A stretch of DNA of 63,287 bases from a virus. Positions 1 to 63,287 of the stretch are shown in pieces. The position numbers and the translations under genes were made by a program. The notes beneath the pieces are model-generated. The model did no database searches. It had not been told where the DNA came from and saw only the letters and a program-made list of their open reading frames with translations. The number at the start of each line of letters is the position of its first letter. The stretch's first letter is position 1. The stretch lies in IMG/VR virus record IMGVR_UViG_3300048623_000041, positions 1-63,287 of that record; one strand, given 5' to 3'.

Positions 1-127
1 CGTGCTCGAAAGCGCCGGGGCCGTCCGCGAGCAGGAGGCGACGACGACGCCGCCGGATCCGCCATTGCCGCGATAATCGCCGCCGCTGTACCCGGCAGGA
101 TAGAAAGAGACCGCGTTACCGCCGTTG
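1..127. repeat. Exact 127-bp terminal overlap (identical to 63161..63287), marking a circular contig
   Basis: Read directly: bases 1-127 equal 63161-63287 base for base. This looks like the k-mer overlap of a circularised assembly. Unique length is 63,160 bp. Confidence 0.95.
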
Positions 128-1662
128 TTGAGGCCGAGCAGCGCCATGAGGATGCAGTCGAGCGGTCCGCCCGCGATCGTCAGCGGCGGTGGATCGGCGG
201 CGGCGCTGAGGCCGCTGCTGAACGCCATCTGCGCATTGAGCAGCGACGGACCCGAGACCGCGATCATCGCGCACGCAAATTGCTGCGCGGTGTCCGAGAC
301 GATCGTCGGGGCCGCGACATGGTCGGTTTCGGCAACGGCGTCCCGGCGGAAGATCGCGAGCTTGACGTTGGTGCTTTGTGACGCGGCATTGAGGCCCGGC
401 CAGCCGCCGGCGGGAACCGACATCAGCGGGGCATTGTCGGCGACCACGACCATGAACAGCGTGTCGCCCGGCTGGTGCGCGACCATGGCCGGTGTGAAGC
501 TGGTGCTGTCCGTGGTCGAACTGGCCGAGAGTGCTACCCCGCGCAGGGCAAGTGCCGCGGTCGTCCGGAAGCCATCGGCGCTGATCACCGCACTGTCGTT
601 GTTCGCGGCGTCGCGGTGCAGGAAATGCGTGTAATATTGGGTGTCGGCGGTCAGACCGGTCGGGGTGACGGTCTTGACGCCGATCGTGGTGATCGCGACC
701 GAACCGCTGGCGCTCGCCGCAGCACCCAGTTCGTTCTGCCCGGCCCGGATCTGCGCTCCTCCGGGCGCGGTCGGCGAGGTCGTCACCACCCACCAGAGCG
801 TGCCATTGGCCTCGTCAGTCGTGACCGATGCGGTCGCCGTCGTCTGGCCGGTCGCGGCATCGGTGGCGCCACTGAGGGTGGGCGCGATCGTGTCGACCGG
901 GGCGCCGCCGCTGTCGATCACGAGGCTGCGGTGCGTGAACTCATAGAGGTCCATCGTGGAGCGGCCACGAATTCCGGGCGCGCCGAGATCGATCAGCGGG
1001 TCGACATCGACGCCGGAGACGATGAGTACGTCGTCGACGAACACCGAAAGCGTGTAGCTGTCGTCGCCATTGTCGAGCAGCCGGAAGCGCATGGTCTTCT
1101 CGGTGTTGATCGGGAAATAGCTCGAGGCGCCAAGGCTCGATTGCGCGAGCGTGGTCTCGACCCCGGCCTGGCAGCGGTTGATCGTCAGCCGGTTCGGTGA
1201 ACCGATCGAGATGAAGCAGTCGTAGCGGGTGCCGGTCGAGAAATCGCCGACGGCCTGCAGGATCAGTCCGCAACTGGAGTTGCTGTAGCTCGAATAGCGG
1301 AACCGGGCGAGGCACTCCTGATTGACCGGCTCCGACCCCTCCAGAAGGAAGGGGTTGCCGATCTCGTCCTGAAGGATCGAGCCGTCTTCAAGCTGGACCT
1401 CGTCGCCGATCTGGTCGCAGACGTAGAACCCCGTGGCACTGCCGGCGCCGGTGATGCGCGGCGGTGTCCCGGCCTTGACCGTGAGCAGGTTGGTGGCGAT
1501 GTTGCGCCAGCTTCCGCCGGGTCCGGGAAAGAGCGCGCGCCCGGCAAGGTCCGCGCGATCGGCAACGACATTGGTCAGCTGCTCGAGCGCGTAGATCGTG
1601 AACGGATTCGGGGGCGCGATGACCCCGCCGCCTCGTCTGCCGATGAGGCCCATCATCTTCAT
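1..1662 (-). CDS. Tail-fibre-like protein: first 554 codons of a junction-spanning gene (575 aa on the circle)
   Basis: Own translation. ATG 1662-1660 (MKMMGLIGRRGGGV...) lies 4 nt after the stop of 1667..2392. The frame stays open to base 1 and continues from 63160 to TGA 63097-63095. It is missing from the ORF track because this end has no stop. It has a ConA/LamG-like stretch (aa ~115-250) and an FN3-like stretch (aa ~258-367). Confidence 0.8.
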   Translation of the reverse strand, partial: MKMMGLIGRRGGGVIAPPNPFTIYALEQLTNVVADRADLAGRALFPGPGGSWRNIATNLLTVKAGTPPRITGAGSATGFYVCDQIGDEVQLEDGSILQDEIGNPFLLEGSEPVNQECLARFRYSSYSNSSCGLILQAVGDFSTGTRYDCFISIGSPNRLTINRCQAGVETTLAQSSLGASSYFPINTEKTMRFRLLDNGDDSYTLSVFVDDVLIVSGVDVDPLIDLGAPGIRGRSTMDLYEFTHRSLVIDSGGAPVDTIAPTLSGATDAATGQTTATASVTTDEANGTLWWVVTTSPTAPGGAQIRAGQNELGAAASASGSVAITTIGVKTVTPTGLTADTQYYTHFLHRDAANNDSAVISADGFRTTAALALRGVALSASSTTDSTSFTPAMVAHQPGDTLFMVVVADNAPLMSVPAGGWPGLNAASQSTNVKLAIFRRDAVAETDHVAAPTIVSDTAQQFACAMIAVSGPSLLNAQMAFSSGLSAAADPPPLTIAGGPLDCILMALLGLNNGGNAVSFYPAGYSGGDYRGNGGSGGVVVASCSRTAPALSST

Positions 1663-1666
1663 CGGA

Positions 1667-2392
1667 TCAGGCCGTGCGGGTCCGGAAGAAGGCCTTGACG
1701 ATCACCCCGGCCACAGCCGAGCTCGGCATCTTGACGTTCCAGGCCTTGTTGGCGACCGCCTGTTCGCAGATGGCTCCGCTGTCGATCCAGCCTTCCTGCG
1801 CGCCCGCAGCGATCACGAGCTCGTCGACGACAGTGGTGTCATCGAGGATCTGCACCACCACGGTTGATCCCGGGGCCGGATTGAAGACCTTCCAGCCGAT
1901 GAGATCGTAGAACACCCCAGCCCCGCCCGCCGCCTGAATCAGCTGCGCGTTGGTATTGTTGTTCATCGCAAGCCGCGGCGATTTCGGGCCGAGCGGTGAG
2001 GCATAGACCGGCTGGCTCGCGGTCAGATCGACGGGCTCGCCACCCTCGTCCATGATGAGCGCGCGTAACGCACCGTTGGTGTCGGCGCTCAGCGGATTGT
2101 TGCTGCTGCCTTCGACATAGCTCGGGGCATCGGCCGTGGCCTTGGTGCCGTAGGCGGTGAGGATGCCCGCCAGCGCCGCGACGCCGGTGTTGAGGGTGCC
2201 AAGCAGGGCAAAGGCCTCGCTGTCGATCGAGAAGCTGAGGGTGTCTGCTTCCGATGCGCGGCCGACCGGAAAGGGATCGCCGGTGTCCGGGTGTCCGATC
2301 AGCGGGATCGCCGAGAAGATGTTGGCGGCGACCTCCTTCATGCGGGCGAAGAAGCTGCCGCCTACCTTTGGAAGTTGAACGTTGTCGGCCAT
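1667..2392 (-). CDS. Hypothetical virion protein in the fibre cluster
   Basis: 241-aa ORF with protein-like composition, tightly packed between neighbouring minus-strand genes. Confidence 0.6.
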   Translation of the reverse strand: MADNVQLPKVGGSFFARMKEVAANIFSAIPLIGHPDTGDPFPVGRASEADTLSFSIDSEAFALLGTLNTGVAALAGILTAYGTKATADAPSYVEGSSNNPLSADTNGALRALIMDEGGEPVDLTASQPVYASPLGPKSPRLAMNNNTNAQLIQAAGGAGVFYDLIGWKVFNPAPGSTVVVQILDDTTVVDELVIAAGAQEGWIDSGAICEQAVANKAWNVKMPSSAVAGVIVKAFFRTRTA

Positions 2393-2402
2393 GTCTGCCC
2401 CC

Positions 2403-2858
2403 CTAGATCGCGCCTATTACGAGATAGCTCGCGGTGAAATCATCGCCCCCGGCATCGTCCGTGGTGAAGCCGGCGGTCACGATGTTGCTGTCGAGGCCGT
2501 CGCCGTCGCGGTGGACGACGTGCAGCCAGTAGGCGGTGCCCCCGATCAGCCCTGACGACAGCGCAAGCGCCTGCTCGCCGGAACCGACGACAGCCTGCTC
2601 GCCGTCCCATGCGGCGGCCGAGCCGGTGTGATCCTGGCCGTTCCTGATCTGGGTTGCGGTCGGAGCCGATGCCGAGGTGGTGACGACCCAGAAGAGATCG
2701 CCGCCGGATTGGTCGGTGTCGACCGTCGCGGTAAAGCCGTCGGTGCCATCGCCGGATGCGACGAGATTGGAGAGCGTCGGCGCGCCGGGAATACCGCCGG
2801 GTGGCCCTGAGCCGCCTGCCAGTGTGCTGGTGAGAAAGGCGAACCAGCGCCGGAACAT
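2403..2858 (-). CDS. Small fibre-associated protein with an FN3-like domain
   Basis: 151-aa ORF. Its ATG overlaps the upstream stop. aa 27-135 resemble the FN3-like stretch of the junction-spanning fibre gene (LFWVVTTSASAPTATQIRNGQ vs LWWVVTTSPTAPGGAQIRAGQ). Confidence 0.6.
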   Translation of the reverse strand: MFRRWFAFLTSTLAGGSGPPGGIPGAPTLSNLVASGDGTDGFTATVDTDQSGGDLFWVVTTSASAPTATQIRNGQDHTGSAAAWDGEQAVVGSGEQALALSSGLIGGTAYWLHVVHRDGDGLDSNIVTAGFTTDDAGGDDFTASYLVIGAI

Positions 2859-3259
2859 CAGATGTAATTTCCTTCAAGGAACCAGACGTTGCGGCTGACG
2901 CGCTTGGCCATGATCCCGGCGAGGAAACCGTTGGTGGTGCCGGCGCTGGCGTCGGCCTTGAGGATGGTGACGCCCGCGGCCGCGACGAAGGTGACCGCTC
3001 CCGCTGCGGCCTGGATGACCGAGAACTCGGCAAATTCCGGGAACTGCTGCGTATCCTCATTGGGGATGGTGACGGCGACGCTCGATGCGCTGGACGTCAT
3101 CAGGATGATGCCAAGATCACTGACGTCGAAGGTGTGCGCGGTGCCGGCAAGCCCTTCGATCGGCGTGAACAGCGGTGCCACATCGAGCTTGCGCTGCGCA
3201 TCGGTGCGCTCTGCCCCGGTGAGGGTGTCGAACCAGCGCCCGAAGATAGACTGTCCCAT
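2858..3259 (-). CDS. Hypothetical fibre-cluster protein
   Basis: 133-aa ORF with plausible composition. Its stop overlaps the next start. Confidence 0.55.
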   Translation of the reverse strand: MGQSIFGRWFDTLTGAERTDAQRKLDVAPLFTPIEGLAGTAHTFDVSDLGIILMTSSASSVAVTIPNEDTQQFPEFAEFSVIQAAAGAVTFVAAAGVTILKADASAGTTNGFLAGIMAKRVSRNVWFLEGNYI

Positions 3260-3269
3260 GTCGTTCTCC

Positions 3270-5351
3270 TCAGACGATCGTCAGCGCCGCGGTCGCAAGC
3301 GTCGGGTAGCCGACGTCGCAGACGGCGCTGCCGTTCTTGGTGATGGTGTAGCGTCGCATCTCGCGGTCGACGGTGATGGTCGCGTCGTCGGTGACGGTGG
3401 CGCCGATCGTGACATTGCCCTTGGAGCCGCTGAGATCGATGATCCCGCCCTTCATCTTCTCGAGGTTGGCCGCCGTCAGCGTCGTCGGGAATCCGCTCGA
3501 CCCAGTGCGCTCGGTGGCGGCGGTGCCATCGTCGCTGTCGGTGTTGAAGCTGAGCAGCGTCCCCATCTGGATCGCGTAGCGGCCGAGGTGGGCGCCATAG
3601 GGGTAGTAGTTGTTCACCACCGATCCGCCGACGTGCACGCCTTCGGTCGTAACGACGTCCGAGGCGCTGAACTGGAAACCGCCGGCGTCGTTGATCCGGC
3701 CGAGATAGACCAGCGCATGCGTTGCCCCGCCCCCGGTATTCTCGTTCGCCCAGTCCTTGACGTGAATCTGGCCCGCCATGTGGCGGCAGGAGAGAAACAC
3801 GAACTTGCCGTAGCCATGGACGAAGCGGAGATTGTTCGCGGTGAAGGTGTCGGTGCCGTAGCGCTTCGACGTGCCTGAGGAGCTGAACTGGCTGCCGACC
3901 CATAGGGCATTGATGCCGTTGACCGAGCGGCATTCTCCGCTGAGCGTCGTGGCCTTGCCGTTGCGGATCAGGATCGCCGGGAGATCGGTCCCCATGTCGT
4001 TGTTGGTGCGGCTGAACGGGTCGTCGCGGCCCTCGCAGTCCATGTCGACGTGGACCGAGGTGTCGACCCCGTGATGCTCGCCGTAGAACTGCATGACGTT
4101 CGCGAGGTGGAGCCGGACGCGCAGGGTGTCGGCAGACGAGCCGTTGAGCAGATAGGCACCGATGCCGCTGTAGATGCCCCTGATCGTGAGGCTGTGCTTC
4201 TCGGACGGCCCCTGAATGCCGGTCCCGATGTAGCAGTAATTGGTGACATATTCATATTCGGCGTTGGGGCTGTCGTCGGCTTCGTGGCGGATGCCGATGC
4301 AGCTTGGCGGCGTCGTCCAGTCGCTGTTGCCATCGCCCCATACGACCACCCTGGAGCGCATCAGATCCTTGTTCGAGCCATTCGAGCCGCCGCGCACGAT
4401 GATACCGAGGCGCTTGACCTTGCCGTTCCAGAGCAGGATGTCCTGCGTCGTGATGTTCGCCTGCGCCGGCAGCGCCGCCGTGCTCGGGCTGTAGAAGCAA
4501 TAATGGGTGCCATTGCCCGCGGTGGCCGAGTTGATGCTGGCCCCGCCAGAGGTCGTCGACAGCTCGAACGTGTCGGTGGCCGGATTGCGCACGAAATATT
4601 TGGTGAGATAGGCCAGCCCGCCGGGAAGTTTGCCGGTCGAACCCAGCATGATCTCCTTGTTGGCGGCGAAGCCATGCCCGGTCTGAGTGACGACGACGGG
4701 CGTGCCCGGGGCGATCGTGCAGACGGCGTTGGCCTGCGCGGCGGTGAAGAAGGTCGATGGCCCGACGGTGGCGCCATTGGGGGCGTGCGTGCCGCCCTGG
4801 AAGCGCAGCTGCGACAGATCGCCATAGGCGCGATCGAGGAACACGGTCTCGGTGCACGACAGCACGCCGCTGCCCGTGATCTCGACCTTCATCGACTTCG
4901 AATAGGCGATGATCTCGGCGAAGCGCGTGTGCCAGCCGGTGACGGTCTCGACGCAACGGATGCCGCAGTGCTTGATGTCGAGCTTGTTGCCGGCGAGCCT
5001 GACGGCGAAGCGATGCCAGAGGCCTTCGAGAATAGGCCCGGTGGCGCCGCCGTTGGTGAAGGTGCCGACATTGCCGCCATAGGCCGAGACCCTGACCTCG
5101 ACGACGCGGAGACTCGGACCGGAGCCGGGATCGTTGCTGCCGTTGAAATAGTCGGTTGTGACCAGATCGCCGACCGCGAACGCCGCTGCCACCTGATGCA
5201 GGGCGCTCTCGTCGTCGGCCTGCGCCGCATATTTGTAGTGGCGGGTGATGACCGGACGGCGCGCCCGGCCATTGGTCGCACCCCGGGCGAGCAGGAAGTC
5301 CTCGTCCCCGGCCAGTCGCGTGCTCAGTGTCTGTTCGGATATCTTGCCCAT
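3270..5351 (-). CDS. Tailspike-like protein, probable parallel beta-helix
   Basis: ORF 3270..5408 trimmed to ATG 5351 (MGKISEQTLSTRLAGDEDFLL...), 4 nt after the upstream stop. It contains repetitive G/N/V-rich rungs typical of beta-helix spikes. The fold call is from pattern only. Confidence 0.6.
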   Translation of the reverse strand: MGKISEQTLSTRLAGDEDFLLARGATNGRARRPVITRHYKYAAQADDESALHQVAAAFAVGDLVTTDYFNGSNDPGSGPSLRVVEVRVSAYGGNVGTFTNGGATGPILEGLWHRFAVRLAGNKLDIKHCGIRCVETVTGWHTRFAEIIAYSKSMKVEITGSGVLSCTETVFLDRAYGDLSQLRFQGGTHAPNGATVGPSTFFTAAQANAVCTIAPGTPVVVTQTGHGFAANKEIMLGSTGKLPGGLAYLTKYFVRNPATDTFELSTTSGGASINSATAGNGTHYCFYSPSTAALPAQANITTQDILLWNGKVKRLGIIVRGGSNGSNKDLMRSRVVVWGDGNSDWTTPPSCIGIRHEADDSPNAEYEYVTNYCYIGTGIQGPSEKHSLTIRGIYSGIGAYLLNGSSADTLRVRLHLANVMQFYGEHHGVDTSVHVDMDCEGRDDPFSRTNNDMGTDLPAILIRNGKATTLSGECRSVNGINALWVGSQFSSSGTSKRYGTDTFTANNLRFVHGYGKFVFLSCRHMAGQIHVKDWANENTGGGATHALVYLGRINDAGGFQFSASDVVTTEGVHVGGSVVNNYYPYGAHLGRYAIQMGTLLSFNTDSDDGTAATERTGSSGFPTTLTAANLEKMKGGIIDLSGSKGNVTIGATVTDDATITVDREMRRYTITKNGSAVCDVGYPTLATAALTIV

Positions 5352-5355
5352 GGGA

Positions 5356-7065
5356 TCAAACCACCGTGTAGGGCCCGGCGCGCGCCGTAACGGGCGAGCC
5401 GATGCCATTGTTGAGGGTGATATCGAGCCAGAGGAACTTGCCCGCCGTGAGGCCCGAGGCGACCCACGACCAGGTCGAGCCCGAGAGCGTCGTCATCAGC
5501 GTGCCAGCGCCTTCGACGGCGTCGGCGCCGCTGTTTGTGTCGGTCTGGTAGATCTTGCGGGTCGCGAACGCCGTGTCGCTGAAGCCGCCGCCGGACCAGT
5601 GGCCGGTTTCGGCGCGGATCGTGGAGCCGTTGGAGAAGGTGCCGGTCAGACGCTGGACATAGTTGGCGGCAAAGATTGTCGAGGCCTTCCAGATCGGGCA
5701 GGGCTGCGCGCGGGCAACCGTATAGAGCTCGATGAGGTTGAGGTGGTCGACCGTGATCTCGATATCGAGCGTCGACGCGAATCCCCGGAAGGTGATCAGC
5801 GGCTTGGTCGCCATCGGCCCGGCCGAGCCATAGGTCGCAAAGGGCTGGCCGACGTGGAAGGCATCGACCGCGCGGCCCACGCCAGTGTTGAGCGAGGCCG
5901 AGGCGTCGCTGGCGCTGCCGAGCGTGCCGAAGGTGCCCCACACCAGCGAATAGGCCATGAGCCCGAGCGGCGAGCCGCCAGCACCATCGTCGAGCTTGAT
6001 CGCCACCATCGGCGAGAAGTAGCGACCGGGCGTGGACCCCGTTGCCGAGACGTTGGACGTCGTATCGATCAGGACCGTCTGGGTCGCAGCCGGCACGCCC
6101 GAGATGACGGCCTTGGCCTGCTTGTAGGTCGTCTGATCGACGATCGACGCAGCGACCGCCATGCTCGAGCCATTGGCGAGGTTGTTGGTGAGGATCTTGC
6201 CGGTCGGCCACTGGCCGGTCGGGGTGACGCCCGAGCCGTTGAGCGTGCCGGTCGTGCCGCCGCTGAGCAGGGTGTTGCTGTCGAAATTGGTTCCCAGCGT
6301 CGCGATATAGGTCAGAACCTCGGCGCGGGTCGCGGGAACGACCAGTGCACTTACGACATCGTAGAGGCCCGGATTTGTGCCATTCCCGAAGGCGAGCTGG
6401 CGCGCGCCGCGATCGTCGGGATGGACCTTGCTGCTGTCGCTGGAGGGCGAGAGGTTGGCGGCGTTCGAATAGTTGTAGAGCGGATAGGCATCCCAGACGG
6501 TGATACGCGGGTCGGACGCGGCCTTGCCGGTGAGATAGGCCTTCTGGATGACGTTGACGGCGGCAGAATAGGTGCTTTCGCCCGATGCGGTCGAGCCGAT
6601 CGTGGTTGAGAGCACGATGCGGATGTGATTGCCCGCCGGGATGCCGGACAGGAAGAGATCGACCAGCGCCTTCCACGCGTTCATCAAGGCAATGCCCGGC
6701 GCGCCAGCCGGGTCTGTGGTCATGATCGCGTCGTTGTGGCCGAACGATGTGAGCACGGCGATGTGATTGGCGGTGCCGACCTGCCCCGTCGCATAGGGCA
6801 TGCGCGTGGTCATCAGCGCCGCGCTGTCGCCGGAGCGGCACATGTTGTGCATCTCGCTCGGTATGACCCGGCCGGACATCTCGATCAGGGCGCGCGTGAT
6901 CGTGTTGCGCGAACCGCCCGCAGCACCCTCGCTCATCACGCCGTCGCCGATCACGGTGAACAGCGGGCTCAAGGGAAGCGGCGGCAGCGTCGAGACCGGG
7001 ACAGGTGCCCGGCCCATCATCCCGAACCGCCCGCCCATCCTGCCGAAGGTCGGCAGGGACCGCAT
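5356..7065 (-). CDS. Tail-associated protein with an SGNH/GDSL-like hydrolase N-domain (degenerate motifs)
   Basis: ORF 5356..7200 trimmed to ATG 7065, which overlaps the upstream TGA by 1 nt. Motifs: block I-like FTVIGDGVMSEG, block III SFGHND, block V-like KVHPDD. A long beta-rich C-terminal part follows. Confidence 0.55.
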   Translation of the reverse strand: MRSLPTFGRMGGRFGMMGRAPVPVSTLPPLPLSPLFTVIGDGVMSEGAAGGSRNTITRALIEMSGRVIPSEMHNMCRSGDSAALMTTRMPYATGQVGTANHIAVLTSFGHNDAIMTTDPAGAPGIALMNAWKALVDLFLSGIPAGNHIRIVLSTTIGSTASGESTYSAAVNVIQKAYLTGKAASDPRITVWDAYPLYNYSNAANLSPSSDSSKVHPDDRGARQLAFGNGTNPGLYDVVSALVVPATRAEVLTYIATLGTNFDSNTLLSGGTTGTLNGSGVTPTGQWPTGKILTNNLANGSSMAVAASIVDQTTYKQAKAVISGVPAATQTVLIDTTSNVSATGSTPGRYFSPMVAIKLDDGAGGSPLGLMAYSLVWGTFGTLGSASDASASLNTGVGRAVDAFHVGQPFATYGSAGPMATKPLITFRGFASTLDIEITVDHLNLIELYTVARAQPCPIWKASTIFAANYVQRLTGTFSNGSTIRAETGHWSGGGFSDTAFATRKIYQTDTNSGADAVEGAGTLMTTLSGSTWSWVASGLTAGKFLWLDITLNNGIGSPVTARAGPYTVV

Positions 7066-7349
7066 CAGGCGAGCGCCAGGTAGTTGAGGCGTCCGACCTC
7101 GAACCATTCCACCGAACCGGCGGGCAGCAACCTGCCGTTGCTCGTGGCAGTGGTGTCCATCGCGACGTAGTGCGCTTCGATCACGGCCACACGCAGGCAC
7201 TTGGTCGACGTGTCAGGCGCATCGGCCTGCGCCGTGCTGGTGGTGCTGGTGTAGGTCTTGCCGGTGACGCGGCGCGCCGGGTTCATCGGCACAACATTGC
7301 CGTCGACGCACGGCAGGCGGTCGTATTCAACGACGTTGATCGTCCCCAA
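7065..7349 (-). CDS. Small hypothetical virion protein
   Basis: 94-aa ORF with a TTG start. GGGGGA lies 9 nt upstream, directly after the terL N-half. Confidence 0.5.
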   Translation of the reverse strand: MGTINVVEYDRLPCVDGNVVPMNPARRVTGKTYTSTTSTAQADAPDTSTKCLRVAVIEAHYVAMDTTATSNGRLLPAGSVEWFEVGRLNYLALA

Positions 7350-7365
7350 GGCTCAGTCCCCCAAC

Positions 7366-8190
7366 TCAGCCGGGGCGCATGTCCCCTGGCAGAAATTGCA
7401 GAACCACTTCAGTCAAGCCCTGGAGCGGCGTGAATGTCAGGATCAGGATACCACGGGTGGTGGCGAGCCGGATCAGACACTCACCATATACGTCGAGAGG
7501 CACCTCCTCGTCCAGCCATATGATCTCCTTGGCCGTGCCCTCGAACGCTTTTCGGCCTTGCTCGTACGACTTGATCCCAAGGATTGACCAACCGCCGGTC
7601 TTGTGGCGGATCGGCACGGTGTCGACGAGGTTGGCGACACCCTGCTTCCAGGAGATGCCATCGATGTCGATGCAGTCGCGCGGGATCAGGCCGGAGCCAT
7701 CAACGATCTTGCGATTGTTCGCGAACCCGATCTCGCCAAGCAGTTCCTTCTGAACCGTGTCGCGCGTCGTCTCGTTCCGGGCGCCGGCCGCCCAGACGCG
7801 GACGGGCTTGCGGAACTGCCTGCCCTCCCACCATGGGCGATACTGCCCGGTCAGGTGGCTTGCGACCTCCCAGGCCCCCGCTACCGATTTTCCGATTCTG
7901 TTGGCGGCAAGGAAGCATCTTTCCCGATAGAGCTTCCCGGCCGTGAAGTGCTCCATGTGCTTCGGGTAAGCTTGCCGGCTGAGCGGCCCGTCCTCGGGAA
8001 ACAGATCATAGAACCGGTTGAACCGCGCCCGCTCCTCGTCAGCGAGGATGTCCGCCAGCAGCGCCTCGGCCTCGGCATCCGACAACGTGGCGAAGATCTG
8101 CGTCGGGTCGAACTTGTCGGGGTCGAAGCCGGGCTGCGCGCGGAGTTTCGCGGCTAGGTTATCGAGGAGGGACATCTGGCATGCGCACAA
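7366..8190 (-). CDS. terL: Terminase large subunit, N-terminal ATPase half only
   Basis: Walker A AANRIGKS, Walker B IIWLDEE, TFTP motif. The ORF ends ...VVLQFLPGDMRPG at TGA 7368-7366 and has no nuclease domain. The start may be ATG 8175 (MSLLDNL). Confidence 0.85.
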   Translation of the reverse strand: MCACQMSLLDNLAAKLRAQPGFDPDKFDPTQIFATLSDAEAEALLADILADEERARFNRFYDLFPEDGPLSRQAYPKHMEHFTAGKLYRERCFLAANRIGKSVAGAWEVASHLTGQYRPWWEGRQFRKPVRVWAAGARNETTRDTVQKELLGEIGFANNRKIVDGSGLIPRDCIDIDGISWKQGVANLVDTVPIRHKTGGWSILGIKSYEQGRKAFEGTAKEIIWLDEEVPLDVYGECLIRLATTRGILILTFTPLQGLTEVVLQFLPGDMRPG

Positions 8191-8334
8191 AGTCGGGATG
8201 CGGAAGCACGCCTTCCTTAACGCCAGCGTCGTAGAGGGTCTGGGGCACGATTACCGGCCTATAGTCGAGTTGGTGATCCTTGATCAACGTCACGATGGCG
8301 TGGACTATTTTCACGCGATTGCTTGCGAAGACCG

Positions 8335-8646
8335 TCACTGCTCGGTCTCCAAATTCACCGTCAGCCGCACCGTTACCGGATCAATGCGCTGCTGCACGAT
8401 ATCCTCCAGCGTTTCGTTCGGCATGACGTGCACGGTCAGGTCATGCATCCGCACGATCCACTCGCCGGGCTCAAGCGGAATCGGGTAGCTGCCGTCTTCG
8501 GACAGCAGGGCGACCATGTGCCCGGCCTTGGGGTGATAGCTCTCGTCCAGATATCCGCCCTTGCGCATGTCGACGAGCCAAGCAGGCATGAATTCCCACG
8601 CCCAGGCGTCGGGGGTGACGCGGATGGCTTCGATTTGCTCGGTCAT
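8335..8646 (-). CDS. Hypothetical protein
   Basis: 103-aa ORF overlapping the TerS-like stop by 4 nt. Confidence 0.55.
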   Translation of the reverse strand: MTEQIEAIRVTPDAWAWEFMPAWLVDMRKGGYLDESYHPKAGHMVALLSEDGSYPIPLEPGEWIVRMHDLTVHVMPNETLEDIVQQRIDPVTVRLTVNLETEQ

Positions 8647-9134
8647 TTCCCCGCCCCCTTCTTCTCCACGGCGTCCATGAGCTTGTCGCCCAGTAGCGAG
8701 CGGACCTCATCGGGGAGGCGGTGTTCGATCGCGGTCTTGACCGATCCGGTGTGCTTGATCCGCTGGATATTGGTGTAGCTGTCGCCGACTTCCTTCGCCG
8801 CCTGCTCCAAACAGGCACGGGCCTCAGCGATCATGCTCTTTCGCGAGGCGGTACGCTCAAGCTCCTCGAGCCGCTTGATCCGCCATGCGCGCGACGCGAT
8901 GCGACTGCCCCGTGTTTCCTTGTCGAAGGCTTCACGGGTGAGGGTATAGCGCTGCTTCCATTTGTCGGCCAGCTTATGCGCAGCAGCCCCGGTTGGATCA
9001 TATTTGGCCACCTGATCGCGGCCGATGATGACGCCGAACTGCTCCTTGAAGGCAAGCGCAACCTCCGTCGGCGTGGCGTACATCGCCAGCTCGTCAACGA
9101 TAAATGCCTGTTGCTCGCCCGTTAATGCCGCCAA
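8643..9134 (-). CDS. Terminase small subunit candidate (DUF2280-like N-terminal HTH)
   Basis: TTG start with GGGGAG upstream. LTGEQQAFIVDELAMYATPTEVALAFKEQFG resembles DUF2280 as I recall it. It lies just upstream of terL-N. Confidence 0.5.
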   Translation of the reverse strand: MAALTGEQQAFIVDELAMYATPTEVALAFKEQFGVIIGRDQVAKYDPTGAAAHKLADKWKQRYTLTREAFDKETRGSRIASRAWRIKRLEELERTASRKSMIAEARACLEQAAKEVGDSYTNIQRIKHTGSVKTAIEHRLPDEVRSLLGDKLMDAVEKKGAGK

Positions 9135-9225
9135 AATGCCGCACTCCCCGGTGTCACAATACCACTATCGCGCAGATTGATCGACTGGCTCGATAAATCC
9201 CGTTGGTTGCGCTGGGTTGCGCCGA

Positions 9226-9861
9226 TCATGCCCGCTTCCTCCGCTCGCAAGTCCCGCACGCCATGTCGACCGCGGCGGCGCCAATGCTCGGCCCCATGTT
9301 CGCAACCCGGACCATCTCACTGACGCCGGTCGCGACAGCACCGTAGCGTTCGACGACACCCACAAACTCCTCGACATCATGCCCCCTGATGGCGAACTTT
9401 GGGGAGCCGTCGCGCCCGAACTTGGGCTGTCCATATTCATCGCGATCCTGCGCCGCGTGATAAAGCTCGTGCTCGACGACGGCGCAAAACGCCGCATCGT
9501 CCGCATGGTCGCACCACGGGGCCAGCAGCGTGATCACGAAGTCCGGGACATGCCCGAACCATTGCTCAATCTGATATTCGGCGCGCGCCCGCTGCCATTT
9601 CCCCATAGCCATCGGCGGCATGATTTCGCACTGGCCAATGATGTTGCGCCCGCCCCGGCTGTTACCGATATCGGTCCAAAGAAACCCAAGCTCTGCCTGT
9701 TGCAGATGCTCATGCGCCGGGTTGTGCAACGGCCCCGCCTCGTCAATGAACGTCCGGCGTACCCATTCCTCAACCTCTGGTGCGGGCACAAAGCCCAGCA
9801 ACGGCATATCTACCGGAGGACGAGGACGGCTGTCCCGGACGAGGCGGAGCAACTTTTTCAC
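9226..9861 (-). CDS. Putative phage metallopeptidase (HExxH)
   Basis: 211 aa with VVEHELYHA and a C-terminal CGTC. Confidence 0.6.
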   Translation of the reverse strand: MKKLLRLVRDSRPRPPVDMPLLGFVPAPEVEEWVRRTFIDEAGPLHNPAHEHLQQAELGFLWTDIGNSRGGRNIIGQCEIMPPMAMGKWQRARAEYQIEQWFGHVPDFVITLLAPWCDHADDAAFCAVVEHELYHAAQDRDEYGQPKFGRDGSPKFAIRGHDVEEFVGVVERYGAVATGVSEMVRVANMGPSIGAAAVDMACGTCERRKRA

Positions 9862-10121
9862 GCCGTCTCAAACCTCGCCAGATGCTCGCTCGGCACCGTC
9901 AACCGCAACGGCTGCTCGACGGCCCTGACCGCACGGGCGAAAGCATCCTCGCCGTGTGTGGCGGCCATACTGACGTTCCGCTGATCGATGCCGGGGGTCG
10001 CCCGCAACCTGTCGATCAGGCAGTTCCAGCACGCCTCCATCGCCAGAATATCGTTGATGAGCGCGACCTCGCCGTCATCGAGATCGCGTCTGCCAACCAC
10101 TCCTCTTCCATCAGTTTCCAT
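9858..10121 (-). CDS. Hypothetical protein
   Basis: 87-aa ORF overlapping both neighbours by a few nt. Confidence 0.5.
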   Translation of the reverse strand: METDGRGVVGRRDLDDGEVALINDILAMEACWNCLIDRLRATPGIDQRNVSMAATHGEDAFARAVRAVEQPLRLTVPSEHLARFETA

Positions 10122-10926
10122 GATTATCGTCCCCGTTGTGTCCGGCCGCCGTCATGGCGGCAGGTTCAAGTTCGTCGCCAGATGTTAACGAAGATTGCCG
10201 CGCGGTCCCTCGCATGCAATTAACCTCGTCCTGTATATCTTCTTGCAACTGTTGCATTTTTTCCTCCGATGCAGGTTCGGGGAGGGCGGCGTCGACTTCG
10301 GCCTGGGTAAGCCAGCCGTTGGCGAGGCCGATGCGGATCATCGACGGGGTCATGGCGCGGATTTCCTCGGCCGTGATTGGATCCTGATCTGCGGAGAGTG
10401 GCGGCGGCAGCGACCTCGCCATTTTTCCAGGCATGTCGATCATCTCGCGCAGTCCTCGCAAACGACGGATCGCGCGATGGTGCCGGTACATGACCTCCTC
10501 TGACTTCGCGCGGATGACGCCGTCAACCTCGTTCGGGAATCGAATCGGAACATGGATCGCCTCGCGGGCGGCCTTCACGACGCCGATCTCGGGCAGGTCC
10601 GACAGGGCCATCACCATGGCGGCCAGCCAAGCCGTGGCCTGTTCCGTTGACATCGTAGGCGCGATCTTGGCACCCATGGGCCTCAAGGCGTCGGCCAGGT
10701 TCTTTGACGTCGCCCCGTCCAGCTTCGGCTCACGCTCTTTCAGCGGCGCCAGGGATTGCTCGTATTCGGCAATCGTTCGGCCGAGATCACGGAGCCGCCC
10801 GCCATAGGCGTCGCTCACCTGCCTGTATCCCCACTCATCCGCCATCGCGAGCCGGGCAAGTTCACGGTCGGGCTGCGACCCATCCTGAAGGTCGGTCGCC
10901 TGTTCGATTGCCGTTGCCATTTCCAA
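10111..10926 (-). CDS. Hypothetical early protein
   Basis: 271-aa ORF with plausible composition, downstream of the initiator-like gene. Confidence 0.55.
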   Translation of the reverse strand: MEMATAIEQATDLQDGSQPDRELARLAMADEWGYRQVSDAYGGRLRDLGRTIAEYEQSLAPLKEREPKLDGATSKNLADALRPMGAKIAPTMSTEQATAWLAAMVMALSDLPEIGVVKAAREAIHVPIRFPNEVDGVIRAKSEEVMYRHHRAIRRLRGLREMIDMPGKMARSLPPPLSADQDPITAEEIRAMTPSMIRIGLANGWLTQAEVDAALPEPASEEKMQQLQEDIQDEVNCMRGTARQSSLTSGDELEPAAMTAAGHNGDDNHGN

Positions 10927-11575
10927 ATTTCCTGTTGTTCAAAACCCAGGTTTTCCATGCGTCCTGCCAACTGACGAACTTCGCGCCGGTCTTGGCGTGG
11001 TGGGCTCGAAAGTGTTCGAGTTGATGGTCGAGTTCGCCCGGTGGCCATCCGTCGATGACCTTCTGGGATTTAGTGGTTGGGCCGAACGGTTCGGGAGCCC
11101 AGTCTTCGGGAAGCGGTCTCGCGTGCGCGCGTGACTCGGGTTTATTATTCTCTTTCTTCCCTTCTTCCCTTTCTTGTTCTGTGTCCTGTCGCTGTCCTGG
11201 GCCTGTCCCGTCTGGCGTCTTGCCGGCTGTCTTGCCGGTCTGTTTTTCAACCTGAAATAGATCGTAATTACAGATCGTTACGACGTTAACCCCTGTCTCG
11301 CTATGCGTCTTGACCATTGTCTCGGTTTTGAGACGTGTAAAAAGCCTCTCAACCCAGCCTTTCGAGCGGTCCATAGCCTCGGCGAAATCACGGATGGAGA
11401 TGGCGAGCTGGCCGCGCTGAAGGGGGACGGACAGTCCTTTATAGCGGACGCGCACGGGCCTCCACGCGGCTCTGGCAATCATCCAGGCAAAGGCCATGGC
11501 CTCGCTATCGTTGCGGAAAGCAGGATGCCCGATCAGCGATCTGTGGAGGCGGACGTAGCCAGAATCCGAGGTCAT
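10862..11575 (-). CDS. Replication initiator-like protein (N-terminal wHTH, Lys/Glu-rich linker, C-domain)
   Basis: ORF trimmed to MTSDSGYVRLHRSLIGHPAFRNDSEAMAFAWMIARAAW..., an N-terminus I recall from prophage replication proteins. The linker region holds iteron-like repeats. Confidence 0.55.
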   Translation of the reverse strand: MTSDSGYVRLHRSLIGHPAFRNDSEAMAFAWMIARAAWRPVRVRYKGLSVPLQRGQLAISIRDFAEAMDRSKGWVERLFTRLKTETMVKTHSETGVNVVTICNYDLFQVEKQTGKTAGKTPDGTGPGQRQDTEQEREEGKKENNKPESRAHARPLPEDWAPEPFGPTTKSQKVIDGWPPGELDHQLEHFRAHHAKTGAKFVSWQDAWKTWVLNNRKFGNGNGNRTGDRPSGWVAARP

Positions 11576-12099
11576 GGCGCCTCGCGCATTTCTTGCGTAA
11601 GCCTCCATACGTGGTCGGCTATCTCTGCTATGCAGCTTTCGACATCGGCATATAACTCAGAGCCCGCAAAACGCAGGACGGTGATCCGACACGATGTCAT
11701 GAATCGATCACGCCGCTTGTCGTGACGCGCTTGGTCTTTTGTGCGCTCGTGGAACTCGTGACCGTCGCACTCGACTACCACTAGGCGCCGATTTCTACCC
11801 TCATTGATGTCCAATAAAAAGTCGGCACGAAATTTCCCCACACTTGCCTGCATGTGCACATCAATGCCGTCGCCAGGCATTGTGGGAGCTTCGTCATGTT
11901 CAAAACCTGGCCGCGTGAAATACGATATCCGCGTGCCGGCGGACATGTATCCCGGCGCAAAAGCCATCAACCCGGCTAACAAAATTTCTTCTATAGGGCT
12001 TTGGCAGGCGACCTTGGTAAACTCGAATCTGCGGCGGAACACGGCCGCGCGAGCATCAGCGGCGGCTTCAATGATCGACTGAGCGCGATTTTCACTCAC
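11572..12099 (-). CDS. DUF559/Vsr-like PD-(D/E)xK endonuclease
   Basis: FRADFLL...RRLVVVECDGHEFHERTKDQARHDKRRDRFM...ITVLRF. The DNA is locally more A/T-rich. Confidence 0.65.
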   Translation of the reverse strand: MSENRAQSIIEAAADARAAVFRRRFEFTKVACQSPIEEILLAGLMAFAPGYMSAGTRISYFTRPGFEHDEAPTMPGDGIDVHMQASVGKFRADFLLDINEGRNRRLVVVECDGHEFHERTKDQARHDKRRDRFMTSCRITVLRFAGSELYADVESCIAEIADHVWRLTQEMREAP

Positions 12100-12272
12100 C
12101 CCGCCCTCCGCGCCCGCTCAGCCCCAACGATCGCAATGGCCTCGCTGCGCAGGATCCCGAAGCTCTCGACGAGCCGCATCCACGCATCGGTCATTTCGAG
12201 CGCGGCTGGTCCCATGCGCTCGACGGCGGACTGGGCCATTTCACGGGCGGCTGCGGGGTTTGGGCGGCTCAT
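12096..12272 (-). CDS. Small hypothetical protein (58 aa)
   Basis: This is the C-terminal part of track ORF 12096..12566. ATG 12272 overlaps the stop of 12269..12517 (ATGA). Confidence 0.4.
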   Translation of the reverse strand: MSRPNPAAAREMAQSAVERMGPAALEMTDAWMRLVESFGILRSEAIAIVGAERARRAG

Positions 12273-12517
12273 GCCCAGTTCGCCTTGATCGCGCACCATA
12301 CCGAGCGGCCGTTGAACAGCCGCCGCAGCGTGTAGGATCGGACGAGGGAAATGATCGTGTAGATCACACCGAGCGCGGCATTGTGGCCCACGGACAGCGG
12401 ATGTCCGGTCGCCCAAGGGATGAATATCGAATTGGCCACCATGCTGATCGCGAGGCCGATCGCGATGTTGGTCAGGCTTTCCATGAAGCTGTCGGCGCGG
12501 GACTGGTGCTCGCTCAT
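12269..12517 (-). CDS. Small membrane protein
   Basis: 82 aa with two hydrophobic segments. Overlaps both neighbours by 4 nt. Confidence 0.55.
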   Translation of the reverse strand: MSEHQSRADSFMESLTNIAIGLAISMVANSIFIPWATGHPLSVGHNAALGVIYTIISLVRSYTLRRLFNGRSVWCAIKANWA

Positions 12518-13125
12518 ACGGCCTCACCGAATTTACTGGTTTGATTTCCCCATACATCCCAGCCAAGCCGCCCTTCGCGGGCGAACATCTCGAGATATGG
12601 TCCTGCGACTAGTGCCTCAATGCGACGATGTGTTTCATCCGGCTTCCGGCTATGCTCTCGACGTGGTTCAATTATGGTCTGACGCACACCCTTCGACAGG
12701 CGGCGAGGACTTCCCCGCGTGAACAGCCAGCACGGCTCAACCTGCTTGCGCGTCCAATATCCGAACCCCATGCGGGGCTCCGCGATGTCGTTGGAGAACA
12801 TGTCGATTTGGTCGGCGTCGATCAGGCGCTGCTTGATCCAGTAGAAGGCGTCGGTCTTGAACGTAAAGCCCCATGCCGCGGCCAGTTCTATGGATTCCGC
12901 CAGATGCGAACCAACGATCCACATAAACAAGGCGCAATCCCTGGCGGCAATATCACCGACTGGAAGGGCCTTCATTTCCGCCAATTCCATGGTCCGGTAA
13001 TGATCTTCAGCGCAACGATGGGGTGTCATGTTCTCGCCCGAGAAGGTCCGAAACGCCCACGGGGGATCTGCGAGTATGACGCTATAATGATTGCGGGAAA
13101 GATCGGCGAAGGGATCGGTCAGCAT
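12514..13125 (-). CDS. MT-A70 family N6-adenine DNA methyltransferase
   Basis: ILADPPWAF (DPPW motif), about 200 aa. Confidence 0.85.
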   Translation of the reverse strand: MLTDPFADLSRNHYSVILADPPWAFRTFSGENMTPHRCAEDHYRTMELAEMKALPVGDIAARDCALFMWIVGSHLAESIELAAAWGFTFKTDAFYWIKQRLIDADQIDMFSNDIAEPRMGFGYWTRKQVEPCWLFTRGSPRRLSKGVRQTIIEPRREHSRKPDETHRRIEALVAGPYLEMFAREGRLGWDVWGNQTSKFGEAV

Positions 13126-13286
13126 GCCTGCGCCCCCAACCCTTGCCGGATGCGAAAGATGATCCCGTTGACCTGGTTCTTGGTCAGCCCGAGCGCGGTC
13201 GCGATCTGGGGCGGGGTGAATCCCTCGGCCATGTGCTCGGCGACGCTGTCGACAAGGCCGGGATTGGCGTTGCTGTTGCGGCTCAT
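13119..13286 (-). CDS. GcrA-like HTH mini-protein (55 aa)
   Basis: Own translation: MSRNSNANPGLVDSVAEHMAEGFTPPQIATALGLTKNQVNGIIFRIRQGLGAQAC. It resembles the GcrA N-terminal DNA-binding domain. Its last codons overlap the MT-A70 start. Confidence 0.5.
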   Translation of the reverse strand: MSRNSNANPGLVDSVAEHMAEGFTPPQIATALGLTKNQVNGIIFRIRQGLGAQAC

Positions 13287-13651
13287 CCGATCACCTCGAC
13301 CTTCCAGCCGCCACCGTCGCGCTTAGGGACCGGGTAAGCGACCTTGAACAAAAACGGGTAGACGTCCGCCGCGATCTTCATCTTCGCCTTGGCGTCATCA
13401 GCGAAGATCGCGGGCGAGCCCTTCACATCGATCATCTCCAGCACGCCGCTGAGGGGCAGCACCGCGAAATCGACGGTCAGGAAGGTGTTGTCGGCGAGCC
13501 GGAGCTTGATGCCCTCGAATTTGTACCAGAGGATTTCGCCGGCCAGCATCTGCAGGCGCAGGACGTCGTCATACGCTTTCTCGGTCTTGTTCTGCTCGCC
13601 GGTTTTCAGCCGACCGAGTGCGAAATGCTTGTTGCCGCCGCGCCAGTTCAT
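13283..13651 (-). CDS. DUF1064-like (PD-(D/E)xK, resolvase-like) protein
   Basis: Trimmed to MNWRGGNKHFALGRLKTGEQNKTEKAYDDVLRLQMLAGEI...VDFAVL...EMIDVKG. Confidence 0.55.
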   Translation of the reverse strand: MNWRGGNKHFALGRLKTGEQNKTEKAYDDVLRLQMLAGEILWYKFEGIKLRLADNTFLTVDFAVLPLSGVLEMIDVKGSPAIFADDAKAKMKIAADVYPFLFKVAYPVPKRDGGGWKVEVIG

Positions 13652-13983
13652 CCCACTGTCTCCGGCGCCTTCTTCCGCTTCCGGACGAGCATGGTGAACT
13701 CGTCTTCGGCGGGGCGGATTTTCCTGAACCCGACGCACTCATAGGGATTGGACTTGCCGACGAAGCGCAGCCAATACGCGCGATATCCCCGTTTCTGGTC
13801 AACCGCGTCCTCCACCGAGGAGACACGCAGCACGTCGCCTTTTCTGGGGTCGAACGCATCCACGGTGGGTAGCCACTCGTCATTGACGCAGACGGCCAAA
13901 TCGCCGGGCGCCCAATCCTCGTTGAGATTGCGGTGGTCAGAGATTGCAGGCGGCGCGGGTTTGCGGCGAAACGGCCAGATCAT
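13648..13983 (-). CDS. Hypothetical protein
   Basis: 111-aa ORF, tightly packed. Confidence 0.5.
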   Translation of the reverse strand: MIWPFRRKPAPPAISDHRNLNEDWAPGDLAVCVNDEWLPTVDAFDPRKGDVLRVSSVEDAVDQKRGYRAYWLRFVGKSNPYECVGFRKIRPAEDEFTMLVRKRKKAPETVG

Positions 13984-14220
13984 TCACACCCCCATCAATG
14001 GATCGTGGCGGGCCGCCCGACGGGTGCCATGCCCACGTGTGGACGCCTGCGACCTGGTCGGACGCGCGGCCTTGCGCTGGGCGAGACGGGCCTCGGTCCA
14101 GCGGTCGGCCTCGTCCACGGATGCGAACGACAGCGCCGGGAGATGGGCGGCGGGAAGCGGCTGCTCGCTATGGAACAGCCGCCCCGCGACCCGGCGAAGG
14201 TGCTGGAGTGCCCCTCGCAT
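13984..14220 (-). CDS. Hypothetical protein
   Basis: 78-aa ORF filling the gap exactly. GC-rich third codon positions. Confidence 0.4.
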   Translation of the reverse strand: MRGALQHLRRVAGRLFHSEQPLPAAHLPALSFASVDEADRWTEARLAQRKAARPTRSQASTRGHGTRRAARHDPLMGV

Positions 14221-14225
14221 GGGAG

Positions 14226-15185
14226 TTAGGACTCTGGAGAGCCAAGAAACAGCGGCAGGCCAGTCTCATCACGAGCTCGCGTAACCGCCTCGATGAAGGC
14301 GTCGTCGAACGCGCGATCGGCGCGCCACAGTTGGTAGAAGAATACCGGACGGCCATCCTTGATGCGGTAACGCAGGCGTGCAGCGAGGCGGTAGGCTGGT
14401 CCATTGTTGAAGATCGGGATCGTTATCAGGAACATGCTCGGGATGCTCACCGGGCCGCCGGTCTCGGGGTTTTCGTGGCGGGTCTGGAAGATGATCTGCC
14501 CTTCGCCAGACGTCAGATTTGCATGTTGGGCGACGTTCGCCACCTCGTTGATCTTCAGGCCCTGAGACAAACCAACCAACGCGGTTGGCGTCGCAATCCG
14601 GCCACTTCCGCCCGTGACAGCGGTGATATACCGCTGAAGGTCGGCCGAGATTTCCAGCGAGACGTCGGGGTCGACGACGTCAATGATACGGTCTTCAAGA
14701 AAGGCCGCGAACTCGGCCATAGCCATGAGTTTGTCGTTCTGCGCGACCCATGCCTGCCATTCGTCCGACAGCGGGAACACATAATGGCCGCGATGATCCC
14801 CGAAGCGCGGAGTCGCCTTGACGGCGGCCTTGTCCTCGGGGGTGGTTCCGTTGTTATAGTTCAGGATGGAGGTGATCGACGGACGCTCGCGCTTGTCGAT
14901 CGCAAACAGTGCGCTTTGGTCATCGGAAAAGCGGTTGGTCCATGCAATGAAGCTATCGAGACTGGTGAGGCTGGCCATACCCTTCAGTCGTTTCGGGGCG
15001 TCTCGAAACTGGTCGAACCATTCTGGATTCACCGGCTGGACACGGGCTCCGGCAAGCACGAGCGCGCTTTTGACACCCGTGCCCGGCTCCGCGATCGAAA
15101 TAACCTTCGGGTCGACATATGCTTCGACTAGGCTGCGGACCTCTTGAACAAGGCCGTCCGCCTCAACATTTGCAGTATCAGACAT
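14226..15185 (-). CDS. DUF2303 (YfdQ-like) protein
   Basis: 319 aa. Overall pattern recalled from phage early regions. Memory-based call. Confidence 0.5.
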   Translation of the reverse strand: MSDTANVEADGLVQEVRSLVEAYVDPKVISIAEPGTGVKSALVLAGARVQPVNPEWFDQFRDAPKRLKGMASLTSLDSFIAWTNRFSDDQSALFAIDKRERPSITSILNYNNGTTPEDKAAVKATPRFGDHRGHYVFPLSDEWQAWVAQNDKLMAMAEFAAFLEDRIIDVVDPDVSLEISADLQRYITAVTGGSGRIATPTALVGLSQGLKINEVANVAQHANLTSGEGQIIFQTRHENPETGGPVSIPSMFLITIPIFNNGPAYRLAARLRYRIKDGRPVFFYQLWRADRAFDDAFIEAVTRARDETGLPLFLGSPES

Positions 15186-15207
15186 ATCTATCTTCCTTTT
15201 ATGGGGG

Positions 15208-15600
15208 TCACATCACGTCGCGGACTGCGGATCCGCCGCTGACATCACGCATGCCGAACAGCTGGCCCTGATAGGGTCGGTTGGGCGTGAAGCGGTTGTC
15301 TTCGGTGGTCCACATGGGGGTGCGCGGACGCTTCGGCGCTTCCGCCTTCACCGCATGGGTCGGTGCGAGATAGAAGACCGCGCCCTCCATCGTGAACTTG
15401 ATCTTGATGGTCAGCTCGCCCTTGGCCTTGCCGCCGGACTGAATGGCAGTCGCGTGCATATCCGCCGCGAGTTCCTTCAGATCTTCGTACACATCCGCAG
15501 AAAACTGCCCGTCTTCCAGGATGTTTATGAATTCGCCGAGTGTCGACGCGGCAGGCATGAGGTGAGCGCCGTCTGCGGCGCGCGTAGTGTCGTCAGACAT
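15208..15600 (-). CDS. Hypothetical early protein
   Basis: 130-aa ORF. Confidence 0.55.
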   Translation of the reverse strand: MSDDTTRAADGAHLMPAASTLGEFINILEDGQFSADVYEDLKELAADMHATAIQSGGKAKGELTIKIKFTMEGAVFYLAPTHAVKAEAPKRPRTPMWTTEDNRFTPNRPYQGQLFGMRDVSGGSAVRDVM

Positions 15601-15855
15601 GAGGGGTCCTTTCTTTCGCTTTAAGGCTCATCAACGCGAGCCGGATACGCGCCCGGATCAGCCGGGAACGGTGGTCGTGGGTGCGACGTTGACGGCCATC
15701 GGAAGTCAAATGAACCGCGTACCCTGCAGCCCCGCCCCTCCCTGAAACGCCCGCAAGGTCCGTGGCATCGCCACAACCGGCCGACGCTGGCCGCCCTGTG
15801 CTAGAGACGCCGTCGCGGTCGCCTCCGGAGTTTAGGGCGGGAATTTCTGTCGAGA

Positions 15856-16275
15856 TCATGCGGCCATGCTCCCGCAGACACGGGTGCAGCGGGCACAAAG
15901 GCCAGCCTCCCCAAGCCCTGCGACCTTCCGGCATCGTGGACAGGCGCCGCCCGCGGCCTTGAACAGCAGCGCGGCAACGCGGGGCGCATCATCATCAGGT
16001 CGCTCGGCCTCGAACGCCGCCGGGGGCATCGGACCAGTGCCGACGCACGCGCTGAATTCGATCTGGGAAACGCCACAGATGTCGGCCATGTCGGCCTGGC
16101 GCGAGAACAGGGCAGAGATCGTCGGGTCATCGGTGTAGAGGCCGATCGACGCGTTCAGCGGGTTGGACAGGACGCCGTTGCGCTTCCCATCCTCGACCGC
16201 GAGCATCGCGGCCCGTCGCGCCATGTGCATGACGGCGCCCCATTCGGCGATCGAGATGCCGAACCCCGTTACCAC
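15856..16275 (-). CDS. Hypothetical protein with a C-terminal Cys4 motif
   Basis: 139 aa, GTG start, CPRC...CARC near the C-terminus. Confidence 0.5.
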   Translation of the reverse strand: MVTGFGISIAEWGAVMHMARRAAMLAVEDGKRNGVLSNPLNASIGLYTDDPTISALFSRQADMADICGVSQIEFSACVGTGPMPPAAFEAERPDDDAPRVAALLFKAAGGACPRCRKVAGLGEAGLCARCTRVCGSMAA

Positions 16276-16433
16276 CAGCGATCCTCACCGATCTGCCGGT
16301 CGAGCCACGCCTGCGCGCTTTCGCTGAGACCTTCGATGGACTGGATGATGATGATCGCGAAGATGTAGAGACCAACAGCAAGCGAGCCGTAGGCGGCGAT
16401 GGCCGCGATCCAGTAGAGGACCCCCCAGAGCAT
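16269..16433 (-). CDS. Small membrane peptide (54 aa)
   Basis: Own translation: MLWGVLYWIAAIAAYGSLAVGLYIFAIIIIQSIEGL.... It fills the gap between two genes. Confidence 0.4.
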   Translation of the reverse strand: MLWGVLYWIAAIAAYGSLAVGLYIFAIIIIQSIEGLSESAQAWLDRQIGEDRWW

Positions 16434-16436
16434 CGT

Positions 16437-16742
16437 CTAGGCCGCCTGTTCGGGCTGGGGGTGAAGGTGCTGATCCACCCAATCCTGGGCGCGTACATAT
16501 TCGTCTGGTGGAACGCTCTCGGGATCAATGCCGAGCTCTGTGGCGACAATCTTGCGCGTCGCCATCTCTATCAAATGAATCCACTCCGGCGGGGTGACAT
16601 GCACACCATCGCGGTACTTCTGGATTTTCTGGGACTTGTTTTGGCCCGGCTCCAGCTGCGTACTGGCCTCCGCTGCGCAGAGGTCATAAAAAGCGACCAT
16701 GTTTAGCATCGGGCGGGCGGCGAGAAAGGGTCTGAGCTGCAT
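16437..16742 (-). CDS. Cro/YdaS-like regulator, divergent from the repressor
   Basis: Trimmed to ATG 16742, because the track ORF start lies inside the operator. KYRDGVHVTPPEWIHLIEMATRKIVATELGIDPE resembles the YdaS/Cro family. Confidence 0.55.
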   Translation of the reverse strand: MQLRPFLAARPMLNMVAFYDLCAAEASTQLEPGQNKSQKIQKYRDGVHVTPPEWIHLIEMATRKIVATELGIDPESVPPDEYVRAQDWVDQHLHPQPEQAA

Positions 16743-16753
16743 AGACAATAAAA

Positions 16754-16770
16754 TTATCTTAATACGATAT
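16754..16770. promoter_or_regulatory. Operator-like dyad site A1: TTATCTTAATACGATAT
   Basis: Lies in the cro-like/cI-like divergent region. A TTGACA on the minus strand (16778-16773) sits 2 nt away. The site is 19/19 identical to the copy at 17649. Confidence 0.7.
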
Positions 16771-16790
16771 TTTGTCAATGCCTCTCATTG

Positions 16791-16805
16791 ATCTTATCAC
16801 GATAC
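16791..16805. promoter_or_regulatory. Operator-like site A2: ATCTTATCACGATAC
   Basis: Degenerate copy (about 13/16) 36 nt from A1, upstream of the repressor start. Confidence 0.5.
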
Positions 16806-16829
16806 GACTGTACGGCGCCGCTCGCGTAT

Positions 16830-17471
16830 ATGCTTTACATGGCAGCGAAGCGGAAAATCCGAAAAACCGGCGGCGAGATCTACGCGCCCAATCGTATTGC
16901 GGAAGAGCGCAAGGCCAAGGGCCTGAGCACGCTCGAGCTGTCGCTGATGATCGAGGCCTCACCCGGAACGGTCAACCGGCTGGAGAATCGCAAGGCCGCG
17001 CTCAGCGTCGACTACATGCTGGCAATCGCCAAGGCTCTCAACATTCCGGCCGAACGGCTGCTGCCGAGCCCGACGCTGGTCACAAGCCGGGCGCTCCCGA
17101 TTCTCGGACGCGTCGCCTGCGGAAACTGGCGGGAAGCTATCTCCGAGGCCGAACGCTTCAAGGACGTCGAGGACGACCCCGACATCGGCGGACCGAACGC
17201 CTTCGTACTCGAGCCCGAGGGCGATTCCATGGACATGATCATGGAGGACGCGCGCTGGATCGTCGTCGATCCCGACCAACCCGACCTGATCGACGGCAAG
17301 TTCTACGTCATCATGAACATGGATGGCGAGACGACCTTCAAGCGTTTTCGCGCCGATCCCGCCAGGCTCGAGCCGAGCTCGTCCAATCCCGACCACAAGC
17401 CGATCCTGGTGGGCCGCGAGCCCTTCACCGTCATCGGCCGTGTAACCCTCAGGGTCGGCTCCCCCCAATAG
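16830..17471 (+). CDS. CI/LexA-like repressor (XRE HTH plus S24 peptidase)
   Basis: HTH: LSTLELSLMIEASPGTVNRLENRK. S24 domain: Ser in GDSM and Lys in TFKRF. Start is ATG 16830 or 16839. Confidence 0.85.
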   Translation: MLYMAAKRKIRKTGGEIYAPNRIAEERKAKGLSTLELSLMIEASPGTVNRLENRKAALSVDYMLAIAKALNIPAERLLPSPTLVTSRALPILGRVACGNWREAISEAERFKDVEDDPDIGGPNAFVLEPEGDSMDMIMEDARWIVVDPDQPDLIDGKFYVIMNMDGETTFKRFRADPARLEPSSSNPDHKPILVGREPFTVIGRVTLRVGSPQ

Positions 17472-17615
17472 CGCACTGCCCGGCGATCGACGCCGTGCGC
17501 TGAATTTGCTGGCCCGCCGGTCTGGACCGGAGCGTGGCCCTGCATCATTCTGTTTCGGATCACTGCACCCGATTCGCGTCGCGGTGTTGATAGCGGTTGC
17601 GTGGCTACGGCCATG

Positions 17616-17632
17616 ATATCGTAATAAGATAT
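17616..17632. promoter_or_regulatory. Operator-like site B1: ATATCGTAATAAGATAT (inverted orientation)
   Basis: Perfect ATATC-N7-GATAT dyad downstream of the repressor gene. Confidence 0.65.
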
Positions 17633-17648
17633 TTCTCGCTTGACGGGT

Positions 17649-17665
17649 TTATCTTAATACGATAT
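17649..17665. promoter_or_regulatory. Operator-like site B2: TTATCTTAATACGATAT
   Basis: Identical to A1. TTGACG (17640-17645) lies 3 nt upstream. It precedes the plus-strand early genes. Confidence 0.7.
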
Positions 17666-17679
17666 TTCAGGTTCCAGAG

Positions 17680-17940
17680 ATGGAGCCCCCGATGAAACCC
17701 AGCGTCTTCACCCGGATCAAAGACCTTGCCGATCCCCACGATCTGCGGGCGCTGAAGCTGGGCCTTATCGTCGGCGTCATCGCCGATCTCGTGATTGCCG
17801 CTGCGATCGCGCTCCAGGCTCCCCCTGTCCCCACCGTGCGACCGACGTCAGCCCCCGCGACGTCATGCGGCTCTTGCCCCTTGCCGCATCCCCATTCCCC
17901 CAGTGCCGAGGTCGCCGGCCTGGGGGGAAAGGCTTTGTGA
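17680..17940 (+). CDS. Small membrane protein
   Basis: 86 aa with one hydrophobic segment. First ORF after site B2. Confidence 0.45.
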   Translation: MEPPMKPSVFTRIKDLADPHDLRALKLGLIVGVIADLVIAAAIALQAPPVPTVRPTSAPATSCGSCPLPHPHSPSAEVAGLGGKAL

Positions 17941-18263
17941 TGGGCGCGCAGCACACTCCGGGGCCTTGGGCCGTTACGTCCTCAAAGGGCGACGTCCATT
18001 CGCAAGCTCGCAACGGCCAGAACTGGATCTGCCAAGGGCCCAACGACAGCGTTTCCGCGCCTTTTGCATCTGAGCGTGAAGCCAATGCCCGTCTGATCGC
18101 TGCGGCGCCGAAGCTGCTTGCGGCGCTACGTCTCCAAATCAAGGAATGGCACGAACAGGGCTGCCCCACAGCGTTCGCCCCAGTCGATGAGTGCATGCAC
18201 TGTTTTGGAATCCGCCGCCAAGTCGCGCTTGCTGCCATCGCCGAAGCGACAGGTGCCGCATGA
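17940..18263 (+). CDS. Hypothetical early protein
   Basis: Trimmed to MGAQHTPGPWAV...ANARLIAAAPKLL, a recurring phage family by memory. TGATG overlap with the upstream gene. Confidence 0.6.
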   Translation: MGAQHTPGPWAVTSSKGDVHSQARNGQNWICQGPNDSVSAPFASEREANARLIAAAPKLLAALRLQIKEWHEQGCPTAFAPVDECMHCFGIRRQVALAAIAEATGAA

Positions 18264-18592
18264 ACGCCCGCGTCGACCCCCAGACCCTGATCGACGCCGC
18301 GCGCAGCCGCAGTCGCTTCGAGATGATCTTCACGCTCGACAACTTCGCGTCCTACGCGGCGCTGCGGTTCGACGATGCAGACGAGGCGCTGTCGGAGCTT
18401 CATGGCTTTACCGTCCGGCATCGGCTCAACCCCGAGGCTGAGGCCGCGATCTACGACTATCAGACCATGCGCTACACCGCGCAGTTTTACGGTGCCGCGA
18501 AGTTCGGCCCGGTCGATCAGCGGCATCCGATGGTCAAGCTCTACCAGAAGGCGGCGCGCGCTGGCGTGTCGGTGGTGGTGGCGCATGGCTGA
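18260..18592 (+). CDS. Hypothetical protein
   Basis: Trimmed to MNARVDPQTL. ATGA overlap. Confidence 0.55.
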   Translation: MNARVDPQTLIDAARSRSRFEMIFTLDNFASYAALRFDDADEALSELHGFTVRHRLNPEAEAAIYDYQTMRYTAQFYGAAKFGPVDQRHPMVKLYQKAARAGVSVVVAHG

Positions 18593-19448
18593 GAACAGCG
18601 CAATCGAATGGACTGATGCGACGGTCAATTTCTGGTGGGGCTGCACGAAGGTCGGTCCCGGCTGCGATCATTGCTACGCCGAGACCTGGGCGAAGCGCAC
18701 GGGCGGCGGGCTGTGGGGCGTCGGCGTGCCGCGTCGGCAGATCAAGGGCGCGGTGAAGCTGCTCTACAAGCTCCAGAACGGCTATTCGTGGTGGGCGGCC
18801 GATCACTATATCGGCAAGATCAACCCGACGCCGCAGCGGCGCGTCTTCATCCAGTCGATGTCCGACCTGTTCGATACCGAAGTGCCGATCGAGTGGTTTG
18901 ACGAGGCGTGGCACCATATCGAGAACTGCGACAAGCTGGGCATCCAGATCGTCACCAAGCGCATCTCCGTCATCGAGAAGCGGCTGGCCTCGATTGGCGT
19001 GACGACATGGCCGCAGCATGCTGGCCTGATCATCTCGGTCGTCAACCAGGCCGAAGCCGAGCGCGACATCCCGCGCCTCATCGAGCTTAAAGCGAAGCTC
19101 GGCATTCCGTGGATCGGGCTCAGCATGGAGCCGCTACTTGGGGCGGTGACGCTCAAGCCCGAATGGCTGGCCGAACTGGGCTGGGCGATCGTCGGCGGAG
19201 AGTCAGGGAAAAACGCGCGCATCATGCAACTGGAGTGGATTCGCACGCTTCGTGATCAGTGTGCCGCAGCCGGCGTGCCGTTCATGTTTAAGCAGTTCGG
19301 CGAATGGATCGCTGCGGCGCAAATCGGCTTCCATGGTCACGAGCGCAGGCCTCGCTTCGATATCCCGCCGCAGTCTTACATGCGCGTCGGCAAGAAAGCC
19401 GCCGGTCGCCTGCTTGATGGAGTTCAGCACGACGGGCTTCCAGCATGA
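18585..19448 (+). CDS. DUF5131 (phage Gp37/Gp68 family) protein
   Basis: Trimmed to MAENSAIEWTDATVNFWWGCTKVGPGCDHCYAETWA. Confidence 0.75.
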   Translation: MAENSAIEWTDATVNFWWGCTKVGPGCDHCYAETWAKRTGGGLWGVGVPRRQIKGAVKLLYKLQNGYSWWAADHYIGKINPTPQRRVFIQSMSDLFDTEVPIEWFDEAWHHIENCDKLGIQIVTKRISVIEKRLASIGVTTWPQHAGLIISVVNQAEAERDIPRLIELKAKLGIPWIGLSMEPLLGAVTLKPEWLAELGWAIVGGESGKNARIMQLEWIRTLRDQCAAAGVPFMFKQFGEWIAAAQIGFHGHERRPRFDIPPQSYMRVGKKAAGRLLDGVQHDGLPA

Positions 19449-19840
19449 CCCGCCAGCGCCTCAAGCTCAACTACACCGCGCCGACGGTTCCGACGACGGT
19501 CGCGCAGCAGATGTTCGATCCGAGCGTGCCGGTCGAGGGCTGGTACAAGCACCGCATCCGCTCCGGTGGCATGTACGTCGCTGTCCACCTCTGGTTCGGA
19601 CTGCCAATCGAGCCGTGGACCGGCGAGGTCATGGACCGGGCGCCGACCTGGAATTGCACGATTAATGGCAAATGGGCCGAGGTCGGCGACGTCTGGCCGA
19701 GGTGCGCCAAAGACCCGATCGACGAGGCTGAGGCCCGCCATCTGATGAACCTGCAGCAGTGGGGCGAGGAGACCGGCCACGAGGCTGTCGCCGACCCGCG
19801 TCGCAGGCTCGATCCCCTTCACACGCCACTGATGTTCTAG
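19445..19840 (+). CDS. Hypothetical protein
   Basis: 131-aa ORF, 4-nt overlap. Confidence 0.55.
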   Translation: MTRQRLKLNYTAPTVPTTVAQQMFDPSVPVEGWYKHRIRSGGMYVAVHLWFGLPIEPWTGEVMDRAPTWNCTINGKWAEVGDVWPRCAKDPIDEAEARHLMNLQQWGEETGHEAVADPRRRLDPLHTPLMF

Positions 19841-19853
19841 CCGGAGACCCCCG

Positions 19854-20642
19854 ATGTCCGCATTCCCCGACGTAAAAGCCTTCCCGACCACGCCAGCGCC
19901 TGCACAGGCAGGACTCGGCCACAACCGCGCGCCCGTCGACGTCATGGCCCGTGACGACTTCAACGAGGCGATCGACGCCCACAAGGGTATCCGCCAGCGC
20001 ATCAACGACCTGATCGGCAGCGCCGACCGCGCCAATGCCACCGATGACGAAAGCGCTGGCCGCTGCGCCGAATTGATCCGCCAGATGACCGCCGTCGAAA
20101 AGCTGGTCGATGACGAGCGGACCAAGGTCAAGGCGCCTTATCTCGCAGCTGGCCGGTCGGTCGATGATGCCGCCAAGGCACTGGTGTCGACCCTCGGCAG
20201 CAAGAAGGCTGCCGTGCGCGGCAAGGCCGAGTCCTATCTGCGCGAGAAGCAGGCCCGCGAAGCCGCCGAGCGCCGCCGCCAGGAAGAGGAACGCGAGCGC
20301 CTGCGCCGCGAGGCCGATGAACGCGCCCGCGAGGAAGCCGCCAAGGCCGCCGAGGAAAATCGTGCGCCCGACCCGGAGATCATGGAGGCGCCGGTCACGG
20401 TCGCGGCCAAGCCGATCGAGGAGGCCAAGGCCGAGGTCCGGTCGGACTTCGGGGCGCTCGCGTCGACCCGCAAGGTTTGGGTTGGCCAAGTCAACGACTA
20501 CGCAAAAGCATTCAAGGCCGTGAAATCGAACCCCGGAGTGCGAGATGCAATCGACAAAGCCGTTGCGGCACTGGTCCGCGCTGGCCAGCGGGAAATCCCC
20601 GGCGTCGACGTGGTGCAAGATGTCAGTTTGACAGTTCGGTAA
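19854..20642 (+). CDS. Hypothetical protein with a central charged coiled coil
   Basis: 262 aa. Contains the EKQAREAAERRRQEEERERLRREADERAREEAAKAAEE segment. Confidence 0.6.
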   Translation: MSAFPDVKAFPTTPAPAQAGLGHNRAPVDVMARDDFNEAIDAHKGIRQRINDLIGSADRANATDDESAGRCAELIRQMTAVEKLVDDERTKVKAPYLAAGRSVDDAAKALVSTLGSKKAAVRGKAESYLREKQAREAAERRRQEEERERLRREADERAREEAAKAAEENRAPDPEIMEAPVTVAAKPIEEAKAEVRSDFGALASTRKVWVGQVNDYAKAFKAVKSNPGVRDAIDKAVAALVRAGQREIPGVDVVQDVSLTVR

Positions 20643-20646
20643 TCCA

Positions 20647-21234
20647 ATGCGGAACCACCTCCCCTCACAAGCTTATTTGCTCGCACGTCTTCGATATGAT
20701 GAGGAGTCCGGCCGCCTATTCTGGAAGCCTCGTAGCATTATCGATTTTGGCCATCTTCCAGATAGTCAGCAGCGGCGCTGCTGCTCGGTTTGGAACGCCC
20801 GATACAGCGGCAAGGAGGCTTTCACGGCAGTCAACCAGAATGGCTACTCGGTCGGAAATCTCGATAACCGGACCTATTTGGCCCACCGAATAATTTGGCG
20901 GATCATCCATGGTAGCGAACCAGAATTGGTCGACCACATCAATGGCGATCGGCGCTGCAACCAACGCGCCAATTTGCGGTCGGTGGGAGATGCCGAGAAC
21001 GCGCGCAATATAACTGCTCATCGCGACGGCGTCTTGGGCCGCGTTGGAGTATATCCGCTCCGAAGGACTGGACGATTCCGCGCGAGCATCTGCGTGGACG
21101 GCAAGCAGCAGCATCTCGGCGTTTTTGCGACCCTCGCGGAAGCTGAGCACGCTCGCGCCGAGGCCAGTGCTGCTCACGGCTTCATCGTCCGTCATCGCCC
21201 CCATGCCGATCGTGAAAGGAACCCCCATGTCTAA
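20647..21234 (+). CDS. HNH endonuclease with an AP2-type DNA-binding domain (homing-endonuclease-like)
   Basis: HNH: VDHINGDRRCNQRANLR. AP2-like: GRFRASICVDGKQQHLGVFATLAEAEHA. Confidence 0.8.
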   Translation: MRNHLPSQAYLLARLRYDEESGRLFWKPRSIIDFGHLPDSQQRRCCSVWNARYSGKEAFTAVNQNGYSVGNLDNRTYLAHRIIWRIIHGSEPELVDHINGDRRCNQRANLRSVGDAENARNITAHRDGVLGRVGVYPLRRTGRFRASICVDGKQQHLGVFATLAEAEHARAEASAAHGFIVRHRPHADRERNPHV

Positions 21235-22453
21235 CGCAGTTGCAATCAACGGCGAACGCCTTGGCACGGCCCTCGCCAAGTTCGAGAGCCAGCTCGCGGA
21301 GCGGGCGCAGCAGTTCAAGGTCTCGCTGCCCTCGCACATCACGCCCGAGAAGTTCCAGCGCACGGTGCTGACCGCGGCGCAGGCCAATCCCGACATCCTT
21401 ACGGCCGATCGCGGCAGTCTGGTCACGGCCTGCATGAAGGCCGCGCAGGACGGGTTGCTGCCCGATGGCCGCGAAGCCGCGCTCGTCATCTTCTCGGTCA
21501 ACAAGAAGACCGAGCAGGGCTGGGAAAAGCACAAACTCATTACGTTCATGCCGATGGTTTTTGGCCTTCGGAAGAAGATCCTGCAGTCGGGCGAAATCCG
21601 CGACATCCAGACGTCCGTGGTCTACCGGCAGGAGATCGAGGCCGGTCTCTTCGTCTACGAGGAAGGCACCGAGCGGATGCTGCGGCACAAGCCGCTGCTC
21701 GATCCCGAGTTCAACCCCACCGACGACGATATCGCCGCCGCCTATTCGGTCGCGACCTTCAAGGACGGCTCGTTCTCGTTCGAGGTGATGCGCCGCAGCG
21801 AGATCAACAAGATCCGGGAAGCGAGCCAGACCGGCGCCACCCGCGACAAGAAGGGCCAGCCCCGGACGTCGAGCGGCCCATGGGTCGACTGGTTCTCGGA
21901 GATGGCCCGCAAATCCGTGATGCGCCGCCATTCCAAGACGCTTCCGATGTCGGGCGATATCATCGACGACGAGAGCTATGGCGACGTCACGGCAGCCTAT
22001 TCCGCGCAGCATGTGCTGAGCCAGGCCGAGCCGGATGCGCCGACCTTTTCGTCGACGCCGCCGAGCCGTACCCAGACGATCGACCATGTCGCCGAAGAGT
22101 CCTTCGATCCTTCGACCGGCGAGATCCTGAGTGAGGAAGACAGCGCCCGGCTGCTCGATGCCCAGACCTTCGCAGGCGACGGCAGCAATGCCTACGCCGA
22201 AGGCCCTGCGGTCGAGCAGCGCGGCGAGGTCCATAACGACGCCGACGATGAAGAGGCGGCATCCGATCTCCGTGCGGAGCTCGCTGGCAAGATCATCGCC
22301 CGCATCAACGGGCGCAACAGCGACTTCGCGATCAACAACATCCTGAAGGAATGCAAGGCCGACATCGACGCCATGCCCGAGGAGCTATCGGGGGCGATCT
22401 ACGCGGCGAAGCGTGACCGTCTGGCCGAACTCGAAAAGGCAGAAGCCGCCTGA
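21227..22453 (+). CDS. recT: RecT-family single-strand annealing protein with a ~140-aa acidic C-terminal extension
   Basis: Trimmed to MSNAVAINGERL.... TPEKFQRTVLTAAQANPDIL...CMKAAQDGLLPDGREAALVIF is typical of RecT. Confidence 0.8.
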   Translation: MSNAVAINGERLGTALAKFESQLAERAQQFKVSLPSHITPEKFQRTVLTAAQANPDILTADRGSLVTACMKAAQDGLLPDGREAALVIFSVNKKTEQGWEKHKLITFMPMVFGLRKKILQSGEIRDIQTSVVYRQEIEAGLFVYEEGTERMLRHKPLLDPEFNPTDDDIAAAYSVATFKDGSFSFEVMRRSEINKIREASQTGATRDKKGQPRTSSGPWVDWFSEMARKSVMRRHSKTLPMSGDIIDDESYGDVTAAYSAQHVLSQAEPDAPTFSSTPPSRTQTIDHVAEESFDPSTGEILSEEDSARLLDAQTFAGDGSNAYAEGPAVEQRGEVHNDADDEEAASDLRAELAGKIIARINGRNSDFAINNILKECKADIDAMPEELSGAIYAAKRDRLAELEKAEAA

Positions 22454-22641
22454 TGTCGATCGAACGCGCAGGCCGGGGCGGACCCATTGGTTTCACCTGT
22501 GACGCGCCGTCCTGTCACGAGGTTTTCCAGAGCATGAGCCGGGACTTCGGGACCGCTCTTGCCGAAGCAAAGGAAGACGGTTGGAGGGCGCGCAAGGACG
22601 GTGACGACTGGGTTCACCTTTGCCGGGAGTGCGTGAATTGA
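22453..22641 (+). CDS. Small Cys-containing protein
   Basis: 62 aa with CDAPSCH...CREC. Confidence 0.5.
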   Translation: MSIERAGRGGPIGFTCDAPSCHEVFQSMSRDFGTALAEAKEDGWRARKDGDDWVHLCRECVN

Positions 22642-22657
22642 AACGGAGAAGAAGACG

Positions 22658-22750
22658 ATGACGTTGGATATTCTATACATCGGAGCAACGGTCGCGATCT
22701 TCGTCGCTGCCGTTGCCTATGTCGCCCTCGGCATGGGGGATGTGGCGTGA
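22658..22750 (+). CDS. 30-aa hydrophobic peptide
   Basis: Own translation: MTLDILYIGATVAIFVAAVAYVALGMGDVA, with GGAGAAGAAG upstream. Confidence 0.3.
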   Translation: MTLDILYIGATVAIFVAAVAYVALGMGDVA

Positions 22751-23070
22751 GTGATGATATCATCCGCCCCGAGCAAAGTGGGACTTTCGAAGCTTGGGTC
22801 GGCTCGGCTTCGGCCATCGGTGCCCAGATCATAGAGACCGTTCGCGGACTGGTGCTGATGGTAGACGCTCCTGGCACGGCCACCCTTGTTGCGCAGCATG
22901 ATGATCCTGCGGATTCTCGCGTCTTGTACCTCTTGTATCAGCCGCCGGGCGACGGAGAGGACGTAGGCCGAGGCTTCGTCGCACAATATAAAGCGAACGA
23001 GGCGCGCACCGTCGCAGCCTCGCTCCTGCGCCTCGCCGATCTACTGGATGGCGGAGCAACAAAGCAGTGA
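22747..23070 (+). CDS. Hypothetical protein
   Basis: 107 aa, GTG start. Confidence 0.5.
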   Translation: MSDDIIRPEQSGTFEAWVGSASAIGAQIIETVRGLVLMVDAPGTATLVAQHDDPADSRVLYLLYQPPGDGEDVGRGFVAQYKANEARTVAASLLRLADLLDGGATKQ

Positions 23071-23219
23071 CCACCCTCGCCCTCTACGCCCTGGCCGCCC
23101 TCCTGTTCGCCAGGATCGTGCGTCGGAACCACGGCGCCAGCGTGGTCGAGGCCGCCATCGTGGGCGTGCTCTGGTTGCCGTGGATGGCGTGGCAGGCGTT
23201 TGGAGCGGACCATGACTGA
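23067..23219 (+). CDS. 50-aa membrane peptide
   Basis: Own translation from GTG: TTLALYALAALLFARIV...VLWLPWMAW. GTGA overlap. Confidence 0.35.
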   Translation: MTTLALYALAALLFARIVRRNHGASVVEAAIVGVLWLPWMAWQAFGADHD

Positions 23220-23370
23220 GGCCTTCATCCTCTACGCGATCGCTGGACTGGCGTTCATGGTGCTGGCGAGCCAGGATGATGACCTTTCCGCGTGGGAGGT
23301 CGCAGGCGTCGGGCTGATCTGGCTTCCGGCGCTGATCTATCTGGCGGTGACGGGGCGGGACGATGCCTGA
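23212..23370 (+). CDS. 52-aa membrane peptide
   Basis: Own translation: MTEAFILYAIAGLAFMVLAS...GLIWLPALIYLAV. Confidence 0.35.
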   Translation: MTEAFILYAIAGLAFMVLASQDDDLSAWEVAGVGLIWLPALIYLAVTGRDDA

Positions 23371-23545
23371 AGCACCCCATAGCTGCCACGACTGCACCGT
23401 CCCATGTGACGAGCCCAACAGCTTCTGCGCCCGGTGCGCGCCCGAATATCCCCCGAGGGGCTGGCGGCCGGGTGATCCGGTCAATGACAACCGTAAGCCG
23501 GAGCCACGCTGGCCCGGCGACGAGATCGCTGGAGACGGCTGCTGA
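23363..23545 (+). CDS. Small Cys-rich protein
   Basis: 60 aa with CHDCTVPCDEPNSFCARC. Confidence 0.4.
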   Translation: MPEAPHSCHDCTVPCDEPNSFCARCAPEYPPRGWRPGDPVNDNRKPEPRWPGDEIAGDGC

Positions 23546-23697
23546 TGACCACCAAACTCCCACCCCTGACCGACGACGAACTGCTCCAGCGGTATCGCGA
23601 TGGCGCGACGATCGCTGCGCTCATCAACCTGGCCTACCGGCGCAACGGCATCGGCCGGCAGCGGGTGCGGGAGATTGTTTTTGGAGCACAGAGGTAA
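23545..23697 (+). CDS. 50-aa HTH-like protein
   Basis: Own translation: MTTKLPPLTDDELLQRYRDGATIAALINLAYRRNGIGRQRVREIVFGAQR. Coupled at both ends. Confidence 0.4.
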   Translation: MTTKLPPLTDDELLQRYRDGATIAALINLAYRRNGIGRQRVREIVFGAQR

Positions 23698-24221
23698 TGG
23701 GCTACAACATCAACATAGGCGAGGCTGTCTTTGAAGACATGTCCGACGGCACTTCGGCGGACCTTCGCGTCGACGTCGAGCACAAAGCCCTCGACGAAGC
23801 ACCTCGATTCCCGAACGACGATATGACTGGGAACGGAAACTCTCGCTCTCCGGGATATTCGGTTTGGCACGAATTCTGCCTAGACACTGGCATCGATGAG
23901 CTTTTCTATGGCGGTGGGTGGGACCGAGACGCGCGTCAGTACAAGTCCTGCACCGAGCACTTTCACCGCGAAACACCGTTATTGGCCGACCACCCCGGTT
24001 TCAAGGCGATCAATGAACATGATGTAGCCTTCGTAAAGACCGCGCTTGATACGTACAGGGCGAAGCACCCTCTGGCCGAGCCCGGATTTACGACATGGGA
24101 TGCACGCGATGATGATTCATTTCCCATAGCAAACGCCAACTTGGCCCGACTGATCTGGCTGCACTTCTGGATGGATTGGGCCGTGCAGAATTGCCGTCAT
24201 CCAATTGTGGCGAACAGTTGA
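23697..24221 (+). CDS. Hypothetical protein in a visibly A/T-richer segment
   Basis: Trimmed to MGYNINIGEAVFED.... 174 aa. Confidence 0.6.
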   Translation: MGYNINIGEAVFEDMSDGTSADLRVDVEHKALDEAPRFPNDDMTGNGNSRSPGYSVWHEFCLDTGIDELFYGGGWDRDARQYKSCTEHFHRETPLLADHPGFKAINEHDVAFVKTALDTYRAKHPLAEPGFTTWDARDDDSFPIANANLARLIWLHFWMDWAVQNCRHPIVANS

Positions 24222-24490
24222 TGACCCTCAAGCCCCCTACCATCACCAATTCCGGCAAGCAGGTTTTGCTCGATGGCGTGCACTTCGCGGATGCCGCCAC
24301 GGTGTACGGTGCCGAGCGGATCGTCGCCGCTATGAGCAACAGAACGGTCAGCCGCGCCGGCATCGCCAAATACATCGAGGACGAGGCTGAGAAGCGCCGG
24401 AACCCGTCGCTGCGGCGGATCATGCGGGTGATCGCCGGGAATGTCAGGGCTGGGTTTGATGAGGTGGAGCAAAATGACATCCCTTCCTGA
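24221..24490 (+). CDS. Hypothetical protein
   Basis: Trimmed to MTLKPPTITNSGK. Confidence 0.5.
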   Translation: MTLKPPTITNSGKQVLLDGVHFADAATVYGAERIVAAMSNRTVSRAGIAKYIEDEAEKRRNPSLRRIMRVIAGNVRAGFDEVEQNDIPS

Positions 24491-24779
24491 CCTCGCCCGC
24501 CACTGGTTCCGCCAGACCGACAAGGGCAAGGGCCTCAGACTTGACCAGGCCGAGCTAGACCTTCTCAATGCAATGGGCGTCGGCCGTCTCATTGCCGATT
24601 CCCTGGCTGAATTTCAGAGGCAACAATGCCAAAGACGCGTCGCCCAAAACCACTCTATCAGCGGGGGCCGGTCCGGCTCGATCGACGAGATGACCGAACC
24701 AACCTCGTTATCACATGGTACGACACAACCGCCGGACGCGAACGAAGCGCTAGCGCGGGTACAGCGGATGTTGAGCTAG
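24474..24779 (+). CDS. Possible small protein just upstream of and overlapping int (excisionase position)
   Basis: MTSLPDLARHWFRQTDKGKGLRLDQAELDLL.... The last ~50 codons overlap int in another frame. Confidence 0.3.
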   Translation: MTSLPDLARHWFRQTDKGKGLRLDQAELDLLNAMGVGRLIADSLAEFQRQQCQRRVAQNHSISGGRSGSIDEMTEPTSLSHGTTQPPDANEALARVQRMLS

Positions 24780-25888
24780 CGATCGCTGCTGCCGACCGCA
24801 AATACTGGGCGGTCATGAAGCAGCTTGAGTGCTGCCCGACCTGCCACCGCCCCTACGAACAGCCCCAAGATCGCAAGGACAAGCTCGTCACCGAAGCGAT
24901 CGAGACCTACCTGATTTCGGTCGAGAGCCGCCCCAGCTACAAGGCGATCAAGAACCGGATCAAGCACGTCACCCGCTATCTCGCGATGACCAACGCGGCG
25001 ATCACCTGCCCCCAAATCGGTGACCCGTGGATAGAGGCGTTCCGGACGTGGAACGCCGCTCAGCAGATCATCAGTCCATCGGGGAAGGCCCGCGCGCGGA
25101 CGCTCTCAACCGTCGAGAATAGCGTGCTGCAACTAGCGGCGGCGATGCGCTTCAACAAGATCCAACCCCAGTTCAAGGTCATCCAGCCCAAGGATGTCAA
25201 CCAGACCCCGCTCTACCGCGCCGACATCCCCACGATCGCCCGGGCCTTCCGCTACTGCGTCTATGCCGAGGACGAGACCCGCAGCGACAAATGGCGGTTA
25301 CGTCGGATCGCCGAGCGCGATCAGTTGCTGCGTTTCCTCCGCGTTTCCATTTGCACCTTGGCCCGGCCCGATGCCGCGCACGAGGTTTCGACCGCTGCCG
25401 AGCGCCGACAGTGGAACAGCGCCGCCAAAGTCCTGAACCTGAACTATACCGGTCGCCGGCAGACCAAAAAATACCGGGCCGTCGTCCCGATCGCTCAGCA
25501 ATTTGCACCACTACTGGATGGCTGCTCCGGCCTCTACGTCACCGTCAACGGCGTTGGCACCGCCCACGACAAGATGACCCGTAAGCTGGATCTGCCCGGC
25601 ATGGGCGAGTCCGGCATGAAACTCTGGCGCCGGTCCATGGCGAACATCCTGCGGTCACGCCTTCCGGTTGCCGCCTGGGACGAGATTTCGATCTTCATGG
25701 GCCACGATAAGTTCGATGACGTCAGCGACCTCTATGCCCCGTTCCGCCCGGACTATCTGCGCGCTGCATTGGCAGAAATTGAATCGGTTATCGATGAGAT
25801 CGAAGCCGCCTGTCCGGGTGCCTTTTACCCCAACTTTACCGCAAGAGGTGAAAACGTCGTCAGCATCGGAGCCGGAAGGAATGGCTGA
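24626..25888 (+). CDS. int: Tyrosine integrase
   Basis: 420 aa. Arm-binding-like N-terminus (LVITWYDTTAGRERSASAGT). C-terminal catalytic region (LARPDAA, WRRSMAN, FMGHD, LYAP). A tRNA 3' fragment follows 17 nt later. Confidence 0.85.
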   Translation: MPKTRRPKPLYQRGPVRLDRRDDRTNLVITWYDTTAGRERSASAGTADVELAIAAADRKYWAVMKQLECCPTCHRPYEQPQDRKDKLVTEAIETYLISVESRPSYKAIKNRIKHVTRYLAMTNAAITCPQIGDPWIEAFRTWNAAQQIISPSGKARARTLSTVENSVLQLAAAMRFNKIQPQFKVIQPKDVNQTPLYRADIPTIARAFRYCVYAEDETRSDKWRLRRIAERDQLLRFLRVSICTLARPDAAHEVSTAAERRQWNSAAKVLNLNYTGRRQTKKYRAVVPIAQQFAPLLDGCSGLYVTVNGVGTAHDKMTRKLDLPGMGESGMKLWRRSMANILRSRLPVAAWDEISIFMGHDKFDDVSDLYAPFRPDYLRAALAEIESVIDEIEAACPGAFYPNFTARGENVVSIGAGRNG

Positions 25889-25904
25889 TTTCTGCGGTGG
25901 AAAA

Positions 25905-25949
25905 TGGTGGGCGTGGCAAGGATTGAACTTGCGACCCCTGCGATGTCAA
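25905..25949 (-). other. attP core candidate: 3' 45 nt of a tRNA-Val(GAC)-like gene
   Basis: The reverse complement reads TTGACAT-CGCAG-GGGTC-GCAAG-TTCAATC-CTTGC-CACGCCC-A-CCA. That is anticodon loop, stem, variable loop, T-arm, acceptor and CCA. The 5' half of the tRNA is absent. Confidence 0.7.
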
Positions 25950-26201
25950 CGAAATCGCTACTCAGGAAACGAGCGGAAATCTGCCGATTTGTGCGCAGGG
26001 GTTACAAGAACGAGCGGGGAACAAACACCCGATTTGCAGCAAGTTTACCGCAGCCTTACCGCGCGCTAATCAGCGCCAATGCCCGAACCCGTCTACCACC
26101 TCACCACCGGCGAGATCATCGCCTACGCCATCCCGCTCGACGAAGTGGCCGCCAGCGAAGCCCAAGACGAGGCCGAGAAAAATTCGCAGCCGGGTGACGA
26201 T

Positions 26202-26218
26202 TTATCTTAATGCGATAC
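26202..26218. promoter_or_regulatory. Operator-like site C: TTATCTTAATGCGATAC
   Basis: 15/17 match to A1, 50 nt upstream of the PEP-CTERM gene. Confidence 0.55.
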
Positions 26219-26243
26219 GACAAGGGACGCACGATTAACCATA

Positions 26244-26262
26244 CTCCCCGTGAACAGGGGAG
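26244..26262 (+). promoter_or_regulatory. Hairpin pairing CTCCCC with the GGGGAG Shine-Dalgarno of the PEP-CTERM gene
   Basis: CTCCCC-GTGAACA-GGGGAG, followed by TTTATC and ATG 26269. Confidence 0.45.
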
Positions 26263-26268
26263 TTTATC

Positions 26269-26892
26269 ATGCGGTTCATCGGACCCTTAGTTGCTTGCGC
26301 TTTCCTCGCTGCTCCGGCGGGGGCTTCAACATATCTCGCTGAACTACACGGCGTCGTAAGCCAGCAGATTGATCTAAGTTTCAGCGACCCGCACGTTAAA
26401 CTTGGCGACGTCTACACGATCACGGCCCGGTTCGACGACAGCATGATCGAACCATATTGGTCGACTGATGGCACGCAACTGATTGCGGCACATGCGGTCT
26501 CTTTTCAAGGCGCGCCCCTGACCGGCGACTTTTCGTTCAAGGTCGAAGGATCGGGCTTTGAATGGAGCAGCTTCACCGATCGGCTCGACGGTGCCCGCCT
26601 GTTCTTCGACAACGGCAAGGTTTCAGGCTTTAGCGGCGATCTCCTGCCAGCCGAGACCGATGAGCGGCCGGGAATCGAAAGCTCCGGCCCGGCGTTGGCG
26701 CATATCTACGGTGGCGAAAATACCGACCTGAACAACTACAAGAGCCCCGGCTTCTGGGTGACGTGGGATCTCGATGGATCGAAGGTGACTGCCGTTCCCG
26801 AGCCCGCATCGTGGGCGATGATGATCGCCGGGTTCGGGTTGGTCGGGGGTGGCCTGAGGCGTCGCGCCAAAGGGGTGATAGCAAAGGTCTGA
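26269..26892 (+). CDS. Secreted PEP-CTERM (PEPxxWA-type) sorting-domain protein: prophage cargo
   Basis: Signal peptide MRFIGPLVACAFLAAPAGA. C-terminus VPEPASWAMMIAGFGLVGGGLRRR. Confidence 0.8.
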   Translation: MRFIGPLVACAFLAAPAGASTYLAELHGVVSQQIDLSFSDPHVKLGDVYTITARFDDSMIEPYWSTDGTQLIAAHAVSFQGAPLTGDFSFKVEGSGFEWSSFTDRLDGARLFFDNGKVSGFSGDLLPAETDERPGIESSGPALAHIYGGENTDLNNYKSPGFWVTWDLDGSKVTAVPEPASWAMMIAGFGLVGGGLRRRAKGVIAKV

Positions 26893-26895
26893 CCC

Positions 26896-27105
26896 GTGGC
26901 GTGGGCCGGTCTCGCCTATGCCCTAGCTATCTTCGGCGGAATCGCCGCGCTCTTCTATCATGCGAACCGTCGCTCGGGGCCGCGTTGGAAAGTAGCGGGC
27001 TACTCAGTGCTGTTTGTGCTCTTGCTGTTGACAGTCGGCATGCTCCGCATGGGCGGCTCCGATGATTGCGGAACGGGTTTACCGGCGCGCTATCAGGACT
27101 GCTAG
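26896..27105 (+). CDS. Small membrane protein
   Basis: 69 aa, two hydrophobic segments, GTG start. Confidence 0.45.
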   Translation: MAWAGLAYALAIFGGIAALFYHANRRSGPRWKVAGYSVLFVLLLLTVGMLRMGGSDDCGTGLPARYQDC

Positions 27106-30100
27106 TCCGCCGCCATCACCTCGTTCCAGCGCCGGTTGAACGCCGAGATAACGGTCTTCTCCCGATCGTCGAGCTTGGTCTTGATATCCTTGTAGGCAGC
27201 GTCGTCGACCTTCTCCAGATCGTGCGCCATGGTCAGCTTGCCGCGATCCTTCCGGATCGAGCGCATCTCCTTGCGCGCGGCCTTCATGACCGGGACCAGC
27301 TTGAGCACCGTCGACTTGTCGTCGATCAGCTTGGTCAGGCCCTCGTCGTCGCCCTTCTGGTGATAGTCCTTGGCCCAGCCCATCGTCTGCTCGATCTGGT
27401 CGACGCGGTCGTAATAAAGCGACTTGTCGAGCCAGCGGGGCTTGTCGCCGACGACCTTGCGGACGAACGGGAAATCATCTGGCTTCAGCTCACGCTCCGG
27501 ATCGAACGGGGCGGCAGCGAGATTGCCGACCTTCATGACGAAGCGGCCGGCGCCACCCGCGAAGTATCCACCCAGATAGTCCAGTACCTCGGGGCTGACG
27601 CTGACGGCGCCGGGGATGACGTCGTCGCCGCCGGTAATGCGGTTGAGGAACTGCGCGGCCACCCGCGATTCGGTGCTGACCGAGGGAAAGAAATTGTTGC
27701 TCGGGGTCGGCGGCGGCTCGAACGGCGACGGGTTCGGCTGGATCGGCTTACCGGTAAAATCCTTGTTGGTCGCGATCTCTGCCACGGGGTCGATCGCGGT
27801 CGGGAGAATCGTCGTCAACAGGCTGTTGCTGCCCAGCGGATTGAAGGCGTCGAGCGACGTCCACAGCGCCTCTGCGCCGGCATCGAGCGCGCTGCGGCCA
27901 TGGAGCACCTCGGAGAGGTTGCGGCCGAGACTGACGAAGGCGTTGAGACCAAGCCCGAGCGGGATCTTGATCGACTTGTCACCCCAGCCGGGCGCGAGCA
28001 GGATCAGGTTGCGCTCCTTCTCGAAGTCCGGAACCTTCGACCAGTAGCTTTGGCCGTCATCATCATCATCGCTCGCCCAGCGGTTGAGCATGTCGAGCAT
28101 AAAACCCAGCGCGACGGCGCCGACGAGGGCGCCACGGACTTTACGTGAGCGCCCGGCGGCGATCATGAGCGTGGCGCTACCCTGCACCGAGGCGTTGAAG
28201 AAGGCATAGAGGCTGTTGATGACCGGCCCGTACTGTCCGCGCCGGGTGAAGTTGACCGTGGCGTTGCGGGCGAGCGAAGCGGCCTGGCCCTTGGTCATGC
28301 CGCCCTCACGCGCGTTCTTGTAGGCGGCCAGGCGCACGGCGTTCTCGACCCGGTCATTGACCTTGTCGACGGCTTCGAAGAACCGCATCGCCCCGACCTT
28401 GAGACTGATGCCCTTGCCGGACATGGCGCGATCGACGCGCGCCCTGATGCTGTTCAGGTCCGACAGGTCGTTGAAATAGACCTTGCCGCCTGCGAGCTCG
28501 AATTCCCGGCGCCATTTACCCCACTCGGTATCGGTGCCCTTTGGCGCCATCAGGGCCTTGCGCCAGTCGCGGACGATGCCGCGCACCATCCCCGGTACAT
28601 CATGCTGGCTGAGGTTGACCCCCGCCGTCTGGATGTCGCGGAAGGCGTTGGTGATCAGGAATTCCGGGTTCCACGTGGTGTTGATCCGCGAGAACAGGCG
28701 GGTAAACGATCCGATGATCTTGACCCAGGGCTGAAGCTGCTGCGCCGAGAGGTTGCGCATGGCGTCGGCGACACGCACGGCGGCCGGATTTTCGCGGTTC
28801 ATGGTGACGCGGTGCTCGACGCCATCGATCTTGAGGCTGACCGTGTACGGCGCGTCCTCGGCGCTGATCCGGCTTTCGCTCCGGTATTCGACCTGGCCCT
28901 TGGCGCTGTTCCACACGGCCTTGCGCGTGATCTTGTCGATCTTCCAGAAATCGGGGTCCGGCGCTTCCTTCGCGAGATCATGGAAGCTCTGGCCGACGCG
29001 GTTGGTCTCAGCGCGCTGGATCGCTTCCTCGGCCTGCATGATCGAGTAGGCGAGGATATCGCTGGCTCTGGACTTGCGGCCGAAGGCGCGGCGCGACTCC
29101 TTGCCCCTGACGGTGATGCCGGAGCCGCCTTTCATCGGGCGGTCGCTGTTCGCCTCGGGGTCGAGTTCGGCCTTGCCGCGCAGTGGCGCATAATGTTCAT
29201 ATTGCTTGCGCCAGATATCGGCCTCGGCTTGGCTGAGCAGCCCGGCCTCGACGCGGGTATCGACCGCGAATTTGAGGATGGCGTCGACTTGAGCGGCCAG
29301 CGCCTTCACGGCATCACGGCGGGGATCGCGCTCGACGGCGGCCACGATCTCGGCGGCCTCTTCGTCACTCATGCCGGAACCGCCCTCGGGGATTTCCGGG
29401 TTGATCTCGGCGATCCGCTTGTTCCGCTCCGGGGCGTGGCGGGCGTAGACATACGCCTCCAGCTCATCGACGCTGACGCCCGCTTCCTTCATGCCATCGA
29501 ACAGCGGCGCCACCATGTCGTCGGCCAGGCGCTCGAGCTGGGCACCGATCTTGCCGGACATCAGTTCTTCGGAATGATAGGGCCGCTGCGCTTCCGGCAG
29601 GGCCTTACCGAGCGTCTTTTCCACCGCCTGCTGCAGACGGAGCACCGGCAGCATCCGGTCCTGCAGAGCGGTCCTCCAGCGATCGAAGCCGGTTTCCGCA
29701 CGGGGATCGCCGTCTCCGGCCTCGCGCTGGCTGTCGACGAGGCGCTGGGCGCGTTCTTCGGCTTGGGCGGCGAGCGTGTCGTCGGGGTTCGTAGCGTCCC
29801 GGCCTAGCGGGGATGGGGCGCCGGTTGCGGGGATGCTGTATTTTGCCAGCACCTTCACGCGGCTGTCGTCGAAGACGACGTAGTTGTAGGTGCCGTCGCC
29901 CGCGGTGCGCGAGCCGCCGTCGAGATATTTTATGCCGGCGATGCCTGCGTCGTGAAGCAGAAGTGATGCGTCCTGCTTGCCGTTCGATCCATCGGTGTCG
30001 ACGTCAAGCTCGACCCGTGAAAGCATGCGATAGAACTCGCCGCCCGTGTAGGCGCTGTCATCAAGCTCGACCGGGTTCATGCCCTGCTCGTCGAGGCGTT

Positions 30101-33100
30101 CATTGATCTGGTCGAAGGCTCCATCGGGAACGCGGAGAAGCGCCTGCTTCACAACCTCGGGCTGCTCGCTGAGAGGCTTGTCCCACAGAAGATATTCTCC
30201 GTCGTCAGGGATATCTACTTCGTAGAGCTTGCCGGGCTTCTCGACCCCGATCTCCGCTCGATGTTTCGTAAGCCAATTAATGCAGCGCTGATATGTGTCG
30301 CGAACCCGACCCGTCTCTCCGGACATTTTGTCGGCGAATTTATCGATAGCCTTAGCGACGCTGCCATAGATTCGCACATATTCTAGAGCTTGAGCACCGT
30401 CCCATTGATCTTCGGTCCACACGCCGGCCCCGAAGATATCGTTAGGCACTGCCGTGTCGATGCCGTTCAAAGTGACCCTCGCCTGTCCACGGCTCAACTT
30501 GTCGCGATAGTGCTCGGCAATGCCCTTCTTGCCCGCGAAGTATAGCCCATATCCGTAAGCCTGCGCGCCCTCGCCCGTGCCGATCTTCTCGGTCGTGAAG
30601 CGATCAAAATCATGCGGGCTACCATGATAGGCGGCCTGCAACATCGGTCGCCGCGACTTCCAAGATACCCGCGCACCCCGCCCCGCCCCGGTCTCACGTG
30701 CGCCAATCGTGCCATCGGCGATATCCCGCAGCACCGCCCGGCTGTCGGCATACCCCCGGCCCGTCCACATCTCGCGCACGGCCCGCAGGAACGACGCCAG
30801 CTTGTCGAAGGCGATGCGGGCGAAACCCTTCACCTCGGCACGCTTGGCCTGATAGCTGGCGAAGAGATCGGCGACGGCTTCCTCGCGGATCAGGTCGATA
30901 TTGTTGCCGTATGGCTTCGAGTAGCGCTGCGTGACGCTGTCCATCAGCGCCGCGTCGCTTTCGGCCAGGCGCACCAATGCCGACCATTCGGTGCGGTTGA
31001 ACAGCCCCAGTTCGCGCGCGGCATGGATCGCCTCGTGGTCGAGCGTGAACGCCCCGTCCTGCGAGGCGTCCATCGCGACCTGAATGAATTTGTTGAAATA
31101 GCGGCCCGCCGTGCCATCAGGGGCGTCGACAATGCGGCCCACGACATCGAGCGCGATGCGATCGGCAAGGCCATACCCCTTCAACCGTTCGATCAACTCG
31201 TCCCGTATTTGCCCCAAATCTGCACGGTCGTTGTTGTTTTCTTCATCGAGAAGGAATAGATTGAGTTCGTCGCGAGGGCCATCCAACGCAGGTGCGGTCC
31301 CTCCCTCGGGAGAATCCCTTCCGGCAGTAGGCCGGCTCGCGACACTTTTTTTCCCATTCGTGATGTGCGTCAGGTCGTATTGAAAGCGGCCCTCTTTGGT
31401 CTCACGCACGAACACGCCAAGTCGCTTGACCTCACCACCGATCGAAACCGGGGCGGCATAGAGGTGCATCGCGTGAGTGCCGACCGAATCACCCGGCCGC
31501 GTCTCTACCAGCGCACCTTTCTCGATGATCGCGCGTATCGCGGGGATGGCCTTGATCAGATCAGGCCCCTTGCTCAGTACCTTCTTCTGGCCCCGGTCAT
31601 TGAAGCTGACGCGGTGGCCGTCGGACGACATGACGGTGCGGGCGAAGAGGTTGGAGCGGAACCACTTGCGGGCGGCCTCGCGCAGGGCAGGCATGTCGGC
31701 GCGGCTGTGGACCTCGACGCCGAGCTCGTCGCCGGAGAGGGTGGCGACGGGGTTGTCTGGGAGGCTGTAGAGTCTGGTGCCCTGCTCTGTGGATTCGTGC
31801 TCGATGGTGTCAATGAAGCGATCGAACCCCTCGCGGATGACTGGAATCTCCGAAGCGACCGGGTAGGGATATCCGTCCTCAAGCGCATAAACTGAGGCGC
31901 TTACGACGTTAGCGAGATAGTCGTTTCGAAAGCCGTTATCGGCGAGCTTTGCAATGACATAGCTTTCGAACGCGCGCGCGCTCATCTCGATGTCCGTGGA
32001 CCAGTACGCCTTGGTGCGACGCTTATCGAGATTGGCTGATCGCTCCTTGATGGATGTCTGTCGGATTGACGCCATCACGGCTTTGAAGGCCTCAACCATT
32101 TCCGGCCGCACGCCGTCTCGGGCAAGGCCGGGGGCGCCCGTCATATATTCGTCGCCGCGACCGCCCTGCCGTGAAAAATAGTTGTCGAGGCTGTGCCACC
32201 ATTCGTGTGCGAGCGATCCCGCGCCCGCGTTTTTGGTCAGGTTGATGACGATACTGCCGCGCTCGTAATGCGCCGCAGCGGCGTTGATCCCACCCTTGCC
32301 GCGCGCGCCAAAGGCAAGACCCAACTGTCCGTTGAGCGACAGTGCCGCTGGCGGTACTTCGAGCAGGCCGGCGAGATCCATAAGGGCGTCGTAGGCTTCG
32401 TTGAGGTCAGCTTGCCGGCGCTGACCCTCGACATAGTTTCCGAACTGCACGCCACGGAACCCGAAGGTCTCGCTGAACTGCTGAGGATTGACGTCGGCAC
32501 CGGCACGATAGTTCTCGCCGATGCGCGGCGAGTTCACCGTAGAGCGCTCATTCGGAATATGCTTCCACGATTCCAGCTTGGTTTCGAGCGCAGCGCGGTT
32601 TTCAGCGATATAAGCACGCGCTTCCTTCACCGCGGCCTTTCCGGCTTCCTTGTCAGCCGGGTCGAACGGAATTTCGTGGAGGTCGATATATTCACGTCCA
32701 ACCTTCTTGCCGATCAGCCAGCGGCCAGGCTTCGATCGGAAGGAGTATATCTCGAACTTGGTCGGAGCCTTGGGCTGGGCCGTGAGACCGCCGCGCTCGA
32801 CGAACCCCTTGAACTTGGCAAGCGCTTCCTCGCGGGTATCACCCGTCGTCAGATCGCGAGGCCAGTTGCTGAAGGCGGTTGCCTTGGCCTTTGCCGAAAC
32901 GCTCCAGATCGTGCGTGGCGGGCTGTAAGTGACACCGGCGTACATCGAATAGCTGGCCGCCGAGAGCGTGATCCCTTTGAGCGACTTCTCGTGGCCGACG
33001 GCTTCGTACAGGTCGATCGTGCCCTGCAGGTCGGCATAGGCGCGCCCACCCTTGGCGAGCACGCCCCTCATGCTTTCGCTGCCGCTGCCATCGAGCATGT

Positions 33101-36100
33101 TGTTCGCGATCCGGCGCAGATCCGTGACCAGATCGACCCAGCCTTTGAGCTTCCAGGACTTCTGCGGTTTCGTCGGAATTGCATCGCGCATGGCGCGCAC
33201 GGCTGAGACGACATAGCTATCAGCGCCACCCTCGAGCAGCTTCAGATAATCCGGCTCCGGCCACGACCTCGATAGCGGCTCGGCTGCAATGTCCACCTCG
33301 CCGGCTTCGGCCATGCGATCCTTGTAGGATTGCGCATAGTCCTTCCGCGCGCCGTGCAGCTTCTCGCCAAAGTCGTCGATCTTTGAGACAGGGGGCTGAT
33401 CTGGCGTCGGCTGGCGCGAAGCGAACATATCGCTCTGATCGCGCTCGGCGGAGAGGAAACCGCCCTCCTGGTCGGACAATCCCACTTGATCGAGCCGGCC
33501 CGACCTCGGCTGCTGCTGCCGGGCGGCGATCTCGCTGCGTTGTCTTTCGGTGAGCCCAACCCGCTCGGGCTGCGCGGCGTCTAGGCCGAGGCTTCCGTCT
33601 TCGCTGGCTTGTGACGCTCCAGTTTCGCCAGATTGCTCGCGTGACGCTTGGCGCTCGCCCGCGTCTCCGGATCGACCCGGCGATCGTTCGACAGGAGCTG
33701 GAGCTTCTGGCGCATCTGCTGCGGTGTTGGACGCTCTTTCATCGCCCGCTGGTATATCATCGAACCCCGGCACGTCATAGAGGCTCGCGCCGGTCTGCTC
33801 ATGGGCCGTGCGAAGATCCACGGCACCGCGAGACATGATGACGTGCTCGATCGCTCCGAACGCGCCCATTTCGGGAACGAGGGGCAGCGCAGCGGCAATC
33901 TCGTCGTCGCGAACATCGAGACCCAGGTCGGAAACAATGTGGTCGATCTCATCGCGGGCGCGACGTTCCTCGCCGCCGGCATCACGCTCGCGCGCGGACT
34001 GGTCGACGGCTGCAACGGCCTCGGGCGGATAGACCTTCTCACGGGCACCGCGCTCGATCAGTTGCAGCACCTGATCTTCGGTCGGGCGCGGGGTCGTCGA
34101 AGGTGGACCGAAATAACCGCGCTCGTGGAGAAATTCGCCAGCGGCGTCGATCGTCATGCCGGTCGAGCGGATCAGGGCGCCCGCCTTGGGAATGAACCGC
34201 TGGAGGTTGCGGCCCTTCTTCAGATCGTGGCGGGGCCGTCCGGTTGCGCCGATCTCGTCCTGAATGCCGCCCGCCTGCGCGAGTGCCGTGATGACGTCGG
34301 TCGGATTTGCGGCTGACCGCTTCGCAGCGATCTTGGCCTTGAGCGCGTCCTGCTTCGAAAGAGGAGCCGGGGATTGAACAGATTGCTCGGTCGCCCCCCG
34401 GCCCGAGTCTATAGGAGAGGATGCCTGAAAGGCAGGATCCGATATAGCAGCGTTTTCCGGATTGCGTAATACGATATTTTCAGCGGCGGGTTTTGAGGTG
34501 TCACCCTTGAGCCATTCCTTGAACTGATCGATGGGCATGGCAACCACGCTGCCCGCACGCTCCGCACCCCGGCCGTCGGAGAATGCTGCATGGTACGCCG
34601 CCATCGCCTGATCCTGCGAGGCATAGCCGATCATGGCTTTATGCTCATCGAACTTTCGGGAATCGGCATCGACCTGATCGACCACGTAGACGGTCGGCGC
34701 CGTCGGGTGCGGGCCGACGTAGACGTCCACCTGATCGCCGTCGGCGCCCTCGGTGCGTTTCACATACCCGTAGGCATCGGGCATTGTGACGGACCATGGC
34801 TTGCCATCGGGATCGGTGCCCGACCGGGTCGATCCCTTCGGGTTCTCGATCGCGATGTCGAGGCCTTGGACTTTCACATGCACTTTGGCATAATTTCCGG
34901 CCTTGGCCTGCGCCTCGGTCGGCTCGGCGGCGTTTGCGCTGGCGGCTTCCAGATGATCCGGGTGAGTGACGTCGATCGGGGCCGCGCGCGTACCGTCGCC
35001 TAGCGGCGCCAGTTTCCCGGTCTGAGGATCGAGCCACCCGATCTGCTTCGTCGAATCCTGCTCGTCGAAGACGGGCTCACGGGTTTCGGCGGGGGAAAAC
35101 TCAATCGGCCGGTTTTCCCCCGGTTTTTCCCCTTCGCTTTCGGTCGCGTTTTCAGCAACTTGCTCAGTTGCCTGCATAGAATTTGGATAATTTCCCGCGG
35201 ATTCGGGAAAACTCACGCTCTGCGGATCCACCGCGACCCCATTCTCGCGCACCGTGTAATGCAGATGCGGCCCGGTCACATTGCCGGTCGCGCCGGATTT
35301 GGCGATCACCTGGCCGGCACCGATCTCATCGCCTACCGCGACGTCGGCACCGGACAGGTGAGCATATCCGGTAACAAGGCCATTGCCGTGATCGACGCGA
35401 ACGAAATTGCCGTTCTTCTCGTCGGATCCAACGGCGATGACTCGACCGGACGCGGGGGCACGCACGTCGGTTCCGACCGGCACGGCGATGTCGATGCCGT
35501 TGTGCTCGGAGCTCGCGCCGTCTTTCGGCGCTTCGCGGTGCCCGAAGGGTGAAGTGATCTGGCCCTCTACGGGAAGGCGTAGGGGTTGCCGGTCCTCATT
35601 CGCCTGGCCATGTCGTGCCGGTATCGGAGCGCCTGACTGCTCAAGTTCCGCGAACAGTGCATCGAACGGACCTCCCTCTGCTGCCGTGGTGGACTGGGGC
35701 TGCGCGAGGGGCGGCGCGGGTTCCGGGGCGAACGATGGTTCGGGTGACAAGGCGCCATCGACCAGCGACTTGCCGCGCGCGATGAGCTTGTCCGGGATCG
35801 CACTGGCGCGATCGTCTGGGGTGAGGAGCGCGTCTTCCTGCGCGGTCAGGGGCTGCTCGCTGAGCGGGGCACTATGGCCCACGAACGGATGCGCCGCGAC
35901 GTGCATGGCGCCGCCCGTGAAGAAACCGACGATACCGGCGTCGAGAAGCTGCTGCCTGGCCTCGCCCCACGTCATGTCTGGCTTGAGGATGCCCTTGTCG
36001 TAGCCGGTCTGCAGGGTCTGGGTAAAAACCTCCTGCAGACCCTCGGCACCAGCGGTCTTGAGCGTGCCTTTGAGGAAACTGCCGCCCGGCTTCATCATCA

Positions 36101-36851
36101 TGCCGAGCGGGATGCTTTCACCGATCGTCTCGGCGGCGGCCATGAAGGCGGCATCGACGGTCGCGGCGCGAGGATCGCGGCCATCGGCGCGGCTCTCGCC
36201 ATATTGCTGTGCGCCCACCTGGCCGCCCATGACGGCGGCGCCGAGTTGGGGGTTGCGCGTTGCCAGCGTCGTCGCGATCGCCGGAATCATCTGGACGACG
36301 CTCTGCGCGATCATCGGCAGATATTTCTTGGCTGCGCTGTCGCCGGGATTGATCTGGTTAGCGGCAAGATCGCGCGTGGCCGCATCGTAGATGGCCTGGC
36401 CGGGGACGGCGCCGCGCTTCCCCATCTCGACGAAGGTCTGAGGGGCGTCCAACGCCTCGCCACCGATCTCCGCGCTCGTGACCGGCGCACCATAGGGGGC
36501 ACCCTGTCCGTCTATGCCCTGCGCCGCACCGGCCTCGGCAATGCCCTGGATCGCGCCACCGACACTCTGGCGAAATGCCGGGCCAAGGCTGGACAGGGTC
36601 TTCTTGGCGACCGTGCCCCAATCATCCTCTGGCGCGTGATCCGGGACGTAAGGCGTGCCAGTCTTGACCGCCGTGTCCATGCGATCGGCGGCGCTACCAT
36701 AACGCGCGGTGACGGCGGCGTCCGTGCCCTGCCAGTCCTTCGCGATCGAGGCGCGCTCGGCTTCGGTCGGCTCTCCGGCCATGACCTCGGCGAACAGGTC
36801 ACGGGGCTTGGCGTCGCCGCCAGTCACCTCTGCAAAGAGATCGCGCGCCAT
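27102..36851 (-). CDS. 3249-aa polyvalent virion/ejection protein
   Basis: One uninterrupted ORF. Domains seen: M23 (HNGIDIAVPVGTDV...GPHLHY, nt ~35215-35585); PPase-like (IENPKGS...YGYV...DGDQVDVYV, nt ~34530-34905); HEWWH at ~32193-32207; HEAIH at ~31022-31040; YHGSPHDFDRF...GYGLYFA at ~30605; hydrophobic segments near nt 28090-28170. Confidence 0.9.
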   Translation of the reverse strand: MARDLFAEVTGGDAKPRDLFAEVMAGEPTEAERASIAKDWQGTDAAVTARYGSAADRMDTAVKTGTPYVPDHAPEDDWGTVAKKTLSSLGPAFRQSVGGAIQGIAEAGAAQGIDGQGAPYGAPVTSAEIGGEALDAPQTFVEMGKRGAVPGQAIYDAATRDLAANQINPGDSAAKKYLPMIAQSVVQMIPAIATTLATRNPQLGAAVMGGQVGAQQYGESRADGRDPRAATVDAAFMAAAETIGESIPLGMMMKPGGSFLKGTLKTAGAEGLQEVFTQTLQTGYDKGILKPDMTWGEARQQLLDAGIVGFFTGGAMHVAAHPFVGHSAPLSEQPLTAQEDALLTPDDRASAIPDKLIARGKSLVDGALSPEPSFAPEPAPPLAQPQSTTAAEGGPFDALFAELEQSGAPIPARHGQANEDRQPLRLPVEGQITSPFGHREAPKDGASSEHNGIDIAVPVGTDVRAPASGRVIAVGSDEKNGNFVRVDHGNGLVTGYAHLSGADVAVGDEIGAGQVIAKSGATGNVTGPHLHYTVRENGVAVDPQSVSFPESAGNYPNSMQATEQVAENATESEGEKPGENRPIEFSPAETREPVFDEQDSTKQIGWLDPQTGKLAPLGDGTRAAPIDVTHPDHLEAASANAAEPTEAQAKAGNYAKVHVKVQGLDIAIENPKGSTRSGTDPDGKPWSVTMPDAYGYVKRTEGADGDQVDVYVGPHPTAPTVYVVDQVDADSRKFDEHKAMIGYASQDQAMAAYHAAFSDGRGAERAGSVVAMPIDQFKEWLKGDTSKPAAENIVLRNPENAAISDPAFQASSPIDSGRGATEQSVQSPAPLSKQDALKAKIAAKRSAANPTDVITALAQAGGIQDEIGATGRPRHDLKKGRNLQRFIPKAGALIRSTGMTIDAAGEFLHERGYFGPPSTTPRPTEDQVLQLIERGAREKVYPPEAVAAVDQSARERDAGGEERRARDEIDHIVSDLGLDVRDDEIAAALPLVPEMGAFGAIEHVIMSRGAVDLRTAHEQTGASLYDVPGFDDIPAGDERASNTAADAPEAPAPVERSPGRSGDAGERQASREQSGETGASQASEDGSLGLDAAQPERVGLTERQRSEIAARQQQPRSGRLDQVGLSDQEGGFLSAERDQSDMFASRQPTPDQPPVSKIDDFGEKLHGARKDYAQSYKDRMAEAGEVDIAAEPLSRSWPEPDYLKLLEGGADSYVVSAVRAMRDAIPTKPQKSWKLKGWVDLVTDLRRIANNMLDGSGSESMRGVLAKGGRAYADLQGTIDLYEAVGHEKSLKGITLSAASYSMYAGVTYSPPRTIWSVSAKAKATAFSNWPRDLTTGDTREEALAKFKGFVERGGLTAQPKAPTKFEIYSFRSKPGRWLIGKKVGREYIDLHEIPFDPADKEAGKAAVKEARAYIAENRAALETKLESWKHIPNERSTVNSPRIGENYRAGADVNPQQFSETFGFRGVQFGNYVEGQRRQADLNEAYDALMDLAGLLEVPPAALSLNGQLGLAFGARGKGGINAAAAHYERGSIVINLTKNAGAGSLAHEWWHSLDNYFSRQGGRGDEYMTGAPGLARDGVRPEMVEAFKAVMASIRQTSIKERSANLDKRRTKAYWSTDIEMSARAFESYVIAKLADNGFRNDYLANVVSASVYALEDGYPYPVASEIPVIREGFDRFIDTIEHESTEQGTRLYSLPDNPVATLSGDELGVEVHSRADMPALREAARKWFRSNLFARTVMSSDGHRVSFNDRGQKKVLSKGPDLIKAIPAIRAIIEKGALVETRPGDSVGTHAMHLYAAPVSIGGEVKRLGVFVRETKEGRFQYDLTHITNGKKSVASRPTAGRDSPEGGTAPALDGPRDELNLFLLDEENNNDRADLGQIRDELIERLKGYGLADRIALDVVGRIVDAPDGTAGRYFNKFIQVAMDASQDGAFTLDHEAIHAARELGLFNRTEWSALVRLAESDAALMDSVTQRYSKPYGNNIDLIREEAVADLFASYQAKRAEVKGFARIAFDKLASFLRAVREMWTGRGYADSRAVLRDIADGTIGARETGAGRGARVSWKSRRPMLQAAYHGSPHDFDRFTTEKIGTGEGAQAYGYGLYFAGKKGIAEHYRDKLSRGQARVTLNGIDTAVPNDIFGAGVWTEDQWDGAQALEYVRIYGSVAKAIDKFADKMSGETGRVRDTYQRCINWLTKHRAEIGVEKPGKLYEVDIPDDGEYLLWDKPLSEQPEVVKQALLRVPDGAFDQINERLDEQGMNPVELDDSAYTGGEFYRMLSRVELDVDTDGSNGKQDASLLLHDAGIAGIKYLDGGSRTAGDGTYNYVVFDDSRVKVLAKYSIPATGAPSPLGRDATNPDDTLAAQAEERAQRLVDSQREAGDGDPRAETGFDRWRTALQDRMLPVLRLQQAVEKTLGKALPEAQRPYHSEELMSGKIGAQLERLADDMVAPLFDGMKEAGVSVDELEAYVYARHAPERNKRIAEINPEIPEGGSGMSDEEAAEIVAAVERDPRRDAVKALAAQVDAILKFAVDTRVEAGLLSQAEADIWRKQYEHYAPLRGKAELDPEANSDRPMKGGSGITVRGKESRRAFGRKSRASDILAYSIMQAEEAIQRAETNRVGQSFHDLAKEAPDPDFWKIDKITRKAVWNSAKGQVEYRSESRISAEDAPYTVSLKIDGVEHRVTMNRENPAAVRVADAMRNLSAQQLQPWVKIIGSFTRLFSRINTTWNPEFLITNAFRDIQTAGVNLSQHDVPGMVRGIVRDWRKALMAPKGTDTEWGKWRREFELAGGKVYFNDLSDLNSIRARVDRAMSGKGISLKVGAMRFFEAVDKVNDRVENAVRLAAYKNAREGGMTKGQAASLARNATVNFTRRGQYGPVINSLYAFFNASVQGSATLMIAAGRSRKVRGALVGAVALGFMLDMLNRWASDDDDDGQSYWSKVPDFEKERNLILLAPGWGDKSIKIPLGLGLNAFVSLGRNLSEVLHGRSALDAGAEALWTSLDAFNPLGSNSLLTTILPTAIDPVAEIATNKDFTGKPIQPNPSPFEPPPTPSNNFFPSVSTESRVAAQFLNRITGGDDVIPGAVSVSPEVLDYLGGYFAGGAGRFVMKVGNLAAAPFDPERELKPDDFPFVRKVVGDKPRWLDKSLYYDRVDQIEQTMGWAKDYHQKGDDEGLTKLIDDKSTVLKLVPVMKAARKEMRSIRKDRGKLTMAHDLEKVDDAAYKDIKTKLDDREKTVISAFNRRWNEVMAAD
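34461..34477. promoter_or_regulatory. Intragenic operator-like copy F: ATTGCGTAATACGATAT
   Basis: TAATACGATATTTT is identical to A1/B2; the left arm is degenerate. It lies in an inter-domain linker of the giant gene. Confidence 0.35.
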
Positions 36852-37531
36852 CAGTTGGCGCCGAGCTTGTAGCCCTTGGCGCGCAACAGGGCGTCCCAGT
36901 CAGCCTTGATCTGAGCCGCTGGCTTGCCCTGCTGTGTCATGGAGTAGCGCGCGAGGCCGGACTGATATTCGGTTTGCGAGTAGGTCTGAGCCTTGGGCGC
37001 GGGAGCCGCTGCCGGTTTGGCCGGGGTAGGTCCGGCATCGTCGCCACCCGTCAGCCAGTCGTCATCGCTGCCGGTTTTCTTCGGCCGGTACTTCACGCCC
37101 GTGGCGCTGGTGCTGCCGTCCTTGCGCACGGTATAGAGCAAGCCGTCGTCGCCCTCGAACGTCGACTGGACCTCGCCGCTGTCAAGCTGATCGCGCAGCC
37201 GGATTTCCGCCTCGGACTTGGAGGTGTCGAGCGACGATCGCAGCTTGGTCAGCGTGATCTCGTTGCCGAGCTTCTGCCCCTCTTCCTTGACCTTGTAACC
37301 ATGTTCGGCCTCGGCCTTCTTCAGACCAAGCGTCAGCCCGCGCTCGTCGTCGCGGGCGGCGTTGCGGTCGTTGAGATCGGCCTGCTGAACATTGGATTCC
37401 TGCTGACGGCGCGCCCGCAGCGACTCCATCAATGTCTCGTGGCGCTGCTGGGCATCGAGGATGCCTTGCTTTGCAACGCCCTCGCCAAGGCCTTGCATAA
37501 GACCGCCAGCGATGTAGCCAAGCGCGCCCAT
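36851..37531 (-). CDS. Internal virion protein candidate
   Basis: 226 aa, coiled-coil-rich. Its stop overlaps the giant gene ATG by 1 nt. Confidence 0.6.
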   Translation of the reverse strand: MGALGYIAGGLMQGLGEGVAKQGILDAQQRHETLMESLRARRQQESNVQQADLNDRNAARDDERGLTLGLKKAEAEHGYKVKEEGQKLGNEITLTKLRSSLDTSKSEAEIRLRDQLDSGEVQSTFEGDDGLLYTVRKDGSTSATGVKYRPKKTGSDDDWLTGGDDAGPTPAKPAAAPAPKAQTYSQTEYQSGLARYSMTQQGKPAAQIKADWDALLRAKGYKLGAN

Positions 37532-37532
37532 C

Positions 37533-38198
37533 TCAGCCCCCCATCAGGCCGCGCGGTGTCGCTCCGGCGGCGGGTTGAGCCTGAGGCGGCGGTTGCTGGC
37601 CCTGCTCGGACTGGCCCTTACCGAGCACCGAGGCGATGCCGGGGATGAGGTTCGCCAGTTGCCCGGCGCGATCAGCTTCGACGATGGTCCCGAATTCCTG
37701 CTTGAGCTGGTCGGGATCGATGCGGCCCGTCGGGTTCATCTCGCGGTACATGTCGAGCGCCATGTAATAGGCACCGTCGACCTCTTCCTGCGCATAGTCA
37801 TGGACGCCAGCGGCTTCCGCCATATCGGCGAGCATGCCGACGATATCCTCGCCGGCCGCCATCAGGGCGTCATCCGGAATGTCGAAGCCAGACTGTTGCG
37901 CACTAACCTCGACCGAGACGACGACGGCGACGGCAGTCGAGGCAAGATTCTGCACGGGGTTGTCCGTACCACCAAGCATCTCGAGAATCTGCTTGTTCGG
38001 CTCGGTGCCGTTCTCGCCGCCGATCACGCGGGTGGCATTGTTGACGACCTGCTCATAGGCCGCCTGCTCCTCGGGCGTTGCCTGCTGGCCGTCCTGATCT
38101 GAGACCGTGGCCTCGCCGCCTTCATTGGCAGCATCCGGATCGGGCCGGGGTTCCTGCTGCTCTTCGGGCATCAGTCCGCCGCGTTGTGCCATCGCCAT
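37533..38198 (-). CDS. Acidic internal virion protein candidate
   Basis: 221 aa. Confidence 0.6.
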   Translation of the reverse strand: MAMAQRGGLMPEEQQEPRPDPDAANEGGEATVSDQDGQQATPEEQAAYEQVVNNATRVIGGENGTEPNKQILEMLGGTDNPVQNLASTAVAVVVSVEVSAQQSGFDIPDDALMAAGEDIVGMLADMAEAAGVHDYAQEEVDGAYYMALDMYREMNPTGRIDPDQLKQEFGTIVEADRAGQLANLIPGIASVLGKGQSEQGQQPPPQAQPAAGATPRGLMGG

Positions 38199-38201
38199 CG
38201 A

Positions 38202-39002
38202 TCAAGCCTCCGCCGTGTTGCGCAAGCGCATTTCCTTGCTGTCCCAGTAGAGGCGTCCGGTCGGACGGGGCGCGGCTGAGGCGTCGCTGAACTGCGAAGC
38301 ATCGTCCGATGTCCAGAGGCCGCCGCCCTGCGGATCCACGCCGTAGCTGTCGCGGACGCGCTGCTCGCGCTTGCGTTCGGCCTTGGCGTTTTCGGAGGCG
38401 ATGAGGCCACCACCGAGGCCCTGGAGCGCTGATCCGGCCAGGACTTGATTGCGCTCGACGAAACCCATGAGACCGCCGCCACCTGTCGCGGCGCGGGTCG
38501 CTGCATTGGTCACACCATTGGCGACGGGTGATTCGCCAAGCACCTGCATGGGGAGCCCATTTATTCCGACAGCCTCTGCGCCTGACTGTGCCGCTATATT
38601 GGCTGGCGACACGAGGTCGGCTCCAGCCGCAGCATCGCCAGCGGCGCTCATGGGACCGCCAGCACCCGCGGCAGCACCACTCATCGCCAGATTGGCACCA
38701 CCGAGGAGCCCGCCGGTAATAAGTCCCGTAGTTGCTGCCTTGATCGGATTCTTGCCCGTAAGGACACCCATCGCGGCGCCGATGCCAGCACTGTTCACTG
38801 CGGTCGTCATGACACTGGTGAGCCCGGCGCCTAAGCCGAGCCCCCCGGATCCGAGCACCGAGGCGACACTAGGAAGGGCACCCAAGGCAGCGCCGCCACT
38901 GAGGATAACAGCACCGATCGCAAGGGCCGGCAGCGCGACCTTCTTAATGACTTTTACTACTTTTTTGAACACCTTGCCGATGCTCTTGAGAAACCCGCTC
39001 AT
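38202..39002 (-). CDS. Gly-rich membrane-active virion protein candidate
   Basis: Trimmed to MSGFLKSIGKVFKKVVKVIKKVALPALAIGAV.... ATGA overlap with the upstream gene. Confidence 0.6.
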   Translation of the reverse strand: MSGFLKSIGKVFKKVVKVIKKVALPALAIGAVILSGGAALGALPSVASVLGSGGLGLGAGLTSVMTTAVNSAGIGAAMGVLTGKNPIKAATTGLITGGLLGGANLAMSGAAAGAGGPMSAAGDAAAGADLVSPANIAAQSGAEAVGINGLPMQVLGESPVANGVTNAATRAATGGGGLMGFVERNQVLAGSALQGLGGGLIASENAKAERKREQRVRDSYGVDPQGGGLWTSDDASQFSDASAAPRPTGRLYWDSKEMRLRNTAEA

Positions 39003-39508
39003 GCTGCCAGTGCCCCCACCAACGCCGCCTTGCGAGGGCGCGTGAACTTTTCGCCTGACCGGTGAAGGCCTTCCCGGCGATACAGAGCGGCCAAGCGCTC
39101 GCCATCGGGCGTCGCATCCGACCAACTAAGATTGACATCGACGACCCGGGGGTTTGCGTCGGCCCACGCGAGATAGGCTCGGACGAGGCGCATCAATGCG
39201 CCTGGAGGTGCTGCGTCGGTCAGATGAAGGAACATGTCGTTCGCCTCGAGCCGGTCGCAGATGAAATAGATCCGCGCCAGCAAGCCGATGATGAAGCCCT
39301 GCACCACGCCGCCAGCGTCTTCCTCGACCATGACGAGTGAGCCGCCATCATTGGTGTCGCCATTGCGGCCGACCAGCGCACGGAGCGTGCGATGTGCCAC
39401 CTCTCGGGAAACATCGCAGAGACCCGCGTAGACGGTGTGCGAATGCAGATCGACAAGCATCTCGACAATGCGCGGCACGTCCCCGAATTTCGCTGGCCGA
39501 ACCGTCAC
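38999..39508 (-). CDS. GNAT-like acetyltransferase
   Basis: 169 aa, GTG start. MTVRPAKFGDVPRIVEMLVDLH... plus overall length. Pattern-level call. Confidence 0.5.
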   Translation of the reverse strand: MTVRPAKFGDVPRIVEMLVDLHSHTVYAGLCDVSREVAHRTLRALVGRNGDTNDGGSLVMVEEDAGGVVQGFIIGLLARIYFICDRLEANDMFLHLTDAAPPGALMRLVRAYLAWADANPRVVDVNLSWSDATPDGERLAALYRREGLHRSGEKFTRPRKAALVGALAA

Positions 39509-40182
39509 CTCGCGCGAACCTTCGAACCGACCGGCGGGGTATAGGCCGACACATTGCTATTCGCGGCCGGAGCCGGAGCCGGAGCCGCCGGGCTCGACCC
39601 CCATGGCAGGTTGAGCCCCATGGTCGAGGCCACCAGGTTCTGCATCGTCTGCGTCTGGGCCTTGGCGCTGGCGAGGAAGTTGCTGCGATCGGTGGCGCTC
39701 ATCTTCTCGTTGCCCATGATGGACGCGAACATCGAGGCGTAGTTGGTGCCAGCCGAGACCAGCGTTTCGGCCGCCTTGGCCGCGAGGGCATCGGCGTTCT
39801 TCGACATGTCGAAGTCCTGAGCGCGGCGCGTCGTCGCATCGCTCATCAGGCCAAGATCCTTCTGGATATCCTGCCCGCGCGTGGTCGCGGAAAAGTCGAG
39901 ATCCTGCCCGCGCGTCGCGACCTGGTTCGCCATGAACTGCTGGTTCTTCGTCGCGACCTGAGAGGCTTCCTGACTGGCGATCGGGAGGGCCGCCGTGATC
40001 GCCGCGTCTTCGCCGGATCGGGCGGCCATGGTGCTGTTCAGGAGGCCCCGGCGCTGCGCGGTTTTCATGGCGCCAGCGCGCGCCTGCTGCATCAGCGGAC
40101 TGTCTTGCGAGGTCAGCGCGGTTACGCGCGAGGAAACCGCATCGTCTTCGGGTTTCCAATTGCCCTGCGCGTCGAAAGCCAT
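39505..40182 (-). CDS. Internal virion protein candidate
   Basis: 225 aa, Ala/Gln/Thr-rich. First gene of this minus-strand block. Confidence 0.6.
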   Translation of the reverse strand: MAFDAQGNWKPEDDAVSSRVTALTSQDSPLMQQARAGAMKTAQRRGLLNSTMAARSGEDAAITAALPIASQEASQVATKNQQFMANQVATRGQDLDFSATTRGQDIQKDLGLMSDATTRRAQDFDMSKNADALAAKAAETLVSAGTNYASMFASIMGNEKMSATDRSNFLASAKAQTQTMQNLVASTMGLNLPWGSSPAAPAPAPAANSNVSAYTPPVGSKVRAR

Positions 40183-40257
40183 GCCCCGATCCCCCTGCGC
40201 CGGACACTACAGGAAGTGCAGAAATATTTCCATATCCGATATTATCGGTTGATTGAG

Positions 40258-40274
40258 ATATCCTAATACGATAC
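40258..40274. promoter_or_regulatory. Operator-like site D: ATATCCTAATACGATAC
   Basis: Lies in the divergent region between 40182 (-) and the tRNA island (+). Palindromes GAAATATTTC (40221-40230) and CCGATATTATCGG (40236-40248) are adjacent. Confidence 0.55.
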
Positions 40275-40356
40275 TCAAAGCGCAACCGACGTGGAAACGT
40301 CCCGAGAATGTACAGGAGGCGACCATGAACACTGGCGGCTAAAGACCGCATCAGGA

Positions 40357-40433
<77 letters not shown>

Positions 40434-40454
40434 TCATTCTGCTGGAGAGCTAAC

Positions 40455-40808
40455 ATGCACAGCGATACACTGATCGAAACCGACCGCTACAGCGCCGACA
40501 AGGCGACTGCCCCTCGCGTATCCCTTGCCGACATGCAGGCGAAGATCGCGGACGAATATTACTTCATCGCCGGAGACGCGCTGCACGAACTGGGCAAGGC
40601 CGTGAGCGAGAAAAGCGCGCTGCACATCCTGACGATCTGCGTGCTGGAAATGAAGAACGGCTTTGTCGTCATCGGCAAGAGCGCGCCCGCCTCACCCGAG
40701 AATTTCGATCGCGAGAAGGGCCGAAGGTTTGCCTACGAGGACGCGATCAAGCAGCTTTGGCCGCTTGAGGGATATGCTTTACGCGAGGTCTTGTCCGCCT
40801 CGGCGTGA
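40455..40808 (+). CDS. N4 gp49 / Sf6 gp66 family protein
   Basis: LTICVLEMKNGFVVIGKSAPASPENFDREKGRRFAYEDAIKQLWPLEGYALRE matches the family pattern as I recall it. Confidence 0.65.
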   Translation: MHSDTLIETDRYSADKATAPRVSLADMQAKIADEYYFIAGDALHELGKAVSEKSALHILTICVLEMKNGFVVIGKSAPASPENFDREKGRRFAYEDAIKQLWPLEGYALREVLSASA

Positions 40809-40974
40809 AAGTGATGCGACGGCGGGGATAATCGGAGACCCGCTAGGCTCTCACGGGGCCGATAAAGAGAGCCGTGAGCTTTAGGCAGGTAGGTGGCCTA
40901 TCCGTCTCTGAAAGTCGCTTCGGCGAACAAGCGGGAACACATCGCCGGGGTAACGTCCGGCTCGCATCACAAAC

Positions 40975-41051
40975 GCTCCCGTAGCTCAACAGGATAGAGC
41001 GCATGCCTTCTAAGCATGATGTTGCGTGTTCGAGTCACGCCGGGGGCGCCA
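40975..41051 (+). tRNA. tRNA-Arg (UCU)
   Basis: Hand-folded 77 nt: GCTCCCG-TA-GCTC-AACAGGATA-GAGC-G-CATGC-CTTCTAA-GCATG-ATGTT-GCGTG-TTCGAGT-CACGC-CGGGGGC-G-CCA. Confidence 0.9.
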
Positions 41052-41213
41052 GTTATGATATGGGGTGATTCATGACGGACTGGACCAAGCCTGACGCCTT
41101 CATGAGGACCGAACGCATTGCCGGAACGAACGTGCAGTTTCCGCGCGACAAGTCGGTCTTGGAAGAGGGTGTGATAAGGTTCTGGGTTCCACGAGATAAT
41201 TGGATGAGGCTTT

Positions 41214-41546
41214 ATGGCATCTGACACCGATCTTCGCGAGGCGCTGATAAGGGCTTTTATGGCAAAGGTTCAGATCGTCGAAACAACCTTCGCTAATGAG
41301 CAGCCGCTAATTTTTGCTGATGAGGATGGGCTAGGCGAGATCGCAGACATCGCCATCAAGGTCTTCAAGGACCAGAAGACCGTGCATGTGTCGAATTTAG
41401 AACCCAACACCAATTATATGCTTGAACTGCAGCACACCGACGACGGGCCATTGAAGGCCCAAGTGAGGCCGATCGCGCCGGAGGAGTTCTACAAATGGCT
41501 GTTCGAACACGGTTTTGTTAGGGCGCAATCTACTCCACGCGGTTAG
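41214..41546 (+). CDS. Hypothetical protein (A/T-richer)
   Basis: 110-aa ORF. Confidence 0.55.
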   Translation: MASDTDLREALIRAFMAKVQIVETTFANEQPLIFADEDGLGEIADIAIKVFKDQKTVHVSNLEPNTNYMLELQHTDDGPLKAQVRPIAPEEFYKWLFEHGFVRAQSTPRG

Positions 41547-41823
41547 CGCCAGCCCCCATCCTGACCTGCTTCTGAAGCTCGATCAGCGTCGCGCGGATGC
41601 TACCCGCGACGTCGTATAGGTCAAGGATCGACAGGGTGCAGTCCGCCCCGGTCATCCTGTCGCCCGTCCGTCGGACCTTCGGTAGCTCCTGCGGCTCCAC
41701 TAGCAGGCTCGCGTCGATCCTTGCGGTTTGCAACACTGGCTGCGTCGTCGAGCATGCGGAGACCGCCAGCATCAACGCACAGCCCTGTATAAGCCGGAGC
41801 CTGCACCAGTTTCTCGGTCTCAC
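41530..41823 (-). CDS. o-spanin (Rz1-like lipoprotein), partly overlapping the i-spanin gene
   Basis: A GTG at 41823 gives MRPRNWCRLRLIQGCALMLAVSAC|STTQ, a lipobox (AVSAC). It is out of frame within and beyond 41621..42043. Confidence 0.6.
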   Translation of the reverse strand: MRPRNWCRLRLIQGCALMLAVSACSTTQPVLQTARIDASLLVEPQELPKVRRTGDRMTGADCTLSILDLYDVAGSIRATLIELQKQVRMGAGANRVE

Positions 41824-42043
41824 GGTAAATCTCCCTGACCTGTGTCTGCGCCTTCGCCTCGACCTTGCCATGCGCCAACGTCGATTCCTGACGGGCATCC
41901 TCAAGCTGGATCGTGAGTTCGCGCGCCTTGCGCTCCACTCGGGCCTGCGCGCCTTGCTCGATCCGCGATCCGTCGAAGCGGCCACCGATATAGGCGGCGA
42001 GCAGGAGCGCGAGACCGCCGACTAGCTTGTAGAGCAAGGTCAT
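41621..42043 (-). CDS. i-spanin (Rz-like)
   Basis: N-terminal TM (LVGGLALLLAAYIGG) followed by a charged coiled coil. Confidence 0.65.
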   Translation of the reverse strand: MTLLYKLVGGLALLLAAYIGGRFDGSRIEQGAQARVERKARELTIQLEDARQESTLAHGKVEAKAQTQVREIYRETEKLVQAPAYTGLCVDAGGLRMLDDAASVANRKDRREPASGAAGATEGPTDGRQDDRGGLHPVDP

Positions 42044-42456
42044 GCTGGCGGTTCCTTCGCAACAATCTCCTGCGCCTTATCCGTCGCAGCCGCCGCTACC
42101 TGCTCAGCACCATCAGCCGCCGAGCCCACCGACCCGCTGACGCCGCCGGGGCCGGAGAAGGTGATCCGCGCCTTGAACGTCATCACGACCATGACGAGGA
42201 AGCTCAGCCCGACGACCCCGAGCAGCCCGAGGATCGCGTGATCTTTCATGTCAAGGATGCGCAGGATGATCGTCGTGCAGTCCTCGATCAGGGGCTTGGT
42301 GCGGGCGGCGGCAGCGACGCCGATCGTTACCGAGCACCAGCGCGCCGGGGTCAGTCCGTAGAGTTGCCACGCGAGCATGACGCCCATCGCGCCGCCGCCG
42401 ATGATGATGGCGGCCACGGTCCAGTTGAAGGCGTAGCTGTGGCGTGGCGGCGTCAT
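42040..42456 (-). CDS. Holin candidate
   Basis: 138 aa with three hydrophobic segments, between the endolysin and the spanins. Confidence 0.65.
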   Translation of the reverse strand: MTPPRHSYAFNWTVAAIIIGGGAMGVMLAWQLYGLTPARWCSVTIGVAAAARTKPLIEDCTTIILRILDMKDHAILGLLGVVGLSFLVMVVMTFKARITFSGPGGVSGSVGSAADGAEQVAAAATDKAQEIVAKEPPA

Positions 42457-42932
42457 GCCTCGTTCCTCGATACCGGCGCGCCGTCGTCTGCGACCTGAGC
42501 CAGCCGGAACCCCACGGGCACGACCATCGGCCAGCGGTAGCCGAGCACACGCGCGCGCTCGAACTTACCTTCGTTGACGGCGTTGCCCTGATTTCCACCG
42601 ACGCCCCAGACGAAGTTCTTGCTGATCTTGGTCAGGAAGAAGACATGGCCGCCACCATCCCGATCGAGGATGCAGATCGCGCCGAGGCTCGGGTCGCAAC
42701 CCTTGCCCCATGCCAGCCAGTCCTTCGCGCGGAAGCCGGACTTGGCAGGGGTGATGCCGGACAGGCGAAGCATCTCGGCCACGAAAACCCCGCACCACGG
42801 CGCGCGACGGAGCCACGCCCAGCCGAGGTTCTTGAGCCAGCCGAGGATGGTCGGGCTTTCGTTGCTGTTGCCGATCTCGCGGACGCCGATGTGGGCGCGG
42901 GCGCGTACCAGCCACGGGGGATCGAGCGTCAA
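42453..42932 (-). CDS. Endolysin candidate (TIGR02594-like NlpC/P60-type)
   Basis: PWCGVFVAEML, GGGHVFFL, GGNQGNAV. TTG start. Confidence 0.7.
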   Translation of the reverse strand: MTLDPPWLVRARAHIGVREIGNSNESPTILGWLKNLGWAWLRRAPWCGVFVAEMLRLSGITPAKSGFRAKDWLAWGKGCDPSLGAICILDRDGGGHVFFLTKISKNFVWGVGGNQGNAVNEGKFERARVLGYRWPMVVPVGFRLAQVADDGAPVSRNEA

Positions 42933-43366
42933 ACGACATTCCTTCCGTCGATCTTGGCAACGAGTGCCACCATGTCAGCCGGGGTCTGGAGATGGACGGG
43001 GAACGCCTCGGCGAGCACGTCCCGGACCTGTCTGAGCGCCGGGGCCTCGGAGCGATGCATGATCGTGTCGTTGACGAGGATGATGACCGAGATGCGCCAG
43101 CGCTCGACGGCGATCGCGGTGGCGGCTGCGTCGCTGGTCAGACGCTCGACCTTGGCCTTCAGTTCCGAAATGTCGTCCTTAACCGCAGAGTCGAGCGTTT
43201 CCTCGCGCTTGCGGATATCGGCGTCCCAGGCGCGCAGCCGCGAGTGGTAGCTGTCAGACCGCTTGCCCCACCAGCCGAGAACCCATGCGACGCCGCCACC
43301 GAGCAGGGGCACACCCGTCGCTGCCGCCGCCCACCAGCCCGCGTCCGAAGGAAGACCGTCTGCCAT
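42929..43366 (-). CDS. TM plus coiled-coil protein at the head of the lysis cassette
   Basis: MADGLPSDAGWWAAAATGVPLLGGGVAWVLGWW followed by a coiled coil. Its ATG overlaps the fibre stop by 1 nt. Confidence 0.5.
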   Translation of the reverse strand: MADGLPSDAGWWAAAATGVPLLGGGVAWVLGWWGKRSDSYHSRLRAWDADIRKREETLDSAVKDDISELKAKVERLTSDAAATAIAVERWRISVIILVNDTIMHRSEAPALRQVRDVLAEAFPVHLQTPADMVALVAKIDGRNVV

Positions 43367-44490
43367 CAAACAGACCTCTTCTTTGCAGGTGCGCGCTTAC
43401 GGACTGGCCTGCGCTCGATCTGCTCCAGCCGCGCCTTGATCGCAGCATTCTCTGCGAGGAGGTGTTGCAACACGCGTATCGTCACCGGGTCGCCGGCCTG
43501 GCTGTAATCAACCCCTTGGGCGACGATATTGCCGTCCTTATCGACGGCGCCAGCATCGCCGTGCACGGCATGCGGACGAACTTGTTGCACCTCCGTCGAA
43601 AGCCACATCGGGCGCTGGAGGCCGCCGTCACTGATCATCCGGGCCTTGATCGGATGCAGTCCAGCGACAATCGCAATGGCCTCGTCCGCCGGCAGATCCT
43701 CGACCATCTCCTTGAGCCGCGGATCCGAAGATGTGTTGAAACCAGTGGCCGAGCCGACGGTCGTGATCGAGCCGACCCGGCTCGCGCCGCTGTCGTTGTA
43801 GAAGCTCATGATGCTGTTGGTCGTCCCAGGCACCCTGAAAGCCGCCGCGCTATCGACGCCGTAGCAGTTGAGCGTAGCGGGTACGGTGGCGTCAAAAGGC
43901 GCGGTTACGCCGAGCATCAAACGCCCTGAGCTGAAGCGTCCTATCTCTCCTGCATTGGCCGTAATCGACAACCCGCCGCCCGACAGGCCAGCCATCACCG
44001 CATATTGTAAGGAAGCGGCATTGTTGACGAATTGCAGATAGGCCTTGCTGGGATCACCCGTTGCGTCGTGAATGACCACCGCGCCTGTTGACCCGCTGTT
44101 CGGGGACAGAAATCGCGACGTCGCAACAAGGCCATCGGCATTCTTGTAGACCAGCCGCGACAGCGTCAGGTTGGTCAGCGCCGCGCCGTCGAACAGCGCC
44201 AGCGATTCGGTGCCGAGCAGCGGCCCGGCCGCCGCCAGCGCGCCGGGATTGGTCAGCTTGTCGAGCACGGACTTCACCGTCTCGCTGCCGTACCCGACCA
44301 GCGTCCCGCCGCGTCCCGCCGTCACGCCGTCGGCGAGATGGCCGCGCAGCAGGATATCGGCCCCGGAATCGATCTCGGCCTGCACCTGCTCGAACCCGGC
44401 GAGGATGCCCGTAAGGTTGATGTTGACGCCAGACGCCAGCGCCCGGGTGAACGGCACGACATTCTGCGGCGTGTAGTACCGGCTGCTCAT
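43366..44490 (-). CDS. Tail fibre with a C-terminal S74-type intramolecular chaperone domain
   Basis: Trimmed to MSSRYYTPQN. C-terminus: SSDPRLKEMVEDL...LSTEVQQVRPHAV...VDYSQ...LQHLLAENAAIKARLEQIE. Confidence 0.7.
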   Translation of the reverse strand: MSSRYYTPQNVVPFTRALASGVNINLTGILAGFEQVQAEIDSGADILLRGHLADGVTAGRGGTLVGYGSETVKSVLDKLTNPGALAAAGPLLGTESLALFDGAALTNLTLSRLVYKNADGLVATSRFLSPNSGSTGAVVIHDATGDPSKAYLQFVNNAASLQYAVMAGLSGGGLSITANAGEIGRFSSGRLMLGVTAPFDATVPATLNCYGVDSAAAFRVPGTTNSIMSFYNDSGASRVGSITTVGSATGFNTSSDPRLKEMVEDLPADEAIAIVAGLHPIKARMISDGGLQRPMWLSTEVQQVRPHAVHGDAGAVDKDGNIVAQGVDYSQAGDPVTIRVLQHLLAENAAIKARLEQIERRPVRKRAPAKKRSV

Positions 44491-46556
44491 CCCCTGACGA
44501 CCTTTCCTTGGCTCCAATTCGGCGTGTATGCGGACAGCGTGTAGGGGTCGTCGGCAGGGGCGTTGTCGCAGATGATGAGCGGGGCGACGCCGATCGCGCG
44601 CCCGTCGATATGGGTGAACACCGTGCCTTCGTCGGCGGCGTCCCAGATGAACTCGTCCCAGTTCGCGATGTCCCAGCGGCCACCCGCGCCATAGGCGGTA
44701 AAATCATCCATGCCGGTGATCGGACTGGCCTCGCCCGGCCCGAACTCGGCGGCGATGGAGAAGCGCGAACGGCCCTCGGACGTGACCTCGAAGCCCAGCC
44801 CATGAAAGCGTTTCTCCCGGCGGGGCTGGCCGACCCGGTTATAGGGGAACCGGATATAGCCAGCGACGCCGCTGCCATCGACCGAGGTGCCGCGATCCAG
44901 GCGGTAGAGGAAGCCATCGGTGCCGCCGATGAACATGCCCTCGGAGCCGTCCGCCATGTCGCAGTTGAACAGGCAGGACGGGGTGAACGCGAGCTGGACC
45001 GGCAAGGCTTCGGGAAATTTGCCGCCGGTGTAGATGTGGAGGCCGATGCCGTCGGACCAGAAGATGCGATATTGGGTCTTGGCCTTGCACGCGATCGAAC
45101 CGACCGGACGCTGCCCGGCTTCGAACCGCTGGTTCAGGAACGGCCATACCAGTTCCGTGAGGGTGCCGGCGCGGAAGTTGCCGAACTCCTGCGTGGCGGC
45201 GACCGTGCGCAGGCCCTGCCGATCGAGATAGACGGCGCGGCCGACCCGCTGCGCCGTATACTCCTCGGCGCCGGCCTCTTCGGTCAGATCGTCAAGCTGG
45301 AAGGTCTCGACGTCGCGGCCGGAAAGAACCGATATCTTCTTGGTCGTGAAGATGATGAGCGCCGTCTCGCTGGCCTCGATCATGTCCGTGATGTCGGCGC
45401 CCATGCCGATTTCCTCGGCGCCGAGCACGACGTCCCAGAGCAGGGGCTCACCGGGTGCGCTGTGCTGCAGCGAGCCGCCGGCAAAGGCGAAGAACAGGTG
45501 GTTCTGGTAGATGAAGATCTTCTTGGGCGTGTCCACGTCCATGCCGGTGCGGATCGGCGTGAACGTCGTGCCGTCGAATTCGAACCCGCGACCGACGCCA
45601 TTGACCCCGTACATCCGGCGCAGATTGCTGGCGCCGTAGAAGTTGTGGCTCTTGCAGATGTAGCGCCCGCCCGGTGGAAGTGTGATCGCGACGCCATTGG
45701 CGACGGCATTGGCCTTGGTGACGCCCGCCACGCGCAAGCCCTCGCCCGCCTGGAACGTCCCGGACTGGCCGGAGATGACGAGATAGCCCGACGCATCGGT
45801 GCCCCACCCGCCCGCGATCTTGACGACCCGGCGAACGACCGCGGTGGCGCCCGAGGTCACGCCCGTGATCGTATTGCCCTCGAAGATCTCGCCGACGCCG
45901 GTCGTGAAGTCGATCTGGCGGCCGAGGTCGACCAGTTGCCAGCCCGAGGCGGTCGCCCGGTACATCGCGACCGCCGTGCCCGAGAGATTGTCACGGAACG
46001 CATAGACGATGCCGTTCAGGTCGCCGCCGCCGCGCAACGGACCGCTGCCGGGGACAGCGGTGATATCGGCGCGAAGATTGTCCTGCGCGAGCGCCAGCAG
46101 CGTGTAGAATTCATCCGCGCCATCGGCGACCCCCGCGACGGGCAGCGACGTGATGGTGGCAACCGGGGTTCCGACGAGCGTCAGGTCTTCGCCGATCTGG
46201 AAGGTGCCGCTGAGGTCGACCAGCGCCAGCGAGCCGGTGGCGTCGCCGAACGCCAGGTCGCCTGCACTGACGACAGGATCGGTCAGGAGCGTCGCGGTCG
46301 CGCCAGAGGTGGCCCCGACGAGGATATTGCCGGGCGCCAGCCCGGTCGTGCCGTCGGAGAAGCCGGCGCGCGAGAAGGACGCTGACGATGGCGCCGGACG
46401 CCCGTCGAACCGCTCATAGCCCTGAACGCGAGCATATCCGGTCTCAAGCGGCTCGTGGTTGAGCGCAGCACGCGCCCGGCCCGGTGGCACCACGATCGAG
46501 GCCGAGACCAGATCGAGGCCACCCCCCAGTCCCACGGGCTGCGGGATCTGGCTCAT
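44487..46556 (-). CDS. Large tail protein (tubular protein B position) with an internal ~55-aa duplication
   Basis: 689 aa. Repeats are at nt 46167-46331 and 45720-45878 (TSGATA...SGTFQxGExL). The function is assigned by position only. Confidence 0.6.
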   Translation of the reverse strand: MSQIPQPVGLGGGLDLVSASIVVPPGRARAALNHEPLETGYARVQGYERFDGRPAPSSASFSRAGFSDGTTGLAPGNILVGATSGATATLLTDPVVSAGDLAFGDATGSLALVDLSGTFQIGEDLTLVGTPVATITSLPVAGVADGADEFYTLLALAQDNLRADITAVPGSGPLRGGGDLNGIVYAFRDNLSGTAVAMYRATASGWQLVDLGRQIDFTTGVGEIFEGNTITGVTSGATAVVRRVVKIAGGWGTDASGYLVISGQSGTFQAGEGLRVAGVTKANAVANGVAITLPPGGRYICKSHNFYGASNLRRMYGVNGVGRGFEFDGTTFTPIRTGMDVDTPKKIFIYQNHLFFAFAGGSLQHSAPGEPLLWDVVLGAEEIGMGADITDMIEASETALIIFTTKKISVLSGRDVETFQLDDLTEEAGAEEYTAQRVGRAVYLDRQGLRTVAATQEFGNFRAGTLTELVWPFLNQRFEAGQRPVGSIACKAKTQYRIFWSDGIGLHIYTGGKFPEALPVQLAFTPSCLFNCDMADGSEGMFIGGTDGFLYRLDRGTSVDGSGVAGYIRFPYNRVGQPRREKRFHGLGFEVTSEGRSRFSIAAEFGPGEASPITGMDDFTAYGAGGRWDIANWDEFIWDAADEGTVFTHIDGRAIGVAPLIICDNAPADDPYTLSAYTPNWSQGKVVRG

Positions 46557-47257
46557 GCCAGCGGCTCCACGTCGAGATTGATGCGCGGCGTGCAGTTGTT
46601 GACGAGCGTCTGATAGGCGCTGACGAACTCGGTGCTGGCCGACGCCAAGGCGGTCTGCGTCGCCTCGTCATGGCCGTTGGCGCGCAGCAGCGCCTTCCAA
46701 ACGATGACCTGATGATATTCCTCGCGGCAGATCGGGACATCGAGATTGCTGGTCAGCACCTGCGCGGTGCGACGATAGCCGCCGTCGAGGTGATAGACCT
46801 TGTCCGGGAAGGGGCCGACGCAGAGCTCGCCTGCGGGACTGACCGCCCAGAACATCGGGCGCGAGGCTTGCTGGCCCCGGCTGAAGTCCTGCTTCCAGCG
46901 ATCATAGTCGATCTCGATCAGCGGGCTGTCGTCGCGCTCCGGGGCTGCGGGATCGCGGATCCAGATCGCGCGCCGCCTCGGCGTATCCCGCTCGAACCGC
47001 GAGACGTCGGTCATCGACCAGTCGGTTGCAGGGACATAGCGCCCCTGCCCGGCCGCCAGCGCCTTGCCCGAGAAGTCCCGGCGCATGAACGTCCAGTCGT
47101 CGCGCCGGTTCTGGATATCGAGCCAGGCATCGCGCACCCACGCGACGGACTTGGCGCTACGATTGGTCGCGCCGTCGACGTTCTGGATCAGGCTCGACGG
47201 GGACACAGCACCGCTCTCGCGCTCGACGTCGCGGCAAAGCTGCAGATATGTGCTCAT
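46553..47257 (-). CDS. Tail/adaptor protein (tubular protein A position)
   Basis: 234 aa. Assigned by position only. Confidence 0.5.
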   Translation of the reverse strand: MSTYLQLCRDVERESGAVSPSSLIQNVDGATNRSAKSVAWVRDAWLDIQNRRDDWTFMRRDFSGKALAAGQGRYVPATDWSMTDVSRFERDTPRRRAIWIRDPAAPERDDSPLIEIDYDRWKQDFSRGQQASRPMFWAVSPAGELCVGPFPDKVYHLDGGYRRTAQVLTSNLDVPICREEYHQVIVWKALLRANGHDEATQTALASASTEFVSAYQTLVNNCTPRINLDVEPLA

Positions 47258-47280
47258 GTGCCCCCCTCAAGCGCGCTGGT

Positions 47281-47907
47281 TCAGGCTGCTTCCTGGAGTT
47301 GCGCAGCCGGGGTCTTGCCGACCAGCTGCACGCTGATCTTGGAGGTGCGCTCCTGCCATGCGGCGATATCCTCGTCGCTCGGCAGCGGACCGTGGCTGAA
47401 GGGGTAGGAAAGCTGCCGGGTCTCCTTCAGCACGCACGGCTTGGTGTCGCCGTCGGGATAGGTCGCCTCGTAGGTCGATTCCCAGGCCTGCACGAGATTG
47501 AGATAGAAGCGGTACGGAATCTCGACCTCGACGCCGCGGTTGACGACGATCTGCTCGCCATTGACCGAGATCGGGACAGCGGCCTTGCCGCCGACCTTGC
47601 CGTCCTGGATCATGATGTTGACCTTGACCTTGGGGTCGTAGCGGTAGTGCTGCATTTCCTTGTCAGTCAGGGGCGCTGCCGGCACGTTCAGCAGTGCCTC
47701 GTTCTTCAGCGGCGCCGGCTGCGCCTGCTGGACGACGACGACGTCAGAGGCGAAGATCTCGGTGATGTCCGGTTCGGCCTCGCGGATCTTCGCCAGCAGG
47801 TTCGCGGTCTGGATGCCCTTCTTGACGTCGAGACCCATGATGGTCTGGGCGTGCGCCAGAAGCTGGTTGTAATCAGCGTCTGCGATCGGAATTTTCTTCA
47901 GTGACAT
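47281..47907 (-). CDS. Hypothetical structural protein
   Basis: 208-aa ORF. Confidence 0.6.
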   Translation of the reverse strand: MSLKKIPIADADYNQLLAHAQTIMGLDVKKGIQTANLLAKIREAEPDITEIFASDVVVVQQAQPAPLKNEALLNVPAAPLTDKEMQHYRYDPKVKVNIMIQDGKVGGKAAVPISVNGEQIVVNRGVEVEIPYRFYLNLVQAWESTYEATYPDGDTKPCVLKETRQLSYPFSHGPLPSDEDIAAWQERTSKISVQLVGKTPAAQLQEAA

Positions 47908-47936
47908 GGGGTGTGCCTTTCTCTGGAGAGACGCCC

Positions 47937-48392
47937 TCAGGCGGATTGATTGGTGAGCAGTTCCTTGGCCTCGGTGATGGCGTCGAGCGCGCCCTTGCGG
48001 GTCTTGCCCTCGCCTTCGGCGATCTCTGCGGTGTGGAGCGCGTCAAGCTCCTCGACCGTCAGGCCCGCGAGCGAGTCCCTGAGCTTCGCGATCGGCTGGT
48101 GGATGATCGCGAGCAGGGCCGGATCGGTATCCGCGACGGGAGCACCGGACCCCTCCTTGGTGCCCCCGTCGCTCATTGCAGCCGCTGGGGAGGCTTGATC
48201 CCCTGGCGCAATGGTCTCGAATGGAATGCCGCATTGCTCAAGCGTGGGCGCGAGCGCGGGCTCGATGAAAATCTCGGTGCCGACCGCGAGGTTGAGCACG
48301 GTGCCGTTGAGGTTGAGCCGGAGGGGCTTGCCGGTATCGAGGGTGACCGCGGGGTCGATGACGATCGCGATCGGCTGGGGTTCGTCGGACAT
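47937..48392 (-). CDS. Hypothetical structural protein
   Basis: 151-aa ORF. Confidence 0.6.
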   Translation of the reverse strand: MSDEPQPIAIVIDPAVTLDTGKPLRLNLNGTVLNLAVGTEIFIEPALAPTLEQCGIPFETIAPGDQASPAAAMSDGGTKEGSGAPVADTDPALLAIIHQPIAKLRDSLAGLTVEELDALHTAEIAEGEGKTRKGALDAITEAKELLTNQSA

Positions 48393-48410
48393 GAGGCGGT
48401 CCTTTCAGGG

Positions 48411-48440
48411 CAACGAAAGGGGCGGCCCGAAGACCGCCCC
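48411..48440 (-). terminator. Rho-independent terminator candidate after 48448..48777
   Basis: The minus strand reads GGGGCGG-TCTTCGGG-CCGCCCC followed by TTTCGTT. Confidence 0.55.
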
Positions 48441-48447
48441 CTGATGG

Positions 48448-48777
48448 TTACGGAAGGTTGCGATAGGCCGCGTAGCGGAACACCTTGGCGCTTTCGGACA
48501 GTGCGGTGCCGATGGTGAAGCCGGGTGCGACTTCCGAACCGGGCGTGCTCGATCCCGCGTAGGACGAGATGCTGTTCGAGGTGATCAGCGAGTGCTGCGC
48601 GGTGTCGTGGTTGGCCGACTTGAGCGCCGAAGGCGACGCCATGCCGGAGAACCATTCCCACTTCTCATCGCCGTCGGTGGCGTTCCAGATCACGACGTAA
48701 TCCGGCACCCAGCCGAGCGAGATGTTCTGGGCGGCGGTGTTGCCGGTATAGGTACCGGCCTTGAACTGAGCGTGCAT
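48448..48777 (-). CDS. Small structural protein (decoration-protein position)
   Basis: 109 aa, directly after the capsid gene. Confidence 0.6.
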   Translation of the reverse strand: MHAQFKAGTYTGNTAAQNISLGWVPDYVVIWNATDGDEKWEWFSGMASPSALKSANHDTAQHSLITSNSISSYAGSSTPGSEVAPGFTIGTALSESAKVFRYAAYRNLP

Positions 48778-48839
48778 GTGCGAATTCCCTTCTGATGAAG
48801 CGGATCAGAGGGGGCGAGCCGGAGCCCGCCCCGTCATGA

Positions 48840-49835
48840 TCAGAGGACGCCGGCGCCGACTTCGAGGCGGGACATCCAGGTTTCGTTGAGGCGCACGGCG
48901 GCAAACCACGACTTCCAGCCGACGAAGCCGCGCTGACCCAGCGGGTCCGACTTATCGATGGTGTTCGGGTTGATGACCGTGGGCGTGATCGATCCGCGTC
49001 CGCGCAGTGGCGTGAGGCCATAGGCGTCCATCCCGAAGAACAGCACGGGATAGATGTCGGCGGCCGAACCAGTGGTCGACAGCACGGTCGAACCGGGCGT
49101 GCCGCCTGCGTCCGGAATCGGCGACAGGTCGGGCGACAGGATGTAACGGACATCCTCGACCGAACCGATCTCCTGCTCGCAGATCAGCGTGCGCTGGCCG
49201 TATTTCGCGGTCGGGATGAACCCGGCGAGGTTGCGGATATCGCTTTCGAGGTTGGTGTGACCAACCGCGATATAGGCTTCCTCGATCGCAGACGTGCCGA
49301 TCTGGACGGACGGCGAGAGCACCTTCCGCATCTTCTTGGCCTTCTGGGCGCGAAGATAGCGGGTGACGGCGCGCTGCTTGTTGAGCGAGATCGTGGTGTT
49401 GACCGCAGCGCGGTTGGCACCATTGGCATAGTAGACCGAGGTTCCGGCCTTCAGGATGCCCCAGGTGATCTGCTCGAGGACGGCACCGGCGTTCTCGCCC
49501 GACAGCTCGGACATGATGTCGAGCACGGGATCTTCGGCGATGTCCTGGATCACGTCGGTCAGCGCGGCGATGTCACCGTACTGCTTGATCTGAACCTGGA
49601 CGTCTTCGAAGGTGATGCCGTGCGAGGTGGGCGTGACACCCTCCTGCAGCGGGATCGTCGAAACCGCGAACGGCACCGGACGGCGGAATTTCACCGTGTC
49701 GGACTTGTTCTTTGGAACCGGCTTCACCTGGCCGAACATCGAGAGGATGTTCACCGGGCGGGCGTGCTCCAGCATCTTCGCTTCGGCGTAGAGCGCCGTG
49801 CGCTGGCTGATCGAGCCAAACGTCGCAATGGTCAT
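48840..49835 (-). CDS. Major capsid protein (N4 gp56-type family, HK97 fold)
   Basis: Trimmed to MTIATFGSISQRTALYAEAKMLEHA.... Ends ...LNETWMSRLEVGAGVL. About 330 aa, after the scaffold gene. Confidence 0.7.
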   Translation of the reverse strand: MTIATFGSISQRTALYAEAKMLEHARPVNILSMFGQVKPVPKNKSDTVKFRRPVPFAVSTIPLQEGVTPTSHGITFEDVQVQIKQYGDIAALTDVIQDIAEDPVLDIMSELSGENAGAVLEQITWGILKAGTSVYYANGANRAAVNTTISLNKQRAVTRYLRAQKAKKMRKVLSPSVQIGTSAIEEAYIAVGHTNLESDIRNLAGFIPTAKYGQRTLICEQEIGSVEDVRYILSPDLSPIPDAGGTPGSTVLSTTGSAADIYPVLFFGMDAYGLTPLRGRGSITPTVINPNTIDKSDPLGQRGFVGWKSWFAAVRLNETWMSRLEVGAGVL

Positions 49836-49861
49836 GGTCGTCGTGCCCCCCACTCATGGGA

Positions 49862-50833
49862 TTAGCGACGAGCTTTGGCGTCGATCTTGTTGGCGAATTG
49901 AGCAAAGAGCTGATCCGGATCTTCGACATCGGCGGACGTGACCGGCGGTGCCTTGACCCTGACGTCTGCCCCACCCGCCATCTGCCGTTGCCTGCGCTCG
50001 TCAGTTCTGGGTTCGGGTGGAGTTGGTGTCTGCTTCTGTGCCGGCGCCGGGGCTGCACCGATGTGCTGCCGGAACCTGCTGAGAGCGTCCCCCGCCTCCT
50101 CAGCATCGACAATGGCGTTTGCGTTTCGCTCGATCATGCGCTGGACGTAAAGGGGCTGCTGCTCCTTCCAGTCCTTGAAACCGGGATTGCGGACGAGGTC
50201 GCCCCAGTCAGGATGGGCTTGGTTGAGACGGGTTTCCTGATCGGTTATGAAATCGTCAGTCTGCCGTGTCGTTACCGTACCCGTAAGCTCGTTGATCTTG
50301 GCATCCTGCGCCTTGATCACCTTGAGAAGCGGGCCTGCGACATCGCCGTACTCGGATTCGAGTGCCTTGATCTCGTCAGACTCAAGCAGCGATGTCTCGG
50401 TGCTTTTCGCCTGTCCAACCTGCTTCTTGAGCCCTTCGATCTCCGTGTGGAGATCCTGAACTGTGCGCTCGTGCGCCCTGACCCGGCCTAAATGCGCTTT
50501 CGCATCGAGCTCTGCCTTGCGAGCTAGTTCGCGGGCTTCCTCGAAGGCCGCTTTAAGCTCAGGCGTCGCATTGGCCCAAATGTCGGGTGCTGTCGTCTCA
50601 GCGGGCGCGGCTGCTGCCTCGGGCGCTGGCAATTCCGGCTCGGGCTCGTTGCCCGTGGCGGTCGACACTGGCGGTTCGGCGTCGTTCTGCGGTTCCTCGA
50701 TCGGTTGAGAGCCACCGGCCAGCGGGTCTCGTTCGATCTTGGACGCGAACGCGGCGAACTGCGCATCCAGGTCTTGATCCTCAGCGACCGGCGGCTGGCC
50801 GTCTGACGCTTCGGACGTGTTCAAATCTGCCAT
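49862..50833 (-). CDS. Scaffolding protein candidate
   Basis: 323 aa, acidic, coiled-coil-rich, between portal and capsid. Confidence 0.55.
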   Translation of the reverse strand: MADLNTSEASDGQPPVAEDQDLDAQFAAFASKIERDPLAGGSQPIEEPQNDAEPPVSTATGNEPEPELPAPEAAAAPAETTAPDIWANATPELKAAFEEARELARKAELDAKAHLGRVRAHERTVQDLHTEIEGLKKQVGQAKSTETSLLESDEIKALESEYGDVAGPLLKVIKAQDAKINELTGTVTTRQTDDFITDQETRLNQAHPDWGDLVRNPGFKDWKEQQPLYVQRMIERNANAIVDAEEAGDALSRFRQHIGAAPAPAQKQTPTPPEPRTDERRQRQMAGGADVRVKAPPVTSADVEDPDQLFAQFANKIDAKARR

Positions 50834-50854
50834 GAGTGGGGCTCCTCGTCAATA

Positions 50855-51070
50855 TCAAGCGTATCCCGGCGGTCCGCCGGTCAAGGGGTAGTGGGTTTTT
50901 CCGCCGACCATGGGCTGCTGCTGGGGCTGGATAATCGCCATGACCGCGCGGTAGGCCGCGAGTTCGCCACGAATGGCTGCGTCGTCACCACGACCATGTT
51001 CGAGATCATCGCGCAGCCGCTCGATCGCTTGCGGCAGCTCCTTGGTGAGACGGTCGAACGCGTCGCTCAT
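50855..51070 (-). CDS. Small hypothetical protein (71 aa)
   Basis: C-terminal part of the track ORF. MSDAFDRLTKELPQAIERL.... ATGA overlap with the upstream gene. Confidence 0.45.
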   Translation of the reverse strand: MSDAFDRLTKELPQAIERLRDDLEHGRGDDAAIRGELAAYRAVMAIIQPQQQPMVGGKTHYPLTGGPPGYA

Positions 51071-51402
51071 TGCAGGCCCCAGGCGTAACCGCGGCCACGG
51101 ACATTGTGGAACGGCACCGGCAGCGCCGCGCCATGCAGCTTCTGACGGACGCGGCAGATGAAGACCTGCGCGACGTTGCGTGGATCCTCGCTGTCGGAGA
51201 TGCGCTGGCCGAGCGTGGCCGAGGGAACGACGCGGCCATGCTGCGCGGCGATGGCGTGAAGCAGCAGCGCCTCGCCCGAAGTAAGGTCGATGTCGCGCCC
51301 GCGATAGGCGGCGGACCCGCGCGGATCGAGCAGGAAGCCGTCGCGGGCAATGGTCTTGTCGGACACGAGGTTGAACCCGCAGCTCGGGCAGAACTGGCTC
51401 AT
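51067..51402 (-). CDS. Zn-ribbon plus OmpR/PhoB-type winged-helix DNA-binding protein (no receiver domain)
   Basis: Trimmed to MSQFCPSCGF.... LTSGEALLLHAIAAQHGRVVPSATLGQRI...VFICRVRQKL...VRGRGYAWG fits the Trans_reg_C pattern. ATGA overlaps at both ends. Confidence 0.7.
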   Translation of the reverse strand: MSQFCPSCGFNLVSDKTIARDGFLLDPRGSAAYRGRDIDLTSGEALLLHAIAAQHGRVVPSATLGQRISDSEDPRNVAQVFICRVRQKLHGAALPVPFHNVRGRGYAWGLQ

Positions 51403-53750
51403 GCGTCCTTGACCCCGGCGCTGATGTAGCCGCCCGATCCGGTCGGTTCCTCGCCCTCGGACCGCGCGCGCTCGGCATTGTCCTGCTCGATCGCGGCCTC
51501 GGCTGCGAACTTGCGCTCGTCGCTGTCGGTCTTGATGTGGGTTTCCTGAAGCCGGGCCTGAAGCTGCTCGACCGTGAGGTTGTACTTCTCGGCCATCACC
51601 ATCATCTGCGTGTCCTGCCCGATCTTGGCGGTCTCGCGGCGGCTGTCGGCGTTGATCTTCGCGGCCTCCAGATGGGCCTGCGCCGTTATCATCTCGGGCG
51701 TCTGCTGGTTGGCCTGACTGTCCTCGATCTCCTTGAGTTTCTGGACATATTCCTCTTCGGTCAGGAAAATCTCGTCGGGCGGGATGTTCATCGCCTGCAC
51801 GGTCATGCGCGCCGCGTGATAGCCGCCGGACTTGAGCATGGCGCCGAGCGTCGGGTGCGCCGTCCAGTTCTGGGTGATGAGCAGCAGGTTCTGGCTTTGC
51901 AGTTCCTTCACCAGCAGCACCGAGGTGCCACGGGCATCGACGTTCATGTCGCCCTTGATGTCCGAGTTCGGGTTGAACTGCATGTTCCAGTCGTAGAGCC
52001 GCCGGATCGACGGTGTCGTCAGGTCGTCGTCCCAGTTCTTGACGACGCGGCGGAAGATGATGTTGGCCGCGTTGGTCAGGATCGCCATGCCGCCCATGGT
52101 GTCGGTGACGTTCGATCCCTGATCGCCCTGCGCAATCAGTGGCAGCGCGCATTCCTCGTCGGCAAATTCGCGCGCAAGCTGGATGATGCCCGCGATCTGC
52201 GCCTGGTTCATGGGGATGTCGTGGGTCTCGAAGGCGCGGTCGTTGGGGCTGACGTCGGCGGTCTTCTTCTTCCAGGTCTTGCCAGGCCGGATCGTCCAGT
52301 CGCCATCCTCGGGCTCGACGACATTCTTGTTGATGACGATCTGCGGGATCGCCGACATGCCGCCATTGTCGAGCATCATCCGCCAGCCGCCGTTCAACGC
52401 GCGCTGGGTGTCGGACAGGATTTCCGGCACGCCGACGGCCCCGAGGATCGAGGCCTCGCCGCGTTGGAAGCTGACGACCGAATAGAGCGATTCCCCGCTG
52501 TCGAGGGGATAGTCCTCCATCAGCGCCAGCAGCTCGCCGTCGCAGAAGAAGACGCGGACCATGCGCTCCTCGAACGGGTCGTCGTCGTTGTCGATGCGGT
52601 CGGCGGCTTCGTCACGGCCCTGCGCGCGCAGCATGTTGCTGATCTCGTCGCGCTCAAGCGGCCCGTGATATTCCCACATCACGTAGCGGCCCTTGATCGA
52701 CTGGCCCTCGCCCGTGATCGCCCGGATCTGCGCGATGTGATTGGTGTTGGTATCGACCCCGAGTTGCGGCCCGTTCTGGATCAGCCGGCGGATGGCATCG
52801 ACGTCGAAGTTGAGCAATTGCCCGAGGCGGCGAAGCTCCTTCTTCGACGGCAGATGCCGCTCGAGCGTATATTCGCAGTCCTCCATCGAGGTCGCGCTGC
52901 TCTCGGGAAAGAAGTTCCAGGGATCGACCCGGGTGAAGTTCGGCTTCGGGTCCGGCTGGCTGTTCAGCTGGAAGACGCCGGGTTCGAGCTCGCTCCATTT
53001 GCGGCTCGCCCGGTTCGCCGTCAGTGGTCCCTTGAGGATGCCGGGGCCGAGCCGGACCATGTCGGAGATGACGTCGCGGCAGCGCTTCGGGTAGAGGCAT
53101 TCGACGAGCTGGTCTTCCATGACCCGCTGCATCCCGTCCGAGCGTTTCCGGGCCTCGTCCATTTCGGTATGGAGCCCGCGCGCTCGCTCGGCATAGGCCT
53201 CGGCGGTATTGCGCCAGCCGTCATGGGCGGCAGCGGCCCGGCCCGCCATCTGCATGTCGCCCTGCTCAAAGGCCTGGCCCTGGAGTTCGGACGCGCGGTT
53301 CGCCTTCTGCACCGCCTGCTCGATCTGGCGGACGACCTCGCGGGCATCGGCGACCAGCGTCGGGACCGGCGTCGGCCTAATCCCCCAGTTGCGGTCGTCG
53401 GCGGGGAACAGCATGTCGCTGAGACGCGCCTCCCATGCATCGGCCTTGGCGCGACTGAGCTTGATGAACGCACGCGACCGCTGCCCATTCGATTCCGTGA
53501 GGTTCTTTTCCGTGATGTCGTCGTAGCGGCCGTGATAGGCGCGCAGATTATCGAGCCAGCGCTTTTCGATCGGGGCGCGCAGCGTCACCTCTTCGGATGC
53601 GAGGCGGGCGAGGCGACCGACGATGGCCTCGCAGGCGTGGCGATATTCCTGACGCTCGGTCTCGCTGATCGGCGGGGTCTCGGCGACGGCCGGGAGGTTG
53701 CGCGACATCGCCTCGGGTGAGGCCGTTTGAAGCATGAGCGCCTGCGCCAT
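51399..53750 (-). CDS. Portal protein
   Basis: 783 aa. GAGGAG RBS, 12 nt after the terL C-half. Assigned by size and position. Confidence 0.7.
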   Translation of the reverse strand: MAQALMLQTASPEAMSRNLPAVAETPPISETERQEYRHACEAIVGRLARLASEEVTLRAPIEKRWLDNLRAYHGRYDDITEKNLTESNGQRSRAFIKLSRAKADAWEARLSDMLFPADDRNWGIRPTPVPTLVADAREVVRQIEQAVQKANRASELQGQAFEQGDMQMAGRAAAAHDGWRNTAEAYAERARGLHTEMDEARKRSDGMQRVMEDQLVECLYPKRCRDVISDMVRLGPGILKGPLTANRASRKWSELEPGVFQLNSQPDPKPNFTRVDPWNFFPESSATSMEDCEYTLERHLPSKKELRRLGQLLNFDVDAIRRLIQNGPQLGVDTNTNHIAQIRAITGEGQSIKGRYVMWEYHGPLERDEISNMLRAQGRDEAADRIDNDDDPFEERMVRVFFCDGELLALMEDYPLDSGESLYSVVSFQRGEASILGAVGVPEILSDTQRALNGGWRMMLDNGGMSAIPQIVINKNVVEPEDGDWTIRPGKTWKKKTADVSPNDRAFETHDIPMNQAQIAGIIQLAREFADEECALPLIAQGDQGSNVTDTMGGMAILTNAANIIFRRVVKNWDDDLTTPSIRRLYDWNMQFNPNSDIKGDMNVDARGTSVLLVKELQSQNLLLITQNWTAHPTLGAMLKSGGYHAARMTVQAMNIPPDEIFLTEEEYVQKLKEIEDSQANQQTPEMITAQAHLEAAKINADSRRETAKIGQDTQMMVMAEKYNLTVEQLQARLQETHIKTDSDERKFAAEAAIEQDNAERARSEGEEPTGSGGYISAGVKDA

Positions 53751-53761
53751 CGACTATCTCC

Positions 53762-54520
53762 TCAATAGCCCACGACGGGGTCGCCGCGATGTGCGGTGCC
53801 GCGGTTGGTTGCAACGGGTCTGGTGATGGCGCGCTTAAAACCGGAGACCATGAGATACCGCTTGGCATCCATCAGGTGATCGTCCTTCTTTAAGATCTTG
53901 CTGGTCTCGACACCGAGTTGGCTCTTGGTCGTCTCGCGCCGGTACAAATTATATTCCGCTCGAAACTTGCTGAGCGTTCTGAATACCTTAAGCATACCCG
54001 TCGAATACATCTGCCAGCAAAGCGCCAGCCCGGTCTCAACGCTCTTGTCGGCCGCCTCAACGTCCAGCCCAAGCTCGCGGTACAACGCCATGGTTCGGGT
54101 ACCATCGTGAGGATTTGTCCCGGCGTAGTCGATGACACCGGGTATCCATTCGCCACGCGCCTTGATCGCTGTCGCGTGAATCGAAGGCTCGGCCTGTCCG
54201 CGATAATGCTCGGCGTAGAGATAGTGGACATTGGTGTCGGGATCCCGCGCGCCCCAGATCCCGGCGGTCATTTTCCAGCCCACGTCGAGGCCGTATGCGC
54301 GTGGCCAGAAGTCCGGGATCGGAAAGGGGTCGACGCTGATCTCGTCAAAGTCGATCGGGTAAATCGCGCCCTCACCAAGCGAGGGAACGCCTTCCGACCG
54401 GGCCTTGCGCAGATGCGGCGGCGTGCTGTCGAGCAGTTCCTTCATGGTCTGCGCATCAAGATGCGGCGCGTCTGACCAACCGCACGTGGTGGTGTAGCGG
54501 GAGGTGCCGACGGCCCCCAC
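53762..54520 (-). CDS. terL: Terminase large subunit, C-terminal nuclease half only
   Basis: GTG start preceded by an in-frame TAG. GWSDAPHL, RAYGLDVGW, KKDDHLMDAKRY (RNaseH-like terminase nuclease motifs). No ATPase motifs. Confidence 0.85.
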   Translation of the reverse strand: MGAVGTSRYTTTCGWSDAPHLDAQTMKELLDSTPPHLRKARSEGVPSLGEGAIYPIDFDEISVDPFPIPDFWPRAYGLDVGWKMTAGIWGARDPDTNVHYLYAEHYRGQAEPSIHATAIKARGEWIPGVIDYAGTNPHDGTRTMALYRELGLDVEAADKSVETGLALCWQMYSTGMLKVFRTLSKFRAEYNLYRRETTKSQLGVETSKILKKDDHLMDAKRYLMVSGFKRAITRPVATNRGTAHRGDPVVGY

Positions 54521-54524
54521 CTAT

Positions 54525-54541
54525 CTATCCCAATACGATAT
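54525..54541. promoter_or_regulatory. Operator-like site E1: CTATCCCAATACGATAT
   Basis: Begins 5 nt from the GTG of the terL C-half. Confidence 0.55.
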
Positions 54542-54556
54542 ACGCGCTTGCGTAAA

Positions 54557-54573
54557 ATATCTTGTTAGGATAT
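54557..54573. promoter_or_regulatory. Operator-like site E2: ATATCTTGTTAGGATAT
   Basis: Perfect ATATC-N7-GATAT arms. Confidence 0.55.
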
Positions 54574-54618
54574 TTAAAGCCCCCATGATGTCCCCACCGC
54601 GCGATAACAGCAGATTAA

Positions 54619-54635
54619 ATATCGTATTTAGGAAT
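54619..54635. promoter_or_regulatory. Operator-like site E3: ATATCGTATTTAGGAAT (inverted orientation)
   Basis: The reverse complement is ATTCCTAAATACGATAT. Confidence 0.5.
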
Positions 54636-54700
54636 TCTTGGGAAGGCCTAGCGGTTTATGCCGCCTGTGCTCTGTTCCCCCTCCCCCGCCAGGTGCCGGC

Positions 54701-55387
54701 ATGAACGGGGTGCGTCCGAAGCTGCTTGACCTATTCTGCAAGGCTGGTGGCGCAGCGATGGGCTATCACCGTGCGGGCTTCGATGTTGTTGGCGTCGATA
54801 TAGAGCCGCAGCCGAACTACCCTTTCGAGTTCATCCAAGCTGACGCGCTGGCGCTCGACCCCGCATTCATCGCCTCCTTCGACGCGATCCACGCCAGCCC
54901 GCCCTGCCAGCGATATAGCCAGATGAGTGTTCGGTATGCGGACACTGCTCGAGCATCGCGGCCGGACCTCATCGCGCCAGTTCGCCAGATGCTCGAATTT
55001 GCAGGACTGCCGTTCGTGATCGAGAATGTGAATGGCGCGCGTCACGAACTGAAAAAGCCGTTCCGGCTCACCGGAGAGATGTTCGGCCTCGGAGTTCATC
55101 GTCCTCGATGGTTCGAGAGCAACGCCTACATTCTCGCGCCGATAGCGCCTCCCAAGCAGCCCGATCCGATTGCGGTCTATGGCGCGCGGATGGATGGAAG
55201 GCTTCTATGGAAGCGCACGGACGGAACCGAGCTGCGGGCGCCGCGCTCGATCGAGCCGTGCAGAGAGGCCATGGGCATCGACTGGATGGATTGGGACGAA
55301 CTGAAGGAATCGATCCCTCCCGCCTACACTCAATTCATCGGCCGCCAGCTATTCGCTCACATCGAAGCGCAAAGGAAAGCAGCATGA
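54701..55387 (+). CDS. Compact C5-cytosine DNA methyltransferase
   Basis: Trimmed to MNGVRPK. Motif I DLFCKAGGAAMGY, motif IV SPPCQ, motif VI ENV, C-terminal SIPPAYTQFIG. Confidence 0.75.
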   Translation: MNGVRPKLLDLFCKAGGAAMGYHRAGFDVVGVDIEPQPNYPFEFIQADALALDPAFIASFDAIHASPPCQRYSQMSVRYADTARASRPDLIAPVRQMLEFAGLPFVIENVNGARHELKKPFRLTGEMFGLGVHRPRWFESNAYILAPIAPPKQPDPIAVYGARMDGRLLWKRTDGTELRAPRSIEPCREAMGIDWMDWDELKESIPPAYTQFIGRQLFAHIEAQRKAA

Positions 55388-55830
55388 ACGGGGTGGCTGC
55401 ACTGGCAGAGCGCGTGGAAGCGGGAGCGATAAAAGCTCTCAGCATCAAGCAGCCCTATCCGCATCACATCTTCCACGATGGCAAGGACGTGGAGAACCGC
55501 GACTGGCCTACGAAGGGGCGCGGCTGGGTAATTGTGCACGCGGGAGTGAGCAAGACCGAACTGGACATGGAAGATCCGCACGAAGCCGCAATGCCTCGCG
55601 GTGGCGTTGTCGGCATGATGAAGATTGTTGATTGCGTCGAGCAAATGGACAGTCGCTGGTTCTTTGGTCGGTACGGCTTCGTCATTGGTGAGGCGTTCCC
55701 GTTGCCGCTTATCGAATGCAGGGGTCAGCTCGGCTTCTTCAAGCTGCCGGGCGAGGTTAACCGCGCCATCGCAGCCGCTCTTCGGGCTCGCAGCATGATC
55801 CCGCCAATCCCTCCGACTGGGGAAGGGTGA
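55384..55830 (+). CDS. ASCH domain protein
   Basis: ALSIKQPYPHHIFHDGKDVENRDW. ATGA overlap with the methylase. Confidence 0.7.
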   Translation: MNGVAALAERVEAGAIKALSIKQPYPHHIFHDGKDVENRDWPTKGRGWVIVHAGVSKTELDMEDPHEAAMPRGGVVGMMKIVDCVEQMDSRWFFGRYGFVIGEAFPLPLIECRGQLGFFKLPGEVNRAIAAALRARSMIPPIPPTGEG

Positions 55831-55838
55831 GCATGGGC
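55784..55838. repeat. Direct repeat copy 1 flanking the phosphatase gene
   Basis: GGGCTCGCAGCATGATCCCGCCAATCCCTCCGACTGGGGAAGGGTGAGCATGGGC. It differs from 56535..56592 by 2 mismatches and a 3-nt indel. Confidence 0.9.
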
Positions 55839-56549
55839 CTGACCTTTGCAATCGCCGATACCCACGGGCGCTTCGACCTGCTCTGCAAGGCTGTTTCCCT
55901 GTGTGAGGATTACTCACGCGGAGGAGGCACGCTGATCGTCCTTGGCGACTTCGTTGATCGCGGTCCCCAGTCTCGTTCGATCATCGACCTGCTTATGGCA
56001 GGCCCGACGCTGCCGAACTGGCGGTGGATCGTCCTACAGGGCAATCACGAAGCGATGATGCTGGAGTGCCTGACCAACCCCGGTATTCTGAAATGGTGGA
56101 TCGGTAACGGTGGCAACGCCACGTTGAAAAGCTACGGCTATCAACACGGCGACGACCTGCTCCCGCTTAAGATACCGACCAATCATCTAATGTGGCTAGC
56201 TGAATTGCCGGTTTTCCACGAGGACGATCATCGTATTTACGTCCACGCTGGCGTGCCGTTCGATCAGGACGTGCGTGAAACCAAAACCGATACTCTCCAG
56301 TGGATGCTTTACGCCGGATATGATCCAATGGGCGAGAGCGCGACTATCATGCCGGATGAAAGGCATGTGTCTGGCAAGCACATCGTTCACGGCCATGAGC
56401 AGTCTGCGACGCACCCGCTCATAAAACCGCACCGCACTAATCTCGATAGCTTCGCCTGGTACACGGGTCAGCTCGCGATCGGTGTGTTCGATGAAGAACA
56501 GCCCGGCGGCCCGATCAACGTCCTGTTTGCGGAAGGGCCCGCAGCATGA
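55833..56549 (+). CDS. Ser/Thr protein phosphatase (lambda PPase-like metallophosphoesterase)
   Basis: ADTHGRFD, GDFVDRG, GNHE, VHGHE. The start is placed at the ATG inside the repeat, by analogy with copy 2. Confidence 0.85.
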   Translation: MGLTFAIADTHGRFDLLCKAVSLCEDYSRGGGTLIVLGDFVDRGPQSRSIIDLLMAGPTLPNWRWIVLQGNHEAMMLECLTNPGILKWWIGNGGNATLKSYGYQHGDDLLPLKIPTNHLMWLAELPVFHEDDHRIYVHAGVPFDQDVRETKTDTLQWMLYAGYDPMGESATIMPDERHVSGKHIVHGHEQSATHPLIKPHRTNLDSFAWYTGQLAIGVFDEEQPGGPINVLFAEGPAA

Positions 56550-56592
56550 TCCCGCTAATCCCTCCGACGACTGGGGAAGGGTGAGCATGGGC
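56535..56592. repeat. Direct repeat copy 2
   Basis: GGGCCCGCAGCATGATCCCGCTAATCCCTCCGACGACTGGGGAAGGGTGAGCATGGGC. It contains the RBS and ATG of the next gene. Confidence 0.9.
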
Positions 56593-56799
56593 GAGGAAAC
56601 CTATCGCGGATGGTCGATCCATCAAGGGCGCTGGCCGGAACCTGCATGGATGGCGACAGGCCCCAATTACGACGCCTCCTATGAGGGGGAAGAAGACGGC
56701 TGGGTCGACAATGGCGAGAAGGCCGATGCGCCTACGCTTGAAGCTCTAAAACAAGAAATCGACATTTGGTTTGAGGAGCACGGCGATGACCGGCAATGA
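56587..56799 (+). CDS. Small acidic protein
   Basis: MGEETYRGWSIHQGRW.... 70 aa. Confidence 0.55.
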   Translation: MGEETYRGWSIHQGRWPEPAWMATGPNYDASYEGEEDGWVDNGEKADAPTLEALKQEIDIWFEEHGDDRQ

Positions 56800-56995
56800 T
56801 TGGGCTTTCGGCCCGTGGATCGATTGGGCTGGCGGCGCTTGCCCGGTAGCAGAATATTCATTCCCTGAGGTTCGCTATCGGTCGAACGGCACCACAGAGA
56901 TGCAGGCCAACAAGCTCCGTTGGGAGCATACCGGCGCATGGGATGACGTGTTTGCCTATCGCGTGAGGCGTGTGATGCCGGGGATTTGTCCATGA
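56786..56995 (+). CDS. Small Trp-rich protein
   Basis: MTGNDWAFGPWIDWAGG.... Confidence 0.5.
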   Translation: MTGNDWAFGPWIDWAGGACPVAEYSFPEVRYRSNGTTEMQANKLRWEHTGAWDDVFAYRVRRVMPGICP

Positions 56996-57198
56996 CCGAT
57001 CCAATCCCCAATTCCCAACCCGGAGACAATGAAATGAGCGCTGAGATGGAGCCAGACTATTACGACTGCGGCTATTGTTACGGAAACGGCTGCCTGTCCT
57101 GCGGCATGACGGGTCGGGTCGAGAGCGCCAGCCATCGCGAGGACCGCGAGGATTATGAAGATCGGAAAGCAGACGCGATCCGGAAAGGTGAATGGTGA
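56992..57198 (+). CDS. Mini-protein with a DnaJ-type zinc finger (CxxCxGxG)
   Basis: CGYCYGNGCLSCGMTG. ATGA overlap with the upstream gene. Confidence 0.5.
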   Translation: MTDPIPNSQPGDNEMSAEMEPDYYDCGYCYGNGCLSCGMTGRVESASHREDREDYEDRKADAIRKGEW

Positions 57199-57851
57199 TG
57201 GAGCCGAGGGAGCAAGTAGCGCGGAACATCGCACCATCCGAATGGGCCGAGCGAGACCGCTGCTCTCAACTGCGCGACTATTACGATCAGGAATATGCGA
57301 ACATTCAGCTATTCGGCTCATTTGAAGGATGGGTTGACCGAATGACCGGCCCGTCGCTTAAGGCGGCTGACGCGATACTTTCAGCCCTCGCAGCCCACCC
57401 CGTCGAGATCGAGGCCGGGCAGTGGCCGGATATTGCGAGCGCGCCGAAGGATGGGAGCTATATCCTTGCCGAAGTGGCGGAGAACGATAGCCTTCAATTT
57501 CGCCATCAAGTCGGTCGCATGTTCGTCATCCGTCATGAAGGCAGGACAGCCAGTGGTTGCGATCTGGGTTGGGCGGTGTATCCAGGCTATGGCGGTGCCC
57601 CAGACAGCTTTTTCTCGCGCTGGCAGCCTGTCCCGCCCGCCCCTCCCCTCTCCCGCGACACGTCCGAGATCGAGGCTGCGCTGGAGCCGTTTGCGGCATT
57701 TGCCGACGCGCTCAATGATGCCGTACCTGATAACATTGCGCTCGCGATCTTTGCCGACGGTGCCACAATGTTCGGACCCGGCGCGCCCTCTGTTGGCGAT
57801 CTTCGCCGTGCCCGATCCGCCCTCGCCAGCCTGCGGGGTGCGCGGTCGTGA
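57192..57851 (+). CDS. Hypothetical protein, paralogous N-module A
   Basis: 219 aa. Its N-terminus is shared with 58065..58316. Confidence 0.6.
   Translation: MVMEPREQVARNIAPSEWAERDRCSQLRDYYDQEYANIQLFGSFEGWVDRMTGPSLKAADAILSALAAHPVEIEAGQWPDIASAPKDGSYILAEVAENDSLQFRHQVGRMFVIRHEGRTASGCDLGWAVYPGYGGAPDSFFSRWQPVPPAPPLSRDTSEIEAALEPFAAFADALNDAVPDNIALAIFADGATMFGPGAPSVGDLRRARSALASLRGARS
57210..57365. repeat. Dispersed repeat copy 1 (62-nt perfect core 57255..57316)
   Basis: The core GACCGCTGCTCTCAACTGCGCGACTATTACGATCAGGAATATGCGAACATTCAGCTATTCGG is identical to 58158..58219. Confidence 0.9.
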
Positions 57852-58063
57852 GCGGGGAAGCTGAAGGCCCGCAGCCCGAGTTTCCTACTCGGTTCCGCTA
57901 TCCAGAAAAGATCGCGCCGGGCCGTTACGAGGTCAAATGCTGGGTCGGGGGCGAGCACATGGCTGTGCGCTTCAAAACGGAGCGAGATGCGGCGCGGTTC
58001 TTTCGGGCTGCCGAGCGCGGCCAGACGGTCGTATTCGATGAACCTCATGGGAGCACGATTTAA
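57848..58063 (+). CDS. Small hypothetical protein
   Basis: 71 aa, GTG start. Confidence 0.5.
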   Translation: MSGEAEGPQPEFPTRFRYPEKIAPGRYEVKCWVGGEHMAVRFKTERDAARFFRAAERGQTVVFDEPHGSTI

Positions 58064-58064
58064 C

Positions 58065-58316
58065 ATGACCACCGACACCGATGCGCTGGAAGTGGCTGCG
58101 GGGCTGGAGATTGAGCAGATCGCGCGAATCATTGCCCCTTCGGAGTGGGCAGAGCGCGACCGCTGCTCTCAACTGCGCGACTATTACGATCAGGAATATG
58201 CGAACATTCAGCTATTCGGGTCGTTCGAAGGATGGGTTGACCGAATGACGGGCCCCTCATTGAAGAAGGCTGCCACAATCCGCGCCCTTCTATCAGCCCA
58301 GCAGGAGATTTTGTGA
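58065..58316 (+). CDS. Hypothetical protein, paralogous N-module B
   Basis: Trimmed to MTTDTDALEV.... Shares IAPSEWAERDRCSQLRDYYDQEYANIQLFGSFEGWVDRMTGPSLK. Confidence 0.55.
   Translation: MTTDTDALEVAAGLEIEQIARIIAPSEWAERDRCSQLRDYYDQEYANIQLFGSFEGWVDRMTGPSLKKAATIRALLSAQQEIL
58113..58268. repeat. Dispersed repeat copy 2
   Basis: See 57210..57365. Confidence 0.9.
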
Positions 58317-58489
58317 TGGGCTTCCGACTTAGCAACTTCGACGACTTCTGCGCTGGGGCGAAATGCACCCCTACTGAGCGCGATCAATTGGCATGGCATC
58401 TCGCGATGTTCCGCGCCCGCCGAACCTATGAGGAGTTGATGAAATGTCCCTCTACGCGACCTGCCCGTGCGGCATTCCGGAAGGCTTAG
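58316..58489 (+). CDS. Possible 57-aa protein
   Basis: Own translation: MGFRLSNFDDFCAGAKCTPTERDQLAWHLAMFRARRTYEEL.... Overlaps the next gene by 46 nt. Confidence 0.3.
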   Translation: MGFRLSNFDDFCAGAKCTPTERDQLAWHLAMFRARRTYEELMKCPSTRPARAAFRKA

Positions 58490-59037
58490 ATATGGTTCAC
58501 TTGCGTACCGATTGTCCGCATTACGGTGCGTCGCCCATGACTGACACTCCCCCGGCGGGGCTGGTGGCCGTTGAGCAGTGCGATCGGGATGCGGCGGCCA
58601 ATCTGGCGCAATGGCTCATAAATGCCAGTTTGGCATGGAGCGAAGATTACACACCCTTCTTCGTAGCGGAATTCCCGCAAAAGGTGCGCGAAGGAATTTG
58701 GGATAACCATGACTGGGCCCAAGCCTTCGCCCGCCACCGCATCAAAGCAACCCGCGCGATGGGGGTTGAGATCCAAAATATCCGTGAAGTTCGCGATCAG
58801 ACAGTTATTCTCGCCAAAGAGTATCTCGCCCGCGCCACCAAGGCCGAAGCCAAGCTTGAGGCTATGCGGGAGGCGGCGCAGGTTCTTGTCGACAAACTAG
58901 ACGAAGTGGCACCGCATATATCCGGTCAAACGGCGTATATGCTGGCGCACGGGATTAAATACGATGGGCCCAATTATGGGGAAGAGCTGAAGTCTCTACG
59001 CCAAGCCCTCTCACGCGAGGGAGGTTCTGCATCGTGA
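58444..59037 (+). CDS. Hypothetical protein
   Basis: 197 aa. GAGGAG lies 8 nt upstream. Confidence 0.6.
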   Translation: MSLYATCPCGIPEGLDMVHLRTDCPHYGASPMTDTPPAGLVAVEQCDRDAAANLAQWLINASLAWSEDYTPFFVAEFPQKVREGIWDNHDWAQAFARHRIKATRAMGVEIQNIREVRDQTVILAKEYLARATKAEAKLEAMREAAQVLVDKLDEVAPHISGQTAYMLAHGIKYDGPNYGEELKSLRQALSREGGSAS

Positions 59038-59219
59038 GCAAAAGCAGCCCTTGGCGCACCAATTATATGTGGCGGAAATCATTTGGGAAGCAGCCGCCGG
59101 GTTTCCGTCGTCCGTGGCCGTGGATGCGCTTAATCGAGAAGCGAGTTGATAGACTCATCGAAGCACAATTCAGAAATAAACTTTACGCGGATTATGTTCG
59201 GCACAGAAAGTCGCACTGA
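59034..59219 (+). CDS. Small basic protein
   Basis: 61 aa. Confidence 0.45.
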   Translation: MSKSSPWRTNYMWRKSFGKQPPGFRRPWPWMRLIEKRVDRLIEAQFRNKLYADYVRHRKSH

Positions 59220-59240
59220 TTCCCCTACAGGAGACCCCCG

Positions 59241-59495
59241 ATGCAGGATGAAGTGAGCGCGGAGCAGGTGGATATCGACGCCGCAACCCGATGGTGGCTG
59301 GCGTCAGATCAGTTGCGAACGGCAGAGTTTGGCGAACTGGCTAAGGCCTTCGCGGAGGCCCGGTATCAAGAGCGCGAGCGGTGCGCCAAGGTTGCCGAAA
59401 GATACATGAGTTACGGGATATCGGGCGAGGTTGCTAAAAATATAGCACAGCGCATCCGCCAAGGGTCGGCCATCACAGAACGGAGCGGGGGATGA
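59241..59495 (+). CDS. Small hypothetical protein
   Basis: 84 aa. Confidence 0.5.
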   Translation: MQDEVSAEQVDIDAATRWWLASDQLRTAEFGELAKAFAEARYQERERCAKVAERYMSYGISGEVAKNIAQRIRQGSAITERSGG

Positions 59496-59614
59496 TGACG
59501 GAACGTGAGAAATTCCTTTGTATCCAGCACCGTCTGCCCATGATCCTATGGTTCAGCCGAACCACTCAACGCTGGATCTATTACTGTCACCACTGTCTGG
59601 AGCAAGTCGTATGA
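59492..59614 (+). CDS. 40-aa Cys-containing peptide
   Basis: Own translation: MMTEREKFLCIQHRLPMILWFSRTTQRWIYYCHHCLEQVV. ATGA-coupled at both ends. Confidence 0.35.
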   Translation: MMTEREKFLCIQHRLPMILWFSRTTQRWIYYCHHCLEQVV

Positions 59615-59781
59615 AGATAGGACGATATCACTCAACGATGATTACGGGCTATCGCGGTCACGGCAAGCGCTGGGGTAAGATCAACTTCGGCAACGGCTTT
59701 ACGCTGCGCTTTGGGCGTCTCGCCTTCCATTTCTGGAAGGCCCCAGATCCGAAATATTATTCTGGGCGAACCAGGTCATGA
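59611..59781 (+). CDS. 56-aa basic peptide
   Basis: MKIGRYHSTMITGYRGHGKRWGK.... Confidence 0.4.
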   Translation: MKIGRYHSTMITGYRGHGKRWGKINFGNGFTLRFGRLAFHFWKAPDPKYYSGRTRS

Positions 59782-59972
59782 CCACCCCGCCCTCGATTGA
59801 TGCGCTGCGGCCGTGCCCGCGTTGTGGCGCCTTGCCTTGCGATTGGGTGGATAATCCGCACAAACCCGGCGCCAACCTGTCAACAAACCCCGATATTTCG
59901 AACACGTCACCGGGATATGTTAAGCAGGGTGACGCGATGGTGGAGCGGGTTGAGAACGGAGGCGAGTTATGA
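59778..59972 (+). CDS. Small protein with CPRC
   Basis: 64 aa. Confidence 0.45.
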   Translation: MTTPPSIDALRPCPRCGALPCDWVDNPHKPGANLSTNPDISNTSPGYVKQGDAMVERVENGGEL

Positions 59973-60496
59973 TCAGCCAGTCTTCAACAAAGCGCTTTTG
60001 GAGATATGTCGATAAAACGCCAGGCCATGGGCCTAATGGCGATTGCTGGCTTTGGACTGGCCCGATGTCCAGAGATTACGGCAGAATGGGGTGTGATGGC
60101 AAAAGGCGAAGAGCAACCCATATCTCGTGGGAAATTGCCACAGGGCAAGAGTTCCCGGAGGGCGCGTTCGGACTTCATAGTTGCGATAATCCGCCCTGTG
60201 TAAATGGCGCCCACATCTTCCCTGGCACCAATACGGATAACGCCGCTGACAAGTCGGCGAAGGGGCGGCACCACATGCAGAATGTATCGACCTGCCCCAG
60301 CGGGCACGACCTATCTGGCGATAACCTTCTCATAGATCGGCGAGGGCATAGGCGCTGCAGGTGCTGTCAACAAAAACATAATCGAGATTATGCCACAAGG
60401 CGTCGAAAGCAAGCCCGAGCGGCAATCGCCGCCCTCACCCCTGCTCCCAGCCCCGCACAGTCCACCGCCGCCGACACGCCAGCCACACCCGGTTGA
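59969..60496 (+). CDS. HNH endonuclease
   Basis: LHSCDNPPCVNGAHIFPGTNTDNAADK, plus a C-terminal Cys/His cluster. Confidence 0.75.
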   Translation: MISQSSTKRFWRYVDKTPGHGPNGDCWLWTGPMSRDYGRMGCDGKRRRATHISWEIATGQEFPEGAFGLHSCDNPPCVNGAHIFPGTNTDNAADKSAKGRHHMQNVSTCPSGHDLSGDNLLIDRRGHRRCRCCQQKHNRDYATRRRKQARAAIAALTPAPSPAQSTAADTPATPG

Positions 60497-60534
60497 GTGC
60501 GGGCACGCAGTGAACATCGAATGGAGACCCCAAG

Positions 60535-60909
60535 ATGAGACGGCTTGATAGCAACGATGACCTGATGAACGGCGTTGTGACCTATGAATTTGGGGACGGC
60601 CACCGCATTTGTTTAGATGAGCGGGCGGTTCGCGAATATGGCGCTGAGACAATAATTCGCGATATGGGCTATGGGTATTTTCTCGAAACGAAGCGCCTGC
60701 CGGTCATGCAAAACGGAAAGCAAGTAGGCACGCTACCGCCAAACTTTGACGCCCTGATGGTTAGGAGCCGATCGCCATTTTACGATGTCCGCCCTGGTGA
60801 CTTCATTAGGCAGGGCGATGTGTGGACGGCAAGCAAGATGCTTGGCCGCGGCGATCTTGAGGCGGTTCCGGGATTCGTGTGGGATAAGTCATCTTCCAGC
60901 AGGGCGTAG
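60535..60909 (+). CDS. Hypothetical protein
   Basis: 124 aa. Last gene of the plus-strand block. Confidence 0.55.
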   Translation: MRRLDSNDDLMNGVVTYEFGDGHRICLDERAVREYGAETIIRDMGYGYFLETKRLPVMQNGKQVGTLPPNFDALMVRSRSPFYDVRPGDFIRQGDVWTASKMLGRGDLEAVPGFVWDKSSSSRA

Positions 60910-60945
60910 GCTTCGGGGAGCATGGGGCCTTATAGCGCGCCGACC

Positions 60946-63081
60946 CTAAGCCGCGAACACCGTCATCCCACCCGGCAGGCTATTATCCCCGCCAATCATG
61001 TTGTGCAGCCTGAACCGGACGGCCACGACGTCGTTGCACGATCCGCGCCAGGTCTTGAGGCCATTGGTGACGTCGACATCGTAGAAGATCGAATTGTACA
61101 TCACGGCGCCGGACATCAGGAAGATCGCGTTCCGGATGACCGTGCCCCCGACCGTATCCATCACGAACTTGAAATTGATCAGGAAGACGTTCCGGAAGTG
61201 GCCGTTGTCGTCGAAGTACGGCCCCTGCGCATTGGCCGCCACGAACTCGATATTATAGAAGCAGCCGCCATAAGGAAGGTCGGTGGAAAGCTGATCCACC
61301 GTCACACGATTGAAGATCTGGAGCGCGTCAGGGTGGAAGCCATCGCCGGCCTGATTGACGCCCGGCGACGACTGGATCCTGCCCGAGGTGATGACGTCGA
61401 ACTTGGAGTTGAGCACGCAGTGACAATTACGGAGCGTGTCGCACGCGATGGTGCCGCCGTGCATATCCTTGATCAGCACCGCGCCCGGGAACGAGTTCGG
61501 CCAGTTGGTGATCGAGCCGCCGGTGACGAACAGATAGCAGGACACGTTCGAGATCGGGAAGACGTCGCCGACCTTGAGGTAGGATGCACCACGATCGAAC
61601 CGCGGATTCTCCAGCCAGAGCTTGCCCGTGGCCGAGGTCGGGAACGGGAACGTGCCGGTATAGGCGATGTTGCGCAGCCGCAGCATCGGCAGGCCCGAGC
61701 CGGAGACGCTGTTGATGACGACATTGGTCTGCCCGGTATCGGCCTCGACGACGGCCCATCGCCGGTTATCGGCAAAGCCCGAGGGATTATAGGTGTAGGT
61801 GCCGTTGCGCAGCTTGATCCGGGCGCCGCCGATCGAGTTGCCATTGGTCGGGCCGATGACCTGAAACGCGCGCAGCAGCGTCTTGTAGGCGGCGTTCGCG
61901 GTGTTGCCGCTGTTGGCGTCATTGCCAGCCACCGAATCCACATATTTGACCGGCGCCGCGAGCGTGCCGTTGGCGTTGGTGCAGAAGCGGAACCCGCGCG
62001 GGCTGAACTTGTCGTCACCCTGGCCGATGATGATGTCGCCGTTGAACGGCACCGATCGGATCCGGACTTCGCGCAGGATCGTGCCCGAGGTCGTGTAGAC
62101 CCCGTCCGGATACTGGTCCGGGTCGACGATGACCTTGAACGACCAGCGATTCGTGGTCGGGCTGTAGCGCACGGGCACGCGCACGGCCGGACCGTTGTCG
62201 AGTTGCGCCTCGGCATAGTCGACGCCCCAGGTCGGGTTCTGGCGCGCATCCCATGCTGATTTCGGCCCGGTGTGGAAATTGACGAACTCGAGCACGGTCT
62301 GCTGCGTCAATTCGTCATAGGTGACGTCGCACCACCACAGCCCGGGCTTGTGGCCGTAGCCGATCCCGGTCGAGGATCCGATGTTCGCGGTCCCCGCCAG
62401 GGGCGCGGTCCAGCCGCTGCCCTTCTGCAGGATCGGGATGTCGGTCGCGGCGGTGACGGTGAAGGTCCACGGCCCGAGATCGGCGGTCTGGCCGATGCTG
62501 TCGGTGGCGCGGATCCGGATCGGCGTGAAGGTTCCGGCCGTGCTGGCCCCGAGCGTTACCGTCGCCCGGTCGCCCGCGGTGTTCATGGCGATGCTGGAGC
62601 CAGCCGGGGGCGAGCCGATGAAGATCGCGCTGTAGCGCTGTCCGACCGTTGCAGGCCTGCCCCCGGTGATGTCGATCGTGAAGGTGACGCTGTCGCCCTG
62701 CAGGGCAGACGTGACGGGCGTGCCGATGATCTGGAGCGGTGCCGAGGGGTTGTCCTGCACCAGCGTCGTAGCCGCGCTCGCCTCGACCCCGATGGCACCG
62801 TAGAGCGTGGTCGCCGTGATCTCGGCGCGGACCTGCTTGCCGATCTGTTCGGCCTTCAGGATGAGCGTATCAGCGGTCTCGCCCGGAATATCATCCCAGA
62901 ACAGCGACGGGATCGTCTGCGTCTGCCACTGCACCGCATAGGCGACGATCGGGATGCTCCACGTCCCCGGCGAGGTCAGGGTCAGGGTCTGACCCACCCG
63001 GGGCGTTCCGGACGTGGTGGGAAGCGCGGTGGCGACAGGCGCCTGCCGCACCCGTCCCCGCAGAGCCAATGGCAAAGGCAT
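60946..63081 (-). CDS. Tailspike / polysaccharide depolymerase candidate (Ig-like N-domains plus pectate-lyase-type beta-helix)
   Basis: Trimmed to ATG 63081 (MPLPLALRGRV...) with GGAG upstream. VKYVDSVAGNDANSGNTANAAYKTLLRAFQ...IKLRNGTYTY is a typical beta-helix N-cap. Confidence 0.7.
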   Translation of the reverse strand: MPLPLALRGRVRQAPVATALPTTSGTPRVGQTLTLTSPGTWSIPIVAYAVQWQTQTIPSLFWDDIPGETADTLILKAEQIGKQVRAEITATTLYGAIGVEASAATTLVQDNPSAPLQIIGTPVTSALQGDSVTFTIDITGGRPATVGQRYSAIFIGSPPAGSSIAMNTAGDRATVTLGASTAGTFTPIRIRATDSIGQTADLGPWTFTVTAATDIPILQKGSGWTAPLAGTANIGSSTGIGYGHKPGLWWCDVTYDELTQQTVLEFVNFHTGPKSAWDARQNPTWGVDYAEAQLDNGPAVRVPVRYSPTTNRWSFKVIVDPDQYPDGVYTTSGTILREVRIRSVPFNGDIIIGQGDDKFSPRGFRFCTNANGTLAAPVKYVDSVAGNDANSGNTANAAYKTLLRAFQVIGPTNGNSIGGARIKLRNGTYTYNPSGFADNRRWAVVEADTGQTNVVINSVSGSGLPMLRLRNIAYTGTFPFPTSATGKLWLENPRFDRGASYLKVGDVFPISNVSCYLFVTGGSITNWPNSFPGAVLIKDMHGGTIACDTLRNCHCVLNSKFDVITSGRIQSSPGVNQAGDGFHPDALQIFNRVTVDQLSTDLPYGGCFYNIEFVAANAQGPYFDDNGHFRNVFLINFKFVMDTVGGTVIRNAIFLMSGAVMYNSIFYDVDVTNGLKTWRGSCNDVVAVRFRLHNMIGGDNSLPGGMTVFAA

Positions 63082-63094
63082 CAGCCTGGTCTCC

Positions 63095-63287
63095 TCACGT
63101 CGAGATCGCGAGGGTCGCAGCGACCCATTGCGTGTTGCTGTTGGTGAACGCGGCCGGGTTCGTGCTCGAAAGCGCCGGGGCCGTCCGCGAGCAGGAGGCG
63201 ACGACGACGCCGCCGGATCCGCCATTGCCGCGATAATCGCCGCCGCTGTACCCGGCAGGATAGAAAGAGACCGCGTTACCGCCGTTG
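63095..63287 (-). CDS. 3' end of the junction-spanning fibre gene (63161..63287 duplicates 1..127)
   Basis: The same frame continues ...NPAAFTNSNTQWVAATLAIST then TGA at 63097-63095. GGAG and the ATG of the next gene follow 13 nt later. Confidence 0.75.
   Translation of the reverse strand, partial: NGGNAVSFYPAGYSGGDYRGNGGSGGVVVASCSRTAPALSSTNPAAFTNSNTQWVAATLAIST
63161..63287. repeat. Second copy of the 127-bp terminal overlap
   Basis: Identical to 1..127. Confidence 0.95.

Follow-up and report, generated by a model that had tools for sequence, protein, structure and literature searches.

TerL, the large terminase, is the most conserved protein of tailed phages and serves as a marker for phylogeny, prophage detection and genome completeness, in which it is treated as a single chain. 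In the DNA studied here (the window, meaning the whole stretch of 63,287 nucleotides that was analysed, IMG/VR record IMGVR_UViG_3300048623_000041, positions 1-63,287), this enzyme's ATPase and nuclease domains are found on two ORFs and not on one polypeptide. An earlier note on the sequence had offered three explanations, namely a motor that works as two polypeptides, a 16-kb module inserted into terL, or DNA that is rearranged before packaging. The question raised by the locus is which of these, if any, accounts for a large terminase in two pieces.

The large terminase is encoded as two separate genes

One piece, TerL-N (7366..8190, minus strand), is a 274-aa ATPase core piece that matches the Pfam model Terminase_6N over profile positions 1-153 of 215 (1.7e-13). 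It carries a Walker A motif (AANRIGKS, residues 95-102), a Walker B motif (IIWLDEE, 223-229) and motif III (TFTP, 252-255), in which K101, D227, E228 and T252-P255 are invariant across 114 sequences, and it ends 19 residues past motif III. PHROGs files this protein under 'unknown function'. The other piece, TerL-C (53762..54520, minus strand), is 252 aa long, begins with a GTG start codon directly 3′ of an in-frame TAG, and matches both Pfam Terminase_6C (1.2e-6) and phrog_5653, 'terminase large subunit' (2.4e-19). It contains the motifs GLDVGW, YAEHYRG and DDHLMDAKRY; its nuclease acidic residues are invariant in 95 fused homologues, and the conserved nuclease residues are D353, E378, D488 and D492 in the numbering of the concatenated protein. 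The two intact ORFs described in the earlier note were therefore both found with their motifs, and all catalytic motifs are intact across the two pieces. A tblastn search returned no third copy of terL in the window, in agreement with the note, which had seen no intact gene.

The gene context is the usual one for TerL, between the small terminase and portal genes. A DUF2280 protein presumed to be the small terminase (8643..9134, minus strand) lies upstream of TerL-N, as it does in relatives, and an SU10-type portal gene (51399..53750, minus strand) lies 11 nt downstream of the TerL-C stop codon; both blocks, terS(DUF2280)-TerL-N and TerL-C-portal, are collinear with relatives. The feature is real: the large terminase is encoded here as two separate genes.

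Positions 63161..63287 are an exact copy of bases 1-127, an assembly overlap, and because of this exact 127-bp terminal duplication the contig is circular, with a length of 63,160 bp (62.9% GC). It represents a complete circular genome with a full head and portal module. On this circle the two pieces are encoded on the same strand, and the distance from TerL-N to TerL-C in the reading direction is 16,005 bp (7365 + 8640), exactly as the earlier note had calculated. Chimeric assembly, which the note had named as a possible source of the arrangement, was checked against independent contigs, and these reproduce both junctions at 100% identity. Logan contig SRR26075018_6325 (30.9 kb) covers TerL-N, the next eight genes, the circle closure and a convergent 124-aa gene; Logan contig SRR26075018_26721 (16.9 kb) extends over the methylase block and TerL-C as well as the portal and head genes; and the N junction is covered by a JGI contig too, again at 100% identity. 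The two Logan contigs stop at the two copies of a 143-bp direct repeat (57210-57352 and 58113-58255, 89% identical), and the 57.3-58.2 kb stretch is spanned solely by the window's own assembly. The repeat lies only inside the plus-strand block between the pieces, and the topology is unaffected by it.

The break lies inside the ATPase domain

When aligned to the intact 480-aa TerL of EBPR podovirus 1, TerL-N corresponds to residues 3-234 and TerL-C to residues 241-465. At the break, 7 residues are left unaligned in the window compared with 6 in the EBPR podovirus 1 protein, and the pieces are therefore complementary, with nothing lost or duplicated, as the earlier note had judged from the look of the two halves. 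Likewise, 33 residues separate motif III from the WDDxPHL motif in the window, and the corresponding spacing in fused proteins has a median of 31 (range 24-37).

The earlier note had placed the break at a short linker leading into the nuclease, and this placement did not hold. When the two pieces were concatenated, the Terminase_6N match spanned residues 92-330 and profile positions 1-210 of 215, its score rising from 51 to 70 bits, and TerL-C residues 1-77, taken by themselves, match profile positions 169-210. The sole return of a PDB sequence search, the P22 nuclease domain (4DKW), can be aligned only from TerL-C residue 48. Here, TerL-C residues 1 to ~47 comprise a beta-strand, an invariant W(D/S)DxPHL motif (W, P and H are invariant in 95 fused homologues) and two helices, and residues ~48-252 comprise the RNase H-like nuclease. 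The break is thus inside the ATPase domain and not at the hinge, and TerL-C residues 1 to ~47 are part of that domain.

An AF2 model was built of an artificial N+C fusion, and so of the joined chain and not of a heterodimer, from a 114-sequence alignment consisting mostly of fused homologues, and it reached a pLDDT of 92.4 and a pTM of 0.85; a single-sequence prediction of the concatenated protein (pLDDT 34) was discarded. Foldseek matched the model to D6E (1e-20), T4 gp17, HK97 and the P22 nuclease (TM 0.82). Motif III is on strand 248-253 of the model, helix 261-266 comes next, and the break falls in loop 267-281, the sole low-confidence block of the core (pLDDT 67). Past the break the model continues with strand 282-287 and helices 297-306 and 309-317, and the nuclease sheet begins at residue 348. 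In the standard ASCE topology the last core strand is followed by the lid. Judged by the general ASCE fold together with the Pfam model and secondary structure, strand 282-287 would be the last strand of the ATPase core, docking into its sheet. The hinge between lid and nuclease is still covalent within TerL-C.

Split terL genes in relatives

In a search of 5.8 billion proteins with TerL-N, each of the best 120 matches is 230-285 aa long, at 53-68% identity. For comparison of whole loci, IMG/VR and GTDB, the latter with one genome for each species, supplied 212 non-redundant loci in which both junction-proximal parts are present. An uninterrupted terL, which the earlier note had suggested looking for in related genomes, is present in 111 of the 212. 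The note had also treated the case as unique; however, 99 of the 212 loci are split at the identical position with N before C, and in two more TerL-C lies upstream of TerL-N. The frequency of the split tracks relatedness to the window: 36 of 39 loci are split where the N piece is at least 56% identical to that of the window, 17 of 21 at 53-56%, and about 30% below 50%. The two-ORF state is held over lineages that are just 40-68% identical.

In a neighbour-joining (NJ) tree of 241 ATPase regions, 121 split proteins fall into a clade with only four fused members, and parsimony on this tree gives ~4 state changes from a fused root; the number of split origins is approximate, because the ranking of the two hit lists biases the sampling and because the NJ method is crude. 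The tree indicates that the split proteins form essentially one clade. The split is also present in isolate genomes, among them those of Sphingopyxis flava (R11H), Novosphingobium FKTRR1, Novosphingobium sp. THN1, Azospirillum agricola, Fulvimarina endophytica, Bosea and several Mesorhizobium, and many of the relatives are prophages in bacterial chromosomes. In the chromosome of Novosphingobium sp. THN1 (CP028347), for example, a metallopeptidase gene and then DUF2280 precede TerL-N (270 aa); a spacer of 161 nt comes next, and after it TerL-C (248 aa) and portal.

The C pieces of relatives share a conserved start, MPE(I/V)xSSK, a sign that they are translated independently, and stop/start overlaps, either ATGCCTGA or TGATG, are frequent at this start. 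The two genes are translationally coupled in many relatives, which suggests that they are produced at 1:1. As far as comparison of these loci goes, it indicates that the split is an inherited two-gene design, neither an error nor a broken gene, and that the window is an extreme member of a large family. A widespread alphaproteobacterial clade of this kind will be mis-scored as having 'no or partial terminase'.

The space between the two pieces

Gaps in relatives were measured from the N stop codon to the C start codon within 10-kb flanks. Among the 99 split loci the smallest gap is -50 nt and the largest 8.9 kb, compared with 16 kb in the window. The pieces overlap, with stop/start coupling of the ATGCCTGA type, in 33 loci; the gap is 0-100 nt in 6, 0.1-1 kb in 36, 1-3 kb in 13 and 3-8.9 kb in 10. 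Pieces are adjacent or overlapping in 39 of the 99, and some relatives have a small overlap, of -8 to -19 nt. In at least six loci (L017, L049, L184, L186, L204, L208) there is no C piece within ~10 kb downstream of N; a C-piece profile search did not recover the contigs of L017 and L049, in which C lies more than 10 kb away, and within the 10-kb flanks no measured gap above 8.9 kb was recovered outside the window. To either side of the gap, the two closest long relatives, at ~65% identity, are collinear with the window, and the gap itself is 6.06 kb with genes on both strands in one of them (L130) and 245 nt in the other (L132).

The order of the pieces can also be reversed. In locus L088, TerL-C (9920-10747) is followed by a 273-nt gap, TerL-N (11021-11785) and then the portal gene, and in L089, which differs in sequence, TerL-C likewise precedes TerL-N. 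Pfam matches place the break of the reversed loci where it is elsewhere, the N piece matching Terminase_6N positions 1-152 and the C piece positions 160-212 together with Terminase_6C. With this order no cis mechanism could join N to C.

In the window, TerL-N does not end an operon, contrary to what the earlier note had proposed: eight co-oriented genes come after it. The first part of this cargo block (1..7349, minus strand) contains genes for products of 94 aa (7349..7065), ~569 aa (~7067..5356), ~693 aa (5408..3270), 133 aa (3259..2858), 151 aa (2858..2403), 241 aa (2392..1667) and 575 aa, the last of which runs from 1662 across the circle closure to 63095. The rest of the block (60946..63160, minus strand) holds the end of the 575-aa gene and a gene for 711 aa (63081..60946). 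These minus-strand genes have high GC3 (65.5% GC overall), and their products are rich in Ala, Thr and Gly, some with weak tail-fibre PHROG matches. The remainder of the arc is a 6.3-kb block on the opposite strand (54638..60909, plus strand; 58.4% GC) with genes for a C5 DNA methyltransferase (54638-55387) and a NinI-like phosphatase (55827-56549) as well as small ORFs, and the two blocks converge at ~60.93 kb.

No recombinase or integrase was found among 20 proteins from the arc and other candidates (searched against Pfam, and 10 of the 20 also against PHROGs), profile scans of the arc proteins detected no endonuclease gene, neither TerL-N nor TerL-C has an intein match in Pfam, and an Rfam search of the window at the gathering threshold returned two tRNAs only and no introns.

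A tblastn search with the arc proteins found no cargo shared with the related loci. The gap genes of relatives are unrelated to the window's cargo in sequence, yet alike in kind, and some are on the opposite strand. They include big fibre-like proteins rich in Ala, Thr and Gly, the longest of them 1144 aa, a protein of 100-135 aa that recurs and is similar to the window's 94-aa ORF and, as judged by eye, HNH-like ORFs in three loci (L037, L044, L051); the last cargo gene frequently overlaps the TerL-C start through TGATG. Fibre-like genes and other cargo seem to land in the gap recurrently, and this bears on the movement of host-range modules between phages.

How two pieces could make one motor

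The evidence supports the first explanation of the earlier note, a motor working as two polypeptides: the products of the two genes probably assemble non-covalently, and the gap between the genes collects cargo. According to this model, the first chain provides the ATPase core through motif III and the next helix, and the second provides the beta-strand that follows, the invariant W-D-D-x-P-H-L motif, a pair of helices, the linker and all of the RNase H-like nuclease. The break is in a flexible surface loop, and the start of the second chain would dock on the first, thereby completing the ATPase domain, such that the non-covalent TerL-N/TerL-C heterodimer would behave as an ordinary TerL. Once terL consisted of two genes, the space between them would become an ordinary intergenic site within the packaging and head block, a neutral or useful docking site at which different phages could gather different cargo. 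In the window that cargo would have grown to 16 kb, made up of the eight fibre-like co-oriented genes and the 6.3-kb opposite-strand block, and with an opposite-strand block inside such a length of cargo TerL-C would have a regulatory region of its own and be transcribed separately from TerL-N. Physical association, complementation of the fold and separate transcription of the two genes are what we infer from these data. The second explanation of the note is retained in part: a 16-kb insertion is consistent with the comparison of loci, but it did not enter an intact gene, as the split is older and the gap would already have existed.

The same observations bear on the alternatives. It is conceivable, if unlikely, that no complex forms, so that TerL-N by itself makes up the packaging ATPase ring while TerL-C works as a free headful nuclease. 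The window's two genes are in different transcription units, and packaging ATPases without an active nuclease do exist, phi29 gp16 being one. However, TerL-C opens with ~47 residues that belong to the ATPase-domain model, including the invariant W, P and H, the break is a loop inside that domain instead of the hinge, and the N and C genes are translationally coupled in many relatives. We consider it very unlikely that the pieces are decaying pseudogenes of a defective or helper-dependent element; many relatives are prophages and the window is known from sequence alone, but the two ORFs have their full length and all their catalytic motifs, the two-ORF state has been kept over lineages with 40-68% identity, the start of the C piece is conserved and often coupled to N, and the genome is complete and circular with its full head and portal module. 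An artefact, in the form of a chimeric or mis-joined metagenomic contig, seems next to impossible. Although the window is a metagenomic circular contig and the 143-bp repeat breaks the Logan assembly, that repeat affects only the inside of the plus-strand block, two Logan contigs and the JGI contig are identical to the window at the junctions, and relatives show the same design.

Other alternatives would restore a single chain. terL is often interrupted by inteins, introns and homing endonucleases (Mic1, PMC7156551; DES1), and frameshifting is in principle conceivable at the overlaps of -8 to -19 nt that some relatives have, yet joining of the halves by a split intein, a trans-splicing intron, ribosomal bypass or a frameshift is highly improbable. 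Inteins are excluded because the pieces abut with a normal loop length (7 vs 6 and 33 vs 31 residues), which leaves no room for intein halves; the Rfam result, the opposite-strand genes within the 16 kb and the reversed order in L088 and L089 likewise speak against joining. Programmed rearrangement of the DNA, the third explanation of the earlier note, would excise the 16-kb arc and rebuild an intact terL in the manner of skin or nifD elements. As both pieces share a strand, they would be joined by a deletion, and the GT(T/G)GGGG strings to which the note had drawn attention are indeed present at both junctions. The significance of these strings was not upheld: three 8-mers are common to both junctions compared with 1.4 expected, there is no common 9-mer, and GT(T/G)GGGG is not conserved in relatives. 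Moreover, no repeat beyond chance links the junctions, there are no att-like direct repeats, scans of arc proteins and further candidates revealed neither an integrase nor a recombinase, excision would delete the fibre-like genes, and the gaps of relatives come in every size without a common repeat. As each piece has a stop or start codon of its own, a precise in-frame join would still need the removal of codons. We judge such a rearrangement to have very little chance of being correct.

Comparison with known systems

Consecutive two-gene terminases are already known. Arthrobacter cluster AY phages encode TerL as consecutive ATPase and nuclease genes (PMC11920828, PMC12820723), and since these phages form plaques (PMC11920828), a two-gene TerL is viable. 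As in the window, the two activities of cluster AY are on separate ORFs between terS and portal; however, the AY genes are consecutive, as in BillyTP, where genes 2 and 3 (359 + 198 aa) overlap by 17 nt, whereas the pieces here (274 + 252 aa) are 16 kb apart. The BillyTP pieces match PF20441 (TerL_nuclease) only, with no Terminase_6N or Terminase_6C match. Cluster AY thus represents a different TerL family, while in the window the break is inside the ATPase domain and the order is reversible in relatives. The split-terL clade described here is large and previously unremarked. The 'split terminase' literature that we found consists of the cluster AY genome announcements only, and split terminases are not discussed in the Avs2/Upx paper; an incomplete search found no literature on non-adjacent terL pieces, an ATPase-domain break, a reversed order or a cargo-site gap, which is absence of evidence only. 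Compared with the canonical single-chain headful terminases, P22 gp2, Sf6 gp2, T4 gp17 and D6E TerL, the window's protein is alike in fold, motifs and terS-portal position, and unlike in that its chain is interrupted 19 residues past motif III.

Other enzymes in pieces provide partial parallels. In Aeromonas phage Aeh1, nrdA is split by mobE (Friedrich et al. 2007 PNAS, as cited in PMC5418858). Such homing-endonuclease genes-in-pieces, of which the T4 topoisomerase genes 39/60 are another example, resemble the window in that an essential enzyme is made as two reassembling polypeptides and the break tolerates inserts; in contrast, the window's cargo is mostly of structural type and many kilobases long, and reassembly here is predicted from sequence. 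In N4-like phages, RNAP1 and RNAP2 are separated by 0-8 spacer genes (PMC5418858), and here too the halves of one enzyme are separate with a variable number of unrelated genes between them, although this is a different enzyme and a long-recognised heterodimer. Split-intein or 'fractured' genes, such as cyanobacterial dnaE-n/dnaE-c (PMC2677866), likewise encode the halves of a protein far apart in one genome; the window has no intein sequence, and hence no covalent ligation is expected, unlike dnaE-n/dnaE-c. A break within the ATPase domain offers a natural split-enzyme system in which the cross-talk of the ATPase core with the lid and the nuclease of the packaging motor could be studied.

The region upstream of TerL-C

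Directly upstream of TerL-C is a divergent intergenic region of 117 nt (54521..54637) that is AT-rich (40% GC). Within it, AATACGATAT is present as two copies in inverted orientation (54532-54541 and 54619-54628), along with an imperfect palindrome of 12 nt, and the region is presumed to be the promoter/operator of the TerL-C-portal-capsid unit. Consensus scans, which are uninformative for such a host, found no sigma-70 promoters or terminators at the two junctions and the convergent point. An element of the form 'CCTATAnnGAC' was seen by eye in a few spacers and is not general.

Allowing one mismatch at most, the AATACGATAT 10-mer occurs 10 times in the window compared with 0.87 expected, and four of the 10 copies are around a CI-like repressor gene. 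A more speculative extension of the two-polypeptide model, which we hold to be doubtful, is a two-key switch: the chains would be under different control and an active terminase would be present only once the late unit fires, the split might alter recognition by the Avs/Upx terminase sensors, and the gap might be a protected docking site for swaps of host-range modules. TerL-N is grouped with terS and the fibre-like genes, and TerL-C stands behind an operator-rich region that shares AATACGATAT with the CI-repressor region.

Order and interruption of the terL pieces in related loci

Two distinct viral contigs among the related terL loci, L088 (9920-11785) and L089, are broken at a point identical to that of the window and carry the two pieces in the reverse order: the gene for the nuclease-bearing piece (TerL-C) comes first and is followed, after approximately 270 nt and on the same strand, by that for the ATPase-core piece (TerL-N) and then by the portal gene. 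Xanthomonas phage DES1 (3803-6136) differs from the window in the site of the break, which falls within the ATPase part of terL. Here the insert is approximately 780 nt long and encodes a 165-aa ORF, and the locus is annotated as two terminase genes; the DES1 interruption looks like one of the ordinary intron or homing-endonuclease kind.

The N-terminal stretch of TerL-N and fused members of the split clade

The N pieces of relatives with a two-gene TerL (the split clade) have a median of 58 residues ahead of the FPDxGP motif, compared with 31 in fused, single-chain relatives (~27 extra). In the window the N-terminal stretch comprises TerL-N residues 1-63 (8002-8190). The additional residues may reflect lineage history or may be tied to heterodimer formation. 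The few fused proteins nested within the split clade are unusually long (P0159, P0126 and P0141; 541, 541 and 816 aa, respectively), and P0159 contains an intein domain (PF14890); these three database proteins could have arisen by re-fusion or from gene calls that read through.

Cargo between the terL pieces

Within the plus-strand block of the gap separating the two terL genes, a 143-bp direct repeat (57210-57352 and 58113-58255; 89% identity) was found, and both Logan contigs stop at copies of it. The ORFs neighbouring this repeat (57192-57851 and 57987-58316) have the peptide IAPSEWAERDRC in common. In the window (7065-7349, minus strand) and in the related loci L022, L039, L042, L050 and L051, the gap holds what, judged by eye only, is a recurring small protein of 94-135 aa with the pattern ...TEYA.L...GTAPTA.TT...AGETRF.GV... 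It often adjoins a large fibre-like protein and could be either a decoration protein or one associated with fibres.

A repeated 10-mer near a CI-like repressor gene and TerL-C

Allowing at most one mismatch, the 10-mer AATACGATAT occurs 10 times in the window (11919, 12424, 16761, 17616-17665, 34468, 40265, 54532 and 54619) against 0.87 copies expected, and 10 copies were reached in none of 100 shuffles. Several copies are intergenic. One lies upstream and three downstream of a CI-like repressor gene (16788-17471), and two, in inverted orientation, are located upstream of TerL-C. A phage regulator probably uses the 10-mer as an operator or promoter element.

Other genes of the window

Upstream of terS, both the window and the split-terL Novosphingobium THN1 prophage carry genes with precomputed matches to anti-defence families: a weak Acb2/Tad1 hairpin match in the window (9858-10121, minus strand) and a Tad2-like match in the prophage (L004, 1557-1879). 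A single ORF of 3,249 aa (27102-36851, minus strand) occupies ~15% of the genome. Genes for tRNA-Met (CAT; 40357-40433) and tRNA-Arg (TCT; 40975-41051), both on the plus strand, sit between the structural block and the block of this giant ORF. In a 207-aa protein (26269-26892, plus strand), Pfam places a PEP-CTERM sorting motif at the C terminus (2.1e-7), which is unusual for a phage genome.

Follow-up and report, generated by a model that had tools for sequence, protein, structure and literature searches.

In phage lambda, neighbouring operators lie 23–24 bp apart. The C1 repressor of phage P1 has 22 operators with the 17-bp consensus ATTGCTCTAATAAATTT, and these are dispersed over the genome (PMC8546580). 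The stoperators of mycobacteriophage L5, more than 20 in number, are asymmetric 13-mers that are bound by a monomer carrying two DNA-binding domains and act only in one orientation relative to transcription; many are located in short within-operon gaps, where they stop elongation (PMC9283540). In the telomere phage PY54 the cro mRNA starts at the AUG, with the promoter immediately upstream, which provides an experimental precedent for leaderless cro (PMC4488713). We compared these systems with a palindrome that recurs in an uncultivated phage genome and that probably serves as the operator of its immunity switch. Below, "the window" denotes the whole stretch of DNA that was analysed, a JGI metagenome assembly of 63,287 nt.

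Bases 1–127 of the window are identical to bases 63161–63287, and this terminal identity indicates a closed complete circle of 63,160 bp. A prophage with host flanks is ruled out, as the contig is circular. The genome has a G+C content of 63% (59% for intergenic DNA) and is organized in six strand blocks that meet at three divergent switches (16742/16830, 40182/40357 and 54520/54701) and three convergent ones. No phage close to the window was found in the INPHARED collection, while identical DNA is present elsewhere in public data in one Logan contig and two JGI contigs, all at 100%. The gene content is that of a temperate phage: it includes a CI-type repressor (16830–17471), an SU10-type portal, the nuclease domain of a large terminase, two tRNA genes, DNA methylases, a PEP-CTERM protein and a 3249-aa polyvalent protein. 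For both the repressor and the terminase, most homologues belong to Sphingomonadales. Pfam or PHROGs tests of about 50 ORFs brought up no recognizable integrase or partition gene, and many ORFs of the phage are unannotated. In one relative (L115) the right arm ends with a tyrosine integrase; the window protein encoded at the equivalent position (24815–25888, 357 aa) is unrelated to that integrase.

The large terminase of this phage is split. Its ATPase half (7366–8190, minus strand) covers positions 1–153 of the Terminase_6N profile, and its nuclease half, terL-C (53762–54520, minus strand; Terminase_6C), lies 16 kb away through the origin, with fibre-like genes and an accessory block in between. 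Homologues of the short terL-C proteins (about 247 aa) number 1,926, and in three relatives (L109, L116 and L117) the terminase halves are adjacent yet separate ORFs. The low-GC3 accessory block contains two pairs of direct repeats, one of 188 nt (57210–57397 and 58113–58300, 81% identity) and one of 34 nt (55784–55817 and 56535–56568, 94% identity). The PEP-CTERM protein (26269–26892, plus strand) has a sorting signal (E = 2e–7), which makes it a candidate exosortase substrate, and a predicted operator-bearing promoter stands ahead of its gene. The polyvalent protein (27102–36851, minus strand) contains M23 peptidase, InPase and LPD1/3/5/38 domains and a weak ADP-ribosyltransferase match; its assignment as an N4-type virion RNA polymerase was rejected. 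A low-GC3 ORF at 11572–12099 (minus strand), uncalled by the gene caller of the source, ends in ECDGHEFH...RD...VLRF, a motif that, read by eye, appears typical of DUF559 or Vsr-like endonucleases. A half-site of the palindrome described below lies inside this ORF (11919), probably by chance. A weak precomputed match to Acb2_Tad1_hairpin, a family of anti-defence nucleotide sponges, was noted at 9858–10121 (minus strand; listed as L004 3029–3292). Such a match, not marked weak, is also present among small early-left genes in the relative L114 (9342–9587), and Tad2-like genes occur in L110 and L116.

The recurring motif is a 17-mer with the palindromic consensus WTATCKTAWTAMGATAW and the half-site ATATC(G/T)TA (ATATCKTA). 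Its symmetrized form is ATATCGTAATACGATAT, and individual sites have 4–7 of 8 self-complementary position pairs. This is a fuller palindrome than the (A/T)TATC-N7-GATAT dyad that an earlier sequence-only reading of this DNA had proposed. With up to three mismatches, WTATCKTAWTAMGATAW is found at exactly ten loci, versus 0.12 expected genome-wide (shuffles preserving composition in 40- or 100-bp blocks). Intergenic DNA alone, which totals 2,960 bp in these counts, holds nine copies versus 0.021 expected when each gap is shuffled separately. Other descriptions of the motif are overrepresented as well: the exact pattern WTATC-N7-GATAT occurs at four loci (0.05 expected), and the consensus TTATCTTAATACGATAT with up to three mismatches at six (0.02 expected). 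Moreover, in an unbiased word count no 8-, 9- or 10-mer of the genome was more over-represented than AATACGAT, AATACGATA and AATACGATAT, respectively. The count of perfect 5-N7-5 dyads was uninformative, with only two perfect ATATC dyads present. Candidates with four mismatches (11259, 59604) are at chance level, and a second motif, ATTTCCATATC, prompted by the relative L109, showed no enrichment in the window.

The ten sites form six loci spread over 38 kb. Nine of them lie in promoter-type gaps, five gaps in all, and seven of the nine fall within the three divergent regions; every divergent region contains at least two copies. Six same-strand gaps of 80 bp or more are without any copy. The sequence-only reading had listed ten copies, with at least one at each divergent switch, and all ten were recovered at its coordinates, although the one placed at 16791 is better registered at 16789–16805. 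The identity of the 16754 and 17649 copies over 19 nt, which it also reported, agrees with the sequence.

Four copies are arranged on the two sides of cI in the manner of O_R and O_L. On the cro side, the predicted operator O_R1 (16754–16770; TTATCTTAATACGATAT, no mismatches) fills the spacer and the –10 element of the leftward cro promoter. Predicted O_R2 (16789–16805; TGATCTTATCACGATAC, three mismatches), 35 bp from O_R1, is weaker than the other three switch sites; it overlaps the candidate –10 of cI and doubles as an upstream auxiliary site for the cro promoter. The other two copies are situated 145–195 bp past the cI stop codon, ahead of the next operon on the same strand. Predicted O_L1 (17616–17632; ATATCGTAATAAGATAT, no mismatches) is auxiliary and lies directly upstream of the early-right –35, and predicted O_L2 (17649–17665; again TTATCTTAATACGATAT, no mismatches) lies over the early-right spacer and –10.

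The remaining copies are remote from cI. A predicted operator at 26202–26218 (TTATCTTAATGCGATAC, two mismatches) begins 2 nt after GTGACG (26194–26199), 51 bp upstream of the ATG of the PEP-CTERM gene (26269). Its position is also compatible with activation from about –42 of an alternative promoter, ACGACA-17-CATACT. The orphan copy at 34461–34477 (ATTGCGTAATACGATAT, two mismatches) is placed within the polyvalent protein gene, where it has no obvious role, and is the only copy inside a transcription unit. In the divergent gap between the ejection block (40182, minus strand) and tRNA-Met (40357, plus strand), a predicted operator at 40258–40274 (ATATCCTAATACGATAC, two mismatches) follows TTGATT (40249–40254) after 3 nt. 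A weak eleventh, auxiliary copy (40226–40242; ATTTCCATATCCGATAT, five mismatches) lies 32 bp upstream of it; this copy is credible by position alone, and a near-identical variant of it is present in L109. The third divergent region holds three copies. The auxiliary copy at 54525–54541 (CTATCCCAATACGATAT, three mismatches) lies 4 nt ahead of the start of terL-C (54520), and 32 bp separate it from the predicted operator at 54557–54573 (ATATCTTGTTAGGATAT, with perfect outer dyad arms), which stands 3 nt after TTGCGT (54548–54553) and 11 nt before the ATG at 54585. The copy at 54619–54635 (ATATCGTATTTAGGAAT, three mismatches) is found, on the minus strand, 3 nt after TTCCCA (54644–54639), and may be the operator of a promoter that reads leftward into terL-C and the virion genes.

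Five copies of the motif belong to a common module in which a –35 hexamer is followed, after 2–3 nt, by the 17-mer. The –35 hexamer is TTGACA at site 16754 (leftward, cro), TTGACG at 17649 (rightward, early-right operon), GTGACG at 26202 (rightward, PEP-CTERM gene), TTGATT at 40258 (rightward, tRNA island) and TTGCGT at 54557 (rightward, accessory block). These assignments are based on a relaxed scan combined with comparison with relatives; a strict E. coli-type promoter scan missed at least four of the five. A –35-like hexamer at 2–3 nt was found for four of the ten sites (p = 0.0014), and the TTGCGT of site 54557 matches a –35 variant of the relatives, in which TTGCNN is used at the same position. 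In four of the five modules an auxiliary copy is located 32–35 bp upstream (16789, 17616, 54525 and the weak 40226). The cro promoter reads TTGACA-16-TAATTT (minus strand; –35 at 16778–16773, 2 nt from the site, and –10 at 16756–16751), and the early-right promoter TTGACG-17-TATTTC (plus strand; –35 at 17640–17645 and –10 at 17663–17668). A candidate rightward cI promoter, TTGTCA-17-TATCAC, has its –10 at 16795–16800. The sequence-only reading was correct about the perfect minus-strand TTGACA and about the TTGACG 3 nt before 17649, and its placement of the sites at promoters is borne out by their location in the spacer and –10. For the leftward terL-C/virion and ejection blocks, which have sites upstream of them, no clear promoter was found; the weak candidates are TTCCCA with site 54635–54619 at 3 nt, and TTTCCA separated by 18 nt from a TATCGT within site 40258.

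The predicted transcription start of the cro promoter coincides with the ATG at 16742. The same frame precedes cro in all eight phages compared: a –35-like hexamer, 1–4 nt, the operator and, 8–12 nt beyond it, an ATG. In these phages 28–32 nt separate the end of the –35 from the cro ATG, and no Shine-Dalgarno sequence is present. Given this conserved spacing, a sigma-70-type start would fall at or beside the A of the ATG, and we predict that a leaderless cro is a trait of the family. The nearly leaderless cro mRNA envisaged earlier from one sequence thus gains the backing of a geometry conserved in eight phages. A 39-aa ORF (54585–54704, plus strand) has the same layout relative to its promoter and operator as cro does and is probably leaderless too. 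Its stop codon overlaps the start of a C5 DNA methylase gene (ATGA at 54701), and it looks like a translationally coupled upstream ORF.

The repressor gene (16830–17471, plus strand) encodes an HTH_3 domain at the N-terminus (residues 23–75, E = 8e–9) and a Peptidase_S24 domain at the C-terminus (E = 4e–19), and its product matches the phrog_4 transcriptional repressor (E = 5e–32). In an alignment with LexA, VAC/G of CI falls on the LexA cleavage site VAA/G, and the GDSM serine (Ser133) and Lys171 are invariant in 11 homologues. At its cleavage site, Val-Ala-Cys-Gly (approximately residues 94–97), the window protein carries Cys-Gly, the UmuD-type site, in place of the Ala-Gly seen in LexA and in all ten aligned homologues. 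Since the LexA-like C-terminal domain, the cleavage site and the Ser/Lys pair are kept, the repressor should be SOS-inducible. The 101-aa protein encoded divergently from it (16437–16742, minus strand) is an orphan by sequence and is assigned to the Cro position by location and collinearity. We found no match for it in Pfam, PHROGs, two large protein searches or a PDB profile search; a single-sequence model (pLDDT 65.5) gave no match in a fold search and no detectable HTH. Among the collinear Cro-position proteins of the relatives, four of five have weak HTH_3, HTH_31 or YdaS matches, and the window protein probably binds the same sites as CI.

Seven related phages were retrieved via CI homologues that are 40–53% identical to the window protein. 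All seven carry 16–17-bp dyads at both window-equivalent places around cI, with differing sequences: TTAGC-N7-GCTAA (L001), TTAGCC-N4-GGCTAA (L111), TTAGCC-N5-GGCTAA (L113), TTGTCCG-N3-CGGCCAA (L106), ATATC-N7-GATAT (L109/L110), TTATC-N7-GATAA (L115) and ATGTC-N7-GACAT (L114). The recognition helix HFTT(I/L)AK is accompanied by the TTAGC class in three of three phages and by no other class, and helices of the form (S/T)x(G/A/S)T(V/I)x(R/K) are paired with WT(A/G)TC. For L113, the operator class was predicted from the helix before the DNA was read. This tracking of the recognition helix by the dyad class points, indirectly but specifically, to the repressor family as the reader of the dyads. 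The covariation is loose within the ATATC class, as the window and L109 have the half-site in common but differ in their recognition helices (SPGTVNR versus TTATIHK).

Although the operators differ in sequence, they sit in a conserved promoter-operator frame. Downstream of cI, seven phages share the order operator A, 6–8 nt, TTGNNN, 3–4 nt, operator B, and the terminal TA of operator B opens a –10-like hexamer 16–18 nt from the –35; the operator pairs of the relatives are, as a rule, 31–35 bp apart here. In six of seven relatives the operators are confined to the two regions adjacent to cI (about 20 kb around cI examined), and dispersal outside the immunity region was seen only in the window and its closest relative, L109/L110. 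In L109, a perfect dyad and a second copy lie exactly between the terL-N stop and the terL-C start, and a further promoter-like module is found upstream of the metallopeptidase-terS genes. The arrangement ahead of terL-C is alike in the window and L109, with two copies 12–15 nt apart just upstream of the start, and this likeness suggests that the virion operon may be gated separately. No CI gene was found within 10 kb of terL-C in L116 and L117, and these two therefore did not enter the covariation comparison at the terminase site. When compared with L110, L109 (8759–9028) is a patchwork of 100% identical L110 segments with overlaps of 2–6 nt at the joins, one junction adjoining operator-like sites; L109 is either a deletion derivative of an L110-type phage or an assembly shortcut.

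Overall, we regard it as probable that the palindrome is a CI/Cro operator that acts at five or more promoters. The sites, their statistics and positions, the conserved module and the covariation in relatives are seen directly; from these we infer binding, repression and cooperativity, the transcription starts, and the control of the leftward virion and ejection blocks. The palindrome would be the operator of a lambda-type immunity repressor, to which CI would bind, probably as a dimer. The promoter-proximal copy, 2–3 nt past the –35, would occupy the spacer and the opening bases of the –10; repressor bound there would exclude RNA polymerase. The second copy, 32–35 bp upstream, would permit cooperative binding, and this distance, three helical turns, fits such binding on one face of the DNA. 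The cI gene would regulate itself negatively through 16789, which covers its –10; activation of the cI promoter from 16754 is speculation. The early-right promoter just after cI would be the analogue of O_L/P_L. The targets would thus be cro and the early-right operon, together with three distant units: the PEP-CTERM cargo gene, the tRNA island and the accessory block divergent from terL-C. Most or all of the strand blocks of a lysogen would be silenced directly by a single repressor, and RecA-stimulated self-cleavage would release the silenced blocks together.

The behaviour of the motif supports its earlier interpretation as the operator of a CI/Cro switch, and its dispersal to distant promoters is real. 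The further suggestion that one repressor controls every transcription unit stands only at the level of strand blocks. Convincing modules are present for five units, four of them rightward, and the six same-strand gaps without a site speak against the wording.

One alternative that we consider unlikely is that only the four copies flanking cI work as operators and the distant copies serve otherwise. The latter might anchor long-range bridging by the repressor, act as roadblocks, or be recombination scars left at module boundaries by exchange between homoimmune phages. Most relatives have operators near cI alone, the 34461 copy is intragenic, the 54525–54635 cluster sits exactly at the edge of the 16-kb block that separates the terminase halves, and the patchwork L109 has breakpoints near such sites. 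However, sites 26202, 40258 and 54557 repeat the geometry of the switch promoters (–35, 2–3 nt, operator), and two of these three also have an auxiliary copy 32 bp upstream. Moreover, an ATG follows 54557 by 11 nt, exactly as at cro. Such a register is not expected of scars.

We give slightly less credence still to the idea that another regulator binds the motif, be it the Cro-position protein alone, another phage protein, or a MarR-type or other host factor, and that CI reads something else. Exact 15-mer and 17-mer scans of IMG/VR and metagenome contigs returned chance-like matches in A/T-rich contigs, with one exception, a contig of 60% G+C (L172) that has no similarity to the window phage. 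On this contig (500–545), ATATCACGCCACGATAT is directly followed by TATCTTAATACGATAT, two adjacent ATATC-N7-GATAT dyads that stand ahead of a MarR-like gene. The dyad appears to have an independent origin there, as the operator of another regulator family, which implies that other protein families can use it, and the many unannotated ORFs of the phage leave room for a further candidate. On the other hand, no other repeated dyad is found around cI, and dyads at the same position change with the CI recognition helix across the seven relatives. The motif is also unlike the alphaproteobacterial LexA box (GTTC-N7-GTTC), the CtrA box and the IHF consensus.

It is very improbable that the motif itself is a promoter for a phage-specific sigma factor or RNA polymerase. 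The motif does lie upstream of genes and its right end resembles a –10 element (GATATT), but it is palindromic, occurs in both orientations relative to genes and is adjoined by ordinary –35 hexamers, and no RNA polymerase or sigma factor domain was detected among the proteins tested. Finally, chance recurrence in A/T-rich intergenic DNA, an objection the sequence-only reading had raised against itself and one that an A/T-rich motif in a 63% G+C genome might invite, is refuted by the intergenic count, as 0 of 1000 shuffles reached nine copies.

A bolder form of the CI/Cro operator reading can be put forward only tentatively, and we doubt that it holds in full: in this sphingomonad-type phage lineage there may be no separate late-gene switch, one LexA-like repressor directly gating all six strand blocks, virion genes included. 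The virion genes would then be gated via the operator pair that is conserved between the halves of the naturally split large terminase. If this were true, self-cleavage would free early, accessory, tRNA and structural transcription at once.

For an uncultivated temperate phage of high-G+C Alphaproteobacteria, the CI/Cro operator reading yields a complete and testable wiring diagram that comprises the operator sequence, five promoter modules and leaderless starts. The reading would mean that a repressor of the lambda type, cleavable in the SOS response, can govern a dispersed regulon, hitherto tied to the unrelated P1 C1 and L5 gp71. The conserved frame with interchangeable specificities (ATATC, TTAGC and TTGKC classes) offers natural orthogonal repressor-operator pairs, and the repressor family is a clean case for the evolution of immunity specificity. 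The arrangement is a variant of a well-known mechanism, tidy and useful to the specialist and not surprising.

Of the systems named at the outset, the cluster A mycobacteriophages represented by L5 resemble the window in having genome-wide sites and silencing by one repressor. The likeness to stoperators drawn in the sequence-only reading nevertheless fails on every defining feature: the window sites are 17-bp palindromes located at promoters, beside a LexA-like repressor of the dimeric type that belongs to a different family. PY54 shares a leaderless cro, which is predicted in the window, but its Cro binds a single 16-bp site, and the report on it describes no operators at distant promoters (PMC4488713). 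As in P1, a single immunity repressor would directly control separate operons through dispersed operators, and this resemblance is functional only. The operators of P1 are asymmetric whereas those of the window are palindromic, and P1 immunity is tripartite (Coi, Lxc and c4 RNA). P1 C1 is an unrelated protein without an S24 domain.

The architecture of the repressor, HTH plus S24, is instead shared with lambda, 434 and P22. As in lambda, cI of the window lies between a divergent cro promoter and an early promoter of its own direction, comparable to P_R and P_L, and 17-bp dyad operators overlap the promoters, with a weak operator over the cI promoter. Site 16789 is comparable to O_R3, and 16754 abuts the –35 of cI roughly as O_R2 abuts P_RM. 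Induction by self-cleavage is expected as well. The window differs from lambda in having two operators per region instead of three, in the 32–35 bp between neighbouring operators, in the cleavage site (Cys-Gly), and in a predicted leaderless cro in place of a leaderless cI. It also has six more copies beyond the immunity region, at the cargo, tRNA and accessory promoters and beside virion genes, a spread that is unusual for this repressor family. By membership, as judged from its sequence, the system is a lambda-type CI system with an enlarged regulon.

Follow-up and report, generated by a model that had tools for sequence, protein, structure and literature searches.

In herpesviruses, the terminase ATPase gene UL15 consists of two exons that flank UL16 and UL17 on the opposite strand. 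This resembles the phage locus described here, where homologous packaging ATPase and nuclease halves likewise lie apart with unrelated genes, some of them on the opposite strand, in between. In UL15, however, mRNA splicing unites the halves so that one protein is made, whereas the window, i.e. the whole stretch of 63,287 nucleotides that was analysed, shows no splicing signal and both of its terL genes begin and end with start and stop codons of their own. In the Aeromonas phage Aeh1, the homing endonuclease gene mobE divides the ribonucleotide reductase gene nrdA into pieces (Friedrich et al. 2007, as described in PMC5418858). As far as that description goes, an essential phage enzyme is made there, too, as two separately translated, cooperating polypeptides with unrelated DNA between their genes. 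Yet the split in Aeh1 is due to one homing endonuclease gene, while the TerL split is lineage-wide and lies at a domain linker, its gap is often free of any insert or else filled with structural and accessory genes over up to 16 kb, and the joint function of the TerL polypeptides is putative. The RNAP1 and RNAP2 genes of N4-like phages are separated by zero to eight spacer genes (PMC5418858), so that, as here, a usually single-chain enzyme is encoded by two genes with a spacer number that varies among relatives; the enzyme is a different one, though, the spacers are few, small and of the same operon, and neither a divergent promoter nor a host-range cluster lies between the halves. In the cultured podovirus Pseudoalteromonas phage phiRIO-1, two unrelated structural genes similarly separate the pieces of a split gene for tubular tail protein B, a protein different from TerL, and virions were found to contain both polypeptides (PMC4819975).

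Interruptions of terL itself have also been described, be it by inteins, by homing endonuclease genes or by group I introns. They are known from Jug phages (PMC12880540) and from the annotations of Xanthomonas phage DES1 and Proteus phage 3H10_20, with the gene given in pieces. By annotation these cases resemble the window, but their interruptions lie at other sites and involve self-splicing or homing elements, of which the window has none; in the cultured DES1, terL is split near the Walker A motif and not at the interdomain linker. Cultured Arthrobacter phages of cluster AT share with the window the presence of two TerL-related genes, which are non-adjacent in these phages, while the paper does not say whether they represent ATPase and nuclease halves (PMC5513430).

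The window corresponds to a circle of 63,160 bp whose ends overlap by 127 bp (1..127 is identical to 63161..63287). Hereby, the two terL genes (Table 1) are separated by an arc of 16,005 bp (54521..63160 plus 1..7365). TerL-N terminates with ...FLPGDMRPG*, TerL-C starts with (V/M)GAVGTSRYTTTCGWSDAPHL, and the portal gene follows 11 nt downstream of terL-C. Aligned to intact TerLs, TerL-N spans residues ~15-250 and TerL-C residues ~260-500; joined in silico, both halves match intact TerLs (480-500 aa) end to end with 50-57% identity and zero residues lost at the junction. The catalytic motifs are conserved in both halves, namely Walker A (AANRIGKS), Walker B (WLDEE) and TFTP in TerL-N and the acidic nuclease motifs (GLDVG and DDHLMDA) in TerL-C, and no further terL-like sequence is found elsewhere in the window. 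We infer that the two TerL polypeptides form an active terminase.

Table 1. Positions of the terL genes, the arc between them and neighbouring features in the window.
Feature	Position	Strand	Basis or remark
Gene for 575-aa protein, 5' part, crossing window ends	1..1662	-	gene call and mapping
Gene for 241-aa protein	1667..2392	-	Pfam, PHROG and PDB searches without match
Genes for 151-aa and 133-aa proteins	2403..3259	-	two small genes
Gene for 693-aa tailspike/depolymerase-like protein	3270..5351	-	homologues, AF2 model, Foldseek
Genes for 569-aa and 94-aa proteins	5356..7349	-	gene calls; first 16 nt after terL-N stop
terL-N, ATPase gene	7366..8175	-	269 aa from ATG, ORF open to 8190; Pfam Terminase_6N
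DUF2280 gene, upstream of terL-N	8643..9134	-	context; Pfam PF10045, 5e-28
cro-like gene	16437..16742	-	context; its gene string runs on to DUF2280 gene and terL-N
Operator motif between cro-like and repressor genes	16752..16772	.	context; in 87-bp gap
HTH_3/Peptidase_S24 repressor gene	16830..17471	+	context
Portal gene	51399..53750	-	context; 783 aa; anchor for relatives
terL-C, nuclease gene	53762..54520	-	252 aa, GTG start; Pfam Terminase_6C
Divergent control region, terL-C/methylase operon	54521..54700	.	A/T-rich; three operator-like sites
Operator-like sites	54526-54545, 54555-54575, 54617-54637	.	within control region
C5 cytosine DNA methyltransferase gene	54701..55387	+	228 aa; Pfam PF00145, 2.5e-8; phrog_363, 3.9e-38
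Gene for 148-aa protein	55384..55830	+	phrog_3193 (unknown function), 2e-35
Calcineurin-like metallophosphatase gene	55833..56549	+	Pfam PF00149, 1e-10
~11 small ORFs	56590..59972	+	GC3 0.61-0.68
HNH endonuclease gene	59969..60496	+	175 aa; phrog_826, 7.5e-30, and six other HNH phrogs
Last plus-strand ORF	60535..60909	+	124 aa; converges on spike cluster
Gene for 711-aa orphan, predicted all-beta	60946..63081	-	GC3 0.85
Gene for 575-aa protein, 3' part	63095..63287 (63161-63287 repeats 1-127)	-	gene call in L001, 16514-18241

Relatives were anchored on the portal gene; across four collections, no relative exceeding ~48% identity over the full-length portal was found. Among 68 non-redundant related loci carrying both terL halves, terL is split into two ORFs at the same interdomain linker in 64, each ORF possessing its own stop or start codon even where the genes overlap. 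TerL-N of the relatives ends with ...FLPxDxRP.. and TerL-C starts with a conserved M-P-E-I-[ST]-x-S-[KR]-Y, while intact TerLs have no Met at this position. Sequenced isolates (Aminobacter, Azospirillum, Metarhizobium, Vibrio galatheae) also carry prophages with the linker split, so that it is not a metagenome artefact. Within the nearest 150 TerL-N cluster representatives, 65 are full-length proteins and 62 terminate together with the ATPase domain; the top matches are mostly N-only. In an unsupported neighbour-joining tree the window falls within a clade whose members are all split, which argues that the split is older than the arc; a few intact TerLs are scattered among split ones in this tree. 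The TerL closest to that of the window belongs to a group of loci (the L014 group) with a 113-bp gap, the same ...DMRPG(G)* end and a GTG start. Adjacent terL-N and terL-C genes of relatives overlap stop-to-start (ATGCCTGA, ATGA, TGATG), suggesting coupled translation of two polypeptides that would assemble non-covalently into the packaging motor. The only phage-collection record with an interdomain TerL split is an uncultured genome, and we found neither a cultured representative nor an experiment showing DNA packaging by such a TerL.

The distance from terL-N to terL-C in these relatives ranges from an 8-nt overlap up to 11 kb (<=30 nt, n = 16; 31-300 nt, n = 10; 301-1500 nt, n = 20; 1.5-5 kb, n = 14; >5 kb, n = 4), and one additional relative has an 11.2-kb gap. 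With 16.0 kb, the gap of the window is the largest encountered in this comparison. Gene content between the two is hypervariable and often of the fibre or spike type, with a GDSL esterase domain (1e-11), virion structural phrogs and a tail protein of phrog_5939 (3e-89) among the matches. Since most cargo proteins could not be placed in a family, however, a generalised "spike slot" rests on the minority of annotated cases. Large Ala/Thr/Gly-rich ORFs of 650-1150 aa are located directly upstream of terL-C in relatives, whereas the spike cluster of the window follows terL-N instead. Relatives have terL-N, cargo and terL-C co-directional in this order, which the plus-strand block of the window interrupts. 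No homologues of arc proteins were found in the loci of the relatives; solely the 693-aa spike was matched, in unrelated backbones. This partly supports a sequence-only reading of the window, in that host-range and accessory genes gather and turn over between the terL halves, where relatives hold 0-11 kb of unrelated, often fibre-like genes.

In the arc of the window, eight genes on the minus strand form a cluster convergent to the plus-strand block. Here, the 693-aa protein has 13 full-length homologues (37-65% identity, some with PF07880), and its AF2 model (pLDDT 80.4, pTM 0.81) yields K1 capsule lyase 7w1d (3e-7), P560, KP34p57 and LKA1 gp49 as top Foldseek matches as well as tail spike, tail fibre and depolymerase entries in BFVD, so that it is predicted to fold like a tailspike depolymerase. 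A homologue of it is located in two unrelated phage backbones. For the 711-aa orphan, searches returned only itself and a weak Ig-like match, and the single-sequence model (pLDDT 36) is unusable. The 575-aa and 151-aa proteins have a segment of 107-109 aa in common (41-42% identity), and the 133-aa product weakly matches tail-fibre/minor-tail PHROGs (phrog_8780, 1.2e-6; phrog_16053, 1.1e-4). Family and PDB searches with the 569-aa and 94-aa products were empty; from their position, both are presumed to be tail-associated. In the plus-strand block, direct repeats of 55-58 bp (55784-55838, 56535-56592) bracket the metallophosphatase gene, and the small-ORF region encodes two paralogous N-terminal domains within a 188-nt repeat (57210-57397/58113-58300). 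The 36-bp convergent space behind the 124-aa ORF contains no significant hairpin. The sequence-only reading had recognised the methylase, phosphatase and HNH genes, the cluster of large tail-type genes convergent to the accessory block and the position of the fibre genes at the end of the long minus-strand string from cro, all of which we confirm. Its ~18 plus-strand genes come to ~17, and only one of its two beta-helix spikes, the 693-aa protein, could be substantiated. An ASCH protein was not recovered, as the 148-aa ORF matches phrog_3193 only and its Pfam search was empty, and neither was an SGNH-like protein, if the 241-aa ORF was meant.

All three operator-like sites that had been proposed for the arc were located in the control region, the one at 54555-54575 being a perfect dyad (AAATATC-N7-GATATTT). 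The motif has seven matches in the window (16752-16772, 17614-17634, 17647-17667, 40224-40244, 40256-40276, 54555-54575 and 54617-54637) compared to 0.54 expected, and the arc operators thus represent the same motif as the cro/CI region of the phage itself. Judged by symmetry, position and recurrence, the dyads appear to be repressor operators. A 14/16-identical dyad is located inside the 90-nt terL-N/terL-C gap of a relative (L007), and in the L014 group (five loci, L014-L019, 9.5-22 kb) the sole AATACGATA 9-mer of each locus falls in the 113-bp gap. With this near-identical and this partial dyad, the control region directly upstream of terL-C is probably native.

With respect to composition, the plus-strand block has a GC content of 58.1% versus 62.9% for the rest, while the whole arc (62.6%) equals the rest of the genome. 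The accessory block is thus A/T-richer, as had been claimed, but low GC is not specific to the arc, given that GC3 values of 0.61-0.68 in the block compare to 0.59-0.70 in other early genes. The spike genes of the arc (GC3 0.82-0.87) match the structural backbone (0.84-0.88). Neither direct nor inverted att-like repeats are present at the arc boundaries, the arc contains no recombinase gene, and no long repeat is common to the arc and the remaining genome; the arc thus bears none of the hallmarks of a mobile unit, and its operators match the cro/CI region. The closest relatives show ~48% portal identity at best, and the plus-strand block still differs in composition.

We consider it likely that the TerL of this lineage is natively encoded by two genes and that the gap between them acts as a slot for cargo, which has grown to 16 kb in this phage. 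The phage would belong to a widespread podovirus/prophage lineage with a TerL cut at the interdomain linker, TerL-N acting as ATPase and TerL-C as RNaseH-like nuclease. Because the enzyme would already be in two pieces, additional DNA between the genes would come at no cost and could build up into a hypervariable slot. In the window, this slot would comprise two parts. A spike/fibre cluster of 9.6 kb runs in the direction of terL-N and resembles the backbone in codon composition, and an accessory operon of 6.4 kb with methylase, phosphatase, HNH and small ORFs lies on the opposite strand and has a lower GC. Given three cro/CI-type operators beside terL-C, terS and terL-N would end the cro-side string, and terL-C and portal would head a separately controlled structural operon. 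We infer that the arc accreted in a pre-existing gap and was not delivered as one unit.

The sequence-only reading had instead suggested that a 16-kb host-range and anti-defence module landed in an intact terL, which would have disrupted the gene and left the phage defective or in need of excision. While the lower GC and GC3 of the plus-strand block, the mosaic occurrence of single spike genes over unrelated backbones and the gain and loss of DNA in the slot across relatives would fit such an insertion, the backbones of 64 of the 68 relatives, carrying other or zero cargo, are split at the same site with own stop and start codons, as is the entire clade of the window. Joining the halves would therefore not recreate the ancestral state of this lineage, as opposed to the conventional genome that had been expected. 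Since the arc furthermore has neither flanking repeats nor a recombinase, has its operators in common with the immunity region and carries spike genes of backbone-like composition, an insertion into intact terL is largely refuted and very improbable. If the split is ancestral, a phage of the same immunity type might still have donated the arc as one unit, or only the opposite-strand half of 6.4 kb plus control region. The distinct composition of the block, its disruption of the co-directional order and the cassette-type junction repeats around the phosphatase gene are consistent with such a transfer. We nevertheless regard it as unlikely, as the dyad upstream of terL-C recurs in L007 and partially in the L014 group, boundary repeats are absent, other early backbone genes have equally low GC3 and arc-protein homologues are missing from the relatives' loci, with the exception of the 693-aa spike gene in unrelated backbones.

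Compared to the native two-gene TerL, there is very little to recommend a terL restored by programmed rearrangement or splicing, be it arc excision in a genome subset, an intron, a split intein or translational bypass. The stop codon directly after the last TerL-N residue and a short TGGGGG string common to both junctions might hint at such a process; a recombination product at TGGGGG would, however, still contain the stop codon, and recombinase and repeats are lacking. Moreover, an Rfam search gave zero introns, the 269 + 252 aa already constitute a full TerL and leave no space for intein fragments, the arc contains opposite-strand genes, and relatives with adjacent halves nonetheless encode them as two ORFs, each with an ATG of its own. 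It is scarcely credible that an assembly artefact or chimera joined two molecules, even though the window is a metagenomic contig with a circle closed by the 127-bp overlap. Identical junctions were recovered in a Logan assembly and a JGI contig, both 100% identical to the window and thus representing the same genome, possibly from the same sample, and no independent variant. Contigs of a second assembler nonetheless cross both junctions, which contain no repeats able to mislead an assembler, and finished bacterial chromosomes show the same architecture.

The two ends of the window are identical (positions 1-127 and 63161-63287), and the window is thus circular with a length of 63,160 bp. On this circle the gene for the ATPase half of TerL (terL-N) and the gene for its nuclease half (terL-C), both of which have kept their catalytic motifs, are separated along the minus strand by 54521..63160 plus 1..7365. 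Since this distance amounts to 16,005 bp at exactly these positions, the boundaries which a previous sequence-only reading had assigned to the intervening arc are correct. When joined in silico, the two products (520 aa) show 50-57% identity to intact TerLs (480-500 aa) over 85-95% of the length. In the alignment, the junction lies within the interdomain linker and neither lacks nor repeats a residue. A reverse search of the window with four intact TerLs gave matches at the places of terL-N and terL-C only. A Logan assembly and a JGI contig contain the same joins, i.e. terL-N with the fibre genes after it and the methylase gene divergent from terL-C; both are 100% identical to the window and hence confirm the assembly rather than representing independent variants.

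Positions of the two terL genes and of the operator-like sites in the window
Feature	Position	Strand	Remarks
terL-N (TerL ATPase domain)	7366..8190	-	ends with ...FLPGDMRPG, then stop codon
terL-C (TerL nuclease domain)	53762..54520	-	GTG start at 54520, giving VGAVGTSRYTTTCGWSDAPHL / GAVGTSRYTTTCGWSDAPHL; portal gene 11 nt downstream
Operator-like dyad	16752		87-bp gap between cro-like gene and HTH_3/Peptidase_S24 repressor gene
Operator-like dyads	17614, 17647		just downstream of repressor gene
Operator-like dyads	40224, 40256		just upstream of tRNA-Met (40357-40433)
A/T-rich region, 180 bp, with three operator-like sites	sites at 54526, 54555 and 54617		adjoins terL-C

For comparison, loci of relatives were fetched around the portal and TerL-N from IMG/VR, GTDB genomes, JGI metagenomes and annotated phage records. 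When IMG/VR, GTDB genomes and JGI metagenomes were scanned with the portal as anchor, the closest relative found had a full-length portal identity of ~48%, and a megablast search of phage genomes with the arc returned no match. Of the 68 non-redundant loci with both halves, 64 have terL as a pair of ORFs, and the cut lies at the linker that is also cut in the window. The terL-N ORFs of the window and of these 64 split relatives end at the same alignment column (...FLPxDxRP..) with a stop codon of their own, while the terL-C ORFs of the relatives start with a conserved Met (M-P-E-I-[ST]-x-S-[KR]-Y...) that is absent from intact TerLs. The nuclease ORF of the window likewise has its own start just before ..S[KR]Y.V.AGW.D.PHL and is followed by the portal gene. 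The gap between the two genes measures 30 nt or less in 16 loci, 31-300 nt in 10, 0.3-1.5 kb in 20, 1.5-5 kb in 14 and over 5 kb (up to 8.9 kb) in four; one more relative, beyond these tabulated loci, has a gap of 11.2 kb. Where the two genes are adjacent, they show stop-start overlaps (ATGCCTGA, ATGA, TGATG), which usually indicate translational coupling.

Split terL genes also occur in prophages of isolates with sequenced genomes, namely in an Aminobacter complete chromosome, Aminobacter aganoensis DSM 7051, two Azospirillum species, Metarhizobium album and Vibrio galatheae, and a split terL is annotated as two 'large terminase' CDS in the record of an uncultured podovirus. In an exhaustive, profile-free search with TerL-N, 62 of the best 150 cluster representatives stop at the end of the ATPase domain and 65 are full-length TerLs, the top matches being mostly N-only. 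An internal insert of intein size is present in 21 of the 62 N-only representatives. In these proteins (P0121, P0123, P0126, P0133, P0137 and others, 380-630 aa) it comprises ~130-360 aa and lies after about query residue 95, beside Walker A; a further protein, P0034 (816 aa), carries an Intein_splicing Pfam domain. The inserts are probably inteins located within already split TerL-N genes. In the finished chromosome of Aminobacter sp. UC22_36 (locus L128, 4475-9971), terL-N is followed by three small genes, a 788-aa ORF and a terL-C that overlaps the end of this ORF; this prophage is a possible culturable test system for a two-gene terminase.

In a neighbour-joining tree without support values, the window falls into a clade with loci L096, L007, L086, L097, L118, L084/85 and the L014 group, all of which are split with gaps between -16 nt and 3.2 kb; a few intact TerLs are interspersed elsewhere in the tree. 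The closest TerL is that of the L014 group, which has a 113-bp gap and shares with the window both the ...DMRPG(G) end before the stop codon and the GTG start. Taken together, the linker split in 64 of 68 relatives, the all-split clade and the gene ends in common with the L014 group indicate that the split long predates the arc. Moreover, the conserved catalytic motifs and the abundance and persistence of the split arrangement argue that the two polypeptides would form an active packaging enzyme. The window is the most extreme example so far, with the halves 16 kb apart and in different predicted transcription units, and linkage of the two genes would thus not be required.

The DNA between the two genes varies strongly. 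The intervening ORFs are almost wholly unrelated between one relative and another, and tblastn with all arc proteins gave no match in the loci of the relatives. Many gaps hold one to three large same-strand ORFs (480-1150 aa, Ala/Thr/Gly-rich) directly upstream of terL-C. Assignable cargo includes a tail protein (phrog_5939, 3e-89), virion structural proteins and a GDSL/SGNH esterase domain (1e-11), with sub-threshold matches to collagen, SPRY and adhesin; these assignable cases, a minority of the cargo, fit a receptor-binding slot. GC-frame strand calling in the gaps gave inconsistent results, and putative opposite-strand gap ORFs, which are maybe spurious antisense ORFs, have no Pfam match. 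One part of the sequence-only proposal survives, namely that host-range and accessory genes turn over in the space between the terL halves.

The sequence-only reading had further suggested that the arc could be a host-range and anti-defence module that landed in terL. This view is contradicted by the split at the same linker in 64 of 68 relatives, even in those without cargo, and by the lack of att-type repeats and of a recombinase. Neither direct nor inverted att-type repeats were found at the arc ends, the junction neighbourhoods matching over at most 9 nt, which is chance level, and no long repeats were found that join the arc ends or the arc to the backbone. Among the arc genes, many of which are ORFs without assignment, Pfam and PHROG revealed no integrase, transposase or recombinase family. 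The uninterrupted target site expected for an integrative element was likewise not encountered, as relatives without cargo still have two ORFs; among all relatives found, portal identity reaches ~48% at most. Both junctions share the sequence TGGGGG, yet recombination at this site would leave the stop codon in place. An intein is rejected because the lengths of the halves already add up to that of a whole TerL, leaving no residues over for intein fragments; with regard to an intron, the only Rfam matches in the window are two tRNAs.

As the most likely explanation we therefore propose a phage with a native two-gene TerL, in whose inter-gene slot a cluster of spike/fibre genes and an accessory operon on the opposite strand would have gathered; the slot would be free to expand because the TerL protein is already in two pieces. 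In this arrangement, terS and terL-N would come last in the cro-side gene string, while terL-C and the portal gene would head a separately controlled structural operon. A less likely alternative within this frame is that the 6.4-kb low-GC block came as one unit into the already existing gap. In line with the suspected A/T-richness of the accessory genes, the plus-strand block has a GC content of 58.1%, compared to 65.5% in the spike block and 62.9% in the rest of the genome. Its GC3 is 0.61-0.68 (spike block 0.82-0.87, structural genes outside the arc 0.84-0.88), but several early genes outside the arc show GC3 values as low, so that this composition is not peculiar to the arc.

A bolder reading, which we consider rather unlikely, takes the split as a design in which terL-N and terL-C, the most conserved half-genes, act as fixed homology arms around a host-range cassette, so that co-infecting relatives could exchange spike genes by recombination. 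The cut would in this sub-lineage moreover fall on a repressor-controlled operon boundary, as a dyad lies upstream of terL-C in the window and in L007 and, partially, in the L014 group. If this were true, the nuclease subunit would be made on another schedule than the ATPase subunit, and TerL would be an enzyme of two subunits under separate regulation, in a large phage group that is unstudied.

Independent of this reading, the arc dyad (AAATATC-N7-GATATTT; consensus ATATC-TTAATAC-GATATTT) recurs in the window, where ATATC-N7-GATAT has 7 matches vs 0.54 expected. As is typical for CI/Cro-type operators, which recur as dyads both at the immunity region and at further early promoters, the sites lie in the cro/CI gap and in another three intergenic regions. 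From this recurrence we infer that the arc control region and the immunity region would share one regulator, presumably through binding of the phage repressor. The HTH_3/Peptidase_S24 repressor gene (16830-17471) is the sole firm lysogeny marker in the window; a 420-aa ORF at 24626-25888 (+), presumably the integrase of the sequence-only reading, has no Pfam match at 1e-3. The dyads at 40.2 kb and tRNA-Met are followed by an N4 gp49/Sf6 gp66-family gene (40455-40808) and tRNA-Arg(tct) (40975-41051), and the region 40224-41051 resembles a fourth control region with operators. The dyad closest to terL-C (TATCGTATTGGGATAG in the orientation of the gene) has a 14/16-identical counterpart in the 90-nt terL-N/terL-C gap of L007, where the dyad AAACTATC-N7-GATAGTTT at 7620-7645 lies exactly in the gap. 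In each locus of the L014 group (five loci, L014-L019, 9.5-22 kb) the sole AATACGATA 9-mer is located inside the 113-bp gap, as a half-site (9100-9120 in L014). These counterparts suggest that a control site ahead of terL-C may be older than the arc. This is a lead and not a rule, because among the loci of the relatives the exact pattern TATC-N7-GATA upstream of terL-C occurs in L007 only.

Regarding the content of the arc, the three predicted operator-like sites are present, and about 17 plus-strand ORFs were counted where the sequence-only reading had about 18 accessory genes. Profile matches support the C5-methyltransferase, the metallophosphatase and the HNH endonuclease, whereas the ORF named ASCH matches only a PHROG of unknown function; the remaining plus-strand ORFs have no match in Pfam or PHROG profiles. 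The metallophosphatase gene is bracketed by direct repeats (55784-55838 and 56535-56592, 55-58 bp, 91% identical), which include an exact 25-mer spanning stop codon, ribosome-binding site and start codon and look like a junction duplication from the insertion of a single-gene cassette. A second direct repeat of 188 nt (57210-57397 / 58113-58300, 81-89% identity), from which the ORFs 57192-57851 and 57987-58316 derive a common 63-residue domain, is a local duplication within the accessory block. At the convergent junction near 60.92 kb a terminator search returned no significant hairpin.

The convergent minus-strand cluster comprises eight genes with products of 94, 569, 693, 133, 151, 241, 575 and 711 aa; the large proteins mostly remained without matches in Pfam, PHROG and PDB sequence searches, and in none of the eight was the supposed SGNH-like domain found. 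Of the two proposed beta-helix spikes, one is substantiated by modelling. The 693-aa protein has 13 full-length homologues, and the model built from their alignment (pLDDT 80.4, pTM 0.81) has 7w1d, 7vul, 8bke and 4ru4 as top PDB matches (probability 0.90-1.0) as well as tail spike, tail fibre and depolymerase entries in BFVD; TM-scores of about 0.3 are low, which is to be expected when elongated monomers are removed from their trimers. According to the model, the protein is a predicted right-handed beta-helix, similar to tailspikes and capsule depolymerases. The 711-aa protein is an orphan whose single-sequence model is unusable. A homologue of the 693-aa spike with 65% identity resides in a siphovirus-type tail module, and another with 54% identity (locus L144, 3617-5800) lies between a 532-aa gene, the presumed terminase, and a Phage_portal_3 portal gene, within an unrelated Mu-F-type head module. 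No other arc gene accompanies the spike homologues in these two unrelated backbones. Single spike genes are thus mobile, and given the position of the L144 homologue, the terminase-portal junction may host spike genes outside this lineage as well.

TerL serves as the hallmark gene for finding and classifying tailed-phage genomes and for checking their completeness; the usual assumption is a single chain whose ATPase and nuclease domains communicate with each other in cis while DNA is packaged. TerL in pieces has a parallel in the spliced UL15 terminase gene of herpesviruses, and annotators of actinobacteriophages use separate names for ATPase and nuclease TerL genes. Here, the two domains are separate genes in a large set of phages and prophages (62 of the best 150 cluster representatives, 64 of 68 loci). 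Among the closest parallels are Aeh1 NrdA, a phage enzyme with its genes in pieces, and the RNAP1/RNAP2 genes of N4-like phages with 0-8 spacer genes between them (PMC5418858); the split tubular tail B of phiRIO-1 (PMC4819975) and the intron-split terL of Jug phages (PMC12880540) are close parallels, too. In Arthrobacter cluster AT phages two TerL-related genes were noted without comment (PMC5513430). In the literature we found no paper on an interdomain two-gene TerL or a lineage-wide split with variable cargo slot, and no cultured phage or experiment for such a TerL; the cultured Xanthomonas phage DES1, with terL in pieces, was rejected as an example since it is cut at a different site. Annotation pipelines may call split-terL genomes fragmented, defective or interrupted. 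Conversely, the split TerL offers a natural system to study motor function with the domains on separate polypeptides, and the slot between the halves is a predictable site to seek receptor-binding and accessory genes.

Outside the arc, the cro-side gene string contains an 87-aa ORF (9858-10121, -) with a weak Pfam Acb2/Tad1-hairpin match, a possible anti-CBASS/Thoeris sponge, near which an MT-A70 methyltransferase gene (12514-13125) and a DUF2303 gene are located. A DUF5131 gene (18375-19448) and a RecT gene (21044-22453) are also present. A 3249-aa ORF (27102-36851, -) encodes a 'polyvalent protein' with Peptidase_M23, inorganic pyrophosphatase and LPD1/3/5/38 domains and a weak ART-PolyVal match, which is probably an injected multi-effector virion protein.
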